44,849 nt of DNA. It comes from a bacterium. GTDB taxonomy: Bacteria > Patescibacteriota > Minisyncoccia > Phycocordibacterales > UBA9973. The DNA lies in contig JBAXTD010000003.1 in the NCBI GenBank assembly GCA_037130335.1, positions 1 to 44,849 of the forward strand, written 5' to 3'. The position numbers were made by a program, and so were the translations under genes. Positions 1 through 44,849 of this stretch are shown here, piece after piece (position 1 is the first letter of the stretch; every line of letters begins with the position of its first letter). The notes below the pieces were generated by a model, which was given only the letters and a program-made list of their open reading frames with translations, was not told the origin of the DNA and did not search any database.

Positions 1-875
1 GATTTTCCAATCCAATTTTTTTGAACTTCTTTTATGTTTTCTGGCCAATCAAGTCCATTCAAATCATTGATTAAACGATCACCATATGCCGTAATGCGCA
101 TAAACCACTGTCGCATTGATTTTTTTTCTACCGGGTATCCGCCACGTTCAGAGATTGGACCTTCAGGACTTTCGACGATTTCATCATTGGCGAGCACTGT
201 TCCCAAATGTGGACACCAATTTACTTCTGAGTGTCCTTCATACGCGAGACGATAGTGCATGAGTATTGATTGCTGTGCAATTTCATCCATCGCCTTCCAT
301 TCTTTAGCAGAAAAAATTTCATCGTAATTTGTAAACGCATTCGCACCTGCGTTTCCTTTTTTCTCAAATGTTTTTATGAGATCAGCAATCGGTTGTGCTT
401 TATTTTTTGTTGTATCAAAATATGAATTATAAATTTTGAGAAACATTGATTGCGTCCATTTATAAAATTCTGGATCAGTCGTGTCTACTTTACGTGACCA
501 ATCATACGAGAGACCAATCAAATCCAATTGTTTTTTGAATGTCTTTGCATTTATCTCAACCGCTTTTTTGGGATGTACTTTATTGGCAATTGCATATTGT
601 TCTGCTGGCAATCCAAATGCATCCCATCCCATTGGATGAAGCACATTGAATCCTTGCATACGTTTCTGGCGTGCAATTACATCTGAGGCAATATATCCGC
701 GAGGGTGTCCCACATGAAGTCCCGCACCAGAAGGATATGGAAACATATCGAGCACGTAAAATGGTTTTTTGCCTTTAGCATTTTTTGCAGACAATGTTTT
801 GTAGATATTTTTTGTGTCCCATTCTTTCTGCCATTTTTTTTCAATTTTATTATGATCGTATTCTTTCATTGTCAT
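1..875 (-). CDS. leuS: Leucine--tRNA ligase, N-terminal part (runs off the window edge)
   Basis: Hand translation from ATG 875 (or 869): [16 protein letters not shown]...[23 protein letters not shown]...[16 protein letters not shown]...[16 protein letters not shown], with the HIGH-type motif and LeuRS signatures. Absent from the ORF track because its stop lies outside the window. Confidence 0.97.
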
Positions 876-884
876 ACGCTATAT

Positions 885-1442
885 TTACGAGACTTTGTCA
901 CCAAATTTTTTAATCGCAACCCATATCAAAATTCCAAGTGCCATTGCAAGAATAATAACTTTAAAAAGATTGTTTGCATCACTCCAGTATCGAACAGACG
1001 CAACGAGAAGCGAGAGTACTCCACCCCACGAAAACGCTGGTGCAAGAATTTGGTTTACAAAAAACGCACCAAGCGCAAGTGAAATAATTCCAAAAACTAC
1101 AAGAATAATAAATACACTACGATCATAACTTTTTACTGCAGCATTATATTGTAATTGATGTGTGTAATTCGCATCACAGTATCCTGTTGGCATATCCGCT
1201 TTTTGATTTGGAACATATGAATCTGTCCATTGTCCTCCAACGTTTAGACAATCGTCTTTGTTGTTTATTTGAGTTACGACTTGTGTAGGTTTGATGTAAT
1301 CATCGTATTGTGGAGCTTTGTATACGAGAGAAATCGTATAATTAAAAAATAAATTCAGAACTATGACAATAGCAATGATTATTGCGGTGCGTACAAAACC
1401 TCCTTTCATTTTTGAAACTTTTTGTTCTATTTCTGTTGTCAT
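885..1442 (-). CDS. Hypothetical integral membrane protein (about 4 TM, Cys pair in an extracellular loop)
   Basis: 185 aa; one N-terminal and three C-terminal hydrophobic segments; 9 nt upstream of leuS on the same strand. Confidence 0.8.
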   Translation of the reverse strand: MTTEIEQKVSKMKGGFVRTAIIIAIVIVLNLFFNYTISLVYKAPQYDDYIKPTQVVTQINNKDDCLNVGGQWTDSYVPNQKADMPTGYCDANYTHQLQYNAAVKSYDRSVFIILVVFGIISLALGAFFVNQILAPAFSWGGVLSLLVASVRYWSDANNLFKVIILAMALGILIWVAIKKFGDKVS

Positions 1443-1510
1443 ATATAGATATAATTATTGATTAATAAGATATACTCATAGTATAATACATAAAGCACTT
1501 ATTCAACACC

Positions 1511-1660
1511 ATGCATTTATTTTTACATCCAACAGAAGAACAAGAAAACGACATCGAACATGGCTCGCTCGAACCCCAACATGTCGAATACGTCACTTCA
1601 GCTATCCGTGAACTTGGTAAACACATCAGTGAACTTTCTCGACAAGAAATTGCTGAATAA
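1511..1660 (+). CDS. Small acidic hypothetical protein (49 aa), below the ORF-track cutoff
   Basis: MHLFLHPTEEQENDIEHGSLEPQHVEYVTSAIRELGKHISELSRQEIAE*; fills the intergenic gap, has TATAAT about 25 nt upstream, and its stop abuts the convergent tsaC stop. Confidence 0.55.
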   Translation: MHLFLHPTEEQENDIEHGSLEPQHVEYVTSAIRELGKHISELSRQEIAE

Positions 1661-2206
1661 TTAATCTCGAAGTACTTTGATACCTTTGTCTGTCAAAAAA
1701 ATAATTTTTGATGGCTTTGAATCAAGCATCCCGCCTGAAATATAAAAATCCATATCAGAACCAAAATAATCTTTGGCTTCTGCGATCGTGTGTGATGGAA
1801 TCATTCCTTGCGGATTTGCAGACGGTGCTACAAGCGGTCCAGTCTCTTTAATAAATTCGAGAACTTTTTTCTTTTTTGGAAAACGAAATGCGAGAGAATT
1901 TTTACCGCGATGCAGGTATTCAAACTTTTTTGATTTACATGGCAAAATAACCGATACGGGTCCAGGCCACACTTCGGCAAGTAATTCTTTTTGTTTTTTG
2001 TTTAATACAATCCCAAATTTTTTGATATCTGCAATACTTGAAATAAGTACAATAAATGGTTTGCCTTTGCTTCTGCCTTTTGCTGTATAAATTCTCTCAA
2101 CTGCTTTTTTGGAAAAAGCATCACCGACGATACCATACAAAGTATCTGTCGGAAAAACCCCAATTCCATCTTTTTTTATTACCGTTATTTCCTTTTCGTG
2201 TACCAT
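1661..2206 (-). CDS. tsaC: L-threonylcarbamoyladenylate synthase (Sua5/YrdC/TsaC)
   Basis: FPTDTLYGI, KGR..KP, WPGPVSVIL, APSANPQG motifs. Confidence 0.95.
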   Translation of the reverse strand: MVHEKEITVIKKDGIGVFPTDTLYGIVGDAFSKKAVERIYTAKGRSKGKPFIVLISSIADIKKFGIVLNKKQKELLAEVWPGPVSVILPCKSKKFEYLHRGKNSLAFRFPKKKKVLEFIKETGPLVAPSANPQGMIPSHTIAEAKDYFGSDMDFYISGGMLDSKPSKIIFLTDKGIKVLRD

Positions 2207-2240
2207 ATTTTTATACTAGCATACAAATTAAATAAAAAAA

Positions 2241-2275
2241 TTGCCAAACGTTTTTCTACGAAAAACGTTTGGCAA
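2241..2275 (-). terminator. Rho-independent terminator of the 2279-2839 gene
   Basis: Perfect inverted repeat ttgccaaacgtttttc-tac-gaaaaacgtttggcaa followed by a T-run on the minus strand. Confidence 0.85.
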
Positions 2276-2278
2276 TAA

Positions 2279-2839
2279 CTATTTTTTGGATTCCTTATTG
2301 GAAATAATCTTTCGGTTGTAAATCAATTCTTTGATTACATCAATAGGAAAATTTTCAATCCAAAACCCATCATTTCTACCCAAAATATTTCCCATCTTAT
2401 CTTTATTGTAATACAAATAGATAATCTGACCTCCTCTAATTACAAAATAATAATATGGTGATACGGCAATAAATATACGAGAATCCTTTTTTCTGTTCTC
2501 AGGAAAAATTATCCATCCACCAGACTTGAGATGAATTTTTACAAAATGTTTTTTTCCTTCTGAAGGAAATTTATATTTTTTATAAAAATCGTCCACATAT
2601 TTAGGCAAATCCTCGGCAATAAATTTTTTGTCTGCAACCAAATCAATATGCAAAAATTCCATACTTGAGGTATATTTAAATCCTTCAAGTATCGGTATTC
2701 CAAAAAGCGATGTATCAACCTTTATTGCATTTTCTTGGTCATACCGATCGGAATTTTTAAATCCCGAAATCGTCGATTTTTTCTGAGAAAAAGAAACATA
2801 AAAGGAAACTAAAAACGGTAACAATATGAGTTTTTTCAT
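2279..2839 (-). CDS. Hypothetical secreted protein
   Basis: Signal peptide MKKLILLPFLVSFYVSFSQ; has its own promoter and terminator. Confidence 0.75.
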   Translation of the reverse strand: MKKLILLPFLVSFYVSFSQKKSTISGFKNSDRYDQENAIKVDTSLFGIPILEGFKYTSSMEFLHIDLVADKKFIAEDLPKYVDDFYKKYKFPSEGKKHFVKIHLKSGGWIIFPENRKKDSRIFIAVSPYYYFVIRGGQIIYLYYNKDKMGNILGRNDGFWIENFPIDVIKELIYNRKIISNKESKK

Positions 2840-2857
2840 GCTAAATAATTTTTCTTA

Positions 2858-2886
2858 TTTATAGCATGAAAATATTAATGTGTCAA
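2858..2886 (-). promoter_or_regulatory. Sigma70-type promoter
   Basis: TTGACA-17-TATAAA on the minus strand, 18 nt upstream of ATG 2839. Confidence 0.7.
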
Positions 2887-2887
2887 A

Positions 2888-4000
2888 CTAAATTTTGAAT
2901 TCTATGACATCCCCATCTTTCACTACATATTCCTTTCCTTCGGTACGAACTTTGCCTTTTAATCGTGCTTCGCCATACGAACCAGCATTCAAAAGTTCCT
3001 GCCAATTAATTACCTCTGCACGAATAAATTTTTCTTTGAAATCAGTGTGAATTGCCATTCCTGCTACCGGCGCCGTGCTACCTTTTTTGATTGTCCATGC
3101 GCGAGTTTCCTCTACACCTGTCGTAAAATATGTTTCAAGACCGAGAAGTTTATATGCTTCTACGATAAGCTTATTGATACCGTTATCTCCCCCTCCCATC
3201 TCTGCACGAAACATTTCTTTTTCATCACCTTCAAAATCTTTGAGTTCATCTTCAATCTTTGCATCGAGTACGACGTATCCTGCACCCGTAGAAGTGATGT
3301 AATCTGTAAGGTCTTTAAAAAGTTCGGGGTGTGATTCATCCAAATTTTTTGCACCAGCACGTTTGTTGAGCCCATAGAGAATTGGTTTGAAAGTGAGCAA
3401 TCCAAGTTGTTGCACTTTTGGAATTTCTTTTTCTTCGAACACAATCGTGTTCACCATTTTTTCTACCTCAAGAGCTTCGATGATTTTTTTTAAAGCACCT
3501 TCCTCGATCACAGCTTCCTTTTCGCCGCGCTTTGCATCACGAGCGACGTTGTTCATACGTTTTGTAACAGTATCGAGATCGGCAAGGAGAAGTTCGTAAT
3601 TAATTACTTTGATATCGCGAAGTGGATCAATGTCGCCATACACGTGTAAAATTTCGTTTCCATTTCCACCTTTGATTGGAAAGATTCGAATCATTTCAAA
3701 AATAGCATCAGTCTCGCGAATGTTTGCAAGAAATTTATTTCCCAATCCTTCACCTTTGGATGCACCAGCAACGAGACCTGCAATATCGACGAATTCAATC
3801 GCCGCAGGAATCGTTCGTTTTGTTTTAGAAAACTCAGCGAGTTTATGAAGGCGTTCATCAGGCACTCCAACGATTCCGACCGATGGGTCAATCGTACAAA
3901 ATGGATAATTTTCAGCAGGCACACCCTTTTTGGTAAGCGCATTAAAGAGAGTCGACTTTCCGACGTTTGGCAGACCTACGATTCCGATAGATAATGACAT
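2888..4000 (-). CDS. ychF: Ribosome-binding ATPase YchF
   Basis: GIVGLPNVGKST, NYPFCTIDP, DIAGLV.GAS.GEGLGNKFL, C-terminal TGS (EGKEYVVKDGD). Confidence 0.98.
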   Translation of the reverse strand: MSLSIGIVGLPNVGKSTLFNALTKKGVPAENYPFCTIDPSVGIVGVPDERLHKLAEFSKTKRTIPAAIEFVDIAGLVAGASKGEGLGNKFLANIRETDAIFEMIRIFPIKGGNGNEILHVYGDIDPLRDIKVINYELLLADLDTVTKRMNNVARDAKRGEKEAVIEEGALKKIIEALEVEKMVNTIVFEEKEIPKVQQLGLLTFKPILYGLNKRAGAKNLDESHPELFKDLTDYITSTGAGYVVLDAKIEDELKDFEGDEKEMFRAEMGGGDNGINKLIVEAYKLLGLETYFTTGVEETRAWTIKKGSTAPVAGMAIHTDFKEKFIRAEVINWQELLNAGSYGEARLKGKVRTEGKEYVVKDGDVIEFKI

Positions 4001-4058
4001 ACAAAGATACTAGCAAAAATATGGATATTTTCCAACACGTAAAGCTTATTCTGATATT

Positions 4059-7000
4059 TTATTTATCATTCAATATTATTTTATTTACAGCACTGATCGT
4101 AACTGGACCAAAGAATCCAATTGATGGTTTGATGCTATTTGCTTTTTGAAATTTAGTAAGCGCGGATCTGGTTTTTGCACCAAAGTAATTGTTTTCTTTT
4201 CCTTTTGAACCAGCACCTGAAGTTGCAATAACAAATCCATGAGTATTCAAAAATATTTGCAATTGTTTTATTTCAGGATTATTGTCACCCAATTTATATG
4301 ATTTGGTAAATATAAAATGATTAGGTGTTGCTTTGACTGCTGTAATTATTGGTGGATGTGCACTACTACGTCTTGTAACTGATATACCTCCCCCACCGCT
4401 ACTAATAATTACGATTGGACAGCTAGATGTTGTAAATGTTGCATCAGTACTTGTACCAGTACCTGCAGAATTTGTGGCGTACGATTGGAAATGGTATGTG
4501 GTTCCGCACGTGAGACCACTTAATGATGCAGTAAACGAACCAACAGAGAATGATCCTGATGCAGTAGTACTTGCAGTATAACTTGAAGTAAGTCCGTAAT
4601 TGAATCCCCGAGTTGCTGGGTTTTCTCCTCCAGTTGCTGTAATGTCTCCGTTTAGAGTTGCCGTGGTGGTGGTAATGTTTGTAGCATCAGTAGTGTCTAC
4701 AATTGACACAGTAGGACACGCGAGTGTTGTAAATGTTGCATCGACTGAACTCGATGTTAACGAACCGATAGTTGATACAATACTGTAATGATATGTTGTA
4801 CCTCCACATGCAAGTCCACCAAAAGTCACCGTGTGATTCATAACGAGAGAAGAATCAATTGTTGTAGAAGCAGTATATCCACTTGTGAGACCGTATCGTA
4901 CTTGGCTAGTTGCCGCCTGGTCAGTAACCCATGTAATTGTAGCCGTTGAAGCAGTTGAAGTTGCAACTACTGAATGTGGCAATGTTGGTGCAGAAATCAT
5001 CACACGTGTACTTGTACCAGTACTTGCTACAGCAGCAAAAAGTCCAAGTGAAGGAGACCACGTAACCGAGTTCCATTGATTTGATGCGGCTTGTGTCTGC
5101 CCTGTCCAATTAATACCGTTATTACTACTCATTACAAGATTACCAGAACCAGACGCTGCAACAGCAACGAATTGACCAGCCTCAGGAGACCACACAACAG
5201 AACTCCATGCATTATCTGCATATGAAGTACGAGATGTCCATGTTATTCCATCTGAAGAAGTCATTACACGATTACCAGTACCCGAGTTTGCAACAGCAAC
5301 AAATAAATTGAGTGCTGGTGACCACGTAACCGAAGTCCAACTATTTATCGGAATTCCCGTCCCTGAATTCCATGTAGTACCATTACTACTTGTCATTACA
5401 TCAGCACCGCTTCCAGTACTTCCTACTGCAACAAAGAGTCCGAGTTCATGAGACCACACAACAGAGCTCCAACTATTGTTTGGAGTTGTTTGTATTGTCC
5501 ATGTACTACCATCTGTTGAACTCATCGCACGATTTGCAGAACCATTACTTGAAACTGCAACAAAAAGATTTAGATCAGGTGAATATGCAACCGAAGTCCA
5601 TTGGTTTGTAGCAGCAGCATTGTGAAATGTCCAATTGATTCCATCGGGACTTGTCATCACTCGATTGTTTGCTCCAGTATCAGATGAGGCAACGGCTACA
5701 AATAAACCTGTACTACTCGAAGTTTGTGCCCATGTAATCGAACTCCAAAAATAATTTGTTGATCCTGGATTACGAACAGTCCAATTTGTTCCATCGGGTG
5801 ATGTCATAACACTATGACCTCCCGTACTGCTATATGACACAGCAGAAAAAAGTCCAAGCGTTGGAGACCAAGTTGTTGAAACCCATTGCTCTTGGTTAAC
5901 ACCAACGGCATCGGTTTGCAATGTCCAATTTGTTCCATCGGGTGATGTCATAATATTTGCTCCTTGTGTAGCACTCGAAACTGCAACAAAAAGATTTTTT
6001 TCTGGAGACCATGTTACAGAAACCCATGCAATATCAACAGCCGCGCGGTGTGATACCCATGTTACACCATCAGCAGATGTCATAACACGAGTTCCTATTC
6101 CTGTTCCTGCTGTGGCAACAAACATACCTGAGATATGAGTAGTCGGATCAACGGCAGTGGGAGACCATACTATAGAATTCCACTGGTTTGTGGCAGCAGA
6201 AGTTCTATTTGTCCACACAGTACCACTAGTAGAAGTAATAATACCGTTAGATTGTCCGCCAAATGATACTGCTGCAAAAAGATTTTTTTGTGGTGACCAA
6301 GCAACCGAAACCCATCCAAATGCCGATGGTGTACGCAATGTCCAATTAAACCCATCTGGTGATGTCATAATACGAGATGTTCCAGATAATGCTCCGGCGA
6401 CAAACATTCCGGTTGTAGTTGCTGTTGGATTTGCAGTTGGAGACCATGTTATTGTTGCCCAGTTATTATCAGCTGGAGTATTTCCGAGTGTCCAAGTAAC
6501 ACCATCAGAACTTGTCATTACTCTATGACCAGTACCAAGGTTTGCCACAGCAACAAAAAGATTTTTTTCTGGAGCCCAAACAACTGATTTCCAACTCGTA
6601 CCAGCCACAACATTTGAATGAACTGTCCAATTGAGACCATCAGGAGAAGTCGCAACATCAGCAGTACTTCCAACAGCAACAAAAAGTCCAGTACCACCGA
6701 GACCATCTCCATTCGGAGCACTCGCTGCCCAAATCACAGAATACCAAGATGTTCCAATTGTCGCTGGGTTATTTGTCCAGTTTACTGCATCAGGCGATGA
6801 AGCAATATGTCCGCCAGCCCCCTGAGAAACTGATACAAAAATATTATTTTTAGCAGACCAAGCAATAGAACTCCATGAGTACCCAGTCGGCTCTCCCACA
6901 TTAGTAGTGTCAACAGAGGTCCATGTTTGAACTGCAGATGTACACGCAGAAGTTGTAAATGTTAAATCAGGTGAACTCGCTCCTGTTCCAATTGAATTAA

Positions 7001-9662
7001 TTGCATACGCTTGATAGTGGTATACGGTGTTACAAAAAAGTCCGCTGAGGTCGGTTGTAAATGTTCCCACACCAAATGTTCCAGTTGCGGTTGTTGTATT
7101 TCCATATAAACTTGTAAGTCCCCAATTGAAACCCTGAGTAGTTGCATTTTCTCCACCAGTTACAGTTATAGAACCATTAAGAGTAGCCGATGTTTGTGTA
7201 ATATTTGATGCAGCAGATGCCGTAACAGTTGGTGTTGAATTACAAGCCCCAGAAGTTGTTGTAAATGTATAATCGCTTGAAAAAGTACTATATCCAGCAT
7301 ATGAAGAAATCGTTTGAAAATGATACGTTGTGTTACATGTAAGTCCAGAAATACTAACACTGTGATTTGTTATGAGTGAAGAATCCAGAGTTGTTGAAGA
7401 CCCATAACTCGATGTTAAACCATACTGTACCTGACTTGTTGCAGCTTCATCAGTATTCCACGTAACAGTTGCTGAAATCGATGTCGAAGTAGCTGTAGTT
7501 GAGCCTATAATTGGAGAGGTTGGACTAGACATTGCCATATCTGCAAGTGAGGCATTCGAAAGACTATTTAATCCATAGTTTGCAACTGCGACAATAATTC
7601 CAAGTTCAGGAGACCATGTAACTGATTTCCACCAAATCGCAGGAGCGTTTGTACTTACCGTCCAATTAGTTCCATCAGGAGAAGTCATTACAGTATTTTG
7701 TGTATTTACACCTCCGTTATTTCCAACTGCTACAAAAAGGGATAATGAAGGAGACCATACAACAGACATCCAGTTGTTATCTACTGGATTTGTTCGAGTA
7801 GTCCAGTTCACACCATTAGAACTTGTCATAACACGAGTGCTTGTGCCCGAGGAAGCTACTGCAGCAAATAAATTTAAATCCGGTGACCATGTGACAGATG
7901 TCCAATTATTAAGAGCAGAAGCAGTTTGAGCAGTCCAATTAGTTCCATCAGGAGAAGTCATAACACGATTACCCCCACCACCTGAAGCTGAAGCAACCGC
8001 AACAAAAAGAGACAGGCTTGGAGACCATGTCACAGATGACCATGTACTATTTATTGGATTATGTCGTATTGTCCATGTTGCTCCATCTGAAGAAGTCATA
8101 ATCCCATTTCCTGTTGAAGTCTCACCGACCGCAACAAAAAGATGGAGCTCGTGCGACCATACAATAGAGTTCCACGGTTCATCATATGCAGATGTTTGAG
8201 TGGTCCAATTTATTCCATCTGGACTTGTCATAACACGAGTACCGGTACCCGAGGAAGCTACAGCTGCAAAAAGTGAGAGGTCAGGAGACCATGTGACAGA
8301 TGTCCAATTATTAAGAGCTGCTGCCGTACGTGCAGTCCAATTATTTCCATCTGGAGAAGTCATAACTTGATTAGTAATTGGCGCACTACTACTTGCAACA
8401 GCCACAAACAAACCTTGTCCGCCAAGTCCGTTTGGAGCAGTAGCTGCCCAGACCACACTACTCCAAGCACTATCTACTGGAAGCGGTGCATTCGGAGCGG
8501 TATGTTGTGTCCAGGTTACACCATCTGAACTAGAAATATATTCATTATTATTTGTATAATTAAAAGCAACAAAAATTCCAACGGTCGGCGACCACACTAC
8601 ACTGACATAGTTTTCTGCATAATTTGCATCAAAACTTTCTGAACGAAAAGTCCAAGTTACTCCGTTTGGACTTGTTTCCACTTCTCGTCCATTGCCACTC
8701 GAAGCTCCAACCAAAACAAACAAACCTTGTCCACCAGAACCGTTTGGGGCATTTGCCGCCCACGTCACGTCGTACCAATTATTTGTAATGCCAGCAGTGT
8801 TACGAAGTGTCCAGGTAACACCATCTGGACTTGTCATAACTCCATTTGAACTCGCTGCGCTTGAATTAGCGGCCACAAACAAACCTTGTCCGCCAGAACC
8901 GTTTGAAGCTGTGGATGCCCATGTAACCCCATTCCATCCACCTGTATTACTGGCGTGAAGTGTCCACGTAATACCATCGGGGCTCGTCATAACTCCATTT
9001 GTTGTACTATTTGAGTCAGATACTGCCACAAAAAGACCTTGTCCGCCGAGTCCGTTTGGAGTAGTAGAACCCCATGTCACATCAATCCATCCCTGTTGAG
9101 ATGCTGCTATTCTACCTGTCCAATTTATTCCATCCGGACTTGTCGCAACTTGATCTCCATTAGTTGAACCATATCCTCCACCAACTGCAACAAAAAGTCC
9201 TTGTCCACCAGAACCGTTTGGGGCAGTAGCTGCCCAAACTACTGATATAGATGAGGAAATTGGCCCATTGCGAGAAGTCCACGTTATACCGTCGGGTGAG
9301 GTAGCGTATCCATTATGCACTCCATCATGACCAACAGCCACAAAAAGATGTAATGAAGGTGACCAATCAACCTGATTCCATCCACCACCAATAGACGACT
9401 GTATCGTCCATGTCAAACCATCAGGACTCGTCATTATATTTCCATAACTTCCCACTGTAACAAAAAGACCGGAACCCCCAGATCCATTTGGAGCAGTTGC
9501 TGCCCATACACTACCCGCCCAACCGTTAACACCGCTTGATTTCGTATATGTAGGAGTTTCATGTAATTTCCACGTCGGAAGCGTACCAGCAAAAGCACTC
9601 TGCGGAACAAAAAGCGCGCAGACAAAAAATAAAAACAGGGCGAATGTAAGTTTTTTTACCAT
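4059..9662 (-). CDS. Large secreted surface protein: two blocks of BNR/Asp-box-like beta-propeller repeats, Fn3/Ig-like domains and a C-terminal peptidoglycan-binding domain
   Basis: Signal peptide (likely start MVKK at 9662); many WxSVxWSPxLxLFVAV...VMTSPDGxxWT repeats; four Fn3-like units (e.g. TWxTD..ATSQVxYGLT...GLxCxTTYH); C-terminal IKQLQIFLN.HGF...YFGAKTRSALTKFQ. Confidence 0.85.
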   Translation of the reverse strand: MVKKLTFALFLFFVCALFVPQSAFAGTLPTWKLHETPTYTKSSGVNGWAGSVWAATAPNGSGGSGLFVTVGSYGNIMTSPDGLTWTIQSSIGGGWNQVDWSPSLHLFVAVGHDGVHNGYATSPDGITWTSRNGPISSSISVVWAATAPNGSGGQGLFVAVGGGYGSTNGDQVATSPDGINWTGRIAASQQGWIDVTWGSTTPNGLGGQGLFVAVSDSNSTTNGVMTSPDGITWTLHASNTGGWNGVTWASTASNGSGGQGLFVAANSSAASSNGVMTSPDGVTWTLRNTAGITNNWYDVTWAANAPNGSGGQGLFVLVGASSGNGREVETSPNGVTWTFRSESFDANYAENYVSVVWSPTVGIFVAFNYTNNNEYISSSDGVTWTQHTAPNAPLPVDSAWSSVVWAATAPNGLGGQGLFVAVASSSAPITNQVMTSPDGNNWTARTAAALNNWTSVTWSPDLSLFAAVASSGTGTRVMTSPDGINWTTQTSAYDEPWNSIVWSHELHLFVAVGETSTGNGIMTSSDGATWTIRHNPINSTWSSVTWSPSLSLFVAVASASGGGGNRVMTSPDGTNWTAQTASALNNWTSVTWSPDLNLFAAVASSGTSTRVMTSSNGVNWTTRTNPVDNNWMSVVWSPSLSLFVAVGNNGGVNTQNTVMTSPDGTNWTVSTNAPAIWWKSVTWSPELGIIVAVANYGLNSLSNASLADMAMSSPTSPIIGSTTATSTSISATVTWNTDEAATSQVQYGLTSSYGSSTTLDSSLITNHSVSISGLTCNTTYHFQTISSYAGYSTFSSDYTFTTTSGACNSTPTVTASAASNITQTSATLNGSITVTGGENATTQGFNWGLTSLYGNTTTATGTFGVGTFTTDLSGLFCNTVYHYQAYAINSIGTGASSPDLTFTTSACTSAVQTWTSVDTTNVGEPTGYSWSSIAWSAKNNIFVSVSQGAGGHIASSPDAVNWTNNPATIGTSWYSVIWAASAPNGDGLGGTGLFVAVGSTADVATSPDGLNWTVHSNVVAGTSWKSVVWAPEKNLFVAVANLGTGHRVMTSSDGVTWTLGNTPADNNWATITWSPTANPTATTTGMFVAGALSGTSRIMTSPDGFNWTLRTPSAFGWVSVAWSPQKNLFAAVSFGGQSNGIITSTSGTVWTNRTSAATNQWNSIVWSPTAVDPTTHISGMFVATAGTGIGTRVMTSADGVTWVSHRAAVDIAWVSVTWSPEKNLFVAVSSATQGANIMTSPDGTNWTLQTDAVGVNQEQWVSTTWSPTLGLFSAVSYSSTGGHSVMTSPDGTNWTVRNPGSTNYFWSSITWAQTSSSTGLFVAVASSDTGANNRVMTSPDGINWTFHNAAATNQWTSVAYSPDLNLFVAVSSNGSANRAMSSTDGSTWTIQTTPNNSWSSVVWSHELGLFVAVGSTGSGADVMTSSNGTTWNSGTGIPINSWTSVTWSPALNLFVAVANSGTGNRVMTSSDGITWTSRTSYADNAWSSVVWSPEAGQFVAVAASGSGNLVMSSNNGINWTGQTQAASNQWNSVTWSPSLGLFAAVASTGTSTRVMISAPTLPHSVVATSTASTATITWVTDQAATSQVRYGLTSGYTASTTIDSSLVMNHTVTFGGLACGGTTYHYSIVSTIGSLTSSSVDATFTTLACPTVSIVDTTDATNITTTTATLNGDITATGGENPATRGFNYGLTSSYTASTTASGSFSVGSFTASLSGLTCGTTYHFQSYATNSAGTGTSTDATFTTSSCPIVIISSGGGGISVTRRSSAHPPIITAVKATPNHFIFTKSYKLGDNNPEIKQLQIFLNTHGFVIATSGAGSKGKENNYFGAKTRSALTKFQKANSIKPSIGFFGPVTISAVNKIILNDK

Positions 9663-9715
9663 ATCGATATTATTTAAATATAACACACTCTGTCATATAA
9701 ATATCTGTGTAAAAA

Positions 9716-10417
9716 CTACTGGAGATCAATACTTTTAATTACAACTGGAGTTATTGGTCGATCGTTTGAATCAGTTTTTGTATTTTCGATTGCAGTTACG
9801 ATATCCATTCCTTTTGTTACTTTTCCAAATACCACATGCTTTCCATCGAGGAAATTATTTGCTGCAGTGTTTATAAAAAACTGACTACCATTTGTGTTTG
9901 GTCCAGCGTTTGCCATAGAAATAGTTCCAATATCATTATGATTAGCTGCAGTTAATTCATCTGCAAATTTATATCCTGGTCCTCCTGTACCCCACAATGC
10001 TTTTTGAGAATCGTCTTTGGTAAGTGGATCACCACCTTGAATCATAAATCCTTTAATCACACGATGAAATTTAACGTTGTCATAAAATCCACTTTTTGCG
10101 AGCTTCACAAAATTAGCGACAGTATTTGGAACACCGTCTTTTTGAAATTCGATTGTAATATCGCCCATAGTTGTGTGTACTGTTGCATTCATATATTTTT
10201 TATTTGTATCTGTAATACTTTTAGTTGTTGTCGACGTTAATATTGACTGTTGCGTTGTTGTTGAAATTTCGCTTGTAGAATTTGTTATGGGAACTTCAAG
10301 CGATGAAACCTTACTTGATGAATCAATTGGTGCTGTTTGTCCCTGCGAAAAATACCACAAACCACCAACCACCAGAACAGTAACAAGAATTGTAATTGAA
10401 ATAAGCGTCTTAGACAT
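9716..10417 (-). CDS. Membrane-anchored cyclophilin-type peptidyl-prolyl isomerase
   Basis: [40 protein letters not shown]; N-terminal TM; likely start MSKTL at 10417. Confidence 0.95.
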
Positions 10418-10421
10418 AGTA

Positions 10422-10739
10422 TTATTGTTGACCCATTGATCCACCCAATAATTGTAACAACGGCATCAAATCTTCACGGTGTTTTGTAATTTTGTCTTTG
10501 TATTTAGTCATCACGGCCATCATTGCGTATTGTTCTGGTGTGCCTGATTTTTTCTTTTCCTCGATTTCTTTTTGGATATTTTCAAAAAGTTCTTTGAGTT
10601 CCTTGTTTTCTTCAAGTTTTTTTAACTTTTCTGCCAGCTCAGGATTTGAAACCAATTGATCGGCAATTTGTTCTGCTTGATCCTTTGAAACACCCTTTGC
10701 CTGTAATGCTTTTTTTATTAAAAATGTTTTTATAGACAT
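10422..10739 (-). CDS. Hypothetical small helical protein
   Basis: Charged helical ORF; likely start MSIKTF at 10739; 4 nt upstream of the cyclophilin. Confidence 0.75.
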
Positions 10740-10757
10740 ATGGTGATAGTAGCACAA

Positions 10758-11333
10758 CTACCCTATTTTTTCCAGAATCTTTGGAATCAAATCAAAATCA
10801 TCTTGTAATGTTTTTCGCATACCACCATTATATAGTGCAGCAGCTGGATGATAGAGCGGGAGAAAATATTCTGTATCGATATATGTTATTTTTTTATGAA
10901 TCAATACACCATGCGCATCCGAAATTTTTAATTCCGGAAAAAAATTATTCATCGAATGCCGTCCGAGAAAAACAATAAGTTTTGGTTTAATTAAATTTAA
11001 TTCCTCATAGAGCCAACGAGCACAAGCTTCTTTTTCTGATTTTTCTGGATCACGATTATTTGGTGGACGATATTTAACGATGTTTGTAATATACACATCC
11101 TCACGTTTCATTTTGATATGTTCAAGCATTACAGAAAGAAATTTCCCTGCCGCACCTACAAACGGCACACCGAGTTTGTCTTCGGATTTTCCTGGAGCCT
11201 CACCAATAAAAACAATGTCTGCGCGAGCATTTCCATTTCCAAAAACTGGTTGCGTTGCAGTTTTTTTGAGTACACAAGTACATTTTTTTGACCATTTTTT
11301 ATTCAGTTCATGTAGTTGGTCATCTCTCGTCAT
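10758..11333 (-). CDS. Uracil-DNA glycosylase, family 4
   Basis: FIGEAPGxxED..G.PFVG.AG, TNIVKYRPPNNRDP, LYHPAAALY. Confidence 0.95.
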   Translation of the reverse strand: MTRDDQLHELNKKWSKKCTCVLKKTATQPVFGNGNARADIVFIGEAPGKSEDKLGVPFVGAAGKFLSVMLEHIKMKREDVYITNIVKYRPPNNRDPEKSEKEACARWLYEELNLIKPKLIVFLGRHSMNNFFPELKISDAHGVLIHKKITYIDTEYFLPLYHPAAALYNGGMRKTLQDDFDLIPKILEKIG

Positions 11334-11370
11334 AATTCAACTATAGTATCACAGAAATATGTACACATCA

Positions 11371-12954
11371 TTATTCATCTATAATTCGAATTTCGTCAGC
11401 AAGTTCTTTTGCAGACTTTGTGTCGGAATTAGTATGCAAAAATTTTCTCTCCGACCATGATTTTTTATTTTTTACTGCAAAAATAGCAACCAAAAGCATT
11501 CCGCCGATACCAACTATCGCAATCGGCCATGAAAAATTTTGTGCAGTATTTTGTAATGGCAAATTTGATTGTGCCTCAAGTGACATATCTGATGTCGCAC
11601 GTGCTGCCGAATCAACATCTTTTTGTGTAAGTGTCTGTGATACGTTTGATACAAGTACTGGGTTTTTATTTTTTGTTTGCACTGCAGAAATTTTTGCAGA
11701 AATATTTTTTTGTATTACAGTTGCATTACTATCAACAATTAAGCTTGAATCCGACTTTTTATCTACACCATATACATCAGTTGCCACACGTTGCCCAGGC
11801 AAATACAATGCAAAAGAATTTGTATTTAGATTTTCAAAACCAGTTATTTCAACAGGAAGTATAATCTTTTTTCCAGCAAGCAAAATTGTACTTTTGGGTA
11901 TTACAAAATATTTATTCGGATCCGTCACAGACTGCAACATCCAATTTGAAATATCTATTTCTTTTGTGTCAGTATTTGCAAGCTCGATCGAACCATCGGC
12001 ATTCACTGCATGTATCACAACAGATGGCGATGTAATTTCAATTATTTTTCGAGCAGAGAGTACATCAAAATCATTTTCATCATATGGATTATGTCGATAC
12101 TCAAACGTTACGACATATGTCCCAGGATATTTATATGTGTGTCGAAACGGAATCGGATAAAAATAATCATATTCAGTTCCATCACCCAATGAAATATGAA
12201 ATGATTTATTGGTGTGCGATGGATTATCAATTCCAGCAAGTTGCGGAATAATTTCAATCGAAATTCCCGCAGTCGCATTTTTGGGTACAAAAAGTTGCAC
12301 TTGTGGAGTTACTGATTGAGTTGACGGAGATGCAGAATTTGTATTATTTACAGGTAAACCATACGAACTAGAATCAATTGTTTGCGATGTACTTGTCGTA
12401 GTATTTGTTGTAGACGAAGCAGTAATAGCTACTACCGAATTTTCGGCATTTATAGCACCAGGTGTTGGCGTAGCAGAAACCCACATACCACTTGAATTTT
12501 TTTGTAAACTATTGCCGTCGTTTTTGGCACCCAAACTTGGATCAAGTGTCATCTGATCATCAATCAAAACAGGTGGCCGTGCTGTATCAGTAGTCAAAAT
12601 AAAAACGCTTGCGCGCGTTGTTGGAATACTAAAACTACTATCAACCGACAACAAATTGGGGTATGTAGTATTAAACCCAATTTGATCGTCGGCAATTATT
12701 GCATACGCACCACCAGGAAGTAGTGTCGTACCAGTTGCCTTTTGCGTTATGCTATGTCTCGTACTTGCTCCCCCGTCTGTATACAAAAAATATTTTGTGA
12801 GATCAACAGATTGAGTACCATTATTGTATACTTCAATCCACGCTGATTGCGTACCCGGTGGATCATACATTACTTCACTAAACACAAGTGCGGCGCGTGC
12901 ATGCGCAAACGGTACACATACAAACAAAAAACTTACAAAAATTATTTTTTTCAT
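11371..12954 (-). CDS. Secreted, C-terminally anchored lamin-tail-domain protein with a PKD-like domain
   Basis: Signal peptide; FSEVMYDPPG...WIEVYN...VDL (LTD); TPTPG; LGDG...HTYKYPGTYVV (PKD-like); second LTD IELAN...DISNW; C-terminal TM. Confidence 0.85.
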   Translation of the reverse strand: MKKIIFVSFLFVCVPFAHARAALVFSEVMYDPPGTQSAWIEVYNNGTQSVDLTKYFLYTDGGASTRHSITQKATGTTLLPGGAYAIIADDQIGFNTTYPNLLSVDSSFSIPTTRASVFILTTDTARPPVLIDDQMTLDPSLGAKNDGNSLQKNSSGMWVSATPTPGAINAENSVVAITASSTTNTTTSTSQTIDSSSYGLPVNNTNSASPSTQSVTPQVQLFVPKNATAGISIEIIPQLAGIDNPSHTNKSFHISLGDGTEYDYFYPIPFRHTYKYPGTYVVTFEYRHNPYDENDFDVLSARKIIEITSPSVVIHAVNADGSIELANTDTKEIDISNWMLQSVTDPNKYFVIPKSTILLAGKKIILPVEITGFENLNTNSFALYLPGQRVATDVYGVDKKSDSSLIVDSNATVIQKNISAKISAVQTKNKNPVLVSNVSQTLTQKDVDSAARATSDMSLEAQSNLPLQNTAQNFSWPIAIVGIGGMLLVAIFAVKNKKSWSERKFLHTNSDTKSAKELADEIRIIDE

Positions 12955-12991
12955 TTTTACTAAATAAAAAAACAAAAATTATAAACCTTTA

Positions 12992-15259
12992 TTAATTCAA
13001 AACTGTTCTCAAAACTTCTTCGGGGACTTCTCGAACTTTTTTGGGAGAAACATCTGGTGTAGTAGCAATATCTGGTGTTTCAGCTTTTGTCTCAGTTTCT
13101 GTCTCAGTTTTTATTTCATTTTTTATTTCAGTTTTTGTATCAGTTTTTACATTCGAACTATTTCGCGCACGATTAATTGCCTCCTGCAACGCAGATACTT
13201 TTTCGGTTGAAGCATTTTTATCAAATGATTTTGTATTTGCAGTATGAGAATTATTTTCAATTGTTTTGAGAGACGACAAAGAAATAGTTTTTTTAACCTC
13301 TGCAACAGGCGTTGGAATAATTTCTGTTTTTACTTCTTGTACATTATTTGTATCAGGTTTCATTGCATTGCCCAAAGCTTCCTTGAGAATACTTTGCAAA
13401 CCTTCATGGTCTGGACCCTTGCGTTCACGGGGAGCGATGACAACTTTTCCCTTGTCAGAAAACTTAGAAAATACCGGAATTTTCGGCTCAAAGGGTTTCT
13501 GAATTGGTTTTAGTATTGGAGTTGGTGTTGATATTGGTTTTTCAAATTTTACCGGTGCTGGTTTTGGAGTTTGTGTTTGTGTTGATACTGGCGATGAAAT
13601 TTTTTCAGATACAGGTGCTACGTTTGGTTTTGTAGGTACAAATGATTTTTCGGGAGATTTTTTGAAAAACGGTTTATGCATTGTCTTTTCTTCTGAAGCA
13701 AACTCAATTCCCAACCCCGAAAGTTCCGCAAATGATTGAGCTTGCGGTTCATATGATTTTTTTTGTGAACCCTTGAGAGGTTTTAATTCACCAGATTTAA
13801 TTTTTGCAATACATTCTTTGCAGTACACTGGACGACCTTCTTCCGGTTCAAATGGCACAGTCGTTTCTTTACCACACGATGAACACACCGCTTTGAATTT
13901 TCCTTCGGTAAACGTAGTGGTTGAATTCACATTCGGACTTCCACCCATTCCACTCCATTCATTAATTTCGCGTTCCACATCTTCACGTGAACGAGCATAT
14001 AATGCGCGAGATGATTCAATAATTTCTGCTTGCACATTACTATTTTCTGGAATTTTAAATGGAGGAAGTGTACTTGCCGAAAAAGGTCGCGATGTCACGC
14101 CATCTACCATGAGCTTGAGATAAATTTTATAGTTCGGCAAATTTACCATATCAGGCGTCGTAAATTCTGGATCGAATTCTTTTTCTAAATATTCTCCATC
14201 CACCGCTCCCACACGAAACACAATCATCGTTCCGACGTTTCCAAAAATCGCATCACGCACCGTATCGGAATCTTTGGTCGAAAGTTGCGCGATGTACTGG
14301 TGTGCAAGTGTGAGATTGAGACGATATTTACGAGCCTCAGAGAGAATAGATGCGAACGAGTCAGTAACGAAGTTTTGGAATTCGTCCACATACAAATAAA
14401 AATCTTTACGGTCGTCCTCGGGAATACGCACACGTTCCATCGCAGCAAGTTGAATTTTGGTAATAAGCATTCCACCCAAAAGTGCTGAGTTATCTTCACC
14501 GATACGTCCTTTGGAAACGTTCACGATAAAAATCTTTCCTGTGTTCATCATTTCAAACAAATCAATCGTTGATTTAGATTGTCCGACAACATTACGCACA
14601 AGTGAACTTGAGAGAAACTGTCCCACTTTGTTTTGGATCGGTGCAATTGCTTCGTTACGATATTGTTCACGCCAGGCTTCAAACTCATGCACCCAAAAAG
14701 CTCGAATAACTGGATCTTTTACGTTTGCAATAATTTGTTGGCGGTAATCTTTATCGACAAGCAAACGAGGAATTCCAAGCAATGTCGAACCAGGAGTTTC
14801 CACCAATGCGAGAATTGCATTATTGAGAATGTATTCCATACGTGCACTCCACGCATTAGCCCAAATTTTTGTAAAAATTCCCATGAGACCTGATGCCACC
14901 AAATGTTTATATCGCGGATCATCGATTTGAAGCACGTTGAAACCAATATGGTAGTCCATATCAGCCGGATTAAAATATATGACATCTTTAGCGCGATGTG
15001 GAGGAATCGTGGCAAGAATCTTTTCGACCAATTCGCCGTGCGGGTCAATCACACACACGCCTTCACCATTCCAAATATTTTGCACAATCATATTTTCAAG
15101 AAGCACGGATTTACCCGTTCCAGATTTTCCAAGCACGTACATATGCTGACGTCTGTCTCTACGTTTGATACCAAAAATCTGCTCATCCTTTCGGAAATTT
15201 GTTTTTGCAAGATATGTTATGTCTCTATTAAAGTTAATCCCTTCTGGGAGAAAATCCAT
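12992..15259 (-). CDS. CPR-type VirD4/TraD-like (T4CP/HerA-FtsK superfamily) ATPase with a CxxC-x17-CxxC zinc-binding domain and low-complexity tail
   Basis: Walker A GKSGTGKS, IDPHG, Walker B YVDEFQNF, SEARKY, AHQY; CSSC...VPFEP...PVYCKEC. Confidence 0.88.
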   Translation of the reverse strand: MDFLPEGINFNRDITYLAKTNFRKDEQIFGIKRRDRRQHMYVLGKSGTGKSVLLENMIVQNIWNGEGVCVIDPHGELVEKILATIPPHRAKDVIYFNPADMDYHIGFNVLQIDDPRYKHLVASGLMGIFTKIWANAWSARMEYILNNAILALVETPGSTLLGIPRLLVDKDYRQQIIANVKDPVIRAFWVHEFEAWREQYRNEAIAPIQNKVGQFLSSSLVRNVVGQSKSTIDLFEMMNTGKIFIVNVSKGRIGEDNSALLGGMLITKIQLAAMERVRIPEDDRKDFYLYVDEFQNFVTDSFASILSEARKYRLNLTLAHQYIAQLSTKDSDTVRDAIFGNVGTMIVFRVGAVDGEYLEKEFDPEFTTPDMVNLPNYKIYLKLMVDGVTSRPFSASTLPPFKIPENSNVQAEIIESSRALYARSREDVEREINEWSGMGGSPNVNSTTTFTEGKFKAVCSSCGKETTVPFEPEEGRPVYCKECIAKIKSGELKPLKGSQKKSYEPQAQSFAELSGLGIEFASEEKTMHKPFFKKSPEKSFVPTKPNVAPVSEKISSPVSTQTQTPKPAPVKFEKPISTPTPILKPIQKPFEPKIPVFSKFSDKGKVVIAPRERKGPDHEGLQSILKEALGNAMKPDTNNVQEVKTEIIPTPVAEVKKTISLSSLKTIENNSHTANTKSFDKNASTEKVSALQEAINRARNSSNVKTDTKTEIKNEIKTETETETKAETPDIATTPDVSPKKVREVPEEVLRTVLN

Positions 15260-15308
15260 ATCATAAATTATACGTTATGGAGTATCAAGTAACAAGAGGA
15301 AAAATATT

Positions 15309-15773
15309 TTATTTAATCCCTTCAATAATTTTTGCTGATTGTAGTGCAGCTTCCATTGATCCGTATCCGGAACGTAATCGAATTTCTGCTTGTGTTTTAT
15401 TTTCGAGTGTCAAAATTCCAAATCCAATCGGAATTCCAGAATCCAATTGCACGCGCATCACACCTTCCGTCACTGCTTTAGCGACGAAATCAAAGTGTGG
15501 TGTATCTCCCCGAATAATTGCACCGAGCGCCACGAGTGCGTGATATTTTTTGGTTTGTGCAAATGTTTGCAAAATGAGTGGAATTTCTACGCAACCTGCT
15601 ACGTATTCTACCGAAATATTTTCTGGTTGTACGCCATACGCAAGTGCGCATTCTTTTGCACTTTCCAAAAGCTTTTCGGTGATATCCAAATTAAATCCAG
15701 CCACAACAATACCGACGTTCCACTCCGGCGCAGTAAATTTTTCAAATACTTTATTTTTTGCTTCTTGTGTCAT
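15309..15773 (-). CDS. ribH: 6,7-dimethyl-8-ribityllumazine synthase
   Basis: GIVVAGFN..IT..LL, VAGCVEIP, ALGAIIRGDTPHFDFV, PIGFGILT. Confidence 0.96.
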   Translation of the reverse strand: MTQEAKNKVFEKFTAPEWNVGIVVAGFNLDITEKLLESAKECALAYGVQPENISVEYVAGCVEIPLILQTFAQTKKYHALVALGAIIRGDTPHFDFVAKAVTEGVMRVQLDSGIPIGFGILTLENKTQAEIRLRSGYGSMEAALQSAKIIEGIK

Positions 15774-15779
15774 TTGATT

Positions 15780-16364
15780 TTACTTCTTATCTGATAAGTC
15801 GAATTCCAAATTAACAATATCACCTTTCTCTAAATTCGAAAGTGTTGTGACCTTGAGTGTATGCGGTACCAGTGCCACAGCAAGGCTTGCCACACTGGCA
15901 GAATTTTTTACCTCTGCAATCGTCAAACTCGTTCCATTAATCACAATCGAACCTTTTTCAATCACATATTTTTTAAATTTCTTTGGGTATGCAATTTCGA
16001 TTCGATATCCTCGTTTGTCGTCAGAAATTTTTGTCACCGTTCCCACACAATTCACATGGCCCGATACGATGTGACCGTGCACGCGCGCACCATACACCAT
16101 CGGTCGTTCAATATTTACAATCGGATATATATTTTTGCCAAACGTAGTTTTCTCAAGTGTTTCAGGAATCATATCAAAAAAATATAGATTGTTTTTTGTA
16201 TTCTTTTTTATTTCAGCCACAGTCAAACACACTCCAGCCACCGCCACCGAATCCCCTAATTTTAATTTCCACTTTTTATCGAGCTCAATTGCAATCCGAA
16301 CATTGTGTCCAATATTTTCTTTCGAATCAATCCGTGCAGTTGTTTCTATTATTCCGGTAAACAT
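15780..16364 (-). CDS. ribE: Riboflavin synthase
   Basis: N-terminal MFTGII, GDSVAVAGVCLTV, GHIVSGHV, KGSIVINGTSLT, VNLEFD. Confidence 0.96.
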   Translation of the reverse strand: MFTGIIETTARIDSKENIGHNVRIAIELDKKWKLKLGDSVAVAGVCLTVAEIKKNTKNNLYFFDMIPETLEKTTFGKNIYPIVNIERPMVYGARVHGHIVSGHVNCVGTVTKISDDKRGYRIEIAYPKKFKKYVIEKGSIVINGTSLTIAEVKNSASVASLAVALVPHTLKVTTLSNLEKGDIVNLEFDLSDKK

Positions 16365-16383
16365 ATATGTATGTAAATTATTT

Positions 16384-17862
16384 TTAATCCATCAATTTCG
16401 GAGAATCTTGAAAAACAGCTTCTGCGATTTGTTCAGTATCTATTTCTATATTTCTTTCTTTTTCGTGCCTATGTATTTCTTCTTGCGTATTTTGAGAACT
16501 TTTTAATTCTTCTTCGTCAATCATTTTTTTTGCATCAGATACAGGAATCGAAAACTTTTCTCGTGACGCATCAATAATTTTTTGTTTATTTGATACATAT
16601 GGTGCAGGCAAGACTTTAAGTGATTCAGCAGAAAAAGGATCATACGATTCACCATCAATCGTCGTCTTTATATAGAATTCTCCGATTCCCAAATTAATCA
16701 TATCTTTGGTGTCAAAAATCGGTGCAAATTCTGGACGAAGCGTCACCGCGTCCTCACCACCTACACGGAAACAAATAATCGTTCCGATATTTCCGAGCAC
16801 TGCATGTTGAATTTTGGGCGTGAGTTGCCCCATGTACTGATGTGCAATTGTGAGATTGATGCTATATTTACGGGCTTCATACAAAATATTTTCAAACGTA
16901 TCAGTCACTACGTTTTGGAATTCATCAATATACAAATAAAAATCTTTGCGATCTCTCGAATCTAATTTAGCACGCGACATTCCAGCTTGCTTTATTTTTG
17001 TCAAAAAAATTGAACCAAAAAAACTAGCATTATCTTCTCCGATTTTTTCTTTTGAGAGATTAATGAGAATTATTTTTTGCTGGTTCATTAATTCCTCTAA
17101 ATTTATTTTATTTTCTTTCTGTCCAAAAATATTTCGAAGCATTGGGTTCGAGAGAAATTGTCCAAGCTTGTTGACGAGCGGAATGATAGCATCGGTATCA
17201 AACTTTTCCGACCAATCAGCAAATTCAATCGCCCAAAAACGTTTGACCATGTCGTCCTCGATATACTCAACAACTTTTTCACGATACGATCTATCAGTAA
17301 GCATCGAAATCATTCCATGCATTGTCGCATGTGGATAGTCGAGAAGCGCAAGCGTTGTAAATCGAAACACGTGTTCGAGGCGTGGTGTCCAATTACTACC
17401 AAATTGTTTCGACAATACTTCAATCAATCGTTGCGTCAATTGATGTTTGAATGTCGGATCTACATTTTGCAGCGGATTAAACGATACAGGAAATTCTACA
17501 TCCGACGGATCAATCACACACACGTCATCAATGCGTTCATCAGGAATGAAGTTTAAAATATCGTCGATAAATTCTCCGTGTGGATCAATCACGCACACGC
17601 CATATCCATAGGCAATATCTTGGCGCACAAAAAGTTCCTGAAGTTTGGATTTCCCCACTCCAGATTTACCGATGATATACGTGTGACGTTTACGATCGAC
17701 ACGTTTGATACCAAAAATAAATTTCTTTTCTTCGAGTGACGCGACGTAATTGGTACGACCAATAAACGAAACCTGCGCAGAATCAACATTGCCAAACACT
17801 GGCAAATCAGATGGTGGTGGTGCATATTTGATTATTTGAATTCGGTTTTGGCGCAGAGTCAT
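16384..17862 (-). CDS. Second CPR-type VirD4/TraD-like ATPase
   Basis: GKSGVGKS, IDPHG, YIDEFQN, EARKY, AHQY; clearly paralogous to 12992-15259. Confidence 0.88.
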   Translation of the reverse strand: MTLRQNRIQIIKYAPPPSDLPVFGNVDSAQVSFIGRTNYVASLEEKKFIFGIKRVDRKRHTYIIGKSGVGKSKLQELFVRQDIAYGYGVCVIDPHGEFIDDILNFIPDERIDDVCVIDPSDVEFPVSFNPLQNVDPTFKHQLTQRLIEVLSKQFGSNWTPRLEHVFRFTTLALLDYPHATMHGMISMLTDRSYREKVVEYIEDDMVKRFWAIEFADWSEKFDTDAIIPLVNKLGQFLSNPMLRNIFGQKENKINLEELMNQQKIILINLSKEKIGEDNASFFGSIFLTKIKQAGMSRAKLDSRDRKDFYLYIDEFQNVVTDTFENILYEARKYSINLTIAHQYMGQLTPKIQHAVLGNIGTIICFRVGGEDAVTLRPEFAPIFDTKDMINLGIGEFYIKTTIDGESYDPFSAESLKVLPAPYVSNKQKIIDASREKFSIPVSDAKKMIDEEELKSSQNTQEEIHRHEKERNIEIDTEQIAEAVFQDSPKLMD

Positions 17863-17939
17863 ATACGTATATATAGTATACCCTGTTTACGGTATTGTTT
17901 TAATAGGAAATCCCCATATTTCAAGGGTTTTTGAGGTAC

Positions 17940-17969
17940 TTGACAAAATATGATTTACTATGCTATAAT
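17940..17969 (+). promoter_or_regulatory. Sigma70-type promoter
   Basis: TTGACA-18-TATAAT upstream of ATG 18019. Confidence 0.7.
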
Positions 17970-18018
17970 ACCTATGATAGTTTAAACCACTTTAAAATCA
18001 AAATAAAAAACGGATCAA

Positions 18019-18321
18019 ATGAAAAGTATTATTCTGAATTTCGCACTCGTAGGAGCTACAGCACTTCTTATGACTTCCTGCAACACAGGCAGTGACAACG
18101 GAGAAGATTTGCCAATTTATGGCGCAGACAGTTCCAGGGTTGGAGCAGTGACAAGTATTAGCACAAAGCCTGGAACTGACAGTTCAACTTTGTATTACAA
18201 GTTTGCTGGTTCAAATGAGAACCACGCAACTATGGTCACCAAATCAAAGGGTGACAGCCTGCAAATCGGGGGCGCAATAAAAATAACAAAACGGAAGCAA
18301 GTAATTATTCTAAGACACTAA
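18019..18321 (+). CDS. Small putative lipoprotein
   Basis: MKSIILNFALVGATALLMTS-C lipobox-like signal; own promoter and terminator. Confidence 0.75.
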   Translation: MKSIILNFALVGATALLMTSCNTGSDNGEDLPIYGADSSRVGAVTSISTKPGTDSSTLYYKFAGSNENHATMVTKSKGDSLQIGGAIKITKRKQVIILRH

Positions 18322-18337
18322 GTATTACACATCATCC

Positions 18338-18379
18338 AAAAGCGCGCACGAAACATCACAATGTTTTGTACGCGCTTTT
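18338..18379. terminator. Bidirectional terminator between convergent genes
   Basis: aaaagcgcgcacgaaacat-caca-atgttttgtacgcgctttt imperfect hairpin with A/T tails. Confidence 0.8.
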
Positions 18380-18401
18380 TTATTTTGCTTGTATTAAATT
18401 T

Positions 18402-19625
18402 TTAGTACCCCATTGCCTTTGCGATACGCTCGAGTGCCACAATAAATGCTGCGCGACGAATATCTGTTTTTGCCGCGATTGATTTTTCATAAATCACCAT
18501 ACTTTCGCGATCGAGAATTTCTTTGAGTTTTGCAAATACATCGGCTTCACTCCAGTGTTCACCTTTGAGATTCTGTTCCCATTCAAATGTCGAGACTGTT
18601 ACCCCTCCTGAGTTTGCGAGAATATCTGGCACGACAGGAATATTTTTTGCAAACAAAATTTCATCGGCTTCTGTAGTGATTGGACCGTTTGCAAGTTCGA
18701 GAATAAATTTTGCTTTAATCTTTGTTGCATTATCTACCGTAATTTGATTTTCGAGTGCAGCTGGGATAAGCACATCGCATTCGAGTTCCAAAAGTTCCAT
18801 ATTCGTCACCGTGCGTGAACCAGGAAATCCTGCGAGTGTACCATTTGCCTTTTTCCAATCTTCGAGTGCTTTAACATCAATGCCATCGTCTTTGACGACA
18901 CCACCTTTGGAATCTGACATCGCAATAATTTTGTATCCATTTTTTGCAAAAACTTCTGCGGCATTTCCTCCCACGTTTCCAAATCCTTGAATCACAACTT
19001 TCGCACCATCTGGCACATTGTACTTTTTGCGAAGCACATCAAACACATAAAATCCTCCAAGCCCTGTGGCGATACCACGACCTTCTGAACCACCTTTGTC
19101 GAGTGGCTTACCTGTAAACGTCGCCATTGTTTTGTCTCCGGTAATAAGTGCAAACTCATCAGTCATCCATGACATAATTTCTGGAGTTGTGTTTACATCA
19201 GGCGCAGGCACGTCTTTGCGGGGTCCAAGCACATCAGCAAGTCCACGTACCCATCCACGAGAAAGCTTTTCGAGTTCTGTTTTTGAAAGTGTTTTTGGAT
19301 CTACGGTAACTCCTCCTTTTCCTCCACCCATCGGAATGTTTGCCACAGCACACTTGAGTGCCATCCAAAAAGCGAGCGCCTTTACTTCATTGATATCAGT
19401 ATCATAGTGGTATCTAATTCCACCTTTGTATGGACCACGCGCGTTGTTGTGTTCGACGCGATATCCTTCAAATACTTTTGTTTCTCCGTTATCCATTTTG
19501 ACTGGAATCGAAATACGAAGTTCGCGATTTGGCACAGCGATTTGAGCCAAAAAAGCTTCAGGAAACGCTTGAACTTCTACCGCTCGGTCCAATTGCATCA
19601 TTGCATTCTCGTATGGGTTTTGCAT
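18402..19625 (-). CDS. gdhA: Glu/Leu/Phe/Val dehydrogenase (glutamate dehydrogenase)
   Basis: GPYKGGIRY, GGGKGG, DVPAPDVNT, QGFGNVG, ELANGP, PDILANSGGV; likely start MQNPY at 19625. Confidence 0.93.
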   Translation of the reverse strand: MQNPYENAMMQLDRAVEVQAFPEAFLAQIAVPNRELRISIPVKMDNGETKVFEGYRVEHNNARGPYKGGIRYHYDTDINEVKALAFWMALKCAVANIPMGGGKGGVTVDPKTLSKTELEKLSRGWVRGLADVLGPRKDVPAPDVNTTPEIMSWMTDEFALITGDKTMATFTGKPLDKGGSEGRGIATGLGGFYVFDVLRKKYNVPDGAKVVIQGFGNVGGNAAEVFAKNGYKIIAMSDSKGGVVKDDGIDVKALEDWKKANGTLAGFPGSRTVTNMELLELECDVLIPAALENQITVDNATKIKAKFILELANGPITTEADEILFAKNIPVVPDILANSGGVTVSTFEWEQNLKGEHWSEADVFAKLKEILDRESMVIYEKSIAAKTDIRRAAFIVALERIAKAMGY

Positions 19626-19798
19626 AAAAAATTTTGTAATTAACGCACGTTTATAAAATAAGAGACATTTAATTATACTCCTACAAATAATACGCACAAC
19701 AATCACCTACCGGTGCAAAAAAATAACACCAATATAAATCAGTTGACATAAAATTTAAAAGTTGTAGAGTATCAGTGAACTTTAAAAACACGCACATT

Positions 19799-20152
19799 AT
19801 GGATTTCAAAAGCATTGTTATGTTAAGTAACGGGAACTTCGTATGCACATTAACAGATACAAACGGAGTAATATTTTCCGGTATTAATCTTAATACGGAA
19901 AATTTGGAAATTAAAAGAGATTATAATACAAGAAACATCCCTGATCATGATCCAAAAATTGGAGAAGTTTTACAGAAACTTCAAAAACCGAATTTTTATG
20001 AAAATGGTAAATTGCAACATCAATTAATCATTTTTTTAAAAAACCTGCCTAAAAAACAATCTATTATTATTGAAATACCCGAAAAACAGAAAGGTAAAAA
20101 ATATCAAAAACCTTACGCGGCTCAGCGTGCAATAGCATGCCGTACTCACTAA
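19799..20152 (+). CDS. Hypothetical protein
   Basis: Solitary ORF with TTGACA at 19743 upstream and a terminator downstream; start uncertain (19775 or 19799). Confidence 0.6.
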   Translation: MDFKSIVMLSNGNFVCTLTDTNGVIFSGINLNTENLEIKRDYNTRNIPDHDPKIGEVLQKLQKPNFYENGKLQHQLIIFLKNLPKKQSIIIEIPEKQKGKKYQKPYAAQRAIACRTH

Positions 20153-20171
20153 AAGTGAGGTATAAAAATTT

Positions 20172-20208
20172 ATGGCTACGTATTCCCCACAAAGGAGTAT
20201 GTAGCCAT
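20172..20208 (+). terminator. Rho-independent terminator
   Basis: atggctacgtattcc-7-ggagtatgtagccat followed by a T-run. Confidence 0.8.
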
Positions 20209-20213
20209 TTTTA

Positions 20214-20242
20214 TTGCCTAAAATTATTTTTTCGTATATAAT
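20214..20242 (+). promoter_or_regulatory. Promoter of tRNA-Ala
   Basis: TTGCCT-17-TATAAT, 17 nt before the tRNA 5' end. Confidence 0.7.
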
Positions 20243-20259
20243 ACTCCCCGTGAAGTTTT

Positions 20260-20332
20260 GGGCCCTTAGCTCATCTGGTAGAGCGCCTCATTTGCAATGA
20301 GGAGGCAAGCGGTTCGAGTCCGCTAGGGTCCA
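20260..20332 (+). tRNA. tRNA-Ala (TGC), CCA not encoded
   Basis: Cloverleaf: acceptor GGGCCCT/AGGGTCC with G3:U70; D arm GCTC/GAGC; anticodon arm CCTCA-TTTGCAA-TGAGG; T arm AGCGG-TTCGAGT-CCGCT; discriminator A73. Confidence 0.98.
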
Positions 20333-21818
20333 CCCTACCGAAATTTGCATCCGATAATGCAGATTTCACCTTGAAGAACTTACTTATTTGTGGAGTTCCA
20401 AAAGAATTATTCGTAAAAGTGCAACCTAATGGGAATTGGAACACCTGCAGAGCAAGTTTTGTGGCAGGTTTTGATTTGAGCCATATTTTACTAGGCATTT
20501 TAAAATACGGTTCAAGATAATTGACACACTCAGAAATATCAATTTTTTCAGAGGAATGGTTATAAAGTAGCGTATGAGAATTCGTTAGTTCCACATCAAT
20601 AACATCAAGTTGCTGCTTTAATACAGTATCACTAATAATCCCGTCTATATTTTTCTTAATCAAAATGGTTTGTCGTGCATTAAGTTCCTTGATGTGTTTC
20701 TGTAAGTTTTCCGATTCTTTTTGTTCAATTTGATCTCGTGCAACTAGTTCCTCTTTAATAAAACGTCTTAATTTTTGGTAGTGTGCATTATCAAGTGCAT
20801 AGTAATCCATATACCGCATAAATGCATGTTCAAAATTATCTCGATTATAATTACTCCCGCCAGTTCTGCCAAAGCGGTAATATGGAAACTTCTTATACTT
20901 CCCTGTCGACCAACTACCTGTTAGTTTTTTATTGTTTTCATTCACTATAAACCGTCTCAAAGGAAAATCGGGATGATCTGTTATGTGCGGATTATTTAGC
21001 TTACCGTTGCTTTTTAAAACACGTTGCACGTGTACAAATAATTCATTAGAAACAATCGGCTCAAATAACCCTTTGTGCCTTTCACCAAATTTATTTATCC
21101 AACCTGCATATAATTCATTGGCAAATATTTCCCGAAAATATGAATTGACAAGAGGCTTACCATTTCGAGTCAACCCTTCCTTTGTCATTATGCGATACAC
21201 TTCTTCTACAGAACTGGTATTACTTGCCACTATTTCAAATGCGCGAAGAATAAGTGGAGCCATTGTTAAATTTTTACCAATAGTGGCTTTGCCACATACG
21301 CGTATATTGTCGTAGCCAATCGGAGCTTTCCAAACATACCGACCTTCACGAATTGCTTCCTTCATTCCACCGGAGCAACGCTCGGCTCGGATGTCGTTAT
21401 CAAACTGAGAAATGTTAGCCAATGTATTTTCCATGAACCGACCAACGGGAGTGTTTTCAAAGTGCTCTGATGTAGATTTAATTTCCACACCATACCGTTT
21501 TAACATAAGACGGAGTTGACTGTAATCGTCAGTATTGCGTGAAAGCCGATCTAATTTATAAATGATGACAACCTTTATGCTATTCTTTTTACTTGAACAA
21601 TATGCAAGTAGTTTTTGAAGTTCGGTTCGGTCAGCCGTCTTTGCACTTTCACCCTGCTCCCGATATGTTTCTATAACTTCAAAGTCATTGTTTAGTGCGT
21701 ATTCTTTACAAATACGTTCTTGAGTAGCAAGACTATTGCCTTCTTCAACTTGTTCCTTTGTTGATACTCGACAATAGATTACCGCTTTTCTTTTTGATAT
21801 CTGATTTAATGCGTTCAT
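20271..21818 (-). CDS. Large serine recombinase LSR1 (putative tRNA-Ala integrase); C-terminus currently supplied by the tRNA antisense strand
   Basis: YCRVST, ESAKTADR, YKLDRLSRN, APIGY, EPIVS, coiled coil; last 20 aa (VDPSGLEPLASSLQMRRSTR) are antisense tRNA; likely start MNAL at 21818. Confidence 0.93.
   Translation of the reverse strand: MNALNQISKRKAVIYCRVSTKEQVEEGNSLATQERICKEYALNNDFEVIETYREQGESAKTADRTELQKLLAYCSSKKNSIKVVIIYKLDRLSRNTDDYSQLRLMLKRYGVEIKSTSEHFENTPVGRFMENTLANISQFDNDIRAERCSGGMKEAIREGRYVWKAPIGYDNIRVCGKATIGKNLTMAPLILRAFEIVASNTSSVEEVYRIMTKEGLTRNGKPLVNSYFREIFANELYAGWINKFGERHKGLFEPIVSNELFVHVQRVLKSNGKLNNPHITDHPDFPLRRFIVNENNKKLTGSWSTGKYKKFPYYRFGRTGGSNYNRDNFEHAFMRYMDYYALDNAHYQKLRRFIKEELVARDQIEQKESENLQKHIKELNARQTILIKKNIDGIISDTVLKQQLDVIDVELTNSHTLLYNHSSEKIDISECVNYLEPYFKMPSKIWLKSKPATKLALQVFQFPLGCTFTNNSFGTPQISKFFKVKSALSDANFGRVDPSGLEPLASSLQMRRSTR
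20328..20333 (+). repeat. attL core (GTCCAC) at the tRNA-Ala 3' end
   Basis: gctaggGTCCAC here versus gccagaGTCCAC at 44789-44800. Confidence 0.75.
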
Positions 21819-21927
21819 TTTCTTTATGGTCAATAAAGGCCTGTACAAGAATTCGTGCTAAATAGCGCAATGCTATTTCGTCAGATGCAAATTCTACTGG
21901 TATTTTATTGTCCTTTACTTTTTGCAT
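21745..21927 (-). CDS. Small protein overlapping the LSR1 start (possible directionality/accessory factor)
   Basis: 60 aa with an amphipathic helix (EIALRYLARILVQAFID); co-oriented with and overlapping the integrase. Function is inferred from position only. Confidence 0.5.
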   Translation of the reverse strand: MQKVKDNKIPVEFASDEIALRYLARILVQAFIDHKENERIKSDIKKKSGNLLSSINKGTS

Positions 21928-22000
21928 TCTACCACAAAATTCATAGCTGTTAATATCTATATTTTGGACTAGGAAGCAAGGCGAAAAAAGAAGGATTGAT

Positions 22001-22086
22001 TTACTAAAAATGGTAAAGGTTGTTTGAGCGGTTATCCCCTTTTATCACCATAAATGGTAATTCCATCTTCCTTACCATTCCGGTAA
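22001..22086. promoter_or_regulatory. Three copies of a TTACCAnnnATGGTAA-like palindrome between the divergent recombinases
   Basis: ttactaaaaatggtaa 22001-22016; tcaccataaatggtaa 22045-22060; ttaccattccggtaa 22072-22086. Confidence 0.65.
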
Positions 22087-22148
22087 AACGCACTACACTT
22101 AAATCAAACAAAAATCATTTTTTAACTTCACATTGAAAATTTCATAGC

Positions 22149-24068
22149 ATGGAACAGAAAAAACGTGTAGGAATTTGGGTACGAGTATCAACTGAATTTC
22201 AAGTTAAGGACGACAGCCCCGAACACCATGAGCAAAGAGCCAGGTATTACGCAGAGGCAAAAGGTTGGGAGGTTATAGAAGTATACCGCCTTGAAGCGAT
22301 CTCTGGAAAAACCGTCATGGAATTGCCTGAGACTAAGAAAATGCTTCGGGATATTCAAACCGGACGGATTACCGCCCTTGTATTCTCAAAGCTTGCGAGG
22401 TTAGCAAGAAACACAAAGGAACTGCTTGAATTTTCCGAACTGTTTAGAAAATCAAACGCTGACATGATTTCCTTGGCTGAGAACATTGATACAAGTTCAC
22501 CATCAGGCAGATTGTTTTTCACAATCATTGCTGCAATGGCAGAATGGGAACGAGCAGAAATTGCCGAGCGGGTTGCAGCATCGGTTCCCATACGGGCAAA
22601 AATGGGTAAACCTTTAGGAGGTGCAGCCCCTTATGGGTATCAATGGAAAGGCAAGGAATTGATTGTAAACAAGCAAGAAGCTCCGATACGGAAGTTGATG
22701 TATGAACTCTTTGCAGAACACAAAAAGAAAGGGTTGGTAGCACGGAAGCTAAACGAAATGGGACATCGGACACGGAACGGCTCTGAGTTCAGTGATACCA
22801 CCATTGGCAGATTGCTGCACGATAGCACGGCGAAAGGTGTCCGGCTTGCCAACTACACCAAAAGTTTAGGAGACGGCAAAAAGTGGGTGTTAAAACCCGA
22901 AAGTGAATGGGTTCAAATTACCTGCCCTGCCATAGTTTCTGCCGAACTATGGGACAAGTGTAATAAAATTCTCATTGAACAGGAAGAAAAGAACCACAGA
23001 CCCGCTAAATCTGTAACACAGCTTTTTTCGGGGATCCTATATTGTGGCTGCGATGGCAAAATGTATTACAACCCTCACGGAAATTCCTACCGATGCAAAA
23101 CATGCAAGAAAACCAAAATCGGAGTTGACGACATCGAAGAAATATATTTTTCACAAATGGAAATTTTCCTAATGTCTGATTCGCATTTCGATAAGTTTCT
23201 TTCAAAAGCGAAAAAGGAAATTTCGGAGAAAGAAAAATCACTTGAATCTTTTTTGAAAGACAAAAAACGAATTCAGGCAGATATGGATTTAAAAATGGAA
23301 TTGTATATGGCTGGTCAGATTCCCAAAGATCGATTCGGCAGTTACTACAATCCCCTTGACCTACAACTCCGGCAAATTGAAAATTCCATTCCCCAAATCG
23401 AAGCCGAAATTGACATGCTCAGGATAGAGGAACTAAACGGCGATGCGGTAAAGCATGAAGCAAAAACAATGTATGAAAGATGGAGTACCCTCGACAAATC
23501 CGCAAAACGCTCCTTTGTCGAAAGAATCACCAGCCGAATAACAATTGCTGGTGACGAGGTAGCGATCCGATTCCGCTACCATCCCTCCTATTTCCTAAAT
23601 TCGCAAAATACCCAACACAACTTCATACCTGCGTTGCCTTTTTTGCACGTCCAGTTATTTGCTCAAATTCCATCACAACCTATTGAAAATCTGAAACATA
23701 TCGGAGAGCATATTAAAAACCGCCGAATGCAGCTTAAATTATTCCAAACCGATATAGCAAAGATATTCAATGTTTGTGAGGATTCAATCACGGGATGGGA
23801 GAACGAAAGGAGCGCTCCACAGATTCAATATTATCCTAAACTGATTGAATTTTTGGGGTACAATCCCTTTCCAGTTGAAACGGCAACTTTGGGCGGGAGG
23901 ATTAAACAATTCAGGATTTTAAACGGGCTAAGTCAGGAGGATTTAGCTAAAAAAATGGGTGTGAACGAGAGTACAATTTTCTCATGGGAGAAAGGAGATC
24001 ATGCGCCATTTCCTAGTAAGAAAAAATTACTTGAAGAAGTATTAAATCAAAAAGAGCTTTCAAAATGA
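22149..24068 (+). CDS. Large serine recombinase LSR2 fused in frame to two XRE-family HTH domains
   Basis: WVRVST, FSKLARLARN, APYGY, zinc ribbon YCGC...RCKTC, coiled coil; then IGEHIKNRR...QTDIA...ITGWENE and LGGRIKQFR...LSQEDLA...IFSWEKG. Confidence 0.92.
   Translation: MEQKKRVGIWVRVSTEFQVKDDSPEHHEQRARYYAEAKGWEVIEVYRLEAISGKTVMELPETKKMLRDIQTGRITALVFSKLARLARNTKELLEFSELFRKSNADMISLAENIDTSSPSGRLFFTIIAAMAEWERAEIAERVAASVPIRAKMGKPLGGAAPYGYQWKGKELIVNKQEAPIRKLMYELFAEHKKKGLVARKLNEMGHRTRNGSEFSDTTIGRLLHDSTAKGVRLANYTKSLGDGKKWVLKPESEWVQITCPAIVSAELWDKCNKILIEQEEKNHRPAKSVTQLFSGILYCGCDGKMYYNPHGNSYRCKTCKKTKIGVDDIEEIYFSQMEIFLMSDSHFDKFLSKAKKEISEKEKSLESFLKDKKRIQADMDLKMELYMAGQIPKDRFGSYYNPLDLQLRQIENSIPQIEAEIDMLRIEELNGDAVKHEAKTMYERWSTLDKSAKRSFVERITSRITIAGDEVAIRFRYHPSYFLNSQNTQHNFIPALPFLHVQLFAQIPSQPIENLKHIGEHIKNRRMQLKLFQTDIAKIFNVCEDSITGWENERSAPQIQYYPKLIEFLGYNPFPVETATLGGRIKQFRILNGLSQEDLAKKMGVNESTIFSWEKGDHAPFPSKKKLLEEVLNQKELSK
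23613..23636. other. Putative unrecombined attP of LSR2, inside its own reading frame
   Basis: Imperfect inverted repeat caacaca-acttCAtacc-tgcgttg centred on CA at 23624-23625, exactly at the recombinase/HTH junction (HNF/IPALPF). Confidence 0.55.
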
Positions 24069-24078
24069 AGGCTCTTTT
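24050..24078 (+). terminator. Terminator overlapping the LSR2-HTH stop
   Basis: aaaagagctttca-aaa-tgaaggctctttt. Confidence 0.75.
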
Positions 24079-24111
24079 AATTATCAGCTAACTTTACCAT
24101 TATCCTATTTC

Positions 24112-26331
24112 ATGAGAGAATACCATCTATTAGGCAGCACTAATAAGTATAATATTTTCGATGCAAAGCAGTGTCAACTAATATCTATCTTTAAGGTAGA
24201 TATTCTAGACCCATTGTTCGGACTAGAAATGACAGCAACACCTTATTTAAGAACTCAAGGAACAGGAAAAAATGCAAAACAAATCGTCATGAAAAATGTT
24301 TTGTATTCATACAATTTAGGCGATGCGATTAGGGGAAAACTTGTAAAAGACCCTTGGGTTGGTACAGAGGGAGATACTGATTTCAGTCAATTTAATTCTG
24401 ATTCAATTGAAACAGATGCTAGAAAACTACAGTTGGCAGCTTATTTTCATGAGCGAGCTAAAAATGCACTTAAAGAATATGCCCTTGAAAACAATCTTCA
24501 TGTTGTAAAACCTGTAATGTTAGTTGTCGCGAAAGATACCACTCACGCAAGGGAGTTAAGAACTCTGATTGATAGTGATAATTTTCGTGGCGGTGAATAT
24601 ATAGGAAAGGTCATTGAGGTACACACAAAATTGCGAGGAGATGAAGCGGATGAAAATATTGAAAAATTAATTTCACTTGAACAGCCTGAAAACATTGTTG
24701 AAATTGTAATTCACGTTAACATGCTCAAAGAAGGCTGGGATGTTACAAATGTATATACAATAGCACCTTTGCGTGAAGCGGCAGCAGCAATTTTAACAGA
24801 GCAAACAATAGGTCGTGGATTACGTCTACCTTATGGTGAAAGGACTGGTGTTCCATTAGTTGATAGGCTTGTGTTGGTTGCACATGAACAATTTGCAAAA
24901 GTTGTTGCGCTTGCCAAAGATTCACCTCTTATTCAAGGGCAGGTTGAAAAAATTTCATCAAGTGAAGCAAAGGAAGTAAAAGTCTTAACTGAGGTACAGC
25001 CTATAATTCTGCAAAGTGTTGCAAATGAAATAAGAAATAACCAAGTAGTAATGCAAGCTGTTGCAGAAAAAGCTACTGAAATTGTCTCAAAAAATCCATA
25101 CGCTGAGAATATGGAATCTAGCGTTTTAAAAAACTTTATTGATTCAAAGACAAATGAAATTGTAACTAGTTTAACTAAAGAAACTATAAAGAATTTATCA
25201 TTTTCTGATTTTCATGGACAACAACCAACTACTCAAACTGAATTGTCATTTGGTAGTGATACGCTTTTTGGTTCTTTTAGTAAAGAAGCAAAAGATGAAC
25301 TATCAAAGATTGCACAAAAATCAAGTGAAACTATGGAAAAGAGAAACATTTCTATTCCACGGTTAATACTCACCCCTAGTTTCGGAGAACTTTCTCTTAA
25401 TCCATTTGATTTAGATACAAGTATCATTCAATCATATACAAATGAAAAAGCGATCCTTGAGGAGCAATTACAAAATGATCGAGAAAAGGATTTGTTTGGT
25501 GATGACATTCCTGGGCGCAGACGAACTGAAGTAACAAGAATAGGTAGTTTCGGTTCACATAATAAACAAACTCCACAAAACACAATTATTGCTGCTCTCT
25601 TAGATTTTCCGCTTTTAGATTATGATGATCTGGAACAAAAACCCTTGCTTCTTAAATTAGCGGATCAAGCGGTATCTCACTATCGTAAAAAAGCAATTGA
25701 TGAAGATAATTTAGCTTTAATTGTCGAAAGTAACGCGAGGAGTATCGCCGAAGATATTCACAAACAAATATTAACTCATAAGGAATTAAAATTTGAAGGT
25801 TATTTAGAATCTGACGTTGGAGAACCAAAACCTTATTTAGAGCAATATAATATTTCATTATCTCTCGGAGAAAAATCTGTTCGACTAGAATCACAACTAA
25901 ATACGTTTAGTGCTAAATTTTTGTATGGGCAATTTCACAAAGCCTGTCATGGAATGTATCGCTTTGACTCATCCGATGAAGTCCGCTTGGCATACTTACT
26001 TGAACGTGATGAAACTGTAATAAATTGGCTTCGTCCTGCACCAAATCAATTTGAGGGTTTATATTGGCGTGACACAGAAGGAGAAGCACATCATAGGTAT
26101 GAACCAGATTTTGTTGTTGAGTTAGATGATGAAATTGTAATGGTTGAGGTAAAACCTGAAGAGGAAATTAGAACCTCAAGTGTACAAGCAAAAAAACAAA
26201 CAGCTCTTAAATACTGTGAAATAGTTAATAGAAATTTAGGTAAGTTTGGGATTGTAAAAAAATGGAAATATATTATTGTTCCTACAGAAAGAATTACAGT
26301 TACCTCTACTATTTTAAATTTATTAAAATAA
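24112..26331 (+). pseudogene. Type III restriction Res-like SF2 helicase-nuclease, N-terminally truncated
   Basis: Retains motif III (MTATP), VNMLKEGWDV, EQTIGRGLRL and PD-(D/E)xK (YEPDFVVE...VEVK); lacks Walker A and the DExH box; no mod gene adjacent. Confidence 0.75.
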
Positions 26332-26479
26332 AAACAGTTCGGTGCGCTTATGCACTTATCTAAATGATGTCTGCTCCGCTATCGCTCTACAGCCACCCAC
26401 CCGCAGGTAAATCGGAATTCGACTTTATTGCTCGGCAAATAATGCGCCATATCTAAAACAATCACTTGCTTTGATATCA

Positions 26480-26940
26480 TTTTCAATGGAAGCAAAGCAA
26501 GAGATTGTTTTTCCTGTTAGGCATTGACACCATGCTCCCTTGTCGCTTGGAATCAACACATACAGGAGCGGTATGTCACATTTTTTGCTTCTCACAAAAA
26601 AGTCTCATGGCTGCTACTATGTCCTTTAGGCTTAACTGTCCACTCACTTCAAACACACCATTCGATGCGTTTTCATTCGTTCCCAGAGCCTAAAGTCCAT
26701 CCGCAGCCCTCGTATGTGCTCGCCCGCGAAACCACCGGCTGCGTTACGGATTTTTGCTGGCACAAGCCCTGGCTTATTGCCATGCCACGCAAAAATCCTG
26801 CACTGTGAGACTTGTGCATTCGTACCTCATGCTTAACAAGTCGCCCCAGCCGGTGGCACTCGCAGGGGTTCCGCTTCGCTTTACCCCTTTTCGGCGAGCC
26901 ACACAGTGATTGCAATAAAATATTGCAATCACTTTCGCCC
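26480..26940. other. GC-richer multi-hairpin non-coding region
   Basis: Consecutive stems: ctttaggct/agcctaaag, cgcagcc/ggctgcg, ggatttttgc/gcaaaaatcc (26748-26798), gacttgt/acaagtc, and perfect agtgattgcaata/tattgcaatcact (26905-26933). Confidence 0.6.
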
Positions 26941-26999
26941 ACCCACAGCCGCAGGCGCTTTTACCTCCATGATATTACTAGCCAAGTTTTAAAAATAGA

Positions 27000-27059
27000 G
27001 GGGGTGTTTTTCCCGGTACGCGGGGGTGTTTTTCCCCTATAAATACGGGGTATTTCCCC
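27000..27059 (+). repeat. Direct repeats GGGGGTGTTTTTCCC x2 (22-bp period) plus a degenerate third copy
   Basis: 27000-27014, 27022-27036 and ggggtatttcccc 27047-27059, upstream of ATG 27130. Confidence 0.75.
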
Positions 27060-27129
27060 TACCACAGGGAGAATATTAAGCTTACTTTACACGACGGAGC
27101 GAGATTTTTTTCCACTTAAAGATTATAAT

Positions 27130-29691
27130 ATGGCTGTGAGCACTGCAACAAAACGAAATATTGTTGACTTCCTATGGGAATGGGGGGAATCAAATGGAGA
27201 ATGGGGTAAACTATTGATCTCAAAAATAATCGGCACAGAAACAAATCTGACGATTGAAGACAAAAAGGAGGTCTTTGATTATTTCTTGCAGTCAATTAAA
27301 CTTAAATCCGGATTGCCTGACTTGGCAATTAAAAAACCTGTCTATTCCCCTTCCACCAAAAAGATCGATATCATTTCACTTTCTGAAGTAAAAGGTGTAA
27401 ATAAATTGGCACTGGATCAGACCATCACATTCGCTGATAACATAACTGTGATCTACGGCGAAAATGGCTCTGGTAAAACTGGATACGGTCGGATCTTGAA
27501 GGCCTTAGGCTATAGCTATGAACTTTACAACAATATTTTGTGCGATATTACTAAACCTCAAGAACCGCAAACGGCTACAATTAAATATAGAGTTGATGGT
27601 GTTGATGGAGAATTTAACTGGGATGGCAAGGCAAAAAATAGTTCGTTAGAAAATATTTCAATCTTCAATAACAATTGCGTTCAAATATCTCTTGCTGATC
27701 GAGGGTTACTTGTCTCACCAATCGGATTTCATTTATTTAATCTTGTCTCTGATGAATTAGGATATTTAGCAAGACTGTGGCAAGAAACTATTGATAAATA
27801 CCCAACGCTGCTCCTTTGGGCAACCAACCTTCACCCTGGTACACTACAAGAAAATTTCATCTCTAATTTAAAGGGGAATTCAAGCCTGCCTAGACTGACA
27901 GAAATTTCAACTTTTGACGATGGTCATAAAACGAGCTTAGCCGATTGCGAGTTAGAGTTAAAGAACCTGAACAAGGCTTTACTTGAAAAAGAGTTGGCAA
28001 ATTTCAGAACCCAACTTGGTGAAATAGATGTAATCCTTGGCAAAGTCCTGAAAGCACAGAAAGCATTGAATGAAAATACTTGGGTAAACTTAGTCACACT
28101 CAATAAACAGTTACATGACTTAGAAGCCAAAACAAAAGTTGGGTTAAAGGAGATTGCTGAAACCAATAACATTGACTTTTATTTATCCAAAGAGTTCCAA
28201 GCCTTTATAAAAGCAGCAGATGAATACATTAAAATATTAAACAAGGACGATTACCCGAAAGGAGAATCTGAAACTTGTGTGTATTGCAAACAAGAATTGA
28301 AAACTGAGAATTCCATAGCGCTTCTAAGGAGCTACCGGAAGTTGTTAAATGACAACACGCAAGAGCTAATTAAAAAAGCTAAAGATTCAAAGACATCCAT
28401 TATTCAACTCATAGCTGCTATCGAAGTCCCATTAATTTTTCACCAAGATACATTTGGACGTGATTCGGACGGAAAAATTGTCCAACCCGAGGGCATTAGT
28501 AAATATAATAAACTTCTTGCCAGTTGGAAAGCGATTGTTGACAAGGGAGAGTTTGATGAAATAAAATTCGATCTTGATTATACTGAATACATTACCTTCT
28601 TAGAGTCAAGAAAAACAAAAACCGAGGAGGCGATCAAGCTAAAAATCCATACAATTGATAATATTTCTATCAAAGAAAAAGAGCTCATTGCGAAAATTAA
28701 TGAGTTAAAAGATAGAGAATTTCTTTCAACAAGAACCGAGGATGTAAAAAAGGCTATAGCAAACAAAGTAATAGTTTCAACTCTTTTGAATCATAAATCT
28801 AGTTTCTCGACAAACACCATAAGCAGGAAAACTACTGAAGCTAGAGAGGAGTTGGTACAAACAGAATTTAATAAGTATTTTACTGAAGAACTAAAAGCTC
28901 TTAGGAAGTCAAATATTAAAATTGAATTGACCTTCGGAACTTCGAAAGGAAATTCACGACTTCAACAGCGAATAAACACATCATATATTCTCTCCGACAT
29001 TTTGAGCGAAGGAGAACAAAAAGCAATCGCTCTGGCAGAATTTCTTACCGAATTACAGCTTGATAAATCAAAATCCCCCGTTATTTTTGACGACCCCGTA
29101 AATAGTTTAGACCATCATATCATAGAAGACGTTTCAAGAAGGTTACTCACATTATCGAGGTCAAGGCAGGTAATAATTTTCACTCACAGCATTCTACTTT
29201 TTAATAGTATAATGCACAATTGCAAACTAGCGACTTACAAAGACCTACAGAAAATTCTCTATGATATACGATCGGAATACGGACTGACTGGGGTAATATC
29301 TATTACTGATGCCGATATAGATCAAGTCAAAAAACCAGTAGTTAAAATCCGAACGTTATTGAATAATTTGCCGAAAGGACGAAGAGAGAATGATGTTGCA
29401 GCAGAAGGTTTCGGTGAGCTACGTGCAGCCATTGAATTATTGGTAGAGCATCACATTTTCAGAGGTACAGTAAAACGCTATCAGCCTAATATTGCGCTGA
29501 CAAACTTTATTAAAGTCGATGGTTTATTGGTAAATAAAAACAAAGATAAACTCAATGAGATTTACGAAAGATGTTGCAGATATACAAATGCACATAGTAA
29601 TCCTGAAGAAGTAATTACTCAACCGACTGTTGCAGAACTAAAACTTGATTTTGATGAATTTGAGACTATCCATAAACAGTTTCCAATATAA
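27130..29691 (+). CDS. RloC-like Rad50/ABC ATPase with zinc hook and C-terminal HEPN-like domain (putative anti-phage)
   Basis: Walker A GENGSGKT, coiled coil with CVYC, signature LSEGE, Walker B/D-loop IFDDPVNSLD, H-switch IFTH, C-terminal RYTNAH (Rx4H). Confidence 0.75.
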   Translation: MAVSTATKRNIVDFLWEWGESNGEWGKLLISKIIGTETNLTIEDKKEVFDYFLQSIKLKSGLPDLAIKKPVYSPSTKKIDIISLSEVKGVNKLALDQTITFADNITVIYGENGSGKTGYGRILKALGYSYELYNNILCDITKPQEPQTATIKYRVDGVDGEFNWDGKAKNSSLENISIFNNNCVQISLADRGLLVSPIGFHLFNLVSDELGYLARLWQETIDKYPTLLLWATNLHPGTLQENFISNLKGNSSLPRLTEISTFDDGHKTSLADCELELKNLNKALLEKELANFRTQLGEIDVILGKVLKAQKALNENTWVNLVTLNKQLHDLEAKTKVGLKEIAETNNIDFYLSKEFQAFIKAADEYIKILNKDDYPKGESETCVYCKQELKTENSIALLRSYRKLLNDNTQELIKKAKDSKTSIIQLIAAIEVPLIFHQDTFGRDSDGKIVQPEGISKYNKLLASWKAIVDKGEFDEIKFDLDYTEYITFLESRKTKTEEAIKLKIHTIDNISIKEKELIAKINELKDREFLSTRTEDVKKAIANKVIVSTLLNHKSSFSTNTISRKTTEAREELVQTEFNKYFTEELKALRKSNIKIELTFGTSKGNSRLQQRINTSYILSDILSEGEQKAIALAEFLTELQLDKSKSPVIFDDPVNSLDHHIIEDVSRRLLTLSRSRQVIIFTHSILLFNSIMHNCKLATYKDLQKILYDIRSEYGLTGVISITDADIDQVKKPVVKIRTLLNNLPKGRRENDVAAEGFGELRAAIELLVEHHIFRGTVKRYQPNIALTNFIKVDGLLVNKNKDKLNEIYERCCRYTNAHSNPEEVITQPTVAELKLDFDEFETIHKQFPI

Positions 29692-29721
29692 ATTTTTCAT
29701 TCAACTCACTTGAACGGTAAA

Positions 29722-30282
29722 TTAGTACATGCCAAGAAGTGGCTGTAATTCTGTGGCAATTTGTGACTCAAAATAAAGGACTGAATCTTTAAATTCTTTT
29801 GGCAACATCATACAGGTAAGTTCGAGTTTAAGGCTAATTTTTTTAGCCCAATGGCATAGCTGCAATCCATGATTTTCCGGCCGTAGATTATATCCAAGAT
29901 GCGAAATCATTCTGCTACGGAGATCGCTTCGCACCTTGCCTACATACAGCACTTTTGTCGGGTGGCTAAGTTTTTTCTGAGCGGGAAATCTTCTTTGCAC
30001 CTTTTGCCGAGCCTCCGATATGGCATCGTAGACTTGTTTAAAGCCGTGGTATGAGATTATCGTAAACCAGTACACCGCAGGGTTTCCCTGATTGTGCAGC
30101 GCATGAAAAAAATCTCTCAGCGCAAGATGTTTACAAACACCCGCTATCTCGCTTGCATCCGGTAGCCTGGAACAATCTAGATTTACCTTTATTCTTTTCT
30201 GAAATTGATGCCAATCTAATGTTGGGTTCGTCTCCTCTAAAACTGGAGAGATAAAATTCCGTTCTAACGTTCCTAGTTCCAT
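29722..30282 (-). CDS. GIY-YIG-like nuclease
   Basis: AVYWF...VLYVGK...LRSRMISH...FESQI...P pattern. Confidence 0.6.
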   Translation of the reverse strand: MELGTLERNFISPVLEETNPTLDWHQFQKRIKVNLDCSRLPDASEIAGVCKHLALRDFFHALHNQGNPAVYWFTIISYHGFKQVYDAISEARQKVQRRFPAQKKLSHPTKVLYVGKVRSDLRSRMISHLGYNLRPENHGLQLCHWAKKISLKLELTCMMLPKEFKDSVLYFESQIATELQPLLGMY

Positions 30283-30418
30283 TCTAATTGCCGTTTCCCA
30301 AATCTCAATATAGTTTCCAATACCTCTTACGTCTTAAATCATATCGCCATAACAAAGTTATGATTTTTTCGCAATCAAACTTTTTGCGGCTACCACACCA
30401 CCGCCGATAAAAAAAGTG

Positions 30419-31774
30419 TTATGACATTTTAATCAGGATATTTTTTAAATCTATAATTTTTTCAGGCAGAGAAATAATTTTATCTGTTTTTGTATCAACA
30501 AGAATCATGATTGGTGTAGAAAGAATGAAATAGCTACTAGCTTCTGGGCTGTTTATGCCACCTTCACACCGGTAATGAATCCAGCCCGACAATGTTTGTG
30601 TTGCTTCATTCCATTTTTGAATTTCTGTATCAGTATTATCAACACTCAAAGCAAAAACAGTAACAAGTTTTTTATTACTTCCTCGCTGAGACCAGAGATA
30701 TAATTTGCTAACCAGTTCTTTACAATGACTGCAATCTGCCGACCAGAATAGTATCAGTTTATATTTACAATCAGTTTTGAAAGAATGAAAGGATACAAAT
30801 TTTCCAGCATCATTTTTATATTGAAAATCCGGCGCGATGATACCCGACTTCATAGTTTCCAATCCTGCCAGTCTCTTTTTAATTTGCTGTTTTTTAGTCG
30901 TCAGGCACATTGAATCATTACTGTACTGTTCCAACATTTTCAAGCCAGATGCCATCCCGTTGGTTTCATAACCAATAAAGAAATAGTCCACCATCCAGCC
31001 ATACACTTTCGGGTGTCCATGTTTTGCTTTCTCAATTGCACGATAACCTGCTAAAGCAAAAAGAGAATCCCGCACATTTGACGTAGAAGATATCGACCCG
31101 TAAAGATTTACATATTTATCCATCCATTCTTTCAGGTGGGATGTTCTTATAATCAGTGGGTCGGAAAAATTAACACCATCAAAATAATGATTGAAAAGAG
31201 TTTGTTCATTATCTGAGTCAATCGGTGGAAGATATTGAAACTGAAATGTTTTACTCATAAAACAATCGTAGTTTAATTTTTGTTGGCTTGCCAGCCAGGC
31301 ATTGTACTCATTTCGTTTCATTTCAAATTCTGTCTTGGTATGCCCCTTCACATATTGCAGTAGGTATTCTTTTTGTGCGGCATTTTCTTTAGTGAACGAT
31401 GCATACAGCGTATTTTCCTTTTCGTTTTTTTGAAAGATGATACGTTTAGAATCTTGTATATCATGTGGGTCAACCCATAATTCTATATCCTGAGTACTTA
31501 CAAACAGATGTTGTTCGCTCGTTTCTCCACATTCATATTTAATGATAAATTCTGACGGAAGCAGTGAATCAGGAATTATAAATGTTGCGGTTGTTCCGTC
31601 TGGAACCTGCATTTCTGAAAATGCTTTGAACGACTTGAGGCCAGCTACCGGTAGCAAGCTAAGCTCGCATTCGTTTACGCCACGCACATGAACGGTTATT
31701 GATTTCCTATGCGACGAGAAATGAGTACATGCAGCCAAAAAAGAAATGAGGAGCAACAATGCCTTGCTTTTCAC
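30419..31774 (-). CDS. Lipoprotein with a C-terminal TlpA/thioredoxin-like domain (Bacteroidota-like)
   Basis: GTG start, lipobox LAAC; G..APDF, FWSADCSHC, Y.I.STP..ILVD. Confidence 0.8.
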   Translation of the reverse strand: MKSKALLLLISFLAACTHFSSHRKSITVHVRGVNECELSLLPVAGLKSFKAFSEMQVPDGTTATFIIPDSLLPSEFIIKYECGETSEQHLFVSTQDIELWVDPHDIQDSKRIIFQKNEKENTLYASFTKENAAQKEYLLQYVKGHTKTEFEMKRNEYNAWLASQQKLNYDCFMSKTFQFQYLPPIDSDNEQTLFNHYFDGVNFSDPLIIRTSHLKEWMDKYVNLYGSISSTSNVRDSLFALAGYRAIEKAKHGHPKVYGWMVDYFFIGYETNGMASGLKMLEQYSNDSMCLTTKKQQIKKRLAGLETMKSGIIAPDFQYKNDAGKFVSFHSFKTDCKYKLILFWSADCSHCKELVSKLYLWSQRGSNKKLVTVFALSVDNTDTEIQKWNEATQTLSGWIHYRCEGGINSPEASSYFILSTPIMILVDTKTDKIISLPEKIIDLKNILIKMS

Positions 31775-31795
31775 AATTGTGTTTTTTCCCCGTCA

Positions 31796-32554
31796 TCAAT
31801 CTTTTATACACCGAATCGGATATGCATTTTTCTTGTTGGGACTCTCTATGTTATTAACCTCATTCGACGCATCTGTGAGATATAAGGCCCAACCGGAACT
31901 TGCATCATGTTGATTGCTCGACCAAAAATAACCGGCACCATAATCCAAACTATATGAAGTATTATATGTCGTATCTGTATTGAGATATGAGGAGTGAAAA
32001 TTAAATATTGAGCCATACGCAGCATCGCCAGTAGTCCACCCACCGTTTGCAAGTACTGTTTTAATTTCAAGTTGCGTGGGCAAGCGCCAACCAGTACCTA
32101 ATAGCAAGGTGCAAGGATCATTTGCTGATTGCCAATCGGCACTTTCATTTATTTGCGAAACCCAAGCAGATGCGGGAGTTAATAAGTATTGATAATACTT
32201 ATAGCCAAGTATGTCAGTGGCAGTATCAACACTTGAGACATACCCTTGTTTCCGGTTAAACTGAAAATACCAACCCGCTGAAGCACGCGAGCTGTCATTA
32301 AACGTTGTTGCCGGATGGTCTGCACCTAAGTTTTGGGTAAGCCAACACTTTGATGTTCCACTAAGGCTTGAACTTACCGTTCCATACTTCACAGTTTTTG
32401 TAACCGGTGCGACACTTCCGGCAGTATGCGTAACTGTTAAGATAGTGCCGCAGGTGAACTGAGTGCCCGTAGGATTGTTTGTTCCATTTTTGCTTTTACT
32501 GCAGCTTAAAAAAATTAAGCAAACTATTGTTGTTAGAATTGGTGATATCTTCAT
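31796..32554 (-). CDS. Lipoprotein with a FISUMP/DUF1566-like domain
   Basis: MKISPIL...FLS-CSKSK; WLTQNLGA, DPC...GWRLPT, GYFWSS, PIRCIKD. Confidence 0.75.
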   Translation of the reverse strand: MKISPILTTIVCLIFLSCSKSKNGTNNPTGTQFTCGTILTVTHTAGSVAPVTKTVKYGTVSSSLSGTSKCWLTQNLGADHPATTFNDSSRASAGWYFQFNRKQGYVSSVDTATDILGYKYYQYLLTPASAWVSQINESADWQSANDPCTLLLGTGWRLPTQLEIKTVLANGGWTTGDAAYGSIFNFHSSYLNTDTTYNTSYSLDYGAGYFWSSNQHDASSGWALYLTDASNEVNNIESPNKKNAYPIRCIKD

Positions 32555-32619
32555 AAAAAATGTGATTTTTTGTAAGGGCGAAATAATCACATATCTTTGT
32601 CATAGAGATTTTTTTTGCA

Positions 32620-32656
32620 TTGTGTTTTACAAGCAGATTGGTTGTATTTTACAACC
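32620..32656. promoter_or_regulatory. Tandem palindromic operator TTGTRTTTTACAA x2 between the divergent lipoprotein operon and XRE gene
   Basis: ttgtgttttacaa 32620-32632 and (gg)ttgtattttacaa(cc) 32640-32656, 22 bp apart, downstream of TATCTTTG (32592-32599). Confidence 0.55.
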
Positions 32657-32671
32657 CCAACAGAAAATAAT

Positions 32672-33067
32672 ATGGAAATACCTAAAGTCAAAGCGAATCA
32701 TATCGGCAAGAAAATTGAACGAATCCGGGAACTTCGTGGAATGAAGCAAGATACGTTGGCACATGGGCTAGGTATCTCTCAGCAAGCAGTTTCTAAAATG
32801 GAACAGAGCAAAGAAATTGACGATGAAAAGCTACTCAAAGTAGCTGAGATATTAGGGGTTACGGTAGATGCGATCAAAAATTTTAATGAAGATTCCGTAT
32901 TGAACCTTATTCAGAATAACAACGATAATTCAGCCAACAATTCATTGATCGCCTATCAATTTAATCCTATCGAAAAAATTGTAGAACTATATGAACGTTT
33001 GCTTACCAGCGAGAAGCAGAAAGTTGAATTGTTGGAATCACTTCTCAAAAACAAGGATAAAAAATAA
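32672..33067 (+). CDS. XRE-family HTH regulator (Bacteroidota-type)
   Basis: HIGKKIERIRELRGMKQDTLA..LGISQQAVSKMEQ...FNPIEKIVELYERLL. Confidence 0.9.
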   Translation: MEIPKVKANHIGKKIERIRELRGMKQDTLAHGLGISQQAVSKMEQSKEIDDEKLLKVAEILGVTVDAIKNFNEDSVLNLIQNNNDNSANNSLIAYQFNPIEKIVELYERLLTSEKQKVELLESLLKNKDKK

Positions 33068-33091
33068 AACCCAGTTTTTCACCGGGTTTTT
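33066..33091. terminator. Bidirectional terminator
   Basis: aaaacccag...ccgggttttt between convergent genes. Confidence 0.6.
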
Positions 33092-33093
33092 GT

Positions 33094-33405
33094 TTAATAC
33101 TCCCAACTAAACAAGAGCGTGCAATAATTTTCTTCAGGGCTATATGTTCCACTCTCAATTATTTCCTTTTTGAGCTGGTCAATGATGTACACCTTATCTC
33201 CTTTGTCATTGAAATAAATTTGCAAATAATCTGCTCCGTTGTTTTCCATGACGAACAATTGTAAGTCGAGATAAATTGCCGCGATTTCATTGGACGTTAA
33301 TGAGCTAATGACGGCTTGTGTAACAAGCAAATGCCCGGAGAAAAAATATGTACCTGCTTGTTCTTGTGGTTTGTGAATCCAAAGACTATTCCCCTCCATC
33401 TTCAT
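33094..33405 (-). CDS. Small mobile-element protein overlapping the ardC stop (DUF960-like?)
   Basis: VTQAV...GADYLQIY...TLLF..EY; the family assignment is tentative. Confidence 0.65.
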   Translation of the reverse strand: MKMEGNSLWIHKPQEQAGTYFFSGHLLVTQAVISSLTSNEIAAIYLDLQLFVMENNGADYLQIYFNDKGDKVYIIDQLKKEIIESGTYSPEENYCTLLFSWEY

Positions 33406-34276
33406 TCTGTTTTACATTAAGTATGAAATCAGTAGCTTTTTGTGATTGATGCGATGCAGTGAAAATAAAACGCTTGTCGTTTTTAAGACGTTGCAACCAG
33501 CCTTGGATATAGGCCCCGCTTTGCTCAAATTCTTTAGTAATACCAGTGAATGATTGCAAATAACAAGTTCCGATTTCGGCAACTAATTCCTCCAATGAAT
33601 ATGTTTCATCGCCAAACCGTGCATTGTTAACCAATGATTGCCTGTTGAGGCGGGATTCATGACCGGTACTATGTACCAGTTCATGGAACAACGTGGAATA
33701 GTAGCTTGCGTCAGATTTGAAACTTTTTTTCTTCGGTATGTTTACAAAATCCTCTTTAGGATGGTAGTAGGCTCTTTGTTCCTTGTGCTTAATCACTGGG
33801 CATTGCGGCATGTTTTGAACCACCGATTCACAACTTGGAATTTCTTTTACTTCCCGATCTTTTGTGGATAAAAAACGCTCCGGTATGTTTTCGCATTGAC
33901 TCACATTGAAAACAATATAGTAGCGTAAAATGGCTTTTTTCTGCGAGGAACTATTTTCAACGTCTTGAATCGAATTCTGATTGTTCTTAACCACGTCCCA
34001 AAAAACAACCATGTGGCCTTTTTCCCCTTTCTTTACTTTTCCACCGATTTCATTCAATTGTTTAAACGTAAGAAAGCTGTTATCAGGATATCCTGCGGAA
34101 CCGAGTAGCATGATATTGATTCCCCGGTATGATTTGCCGGACATTAAATTTTTCGGCAGTCCGCCATCGCTCCACGGTATGAGCCAAGGCACCGTTCCCT
34201 TTTCAAGTTGCTCAATAATTTTTTGATTGATTATGGCATACACATCTTTTCGTGCGTTGCCTGTTTGGTTTTCCAT
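33386..34276 (-). CDS. ardC: ArdC-family antirestriction protein (ssDNA-binding domain + zincin-like domain)
   Basis: II..LEKG..PW..PW, N..SGKSYRGIN, TFKQ...GG.VKKGEKG, YYSTLFHELVHSTGH..RLNR, YSLEELVAE. Confidence 0.93.
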   Translation of the reverse strand: MENQTGNARKDVYAIINQKIIEQLEKGTVPWLIPWSDGGLPKNLMSGKSYRGINIMLLGSAGYPDNSFLTFKQLNEIGGKVKKGEKGHMVVFWDVVKNNQNSIQDVENSSSQKKAILRYYIVFNVSQCENIPERFLSTKDREVKEIPSCESVVQNMPQCPVIKHKEQRAYYHPKEDFVNIPKKKSFKSDASYYSTLFHELVHSTGHESRLNRQSLVNNARFGDETYSLEELVAEIGTCYLQSFTGITKEFEQSGAYIQGWLQRLKNDKRFIFTASHQSQKATDFILNVKQNEDGGE

Positions 34277-34354
34277 GTTCTACGTTTTACTGTTAATGAA
34301 TATTGATTTCAAAAACAGTGTAGAAAATCGGAGGATGGATTATAAGATAGTCAG

Positions 34355-34374
34355 ATTTACCATTTATGGTAAAT
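34355..34374. promoter_or_regulatory. Perfect palindrome ATTTACCAT-tt-ATGGTAAAT upstream of ardC
   Basis: 9-bp arms; same motif as at 22001-22086, 42728 and 43447. Confidence 0.75.
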
Positions 34375-34384
34375 GGCAGTATGG

Positions 34385-34564
34385 CTATCTTGTTTGTTCA
34401 CTTAAAATTTTCTTTAATTTTTCTTTCGTCAGCCGATCAACTTCGTATTTATCAAGCAGGTAATTGCCGACACTCACACCATTAGTACGTTGCTCTTTGA
34501 GTAAATCAATCACAAGTTTGGTAAAGATTTCATTTTGAATTTGTATGATTTCAACTTCGGTCAT
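34385..34564 (-). CDS. Small hypothetical protein
   Basis: Likely start MTEVE at 34564, preceded by TATCTTTG on the minus strand (34594-34601). Confidence 0.55.
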   Translation of the reverse strand: MTEVEIIQIQNEIFTKLVIDLLKEQRTNGVSVGNYLLDKYEVDRLTKEKLKKILSEQTR

Positions 34565-34918
34565 TAGTGCAGAATTATTTAGACTGTAAAGCGCAAAGAT
34601 AGGCACTCCCTTCGTGCATACAAGGTCAGCACTTCGTAATTGCTCCGTTTGCGTGTTTATAAAAAACAATCTCCAGACGACATATTTTTGCCGATAGAAA
34701 GATTTATTTCGCTCGTATTCTTTTTCATAAAACCTTGTATTGCATTTCAGGCAGGGCTTAGTGGTTGCTTATCACCGTCTAAAGAATTCGTGTAGTCTAA
34801 ACGAGAAAATGCAAGAATTTTTTTTAGAAAATATCCTCCGCATTATTGAAAAATCAGAAAGTTTGTATTTTTATATACCGCTATTCTCCATTTTTTCACC
34901 CTCTAAAAATTACCGTGT

Positions 34919-35440
34919 ATGTTCTATCTTTTAATCCTCGTATTGATAATCATTGTTGTAATAATTATCAGAAACAAAAACCGATTCATCAGCCAAACCC
35001 CTTGGCAACATTTTTTCGATGGCGCTCAATTCTCCACACAAGAGTTCTATAAGAATGTGGAGGAAGGAATAAAAAAGCGCAATATTCCTGGTATCAGTTT
35101 TGATCGTGAATCATTTTCCGAAACTCATATCCTATCAACCCGGAGAGAATACCTGCGGATCACTCGGGGTGAATATGTGTTTTTTGTTTCAATGACCCCG
35201 TTTGGCTCTGGCTCTTTTGCCTCTTATTGGATGTGCGTTAAACCCGAAGGGATTTTAAATACGATCCCGTTCGCAAACAAACTGATTGGAAAAGACAGGA
35301 GCGATAAGACATTCTACCAGATGGACAGCGAGCAAATGTACAAGTCTGTAATTCATACGGCAGTGCTTGATGAACTTGATTCTATAACCAAAGCACAAGG
35401 CATTCGTGGGCTAACTGAAAGTGAAAAAGAAATTAAGTAG
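34919..35440 (+). CDS. Membrane-anchored hypothetical protein, operonic with the VirD4-like gene
   Basis: Strong N-terminal TM; ends 8 nt before 35449. Confidence 0.8.
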   Translation: MFYLLILVLIIIVVIIIRNKNRFISQTPWQHFFDGAQFSTQEFYKNVEEGIKKRNIPGISFDRESFSETHILSTRREYLRITRGEYVFFVSMTPFGSGSFASYWMCVKPEGILNTIPFANKLIGKDRSDKTFYQMDSEQMYKSVIHTAVLDELDSITKAQGIRGLTESEKEIK

Positions 35441-35448
35441 GTTGAATA

Positions 35449-38400
35449 ATGAATCAAACCGTTTCAAAGGAATTAACGTCCCGTTTCTATCAATGGGAAA
35501 TACGGGGACGTGGCAGACACGTCTTTGACTTCCCCGTTGAACTTGAACCGGAATTTTATCCTTTCCTTGGACACTATATTTCTACGCCCCAGGTCGCGGA
35601 CGATGGCATTAGCAAATCACTTTTCAACAAAGCTGTTGGCCTATTCAAACCAAAGCAAAAAGTTGAGATTGATGAATCAACAACAATACCCACGGTATCT
35701 GGATATGAATTCGAATGTGATGAAGAAATATCGGTGTTCGAAATCGTATTACCTAAAGGAGAAAAATTTCAGATGCGGGACATGGAGCAGTTATTAATCA
35801 TGCTCTCATACACTCACTTCCCCATCAGTTTTGAAATCATTGGAACCGAAACTTCGATCAATATTCAATTCGCTTGCCGTGAGACAGACGAGGAACATAT
35901 GTTCAGTCAGGTACACGCATACTTTCATTCTGCCATCATTACGAGGCAAGATAAAGATGCAGAAATTCTCACAAGTGGTTTACAAACTTGTGTCATTGAT
36001 TTTGGTTTAGCAGAAGAATTTATGCGCCCGATCTGTATGGCGGAAGAAGTCGGTCAAGACCCGTTCATCGGGATTTTTGCCAGCCTTGAACACCTCGCAA
36101 AAGATGAACAAGGTGTAATACAAATACTTTTCAAAGGTGCAGTGAATCCGTGGAGTACCAGTATTATTAAATCAGTCACAGACAATAAAGGAGGTTCATT
36201 TTTTTCAAATGCGCCTGAAATGGTAAAGCTTGCCCAGGACAAAATTTCTTCCCCTTTGTACGCAGTTAGTATTAAAGTCGCTGGACAATCAACAACCAAC
36301 AGACGTGCGGTAGAAATTGTAAAAAATATCGGTAATGTATTAGTTCTGTTGACCAGTTCCAAGGGAAATAAACTACAGATTCTTACGCAAGAGGGATATG
36401 ATATTGATGAATTGCTTAGTGATATTTACTTACGAGAATCGCACCGGCTGGGAATGATATTAAACACCCGAGAACTTGCTACGTTAGTACACTTCCCTAC
36501 ACCGGGAATATTTTCTTCAAAGATTATCCGACATACAAAGAAAACCAAAGCCGCACCAGATAGCACACACGGACAAAAATTCATACTTGGGTTAAACACG
36601 TATCATGGAGTACACAGACTTGTGAGCATTCCCGAAAGTTTGCGCCTGCGGCACACGCATATCATCGGCGCAACAGGCACCGGCAAATCTACCTTGTTGC
36701 TCTACATGATCGCGCAGGACATGAAGCAAAGCAACGGGTTAGCAGTATTAGACCCGCACGGAGATTTGATTGAATCCATCCTTGCGCATGTGCCTAAGGA
36801 ACGCATCAATGATGTTATCTTAATCGACCCAGCAGATGCAGATTTTCCGGTTGGGTTCAATATTCTCTCTGCTCATTCAGAAATTGAGAAAGATATATTG
36901 TCCTCTGATTTAGTGGCAGCATTCAAAAGGTTAAGCACCAGTTGGGGCGACCAAATGAACAGTGTACTTTCAAATGCAATCCTTGCGTTTTTGGAAAGCC
37001 CCCAGGGTGGCACGCTTGTTGACCTTCGCAGGTTTTTAGTTGAGACCTCTTTTAGAAACGCATATCTCAAAACAGTTGCTGACCCGCATGTGGTATACTA
37101 TTGGCAGCATGAATATCCGTTACTGAAATCAAGTTCAATCGGCTCAATCCTTACACGATTAGACACGTTCCTACGCCCGAAACTAATACGCAACATGGTT
37201 GCGCAAAAGAAGGGGCTTGATTTCGAAAATATCCTTGATACCCGAAAGATATTGTTAGTGAAATTATCGCAAGGCTTAATTGGTGCGGAAAACAGTTTCT
37301 TGCTTGGTACATTTTTCGTTTCCAAAATGTACCAGGCTGCGATGGCACGACAAGCCAAAAGTAAAGCCGACCGCAGTAACTTCTATCTCTACATTGATGA
37401 GTTTCAGAATTTCATAACCCCGTCAATGTCGCATATCTTAAGTGGTGCGAGAAAATATCACTTGGGCTTGATATTGGCACATCAAGACATGCAGCAGTTG
37501 CAAAAGTATGACAGCGAACTTGCCAGCTCTGTTACCGTCAATGCCGGAACAAGGATATGTTTTAGGTTGGGTGATACCGATGCAAAGCGCTTTGCGGGTG
37601 GCTTCTCATACTTCGATGCAGAGGATTTGGAGAACTTGAAAATTGGCGAGGCTATCATGCGAATTGAGCAGCCTAATTTCGATTTCAATCTTTCAACACT
37701 ACCTGTACAGGAGTTTGATGAGTATGAGGCAGATGTTACAGCAAAGTTGGTTATTGCAACATCACGGGAGAAGTGTGGGACACCGAGGGCCGAGGTAGAA
37801 AAAAGTATAGAGAATCTCAGTCATTTGCCAAAAGAGCGGGAGCCAGAACTTTTGCCTATTAGGATTGTGCCGGAAGCACCGCCACCAGGGCCTGAACCAA
37901 TACCCGCGCCGATCAAACCTGTTGAGATACAAAGAGAATCATTATATGAACCTGTGCTAGTTGTAGCAGCACAGGAAGTGCCGCCGACAGCACTTACTCC
38001 CGAACCTCCAGCAGAGCCATTTAAACCTGTTGAAGTACCAAGAAAAGTAGCGCCCGGTAAAAAGGCAAAAACAGAACACAGATATTTACAGACGTTTATT
38101 AAACGAATGGCTGAATCAAGAGGTTACAAAGCCATTATTGAGGAAAGTACACCGGATGGCAAAGGTAGAGTTGACGTGAGCCTTGAAAGAAATGGCAAAA
38201 AGATTGCGATTGAAATATCTGTTACAACCGGTGATGAATGGGAGGCGCATAACGTGCAAAAATGTTTAGCTGCTGGATATGACGAAGTGATTGTTTGTAG
38301 TAGCGAAATTAAAAATTTGCAGCGTATCAGAGAGCAACTTGAAATCAAACTAACTAAAAAGCAGCTTGCTAAAGTGTTGACTTTTGAACCTCAGGAAGTC

Positions 38401-38499
38401 ATTCAATATTTTGACAAACAGATTATGCAAGAAAGCACTAAGGAAAAGTTGGTGAAAGGATACAGGGTGAAAGTTGAGTTTGATAGCCCAACTGATTAA
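35449..38499 (+). CDS. VirD4/TraD-like ATPase 'A' with a long N-terminal domain, Pro-rich linker and C-terminal PD-(D/E)xK-like domain
   Basis: GATGTGKST, LDPHG, YIDEFQNF, SGARKY, AHQ; C-terminal EH..LQ..IK...GY...EE...GRVDV...IAIEIS. Confidence 0.87.
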   Translation: MNQTVSKELTSRFYQWEIRGRGRHVFDFPVELEPEFYPFLGHYISTPQVADDGISKSLFNKAVGLFKPKQKVEIDESTTIPTVSGYEFECDEEISVFEIVLPKGEKFQMRDMEQLLIMLSYTHFPISFEIIGTETSINIQFACRETDEEHMFSQVHAYFHSAIITRQDKDAEILTSGLQTCVIDFGLAEEFMRPICMAEEVGQDPFIGIFASLEHLAKDEQGVIQILFKGAVNPWSTSIIKSVTDNKGGSFFSNAPEMVKLAQDKISSPLYAVSIKVAGQSTTNRRAVEIVKNIGNVLVLLTSSKGNKLQILTQEGYDIDELLSDIYLRESHRLGMILNTRELATLVHFPTPGIFSSKIIRHTKKTKAAPDSTHGQKFILGLNTYHGVHRLVSIPESLRLRHTHIIGATGTGKSTLLLYMIAQDMKQSNGLAVLDPHGDLIESILAHVPKERINDVILIDPADADFPVGFNILSAHSEIEKDILSSDLVAAFKRLSTSWGDQMNSVLSNAILAFLESPQGGTLVDLRRFLVETSFRNAYLKTVADPHVVYYWQHEYPLLKSSSIGSILTRLDTFLRPKLIRNMVAQKKGLDFENILDTRKILLVKLSQGLIGAENSFLLGTFFVSKMYQAAMARQAKSKADRSNFYLYIDEFQNFITPSMSHILSGARKYHLGLILAHQDMQQLQKYDSELASSVTVNAGTRICFRLGDTDAKRFAGGFSYFDAEDLENLKIGEAIMRIEQPNFDFNLSTLPVQEFDEYEADVTAKLVIATSREKCGTPRAEVEKSIENLSHLPKEREPELLPIRIVPEAPPPGPEPIPAPIKPVEIQRESLYEPVLVVAAQEVPPTALTPEPPAEPFKPVEVPRKVAPGKKAKTEHRYLQTFIKRMAESRGYKAIIEESTPDGKGRVDVSLERNGKKIAIEISVTTGDEWEAHNVQKCLAAGYDEVIVCSSEIKNLQRIREQLEIKLTKKQLAKVLTFEPQEVIQYFDKQIMQESTKEKLVKGYRVKVEFDSPTD

Positions 38500-38563
38500 G
38501 GATGTGCTGAGATAATCGAAAATTGCAAAAACGCCTCCGAAGTCAAAGCAGAAGGAAAAATAG

Positions 38564-39043
38564 TTAATGAGAAGTAACTGGAATTACTGGCATACTAGCT
38601 AATAATTCTTTGCTAGTTTTTAAATGAGCTTCTTGTTCTTTCAATTGATTTTCGCCCGTTAAGATTAGTTCTTTCATTTGTTCATCGAGAGATTTTGTGT
38701 TGGTTGTATTTGATATTCTTCCTGTTGGTATTTTTGTCGGTTCTGTCTTGTCTAATTTATCCGGTTGAAGTTTCTCTTCCACGGCATCTAAATTATTATC
38801 CTCGGAATTTACTATAGGATTAGGCTGATAATAACCAACTGGGGAGGAGGGTATTTCTTGCACGGGGGTAGCGGTAATTCCTGGGCTTGTATTGCCCTGG
38901 TATATTATATAAATATCTCTACCGGTAATTCCCATAAAGGCAGCGACACTAAAAAGGATGGCGGCAACACCAAAAATAATAGTTACACGCAAATTCTTTT
39001 TTGCAATCAGAGTATTCTCTTCGTCTTTATATTTTGTATTCAT
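38564..39043 (-). CDS. Hypothetical single-TM protein (cassette 1)
   Basis: One TM, Pro/Thr-rich linker, C-terminal coiled coil; likely start MNTKY. Confidence 0.65.
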   Translation of the reverse strand: MNTKYKDEENTLIAKKNLRVTIIFGVAAILFSVAAFMGITGRDIYIIYQGNTSPGITATPVQEIPSSPVGYYQPNPIVNSEDNNLDAVEEKLQPDKLDKTEPTKIPTGRISNTTNTKSLDEQMKELILTGENQLKEQEAHLKTSKELLASMPVIPVTSH

Positions 39044-39245
39044 ATAGCAATAATTGAAAAACAAAATTAGGATTCCGATTTCACATTGCTTTTAAAAACA
39101 TAAAATATATTTGGATTAAGCCGTAGCGGAATAATTGATTGTAGTGGTAACAATGTAATTCGGTTTACCAAAGACCCATAATTGTTTGCGCATAAAAAAA
39201 CCTTCTTAATTGCCATAAGCAACAAAGAAGGTCTCGATACCGCAA

Positions 39246-39407
39246 TCATTTTTTTGAAACGACACGGTGAATGAAATACCCGAAGGCCATTACTGTTGGG
39301 AATGTACCAAAAAGGGCAGTAAAAATGTGATGCACCATAATTTGGAAAATTATACCAGTCGCGCCGAGTGCTACTATTAGTAGCAAACCGAGTGTTTTTA
39401 AGGACAT
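39246..39407 (-). CDS. Small 2-TM protein, 53 aa (cassette 1)
   Basis: MSLKTLGLLLIVALG...; directly downstream of a perfect sigma70 promoter. Confidence 0.65.
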   Translation of the reverse strand: MSLKTLGLLLIVALGATGIIFQIMVHHIFTALFGTFPTVMAFGYFIHRVVSKK

Positions 39408-39425
39408 ATATTTAGATTTGCGTAT

Positions 39426-39454
39426 ATTATATCGCCCCAAACCCACTTTGTCAA
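39426..39454 (-). promoter_or_regulatory. Perfect consensus sigma70 promoter
   Basis: TTGACA-17-TATAAT on the minus strand. Confidence 0.85.
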
Positions 39455-39469
39455 GCACATATAATGACC

Positions 39470-39585
39470 TTATATCTCCTCACTTTTCGCACTAATTGCT
39501 TGCGATGTAGTCCCATCTATCATAAGCTTTAAATGCATTATGCGATCCTTGCAGGATTCACCGTATCAATCGCCTCAAACACCAG
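39470..39585 (-). pseudogene. Degenerate copy of the 3' end of VirD4-like gene B (41494-42681)
   Basis: Reads VFEAIDTVNPAR, then a frameshift, then MHLKLMIDGTTSQAISAKSEEI*, versus VFEAIDLVNLARFSMYLKIMIDGASSAPFSAYS; atcaatcgcctcaaa is identical at 39565 and 41599. Confidence 0.85.
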
Positions 39586-39821
39586 TGAGGAGTGGGAGGC
39601 GCATAACGTGTAAATATTTAGCTGTCGGATATGACGAAGTGATTGTTTGTAGTAGCGAAATCAACCATTTGCAGCGTACTAGAGAGCAGCTTGAAACCAA
39701 ACTTTAAAAAGTGTTGACCCTTGAACCTCAAGAAGTAATTCGGTTTTTTGATAAACAGATTGTACAGAAAAGCAGTAAGTGAAAGGTTGTTAAAGGGTAC
39801 AGAGCGAAAATTGAGTTTGAT
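39581..39821 (+). pseudogene. Degenerate copy of the 3' end of VirD4-like gene A (38227-38484)
   Basis: Shared blocks tgggaggcgcataacgtg, ggatatgacgaagtgattgtttgtagtagcgaaat, atttgcagcgta, ttgaacctca, ttgagtttgat, with indels and stops. Confidence 0.92.
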
Positions 39822-39882
39822 CCATGAACAAATTAAGAGACTGCTCTGTTTGTATTCGAATACACAATCAGAGTTAAACAAA

Positions 39883-40704
39883 TTAATGATCCACATTTAT
39901 TACAGAACAACCATTATTTTTAATATGTAATGAATTACAGCAGTGGACAAGCTTATTCTTATGATAAATATCGAAAGAATAGTTCCCAGCTTTTAAAATA
40001 AAAGAAGTGTAGTTTGAGCGTTGTAGTGGATACGAACAGGGATTATCAACCGAGTACATTTCATTCTTAAAGGAGAATTTAACTTTGTAATGTTTATAGC
40101 GGGAATAAAATTTTACACCCCCATATCCTTCGGTAAATTTTTCTCCCATAAAAATCTCTTTTTTTATAGAATACAACTCTACTGCCTTTCCACCTACGCC
40201 CGAGTAGATGTTGTCAGTTCCAGTACGCTGTCTCACTGCGTAGATATCTCTTAATAAATCCGCATTATTGTTTGTGGATGAGCTCGTGTTGCCATTTGAA
40301 CTTTTCATTTTTTCACTTTTGTAACCAAAAGTGTCTTTCAGTACTACTTTTATATTTTTATTGGCATTTTCTTTTTCAATCGCTAACAATTCATTTCTTT
40401 TTAATCTATCATTTTCAATTTTAAGCCGTTCCTTTTCGGTATCAACCTTATTATTTACAGAGATATTGTTCTCTGTATCTTTTAAAGATTTACTGAAGAC
40501 TGCAGGTAAAACAATTTCGGGCTTTTTATTCGACTTTAGGGACGACATTTTTAATATGATAGTATCTCTTTTCTTTTGTTCGTTATTATAGATAAGGTTT
40601 GATTTTTTCTTATCATAATAGTCTTCGACAACAATTATCGTCCCGATAATGGTGCAAATCGCAGCAACTATAATGATACCTTCTTTGATCTTACTTTCGG
40701 CCAT
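39883..40704 (-). CDS. Hypothetical protein with N-terminal TM and coiled coil (cassette 2)
   Basis: 273 aa; IIIVAAICTIIGTIIVV; Cys-containing beta-rich C-terminus. Confidence 0.7.
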   Translation of the reverse strand: MAESKIKEGIIIVAAICTIIGTIIVVEDYYDKKKSNLIYNNEQKKRDTIILKMSSLKSNKKPEIVLPAVFSKSLKDTENNISVNNKVDTEKERLKIENDRLKRNELLAIEKENANKNIKVVLKDTFGYKSEKMKSSNGNTSSSTNNNADLLRDIYAVRQRTGTDNIYSGVGGKAVELYSIKKEIFMGEKFTEGYGGVKFYSRYKHYKVKFSFKNEMYSVDNPCSYPLQRSNYTSFILKAGNYSFDIYHKNKLVHCCNSLHIKNNGCSVINVDH

Positions 40705-40765
40705 AGATGGTAAAATTGAATACGCTTTGCAATGTAAAACAGATTAACAAGTATAAATAACTAAT

Positions 40766-40794
40766 TTGCAAAATAATAATGCAATTGATATGAT
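40766..40794 (+). promoter_or_regulatory. Sigma70-type, apparently leaderless promoter
   Basis: TTGCAA-17-TATGAT, 6 nt before GTG 40801. Confidence 0.6.
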
Positions 40795-40800
40795 AGTTCT

Positions 40801-41136
40801 GTGGAAAAATTTAATTCCCAACGTAATTTAGAAGCAGGTAACAAAAGCATAGATGCTCACAATTCTTTCTTTTCGAAGGAAAATGTTACAAAGTTCTTTG
40901 GCAATACCTTGTTTGGCGCAGGCACCATTTATCTTTCAGCAGGAATTTACGAATTTCTGTCGGGACATAAAATTTCACATTTGACGGAAAGTTTTAAAGA
41001 TCATATTCCTAATGCAATCAATACAGCAATTGAAATTGCAGGTATTGTTCCATTTTTCCTTGTCTCGGCAGGAAGTATGGGTTTAATGTATTCAGGCCAG
41101 AAAATTGAGAAGCTTGGGAAAACGAAGAATAAATAA
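40801..41136 (+). CDS. Small 2-TM hypothetical protein (CPR-style)
   Basis: GTG start, two hydrophobic segments. Confidence 0.65.
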   Translation: MEKFNSQRNLEAGNKSIDAHNSFFSKENVTKFFGNTLFGAGTIYLSAGIYEFLSGHKISHLTESFKDHIPNAINTAIEIAGIVPFFLVSAGSMGLMYSGQKIEKLGKTKNK

Positions 41137-41137
41137 C

Positions 41138-41497
41138 ATGGACATTCTTACCGATATTTTTGAAATATTTAAGTTCGATGATGCACAAAAAAAGAAAGCT
41201 TTTGCTGATTTAGACACGCTCATTAAAGCCAAAATTACAAATGATTTAGTTTCGCAGTTGCCCGTAAATACTATTCAGGAAATTCAACTATTTGAGAATT
41301 TTAATTCAAATGAAACACAAGAAAAGATTGCAATAATACTCCAGCAACATTTTTCGAGTGAAAAAATTAAAGATATGCAACAAGCTGCGATTGGATATGT
41401 TGTCATGGAGTACCTTGCCTATATGTATGGAGAGCAAACAGCAGAACAGCAAGTACAGATAACTAATGTCCTCAAAAAGTATGGAGTGCATACTTAA
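41138..41497 (+). CDS. Small helical hypothetical protein (resembles CPR DUF5663-like proteins)
   Basis: MDILTDIFEIFKFDDAQKKKAFADLDTLIKAKI..., 1 nt after the previous stop; the family resemblance is from memory. Confidence 0.65.
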   Translation: MDILTDIFEIFKFDDAQKKKAFADLDTLIKAKITNDLVSQLPVNTIQEIQLFENFNSNETQEKIAIILQQHFSSEKIKDMQQAAIGYVVMEYLAYMYGEQTAEQQVQITNVLKKYGVHT

Positions 41498-42681
41498 GAA
41501 GACGCGTCATTTGAAATTGAATAGGCACTAAACGGTGCCGAACTTGCCCCATCGATCATTATCTTCAAATACATCGAAAACCTAGCAAGATTAACAAGAT
41601 CAATCGCCTCAAATACCGGATAAAATTCTTTAGCCAAAATCTCGGCATCAGTAGCACCAACCCTAAAGGAAATGATAGTACCACAGTTACCCAAGATTGC
41701 CGCCCGAATCTTCTCGTGCAACTGGTCTAAAAACTGGTTTGCCATAAAGACCCCAAGCCCGAATTTGCGTGCTTCTGAAAGCATATCAACAAAGCTTTGG
41801 GTAGCGAAGGTTTGACTTTCATCTATATATAAGAAAAATGGAACTCTTAAATGTTCTGGTTGCTTTGCCCGATGCAAAGCAGACAGTTGAATTGTAGTGA
41901 CAAGCATACTGCCTAACAGTGTACAGGCATCCTCACCTATTTTACCTTTACTAAAATTGCAGATTAATATTTTACTGCAATCTAACACCTGCTGCATTCG
42001 AAAACTGGTTGTCGTTTGCCCGACAACATTTCTAATCGGTATGCTGGTTAAAAATAATCCGGTCTTGTTTAAAATCGGCGCAATCGCCTCCGATCGCAAA
42101 GTCGGTGAATACTTCAAAAATTCATTCTGCCAAAAGGCAATCGTGGCTTCGTTCTTAACGTGTGCTAATATCTTGTCTCTATGCAACGTATCAGTAAGTA
42201 AGGGTTGAATATCTAACAATGTCGCATCAGGATATTCAAGCAGTGTGAGCAATGAGAACCGTAAAATATATTCTAATCTTGGGCCCCAGGAATCCCCCCA
42301 AATCTTTTTGAACACAGACACTAAACCGGATGCAACCAAGTGATGATAATTTGAGTGTATATTATGCAAAGGATTGAATGCGATGCAATGTTTCAAGTCC
42401 GCAGGATCAAAATATATCAAGTCACTTTTTCGGTGCTCAGGAATATGTTGCAAGAGACTCTCGGCAACATCACCGTGAGGGTCAATGACAGCCAAACCCT
42501 TCCCATTTTTAATATCCTGAATGGCCAAGGATTGTAAAAGCGTACTCTTACCAACCCCGGTTTTACCAATGCAAAAGATATGCGCCAATCGGTCTTTATC
42601 CTTAATGCCAAACCGCTGGTTTGTGCTTCTGTAGTTCGTTATTCCAATGTAGGTGATCGAATTTTTATCCTCATAAGCCAT
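41494..42681 (-). CDS. Compact VirD4/TraD-like ATPase 'B', core domain only, visibly related to the host paralogues
   Basis: ITYIGITNYR...FGIK..DR..H, GKTGVGKST, IDPHG, WGPRLEYILR, YIDESQTF, SEARKF, MYLKIMIDG..S.PFSA. Confidence 0.88.
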   Translation of the reverse strand: MAYEDKNSITYIGITNYRSTNQRFGIKDKDRLAHIFCIGKTGVGKSTLLQSLAIQDIKNGKGLAVIDPHGDVAESLLQHIPEHRKSDLIYFDPADLKHCIAFNPLHNIHSNYHHLVASGLVSVFKKIWGDSWGPRLEYILRFSLLTLLEYPDATLLDIQPLLTDTLHRDKILAHVKNEATIAFWQNEFLKYSPTLRSEAIAPILNKTGLFLTSIPIRNVVGQTTTSFRMQQVLDCSKILICNFSKGKIGEDACTLLGSMLVTTIQLSALHRAKQPEHLRVPFFLYIDESQTFATQSFVDMLSEARKFGLGVFMANQFLDQLHEKIRAAILGNCGTIISFRVGATDAEILAKEFYPVFEAIDLVNLARFSMYLKIMIDGASSAPFSAYSISNDASS

Positions 42682-42746
42682 ACTGAAATGATATGACTTT
42701 TTGAAGTAGAGAAATAGCCGGATTCATTTACCAGTTATGGAAAACA

Positions 42747-42774
42747 AAAACAGGGGTTGTTAGTCCCCTGTTTT
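42747..42774 (-). terminator. Terminator after the RuvC-like gene
   Basis: aaaacagggg-8-cccctgtttt with a T tail on the minus strand. Confidence 0.75.
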
Positions 42775-42775
42775 C

Positions 42776-43249
42776 TTAAACCAATTCAGTACATGCAATG
42801 GCTTCAAATAATTTCACATAGTACGAAATATGCTTTCTCCGTTCCTTGGCGTATAGATCGGCTAATTGCCGGTGTAGTGGATATTTGCGTATAATGGATT
42901 GAATAAGTGATTGCTTGTTGTGAACTGCATTTTCTTTATTGTTCCGTATAAGCATTGAGATTGTGCAAACAATAATTCTAATCCCTAATTTTTCCCCAAG
43001 CAGTAAAATTTCATTCGTCAGATCATTAATGCTTTGAGAGCAATGAAAAGGTTTTGGAGTTTTTACCACAATCTTTTGTATGTCATACCGATTTATGGTT
43101 TCAATCACCGATTCAATCATTTCTCTTTGCTTTTCACTATTCCAAGCTCCATAAAAAGTCCGTACTCTAAAATCACTCAATTCCCCATCATACTTTACCG
43201 CAATTCCCATAAGCCTTGTACCGAGACTAATTCCCAGAATATTTTGCAT
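42776..43249 (-). CDS. RuvC/YqgF-like RNase H-fold protein, first catalytic Asp apparently replaced
   Basis: ILGISLGTRLMGIAV...IQKIVVK...K..L...FEAIA; likely start MQNIL at 43249. Confidence 0.6.
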   Translation of the reverse strand: MQNILGISLGTRLMGIAVKYDGELSDFRVRTFYGAWNSEKQREMIESVIETINRYDIQKIVVKTPKPFHCSQSINDLTNEILLLGEKLGIRIIVCTISMLIRNNKENAVHNKQSLIQSIIRKYPLHRQLADLYAKERRKHISYYVKLFEAIACTELV

Positions 43250-43442
43250 GGAGTTGTATGAGACGGTTATAGTAACCAGCACGATTTCTGATATTTGGTT
43301 TTGAGATTACGTAATTCAGTTTTTCCCGAAGAAATGATTCTGAATATTTTTGAGCACAAGCAATATGCCAGTCTATTGATTTCCTGTCATTGAGAATATC
43401 AGCAATCTCATACGCCAGTTTAATTTCTCTTGATTGTTCCAT
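43227..43442 (-). CDS. Small helical protein resembling the C-terminal domain of replication-initiator-like proteins
   Basis: LAYEIADILNDRKSIDWHIACAQKYSE...IRNRAGYYNRLI; overlaps the RuvC-like start; function inferred. Confidence 0.6.
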   Translation of the reverse strand: MEQSREIKLAYEIADILNDRKSIDWHIACAQKYSESFLREKLNYVISKPNIRNRAGYYNRLIQLHAKYSGN

Positions 43443-43446
43443 AGAT

Positions 43447-43545
43447 TTACTACATATGGTAAATAAGTGCACAGTTATCCACACCTAAAAACCGTACGTT
43501 CGTTATTTTATTTTTTAATAAAACGTGACGTTATCGTTCGTTTGG
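43447..43545. promoter_or_regulatory. Palindromic operator, DnaA box and CGTT-repeat/AT-rich tract (candidate origin)
   Basis: ttactacatatggtaa 43447-43462; TTATCCACA 43475-43483; cgtacgttcgtt-AT tract-aacgtgacgttatcgttcgtt. Confidence 0.5.
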
Positions 43546-43580
43546 CACAACTAATAAATTACCTAGAGAAAATAATTTAC

Positions 43581-43886
43581 TCATCCATCTTCAGCATATT
43601 TTCTTTTTTGCTCCTGCTTTTTCTTAAGCAACTTATATCGTGCAACAAGTTTTTTTGATAATGATTTACGCAGTTGAAAATAAAGTTCATCAGGTAATCG
43701 ATGATATATTAATCCAAGTGAAATAAGGTGTTCAATACTTGGATTTGATGTGCCATTCTCCCATTCTGATATCCGTCCAATACTTTTAATATCTAACAAA
43801 ATAGCCACATCACTTAATTTCAATTCCTGATCTAACCGGTAGAGTCGTAAATAATTTGGAGGATTGTGTTTTTTGTTTTCTCTCAT
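43581..43886 (-). CDS. XRE-family HTH regulator
   Basis: PNYLRLYR...LKLSDVAILLDIKSIGRISEWENGTSNPSIEHL..L..IY. Confidence 0.88.
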   Translation of the reverse strand: MRENKKHNPPNYLRLYRLDQELKLSDVAILLDIKSIGRISEWENGTSNPSIEHLISLGLIYHRLPDELYFQLRKSLSKKLVARYKLLKKKQEQKRKYAEDG

Positions 43887-44090
43887 GCATAAATGTTAGC
43901 AATGCTAAAATGTAGCAGTAAGGATGATATTTTTACTAGATATAGAAAATGAAAGAACTGGAGAAATTATTTCACATTTAACAATGCAGAAATTCCGATG
44001 ATTTATCTAGCCTTATTAGTATATCATTTATTTTTTTCTCAATTTTTTTTCCACAGAAATTTTCAAATGAATAAAGCATAGTTTCGCTTT

Positions 44091-44654
44091 ATGATGACTA
44101 TTCCTACAACTGAACAGATTGACGGCCTTACTCTAATTCTCAGAAATTCCATTGAGGAACTTATTGATCGTGATAGCGACATTTTTAATGTCGATTTAAT
44201 TGAGCCGGAAGAAATTTCAGATGATGCAAGGATTTTAAATAGAGAGTTACATGAAACCTGCATTAATCACAGGCTTGCTTATTATTTGGAAAAGAACATT
44301 CAAAATACGGAACTTGATGTATACAAAGTAGATATTGAATATAATAGATACTATAGAAATCTAAAATTATTACAAACGGTGAATGGGCAGCTTTCGGTGA
44401 GACCAGATATAATTTTACATTCAAGGGTTAATGCAGATATTCAACCTCAGCATTATTTAGTGGTTGAAGCAAAAAAAGCCCATATTTCAAGACATGATAT
44501 TATTAAAGTTGAAGGATTTATTACGGACGACAATTACAATTATGTATTCGGTTTTACAATTTCGTATTGCAGCGACAACCAAAATATATTAGGAATATTG
44601 TTTTATTTCGATGGAACCGAAATCGCAAGAACCCAGTTAAATGTACCTAAATAG
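44091..44654 (+). CDS. PD-(D/E)xK-superfamily nuclease-like protein
   Basis: HE..INHRLAYYLE, VDIEYNR, RPDIILH, LVVEAKK. Confidence 0.7.
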   Translation: MMTIPTTEQIDGLTLILRNSIEELIDRDSDIFNVDLIEPEEISDDARILNRELHETCINHRLAYYLEKNIQNTELDVYKVDIEYNRYYRNLKLLQTVNGQLSVRPDIILHSRVNADIQPQHYLVVEAKKAHISRHDIIKVEGFITDDNYNYVFGFTISYCSDNQNILGILFYFDGTEIARTQLNVPK

Positions 44655-44662
44655 TAATACTC

Positions 44663-44800
44663 TTACGCACTAGAATCTTTAAGGATTTTATATACCACGG
44701 AAACATCTTTCCTAAATTCAGCCCAAAAAACCATATCAAATTCTTTGCCTTTTGGTTTTGGTATATGTACGGTGTTTTGTTTTTTTAAGCCAGAGTCCAC
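44663..44800 (-). other. Orphan 3' end of LSR1, rejoined in frame on excision
   Basis: From the att core GTGGAC: VDSGLKKQNTVHIPKPKGKEFDMVFWAEFRKDVSVVYKILKDSSA*, open in the same frame as the VD codons of LSR1. Confidence 0.7.
44795..44800 (+). repeat. attR core (GTCCAC)
   Basis: Matches the tRNA 3' end and is directly followed by a terminator. Confidence 0.72.
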
Positions 44801-44805
44801 GCGCT

Positions 44806-44839
44806 GAAAAAAGAGCCATCATTATGATGGCCTTTTTTC
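44806..44839 (+). terminator. Terminator, probably the native tRNA-Ala terminator displaced by the insertion
   Basis: gaaaaaagagccatca-tta-tgatggccttttttc; outer arms gtccacgc/gcgtggac extend the stem to the window end. Confidence 0.75.
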
Positions 44840-44849
44840 TTGCGTGGAC

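Follow-up and report, generated by a model that had tools for sequence, protein, structure and literature searches.

The window, the whole 44,849-nt stretch of contig JBAXTD010000003.1 analysed here, carries on its forward strand a 639-aa open reading frame (22149..24068). ORF translation and Pfam searches identify it as a large serine recombinase (LSR), termed LSR2, fused to two helix-turn-helix (HTH) modules, as recognized in a preliminary description of the sequence. The frame encodes the isoform in which the attachment site attP is intact. The recombinase part spans residues 1-492 (22149..23624, forward strand), the portion that integrated homologues retain, and closes with NSQNTQHNF at residue 492, after which the ORF reads IPALPF in frame. 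Pfam places a Resolvase domain (PF00239) at residues 9-154 (E 2.6e-31) and a Recombinase domain (PF07508) at residues 176-275 (E 1.1e-16), followed by a weak Zn-ribbon (PF13408) at residues 292-323 with 20.1 bits, below the cut-off of 25.3. The Zn-ribbon cysteines C299, C301, C316 and C319 are invariant in an alignment of 25 sequences, as are R12, V13, S14 and T15 of the catalytic domain. A long helical region is also present, and NCBIfam returned partial matches to CcrB and XisF. With its catalytic domain, Recombinase and Zn-ribbon domains, and a quasi-palindromic att site with a 2-bp core, LSR2 qualifies on its sequence as a large serine recombinase.

The half of the ORF severed by integration (23625..24065, forward strand) consists of a P'-arm linker beginning with IPALPF and two Cro/CI-type HTHs at about 23694-23852 and about 23889-24059. 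In full-length LSR2, Pfam detects HTH_3 at residues 585-633, and two HTH_3 stretches are recovered if the last 147 aa are scanned separately. NCBIfam assigns a DicA-like HTH to residues 516-568 and further HTH matches to residues 581-637. Profile searches of the PDB relate the first module to the P22 c2 and 434 repressors and the second to the ICEBs1 regulator, HipB and SinR. The AlphaFold2 model of the fusion (pLDDT 88.8) has about 25 disordered residues followed by two four-helix modules. Foldseek superimposes the HTH half on the P22 c2 repressor over ~60 residues (target-normalised TM-score 0.78-0.80, rmsd 1.3-1.7 A), and its matches among solved structures cover single modules, none the whole tandem (best query-normalised TM-score 0.39). 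The C-terminal module is an ordinary Cro/CI (XRE) DNA-binding fold.

The centre of the LSR2 attP lies where the two halves meet. It is an imperfect inverted repeat of 24 bp (23613..23636) with arms at 23613-23623 and 23626-23636, and the full attP probably measures ~40-50 bp. The pattern CAACRC-N10-14-GYGTTG has a single match in the 44.8-kb window, at the LSR2 junction, compared to 0.05 expected and to 5 of 100 shuffles with one match. Among 196 loci, 24 contain the pattern, and 21 of these matches (including the re-fetched window itself and one duplicate record) are at the LSR2 junction. The strict palindrome is kept at 20 distinct junctions, the window's among them, where 17 continue into an in-frame HTH, one is open at the contig end and two stop early. 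The crossover dinucleotide common to attP and attB is CA (23624..23625), corresponding to the TG that opens the first Cys codon of the comM motif MNP-C-PCG. This core is established by 45 of 46 attR junctions, which read arm-CA-NGG(A/G)TTCAT, by all 10 comM-adjacent attL junctions, which read CA and then the P' arm, and by the comM target of the window genome itself. The preliminary description had located the palindrome exactly, with a shared CAT core (23624-23626) at its centre. The position of that core was right and its length was not, since the general core is CA, and CAT is common to attP and attB only when CCA serves as the Pro codon of the host.

Homologues in 160 related loci part ways directly after ...Q(H/R)N(F/L), which corresponds to window positions 23624-23625 and to the breakpoint proposed beforehand. 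In 83 of these loci LSR2 ends a few codons into the antisense 5' fragment of comM/yifB, in 8 it adjoins the sense comM 3' fragment, and 23 keep the palindrome with in-frame HTHs. Tallied by source, genome contigs (80 loci and the window) comprise 46 antisense-comM-5' splits, 3 sense-comM-3' splits, 20 fused forms (19 loci plus the window) and 12 others. Metagenome contigs (80 loci) comprise 37 antisense-comM-5' splits, 5 sense-comM-3' junctions, 4 fused forms, 23 others and 11 contigs that end too soon. Fusion to the HTHs is hence not universal among homologues, and where the short ones stop is tied to a host gene, so neither of the two outcomes named beforehand as contrary to integration at this site was observed. 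An ending of the form HNF-MDSY over antisense ComM, given in the preliminary description, is borne out by Flavipsychrobacter stenotrophus. At its attR, LSR2 ends in ...YNF-MDSWMQ and a stop, overlapping an antisense ComM fragment that ends in ...FMLIASMNP. At its attL, ~18.6 kb from attR, M-D-IPALGTF-2xHTH abuts an antisense ComM fragment starting with CPCGYFNHPEK. LSR2 is unintegrated in the window. The genome's own comM, on contig C30, is intact; it contains the target ...CA-TGGATTCAT and scores 547 bits with the YifB-family model TIGR00368, whose cut-off is 362. The targeting of comM/yifB is read through the homologues, which integrate inside a gene for a YifB-family Mg-chelatase-like ATPase.

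The severed HTH half was recovered at the opposite end of the element, immediately next to the comM 3' fragment, in 10 of 11 integrated genomes searched, which is the arrangement that the preliminary description had anticipated. There it sits behind the antisense comM fragment and stays an open frame of 129-193 aa, free of stops in 12 of 13 copies found. The host donates an ATG to the orphan HTH at only 2 of 10 attL junctions (L081, L085), and at the remaining 8 there is either an internal Met, or no Met close by, or an antisense frame that stays open for a long stretch.

LSR2 travels with a second large serine recombinase, LSR1 (20271..21848, reverse strand), ~22-26% identical to it. LSR1 is in the integrated, split form, and its last 21 codons are antisense tRNA-Ala. 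The tRNA-Ala(tgc) gene (20259..20335, forward strand) is the attB of LSR1, with the left junction core GTCCAC at 20328-20333. The right junction core is GTGGAC on the minus strand (44795-44800), and GTGGAC is common to both LSR1 junctions. The severed C-terminal extension of LSR1, 46 codons reading RVDSGLKK...KDSSA plus a stop, was located by tblastn at the right end of the element (44663..44803, reverse strand) and matches the LSR1 extension of the Bacteroidota element L054 (E 1.6e-4). The right boundary was set from this extension, and the LSR1 junctions delimit an integrative element of about 24.5 kb (about 20334..44797). Synteny with six genomes of the same genus gave no right boundary, as conservation is absent beyond the glutamate dehydrogenase gene. 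In addition to LSR1 and LSR2-HTH, the cargo includes an N-terminally short type III restriction enzyme ORF, a PDC-S06 candidate defence ATPase, ArdC, an XRE regulator and coupling-protein-like ATPases.

Integration into tRNA-Ala splits the LSR1 ORF as integration into comM splits LSR2 homologues, and the reverse arrangement, with LSR2 split and LSR1 full length, occurs in the Bacteroidota elements L003 and L054. In the cultured isolate F. stenotrophus RB1R16, too, LSR2 is split, at comM, and LSR1 has its full length. The LSR2 attP is intact in the window because the element entered tRNA-Ala through LSR1. The reciprocal states of the two recombinases thus leave an intact attP and an intact chromosomal target in one genome. 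A tRNA-integrated second recombinase explains the intact LSR2 attP only for the window and for L037 and L014. Both attPs are intact on the L006 contig, where a search for circularity found no terminal overlap and the contig end falls inside a gene. Fused forms are common (HTH_3 is carried by 52 of the best 120 protein clusters in a hand count) and also occur in large chromosomal contigs (e.g., L022, 594 kb), so an intact attP is often long-lived rather than transient. The preliminary claim that the fusion probably exists only while attP is intact agrees with the split state of integrated homologues, with the qualification that an intact attP need not be brief and is stable in the window.

We suggest that LSR2 is very probably a comM/yifB-targeting serine integrase with attP inside its own reading frame, so that recombination splits and restores the fusion. 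The attP would lie in the linker between the recombinase and the C-terminal tandem of Cro/CI-type HTHs. With attP intact, either in a free circle or in an element parked in tRNA-Ala by LSR1, a single 639-aa LSR2-2xHTH polypeptide would be produced from the LSR2 promoter. Recombination with comM at the CA/TG of the first Cys codon in MNP-C-PCG would leave the LSR2 gene in two pieces, and as insertion cuts the gene, the fused protein would last only until then. The attR product would be a recombinase of about 495-502 aa ending 3-10 codons into antisense comM. The attL product, 10-35 kb away, would be an orphan 2xHTH ORF directed inward, away from the comM 3' fragment, and excision would rejoin the two pieces into the fusion.

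What the HTH module does is a separate matter. Tentatively, it could regulate by binding DNA, for example as an autorepressor of the divergent LSR1/LSR2 promoter region, and be made and tethered to the integrase only while attP is intact, so that the recombination state would rewire regulation. An unlikely alternative is that the module acts on the recombinase protein instead of on transcription. Tethered at attP, it would set or lock directionality or activity, and its release or loss on integration would alter the recombinase, with the 46-residue helical extension of LSR1 acting likewise. Both recombinases of the element, despite ~22-26% identity, carry a C-terminal piece that integration removes. 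Engineered fusions of a directionality factor to the C-terminus of a large serine integrase via a flexible linker are functional and alter its behaviour, and large C-terminal fusions can inhibit the integrase, as described in one report (PMC12286644), which suggests that natural C-terminal extensions could obstruct the site where the factor binds. The engineered fusions are artificial and permanent, whereas the LSR2 fusion is natural, is made and broken by the enzyme's own reaction and has a Cro/CI partner. An action on the protein sits poorly with the ordinary DNA-binding fold of the module, and a directionality factor tethered at attP would push the reaction in the wrong direction. A role for the HTH half as a cis-fused classic directionality factor was rejected, since excision would be promoted at a stage when integration is required. 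A complex prediction between LSR2 residues 160-492 and the HTH half scored 0.00 and is neutral on binding.

The fusion might also be a by-product, with attP lying between neighbouring genes and a frame left open by chance, and no role beyond that of the two parts. Two attP-intact loci stop soon after the core (13 codons in L018, 8 codons in L055), and some fused forms have only one HTH or another domain (L017, L026, L063, L037), as such a by-product could. The frame is nevertheless held through a variable linker at 17 of the 20 palindrome-bearing junctions, at 45-85% identity and across Bacteroidota, Patescibacteria, Pseudomonadota, Planctomycetota and Bacillota. Among fused forms, no conserved separate start codon for the HTH was found either, which makes a chance origin improbable.

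A chimeric ORF or contig is highly improbable. Contig depths in the probable source run are 49 for the flank and 66-104 for the element, a difference that is not interpretable but could be taken for a chimera, and contigs of this run with other tRNA-Ala variants branch inside the tRNA. The window LSR2 nests among Chitinophagaceae elements, and LSR2 and LSR1 alike have their nearest relatives in Chitinophagaceae comM, yet the window genome is a CPR-like genome of 754 kb; a chimeric join at the tRNA keeps a small probability. Against an artefact, one 7367-nt contig of the probable source run crosses attP without a loose end, GC content is uniform across the window, the layout recurs in other small genomes (L037, L014) and unrelated assemblies supplied a further 23 fused loci. 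The reading of LSR2 would moreover be untouched by a chimeric junction at the tRNA. No alternative joint at 23624 was found in the assembled contigs of public runs, a kind of contig that drops rare variants.

Fused and split forms are interconvertible. When 111 recombinase parts are placed on a tree, 17 changes of state are required to account for the 23 fused tips (shuffled mean 21.1). Well-supported branches force at least 12 of these changes, and sister pairs of opposite state include the window and L117/L118 at 91-92% identity. The two forms are interspersed on the tree and are therefore states, not lineages. That they are fixed architectures of separate lineages, with a palindrome that is no attachment site, is barely conceivable given this interspersion, the base-exact breakpoint, the host comM sequence flanking it on either side and the recovery of the missing half at the opposite end of the element, even though every Patescibacteria-type genome among the loci examined is fused and none is comM-split.

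On the reading of LSR2 as an integrase that splits and restores its own fusion, the two recombinases could together form a self-resetting switch. Each would write and erase its own C-terminal module, the tandem HTH of LSR2 at comM and the 46-residue helix of LSR1 at tRNA-Ala, with the two landing sites serving Chitinophagaceae and CPR-like hosts. This joint reading is rather doubtful. If true, the integrase isoform and the regulator present at any time would be dictated by the DNA state, directionality or expression would be controlled, and the unused attP would stay silent while its chromosomal target is present. Near-identical elements would then be expected in Chitinophagaceae (comM) and in tiny CPR-like genomes (tRNA-Ala). 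Such alternative landing sites would imply that elements crossed between phyla recently, perhaps with an episymbiont and its host as the partners.

Attachment sites inside integrase genes are known from other systems. [quoted passage not shown] In Sulfolobus SSV1, attP lies inside int and integration partitions the gene. Both integrases are tyrosine recombinases and, unlike LSR2, are not known to carry a fused regulator. TnpX of Tn4451/Tn4453 is a large serine recombinase whose promoter is created by the joint of the circular form, so that expression follows the recombination state. The state affects the promoter in TnpX and the domain composition of the protein in LSR2. Integration-dependent immunity has been described for the mycobacteriophages BPs and Brujita and for M. 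abscessus prophages (PMC3694055, PMC8092301). According to these reports, the attP of these phages falls within the coding sequence for an HTH regulator, whose product therefore differs between the free and the integrated state, which makes integration a genetic switch. LSR2 likewise has attP within the ORF that encodes its HTH module, upstream of the HTHs. The mycobacteriophages use a tyrosine integrase and an attP in a separate repressor gene, whereas LSR2 combines a serine integrase and a candidate regulator in one ORF. Integration of these phages is reported to trim 20-35 C-terminal residues with a degradation tag and thereby to activate the repressor (PMC3694055, PMC8092301). The HTH module of LSR2, in contrast, keeps its C-terminus and loses its N-terminal partner, and with it presumably the promoter and start codon. 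LSR2 is not filed under integration-dependent immunity because its serine recombinase lies within the same ORF instead of being an adjacent tyrosine integrase.

The integration of large serine recombinases into the Mg-chelatase-like ATPase gene (comM/yifB), asserted in the preliminary description as established, has been catalogued by Durrant et al. 2022 (PMC10083194), whose recombinases resemble LSR2 in enzyme class and target gene. The main text of that article does not contain the terms HTH, helix-turn-helix or C-terminal, and its supplementary tables may list family members together with the attachment sites of these. An attP inside the recombinase ORF, the HTH fusion and the second integrase go unmentioned there. 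A literature search, with most subscription journals and supplements outside its coverage, retrieved no account of a serine-integrase ORF spanning attP into an HTH. The targeting of comM by LSRs is thus already published, and an LSR-HTH ORF across attP, as described here, appears to be without a report among the literature found.

Serine integrases are prized as genome-engineering tools because they are simple and one-directional, and their natural regulation is poorly known. In LSR2, recombination would change the enzyme's own domain composition and uncouple a candidate DNA-binding regulator, a design spread across phyla. LSR2 could serve as a natural and directly testable case of state-dependent integrase isoforms that parallels engineered integrase fusions, and it would carry the idea of an integration-dependent switch over from tyrosine integrases to serine integrases. 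There is also a consequence for annotation, in that a catalogue compiled from integrated copies lists a shortened enzyme whose tail is encoded by the host, in place of the form that integrates.

The divergent intergenic region of LSR1 and LSR2 (21849-22148) contains three copies of AATGGTAA, two direct and one inverted (22009..22079), as a weak candidate operator cluster. The motif occurs 8 times in the window against 2.9 expected, a count attained by 1 of 100 shuffles. For TTCACATTGAA, allowing one mismatch, the window shows no enrichment (5 against 3.1 expected), and both motifs are statistically weak as candidate operators. A 13-mer with the small palindrome TTCA-CAT-TGAA lies 10 nt upstream of the LSR2 start codon (22127..22139, forward strand). 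It is found at the same position in 13 other loci, split and fused alike, and may be a promoter, leader or operator element.

The reading frame of LSR2, a large serine recombinase fused to two helix-turn-helix (HTH) modules, runs uninterrupted for 639 codons (22149-24068, + strand). This frame spans the attachment site of the element (attP). The feature is genuine, occurs widely and has sharply defined limits, and its regulatory role is putative. Residues 1-492 constitute a large serine recombinase, in which Pfam recognizes the Resolvase and Recombinase domains and, weakly, a zinc ribbon. Ser14 and four cysteines are invariant across an alignment of 25 homologues. Residues 493-639 provide a linker followed by two HTH modules of the Cro/CI type, seen as two HTH_3 stretches in Pfam and as DicA-like and other NCBIfam matches at 516-568 and 581-637. 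Profile matches of this HTH half in the PDB include the P22 c2 and 434 repressors, the ICEBs1 regulator, HipB and SinR. For this half, AlphaFold2 predicts two four-helix modules after ~25 disordered residues (mean pLDDT 88.8). In Foldseek searches of the HTH half, single modules match the P22 c2 repressor and the tandem has no counterpart among solved structures. The fused homologue L037 (11465-12490, 830 aa) carries another domain after the first HTH, in place of the second.

Protein searches recovered LSR2 homologues in two length classes, ~494-543 aa without and ~627-676 aa with HTH modules, and HTH_3 was counted by hand in 52 of the 120 best protein clusters. Among the matches listed, the closest relatives (88-92% identity) belong to the short class. 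All aligned sequences, fused and short, share ...Q(H/R)N(F/L), after which fused forms continue with IPALPF... and short forms with RGS, RDS, MDS or MDSWMQ and a stop, or with KGSSK... The palindrome given in the preliminary description lies between the recombinase and HTH halves at 23613-23636, with CA at 23624-23625. A degenerate version of it has a single match in the window, at this junction, against 0.05 expected. Junctions with the strict palindrome are nearly all fused: of 20 distinct ones, 17 have in-frame HTHs, one stays open as far as the contig reaches and two have an early stop.

Integrated homologues place the host target in comM. The F. stenotrophus recombinase (502 aa) terminates with ...YNF-MDSWMQ and a stop, overlapping on the opposite strand a 352-aa ComM fragment that ends ...FMLIASMNP. 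About 18.6 kb upstream, a reading frame starting M-D-IPALGTF with both HTHs adjoins an antisense ComM fragment beginning CPCGYFNHPEK, and the rejoined host sides read ...ATG AAT CCA TGT CCA TGT GGG... Across 80 genome-contig loci and the window, a split LSR2 abuts antisense comM 5' sequence in 46 cases and a sense 3' fragment in three, LSR2 is fused in frame in 20 (window included), and 12 are otherwise arranged. The 80 metagenome loci comprise 37 antisense 5', five sense 3', four fused and 23 other junctions, as well as 11 whose contigs end too soon; two of the metagenome loci duplicate genome records (L127 = L006, L121 = L004). As predicted, short homologues diverge after Q(H/R)N(F/L) and run into antisense comM. 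In 45 of 46 attR junctions, the recombinase arm and CA precede NGG(A/G)TTCAT (antisense Met-Asn-Pro); the 46th is a variant. The HTH half, predicted to lie beside the other comM fragment, directly follows the antisense 3' fragment in 10 of the 11 searched genomes with integrated copies, with CA at every joint, and was not matched in the remaining one (G006). CA is present at all but one of the attR and attL junctions and is therefore the shared core, corresponding to TG in the first Cys codon. The CAT core proposed earlier is general only in its CA; CAT is shared only where the preceding Pro codon is CCA.

Not all junctions follow this layout. Three further HTH halves are not beside comM, namely L083 (G002), L093 (L065 398-838, G008) and L094 (G011), and L027, a recombinase end or HTH half, also has a non-comM neighbor. 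Such junctions, one of them at a recombinase end, may mark sites of integration that are secondary or aberrant. Eight of the 160 loci (L011, L023, L057, L120, L135, L137, L142 and L152) have the recombinase beside the comM 3' fragment in sense, at a junction that is the reverse complement of a normal attL; these elements seem to carry their recombinase gene on the opposite side of attP. The recombinase of L120 is 81% identical to the window LSR2. L067 carries a full-length comM-like gene (8412-9917) immediately upstream of the recombinase of an element integrated in comM, which may substitute for the disrupted copy.

A FastTree phylogeny of 111 recombinase parts excluded all loci classed as other or ending at a contig end, the duplicate L127, and L023, L135 and L158 (stops or short hits). 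Accounting for the 23 fused tips takes 17 changes, of which well-supported branches force at least 12; shuffled states gave a mean of 21.1, and a value as low as that observed arose in 4 of 500 shuffles. Two metagenome copies split at comM, 91-92% identical to the window LSR2, form its sister group (support 99). Judged from these sequences, fused and split forms are states, not lineages. Two convergent LSR2 homologues in L018 (10001-12988) meet tail to tail at a palindrome-bearing junction, and a 189-kb Mucilaginibacter contig holds a fused and a comM-split copy (L008, L030), which are separated by ~40 kb and point the same way. Both pairs may be tandem or nested elements.

The second recombinase, LSR1 (20271-21848, - strand), ends in 21 codons antisense to tRNA-Ala(tgc) (20259-20335). 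Bacteroidota homologues (L003, L054, L008 and L006; 41-53% identity) carry a C-terminal extension of ~45 residues. A severed 46-residue extension lies at 44663-44803 (- strand; tblastn E 1.6e-4), ~50 bp before the contig end, and begins RVDSGLKK (IVDSGLKK in L054). With GTGGAC common to both LSR1 junctions, the element thus spans ~20334-44797, and the junction sequences indicate that LSR1 inserted it at the 3' end of tRNA-Ala. The LSR1 frame also crosses its own attP, integration having swapped the extension for the antisense tRNA codons. The states of the two recombinases are reciprocal: LSR1 is split and LSR2 fused in the window, and the reverse holds in L003 and L054, with LSR1 full length. 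Both are full length on the 18.8-kb contig of L006. L037 (681-kb chromosome) repeats the window layout with tRNA-Ala(ggc), and L014 combines a fused LSR2 with another recombinase ending in antisense tRNA-His. Among fused loci on large contigs, a second tRNA-ending recombinase accounts for a chromosomal intact attP only in the window, L037 and L014. In the window genome (754 kb, 98.6% complete), the YifB-family comM is intact and its target site unoccupied.

The Mx8, SSV1 and Tn4451 systems are parallels. Literature searches, supplements aside, turned up no serine integrase-HTH frame that spans attP, and the supplements of PMC10083194 may list such enzymes. That study reports integration into the Mg-chelatase-like gene for 12.4% of predicted site-specific large serine recombinases. 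Integration-dependent immunity of mycobacteriophages, as outlined in PMC8092301 and PMC3694055, likewise places attP in a regulator gene, but with a tyrosine rather than a serine integrase. Our preferred reading is that the HTH half is a predicted regulator whose synthesis and tethering would be limited to the attP state. In integrated copies, the orphan HTH frame measures 129-193 aa and lacks stops in 12 of 13 copies, and the host supplies an ATG at only 2 of 10 attL junctions. Alternatively, the HTH half might act directly on the recombinase enzyme, an effect that engineered C-terminal fusions in PMC12286644 show to be possible. Two candidate regulatory elements are no more than leads. The 13-mer TTCACATTGAAAA, containing a small palindrome, lies at 22127-22139, 10 nt ahead of the start codon of LSR2, and recurs at the equivalent place in 13 further loci with 70-92% identical LSR2, split and fused alike. 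Three copies of AATGGTAA occupy the divergent LSR1/LSR2 intergenic region.

The nearest copies of LSR2 (91-92%) and LSR1 (85%, partial) sit in comM genes 84-86% identical to Flavipsychrobacter comM (L117 and L118), and element cargo is shared between the window and a Bacteroidota contig (L006). Relatives of the window genome have genomes of 0.5-1 Mb. By sequence comparison, the window element would reflect either recent transfer between phyla or a chimera joined at the tRNA. Directly after the fusion frame follows a type III restriction enzyme (24112-26331) without approximately the first 150 profile positions, then a full-length PDC-S06 candidate defence ATPase (27130-29691; PADLOC E = 0) and, further on, ArdC and coupling-protein-like ATPases.

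Follow-up and report, generated by a model that had tools for sequence, protein, structure and literature searches.

How can a single slot between two convergent genes come to hold two unrelated sets of cargo, separated by decayed ends of those same two genes? The question is raised by an integrative element of about 24.5 kb in the window, as we call the whole stretch of 44,849 nucleotides analysed here. The element carries large serine recombinases at tRNA-Ala, ArdC, two TraG-like ATPases (genes A and B) and a RuvC-like gene, and belongs to a family that CPR bacteria with tiny genomes share with Bacteroidota, in which it is mostly found. In this family, the interval between A and B serves as a hypervariable cargo hotspot. 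In the window, the interval reads A, cargo 1, B', A', cargo 2 and B, where A and A' point rightwards and B' and B leftwards, and B' and A' are decayed 3' ends fused back to back (Table 1). Alignments to genes A and B confirmed this anatomy together with the coordinates and the joint, all of which had been put forward in a preliminary description made without database searches; the scar region with its decayed A and B tails is real.

Table 1. Features of the A-to-B interval, in positions of the window
Feature	Position	Strand	Remark
Gene A, intact, 1016 aa	35449..38499	+	Pfam TrwB_AAD_bind match
Stretch of gene A duplicated as A'	38227..38499	+	starts with ACCGG, the A-side counterpart of the joint
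35-nt exact block, longest exact A/A' repeat	38275..38309	+	identical to 39627-39661 in A'
Cargo 1 gene 1, 166 aa from TTG (159 aa from first ATG at 39043)	38564..39064	-	N-terminal membrane helix
Cargo 1, 60-aa ORF, coding status doubtful	39067..39249	-	ORF
Cargo 1, small membrane protein, 70-aa ORF from GTG	39246..39458	-	likely product 53 aa
Promoter-like site, perfect TTGACA-17-TATAAT (12/12)	39426..39454	-	directly after B' stop, faces cargo 1
B', decayed 3' end of a B allele, about 38 codons, one frameshift	39470..39585	-	5' side cut off
Joint, ACCAG	39581..39585		B homology to left, A homology to right; contig spans
A', decayed copy of last 91 codons (273 nt) of gene A	39581..39836	+	blastn and global alignment; 5' side cut off
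Cargo 2, 273-aa protein, N-terminal membrane helix	39883..40704	-	ORF
Cargo 2, 111-aa membrane protein, divergent from 273-aa gene	40801..41136	+	ORF
Cargo 2, 130-aa ORF	41105..41497	+	stop overlaps gene B stop
Gene B, intact, 395 aa, TraG/TrwB-type ATPase only	41494..42681	-	Pfam TrwB_AAD_bind match

Gene A, alignable over its full length with 10 orthologues, starts with an N-terminal region specific to A, continues with a P-loop ATPase of TraG/TrwB type (aa 392-712) and ends, after a Pro-rich linker, in a C-terminal domain. This last domain is predicted to be restriction-endonuclease-like: in a Foldseek search of PDB with its model (pLDDT 81), the matches at E up to 1e-3 were the Can2 nuclease and R2 retrotransposon proteins (E 3e-4 to 1e-3, TMq 0.35-0.52), followed by weaker matches to R.BspD6I, Hjc and other nucleases. 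Genes A and B had been described as VirD4-like. This holds for the ATPase domain, for which A and B scored 47.5 and 28.2 bits against Pfam TrwB_AAD_bind (PF10412, cut-off 20.5), but not for the NCBIfam coupling-protein models, whose best scores of 50 and 58 bits lie far below the cut-offs of 250-650. Furthermore, neither a relaxase nor a VirB4 was found among the scanned ORFs of the element. Thus, A and B are best regarded as ATPases of the TraG/HerA/FtsK kind, with only a putative role in coupling. Protein identity among syntenic relatives is 57-71% for gene A and 77-88% for gene B.

The two tails were identified by blastn using 39400-39900 as the query and the window with the scar masked as the target. 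For A', 39581-39821 matched 38227-38484 with 79.1% identity over 258 columns (E 4.3e-61), and the global alignment of A and A' reaches the aligned stop at 39834-39836; it contains 44 substitutions as well as 17 gap positions, 12 of them from a single deletion. A' carries four stops in the frame of gene A. For B', 39489-39583 matched 41525-41617 with 71.6% identity over 95 nt (E 6.8e-8; runner-up in the window E 0.78), and a DNA profile of 39 B 3' ends matched 39483-39583 (E 6.9e-10 in 1.27 Mb), so that the similarity of B' to B is significant. The translation of B' retains VFEAID.VN.AR and LK.MIDG..S...SA.S across its frameshift and terminates at a TTA stop (39470-39472). Both tails therefore keep their natural stop and lack their 5' part, and it is the cut ends that are joined. 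The joint lies, as had been proposed, at a short shared sequence: ACCGG is found at 38227-38231 in gene A and at 41615-41619 in gene B, and the scar reads ACCAG, one base off the ACCGG of both intact genes, the present-day copies of A and B being taken to represent the parents. The chance of a shared sequence of 5 nt or more at random A/B position pairs is P = 0.006.

Two strain variants misjoined by the assembler at the 35-nt A/A' repeat might give a comparable arrangement, and the k=31 contigs of run X1 do break at 38280-38304 and 39632-39656, exactly at this repeat, where the de Bruijn graph is therefore ambiguous. However, an independently built 1377-nt contig of the same run covers 38280-39656 with 0 differences and thus bridges 39581, which lies 75 nt inside the closest of these breaks. 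Since X1 is possibly the source sample itself, this counts as a second assembly and not as a second sample. Depth in X1 is even (57-66) over A, cargo 1, cargo 2 and B, the alternative path would disrupt gene A, and a misjoin of live alleles cannot yield decayed A' and B' with stops and indels, all of which makes an assembly artefact extremely improbable. Two stretches of cargo 2, 40206-40405 and 40528-40854, were matched at 100% identity by sequence from X2, a run of a second study.

The two cargo sets had been thought unrelated, and no similarity between them was detected at E 1e-3. None of the six cargo ORFs of the window, cargo 1 gene 1 included, has a family match, and the 273-aa protein of cargo 2 has no relative among 5.8 billion proteins. 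The small membrane protein of cargo 1 is likely a 53-aa product starting from the ATG at 39407, because the promoter-like site lies inside the longer 70-aa ORF. At the other edge, the overlap of stops means that the 130-aa ORF and gene B converge. Pfam and NCBIfam scans of the cargo (38500-41493) found no recombinase or transposase domain, and at the slot there were no att- or attC-like repeats, shared boundary repeats or inverted or direct edge repeats, nor any DNA repeats around it other than A'/B'. The idea that a recombinase is not needed for the arrangement is supported by these results.

An intact gene followed by a diverged partial 3' copy beyond an insert is the classical signature of phage-like elements integrating into gene ends, as with e14 in icd. 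The window displays just this, and the element family uses serine recombinases, one of which is nested in the slot of a relative (L066). A cassette might accordingly have been inserted site-specifically into the 3' end of A (or B), bringing a replacement gene end along, with its recombinase since lost. We consider this very unlikely, since neither cargo set has a recombinase and no inverted or direct repeats mark the edges, since the inserted unit would bear the ends of both flanking genes, for which a site-specific element offers no reason, and since three A-tail remnants in the family, described below, begin at differing positions of A.

The slot had been expected to vary in content across homologous elements, and it does. 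In all 13 syntenic relatives used (L033, L034, L035, L036, L039, L044, L047, L048, L052, L055, L059, L066 and L079), the order o173-A, slot and convergent B is kept. B is followed by o168, o85 and HTH101 in nine of them (L033, L034, L035, L036, L039, L048, L052, L059 and L079); B reaches the contig end in L044 and L047, and L055 and L066 have no match past B. ArdC lies upstream in some. Measured from stop to stop, the slots of these relatives span 56, 310, 555, 1902, 1905, 1928, 1970, 2465, 3339, 3692, 4916, 5970 and 6358 bp, and that of the window 2994 bp. No cargo is held in common: all-against-all blastp of the slot ORFs gave no cross-locus pair with the window, and pairs only among L041, L042 and L043. 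Pfam matches among 41 slot proteins include SMODS with TIR-STING (CBASS), radical SAM, deaminase with RibD_C, HD with M78, and GNAT, and SIR2-like and STAND NTPase genes are also part of the defence and accessory cargo of relatives. Metagenome stretches with an A-type C-terminal domain numbered 240, 80 of them being retained, and the domain also occurs in 22 of 401 genomes from the family of G101, which is a Flavipsychrobacter genome.

The promoter-like site behind B' has counterparts in this family. Sites with at least 11 of 12 matching positions within 90 nt past the B stop occur at 5 of 15 B ends (B' of the window, L039, L047, L055 and L079), against a null rate of 0.0024 per segment. No such site follows the intact B of the window, where the convergent cargo gene overlaps B. 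The conserved outward promoter at the B end resembles the Pc of integrons in position only. As to integrons themselves, an integron-like cassette system was rejected as a candidate for this locus, there being no recombinase in 38500-41493, no shared boundary repeats and no single recurring insertion coordinate.

Scars at one shared coordinate in relatives, which had been anticipated, were not found, and the back-to-back fusion of B' and A' is confined to the window (0/13 syntenic relatives), giving no sign of habitual cargo stacking at this locus. Likewise, there was no stand-alone copy of the A tail among 26 matches in the 22 of 401 genomes of the family of G101, in a search whose control worked, and no second match to the A C-terminal domain in the 80 metagenome loci except a frameshift in L079. 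Profile searches nevertheless detected displaced A tails in two distant relatives. In L111, gene A is followed by a SIR2-like gene (831 aa) and by a remnant of about the last 62 codons of A with two frameshifts, beyond which the sequence is that found directly after A in the empty-site relative L120. In L106, an NB-ARC/Schlafen (STAND NTPase) gene of 862 aa lies between A and a remnant of about 45 codons. Counting the window, three loci thus have displaced A tails, out of 52 distinct loci for which 3.5 kb or more is available downstream, or out of 103 distinct A ends. Measured back from the stop, the remnants begin at about 273 nt (window), 186 nt (L111) and 135 nt (L106). No fixed site is therefore used, and cargo gain that leaves such scars has happened repeatedly in the family at differing positions of A.

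Taken as a whole, we favour, with a probability of roughly 0.7, a combination of one illegitimate microhomology-mediated join and one homologous exchange between two alleles of the slot, an outcome known as homology-facilitated illegitimate recombination (HFIR) or sequential displacement. In this scenario, a single illegitimate join would have fused two allelic versions of the hotspot, so that the 3' portion left of a B allele after a cut at its ACCGG end became attached to the 3' portion left of an A allele after a cut where ACCGG begins. The rest of the exchange would have been finished by ordinary homology, located either in A or else in B together with the right arm, giving intact A, cargo 1, B', A', cargo 2 and intact B, and the displaced set of tails, freed from selection, would have been decaying since. 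Alternatively, an unequal crossover between two co-resident sibling elements could lead to the same outcome; the topology of the joint, an end of B fused to an end of A, is that of an unequal exchange. A homologous anchor beside the joint is present, as A and B are conserved among relatives and A' shares 79% DNA identity with A. The contexts of B' and intact B also differ, the consensus promoter of the family following B', as in L039, L047, L055 and L079, but not B.

Tandem-duplication joints form at short repeats, with the end of one unit joined to the start of the next through a few shared bases. The same topology and microhomology would be expected in the window had the region from ACCGG in A to ACCGG in B been duplicated in situ, by microhomology slippage or unequal sister exchange, with the tails decaying and one cargo being replaced later. 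The relationship of A' fits such an event and counts against a fusion of two alleles, its nearest sequence being the resident A (79%, vs 71% or less for every other allele). Differences between A and A' number 12, 11 and 21 at the three codon positions (of 85, 85 and 86), as would be produced if A' decayed neutrally while A changed at synonymous sites, a pattern that fits an in-situ duplication with later decay as well as it fits a fusion of alleles. However, the duplicated units would have unrelated interiors, neither the cargo sets nor the intergenic edges retaining any similarity, and the family promoter is found at B' but not at B. Moreover, the identity of B' to resident B (71.6% over 95 nt) does not exceed that to foreign alleles (L034, 71.6% over 102 nt; L047, 80% over 55 nt). 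Differences at codon positions 1 and 2 are uneven for one event, 20/76 in B' vs 23/170 in A', although a weakly constrained B tail could explain this. A perfect direct repeat of about 3 kb would also be expected to disappear quickly through homologous recombination. In-situ duplication is thus unlikely on balance, but less so than an artefact or a site-specific insertion.

For the favoured exchange between two alleles, no locus with A, cargo 1 and intact B, or with A, cargo 2 and B, was found, nor any relative of the cargo, so that the involvement of two different alleles is inferred. Either flank may have anchored the exchange, and the second allele may have entered by transformation, co-residence or tandem copies. 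The host genome encodes ComEC, DprA and RecA; these competence genes permit the first route and nothing more, and they carry little weight because the event may predate the present host. It is tempting, though doubtful, to speculate further that recombination anchored in A is the normal integrase-independent way of loading this hotspot, with the conserved nuclease-like tail of A as the landing homology, the B-end promoter driving the arriving cargo and stacked slots as intermediates. If so, the promoter would act like an integron Pc without an integrase, recombination between A and A' or between B and B' could later reduce a stacked slot to one cargo or the other, and CPR bacteria with DNA uptake could draw defence genes into their tiny genomes from elements of other phyla.

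How defence and accessory genes turn over so rapidly in core-flanked hotspots of mobile elements is still debated. In the window, the fusion of remnants of both flanking genes locates the two end points of a single gain event to the nucleotide, and that event involved a 5-nt shared sequence and no recombinase; the A tails behind the SIR2-like and STAND NTPase genes of L111 and L106 indicate that such events recur. Through this locus, an element family that appears to be widespread and has a rich hotspot also comes to light. The scar is a clear, fairly ordinary footprint of error-prone recombination between two slot versions, and since the process is already known, what it contributes is a clean example, along with a new hotspot, rather than a new principle. 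The suggestion of an integrase-independent accumulation of cassettes is accordingly upheld in that no integrase is required, but the event is of a known type (HFIR; PMC5361080, PMC6382021) and not a dedicated mechanism.

In HFIR of transformable bacteria, as outlined in PMC6382021 after de Vries & Wackernagel 2002, Prudhomme et al. 2002 and Meier & Wackernagel 2003, a homologous anchor is combined with a join at 3-10 bp of microhomology without a dedicated recombinase, and foreign DNA is gained beside the anchor. The window, with its 5 nt and its conserved anchor genes, is alike in these respects. Unlike HFIR, which is defined by experiment (RecA, single-stranded DNA uptake, measured frequency), the window event is known from its product alone; it also took place on a mobile element, where the DNAs may have met by co-residence and not by transformation. 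Also similar in outcome is the sequential displacement of T6SS effector-immunity modules described by Kirchberger et al. 2017 (PMC5361080), who also refer to orphaned 3' ends at Rhs/CDI loci and propose HFIR: new modules enter next to a gene that is conserved upstream, older modules and gene ends persist further downstream, and integrase-free arrays result. These arrays are toxin-immunity loci of the chromosome and have a single conserved flank, whereas the slot of the window is bounded by two conserved, convergent genes of an integrative element and holds the back-to-back fused remnants of the two, which fixes the event at both ends. The P2 and P4 hotspots, for which the passages on mechanism in a 2026 study (PMC13586616) leave homologous vs illegitimate recombination undecided, share with the window conserved flanks, fast turnover of unrelated defence cargo and core-gene pseudogene remnants (Ash in P4) read as traces of recombination. 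They differ in that empty hotspots are described there as nearly absent, whereas slots of 56 and 310 bp occur in the window family, and in that this family is a serine-recombinase element with TraG-like ATPases, shared by Bacteroidota and CPR bacteria.

The cargo interval between the convergent ATPase genes A and B (the slot) spans 2994 bp in the window, and a non-coding stretch of ~370 nt (39470-39836) separates cargo 1 from cargo 2. When 39400-39900 was compared with the window with that stretch masked, one match was to the end of A (39581-39821 with 38227-38484, 79.1% identity over 258 columns, E 4e-61) and one to the end of B (39489-39583 with 41525-41617, 71.6% over 95 nt, E 7e-8), and the remaining matches had E >= 0.78. 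The alignment of the A remnant, A', spans the last 273 nt of A including the stop, with 44 substitutions, 17 gap positions and 4 in-frame stops. The B remnant, B', was also found by a DNA profile of 39 B ends (E 7e-10); it retains the C-terminal motifs of B despite one frameshift and ends in its own stop at 39470-39472. Both remnants keep the stop, lack the 5' part, and are joined to each other by their cut ends. The joint reads ACCAG, with B-like sequence on its left and A-like sequence on its right, and both intact genes have ACCGG at the counterpart positions (41615-41619 in B, 38227-38231 in A); the probability of at least 5 nt of common sequence at random A/B position pairs is 0.006. The anatomy given in the preliminary description, two remnants fused back to back, is correct.

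The joint is bridged, with 0 differences, by an independently assembled 1377-nt contig (38280-39656) from sequencing run X1, which may be the source sample. Depth in this run is even (57-66) across A, B and both cargo sets, and the sole place where its k=31 contigs are interrupted is an exact repeat of 35 nt common to A and A' (38275-38309 and 39627-39661). A second run, X2, gave small pieces only, with 0.14 of the sampled words, and the joint lies outside its coverage. Outside the 35-nt block A and A' are ~17% diverged, and ~0.1 such runs are expected by chance; the survival of the block may be a sign that gene conversion has acted between the intact end of A and A'. As a separate observation, contig depth in X1 rises from ~60 to ~124 rightward of 42734 (42734-43500, the region of a RuvC-like gene), where a loose end resembling sequencing adapter is located. 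The right arm beyond this point is probably common to another element in the sample; a second copy of the element is absent from the genome bin, where the only match is 53 nt in contig C1.

Features of the window and of two related loci with a displaced A tail (window positions unless another contig or locus is named)
Feature	Position	Strand	Description
Gene A	35449-38499	+	1016 aa; TrwB/TraG-type ATPase domain above Pfam threshold
Cargo 1	38564-39458	-	three ORFs
Promoter-like site	39426-39454	-	perfect TTGACA-17-TATAAT, directly after B', facing cargo 1
B'	39470-39585		decayed 3' copy of B
A'	39581-39836		decayed 3' copy of A
Joint	39581-39585		ACCAG
Cargo 2	39883-41497		273-aa gene on -, two ORFs on +
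Gene B	41494-42681	-	395 aa; TrwB/TraG-type ATPase domain above Pfam threshold
Other TraG/TrwB-like ATPase genes	12992-15259; 16384-17862; contig C1 50793-52406
L111, gene A	5508-8510		followed by SIR2-like 831-aa gene
L111, A-tail remnant	11267-11449		after the SIR2-like gene
L106, gene A	76-2880		followed by NB-ARC/Schlafen-type 862-aa gene, then small ORF
L106, A-tail remnant			after the small ORF

Only the window has the double B'|A' scar. In the 14 relatives with a usable convergent layout, the slot of each locus was searched with that locus's own A and B ends, and the 13 syntenic relatives yielded no match, the slot of L034 being too short for the comparison. Three candidates were set aside: a B pseudogene that has lost its 5' end and adjoins a Mutator-family transposase and a small resolvase (L037, 13868-17262), which is a different event; a partial B match near a contig end (L062), where the data are incomplete; and a second A match in L079, which is a frameshift within the live gene. 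Stand-alone decayed A tails were likewise absent from all 26 matches in 401 genomes belonging to the same family as the Flavipsychrobacter genome G101. The same search of the window's own genome recovered A' (E 2e-23, 4 stops), indicating that the method works.

A more sensitive DNA profile, made from 92 distinct A ends, was applied to 149 sequences totalling 1.27 Mb (the window and 148 loci). Apart from the window, two loci, L111 and L106, proved to have another A tail downstream of A in the same orientation. The L111 remnant comprises about the last 62 codons of A with two frameshifts, and the block that follows it sits directly behind A, ~220 nt away, in the relative L120, which therefore represents an 'empty site'. 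The L106 remnant comprises ~45 codons and has protein profile support (E 0.002). Both are in places nearer to foreign alleles than to the resident tail. Counting the window, 3 of the 52 distinct loci whose sequence extends 3.5 kb or more past A have A-tail remnants, as do 3 of 103 distinct A ends, and the remnants' starts at ~273, 186 and 135 nt before the stop (window, L111 and L106) indicate that there is no fixed site. A scar at one coordinate, the comparison with relatives suggested in the preliminary description, was not found in them; the recurring feature of the family is a displaced A tail.

The window is the whole of contig C23 of a 754-kb, 32-contig genome. Although A was matched (E <= 1e-20) in 98 of 100 relatives of this genome, nearly all matches cover only the ATPase core of chromosomal paralogues, and a full-length orthologue is present in only two, G066 (63%) and G053 (46%). 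Among one-genome-per-species contigs, 11 loci encode A at 47-67% identity, ten with records under Bacteroidetes, Chitinophagaceae, Flavipsychrobacter or Mucilaginibacter and one under Candidatus Taylorbacteria. The A C-terminal profile matched 240 metagenome stretches, 80 of which were kept, and 22 of the 401 genomes in the G101 family. For the element genes, the nearest relatives are in Bacteroidota records (A 57-67%, B 77-88%, ArdC up to 78%; window 20259-44849 against L033-L043), whereas the house-keeping genes and ATPase paralogues on the window contig are of the kind expected for its tiny-genome lineage. Together with the presence of A in only 2 of 100 relatives, this suggests one element family common to different phyla. 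Elsewhere in the element, at 27130-29691 and 24112-26331, are a sequence matching the candidate defence family PDC-S06 in full length (E 0, 1158 bits) and a 739-aa protein that combines a TnsA-like nuclease end with a part resembling type III restriction helicases.

The order o173-A, slot, convergent B is preserved in 13 distinct relatives, and o168, o85 and HTH101 come next after B in nine of these. Their slots measure 56, 310, 555, 1902, 1905, 1928, 1970, 2465, 3339, 3692, 4916, 5970 and 6358 bp from stop to stop; the shortest are the empty or nearly empty slots of L034 (6154-6209) and L039 (12977-13286), the latter with a clear hairpin terminator after the A stop. A Pfam scan of 41 slot proteins detected SMODS with TIR-STING, radical SAM, cytidine deaminase with RibD_C, HD with M78 peptidase, GNAT with C39-like peptidase, DUF1643, a Ddl/Mur-ligase/enolase set, a Mutator-family transposase and a nested large serine recombinase. 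The A-B slot is a hotspot of the mobile element. Other routes of slot growth also occur in relatives, as in L037 and in L066, whose slot (2359-7054) holds a CBASS pair and a nested large serine recombinase with a C-terminal HTH, of the same architecture as window 22149-24068.

A and B score far under the curated NCBIfam coupling-protein cut-offs, and A has its own N-terminal region and, at the C-terminus, a domain of ~150 aa. As modelled (pLDDT 81), this domain resembles restriction-endonuclease-like nucleases: Foldseek matched it at E <= 1e-3 to Can2 nuclease and R2 retrotransposon proteins (E 3e-4 to 1e-3, TMq 0.35-0.52) and at weaker E to R.BspD6I, Hjc and other nucleases, and a PDB sequence search with the domain profile gave a best E of only 0.019. 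Within the domain (38032-38496), D (GRVDV) and E.S (EISVT) are kept in 11 of 11 aligned orthologues. Such a fusion of a TraG-like ATPase with a domain of predicted nuclease-like fold is unusual. The genome contains five TraG/TrwB-like ATPase genes, four on the window contig, and the two chromosomal ones flank riboflavin synthase genes; TraG/TrwB-like matches, mostly of the ATPase core only, are present in 99 of 101 genomes including the window's own.

The six cargo ORFs of the window gave nothing above noise against Pfam, PADLOC, PHROGs and NCBIfam, the only sub-noise hints being CapR (E 0.005), holin (E 0.0046) and SIR2 (E 0.008). The 273-aa protein matched only itself among 5.8 billion proteins, and viral contigs queried with it and with A gave no relatives. 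Cargo 1 and cargo 2 proteins do not resemble each other or the slot proteins of any other locus, and the 80 metagenome loci gave zero matches to them. GC content is lower in cargo 1 (0.36) and cargo 2 (0.325) than in A (0.425) and B (0.408).

Of 15 B ends, five (the window's B', L039, L047, L055 and L079) have, in the 90 nt that follow the stop, a promoter-like site that faces into the slot and matches the sigma-70 consensus at 11 or 12 of 12 positions (null 0.0024 per 99-nt segment). In all five, cargo adjoins B on the strand of B, and B' and L039 have the longer string TATATGTGCTTGACAA in common. The main promoters of Bacteroidota differ from the sigma-70 consensus, and the fit is odd for this phylum. 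The site after B may be a fixed expression signal for incoming cargo.

The topology of the scar is that of unequal exchange, in which point b in B of one copy would be joined to point a in A of another. Given two unrelated cargo sets and a slot that is allelic across the family, the scar is most simply explained by an illegitimate join at the shared 5 nt together with an ordinary homologous exchange in a conserved flank. Different alleles are favoured over local duplication in two respects: B' has a promoter-like site after its stop and the window's intact B has none, and the resident B is no nearer to B' than the alleles found in other elements are. Against this, the nearest allele to A' is the resident A, and the A/A' differences by codon position (12, 11, 21) are compatible with local duplication as well as with an imported allele. 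A hybrid element was sought through the closest relatives of left-arm and right-arm genes, and identities were mosaic throughout with no clear break. Transformation is possible because the genome encodes comEC, dprA and recA, and exchange between co-resident elements, or in an earlier host, is just as possible. An origin by site-specific insertion is improbable, as the cargo has no recombinase, boundary repeats are absent, and the remnant start points vary. The integrase-independent stacking proposed in the preliminary description is a reasonable reading, by a route that belongs to the recombination accidents already known.

What is specific to the window is the setting, a hotspot between two TraG-like ATPase genes in a serine-recombinase element common to Bacteroidota and CPR bacteria, and the resolution, with both end points of one gain event preserved. 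PMC6382021 describes homology-facilitated illegitimate recombination (HFIR) as an experimentally defined, RecA-dependent product with joins at 3-10 bp. In PMC5361080 it is proposed to underlie 'sequential displacement', by which T6SS immunity arrays and strings of orphaned Rhs 3' ends accumulate in the absence of an integrase. The two steps proposed for the window scar would yield this HFIR product.
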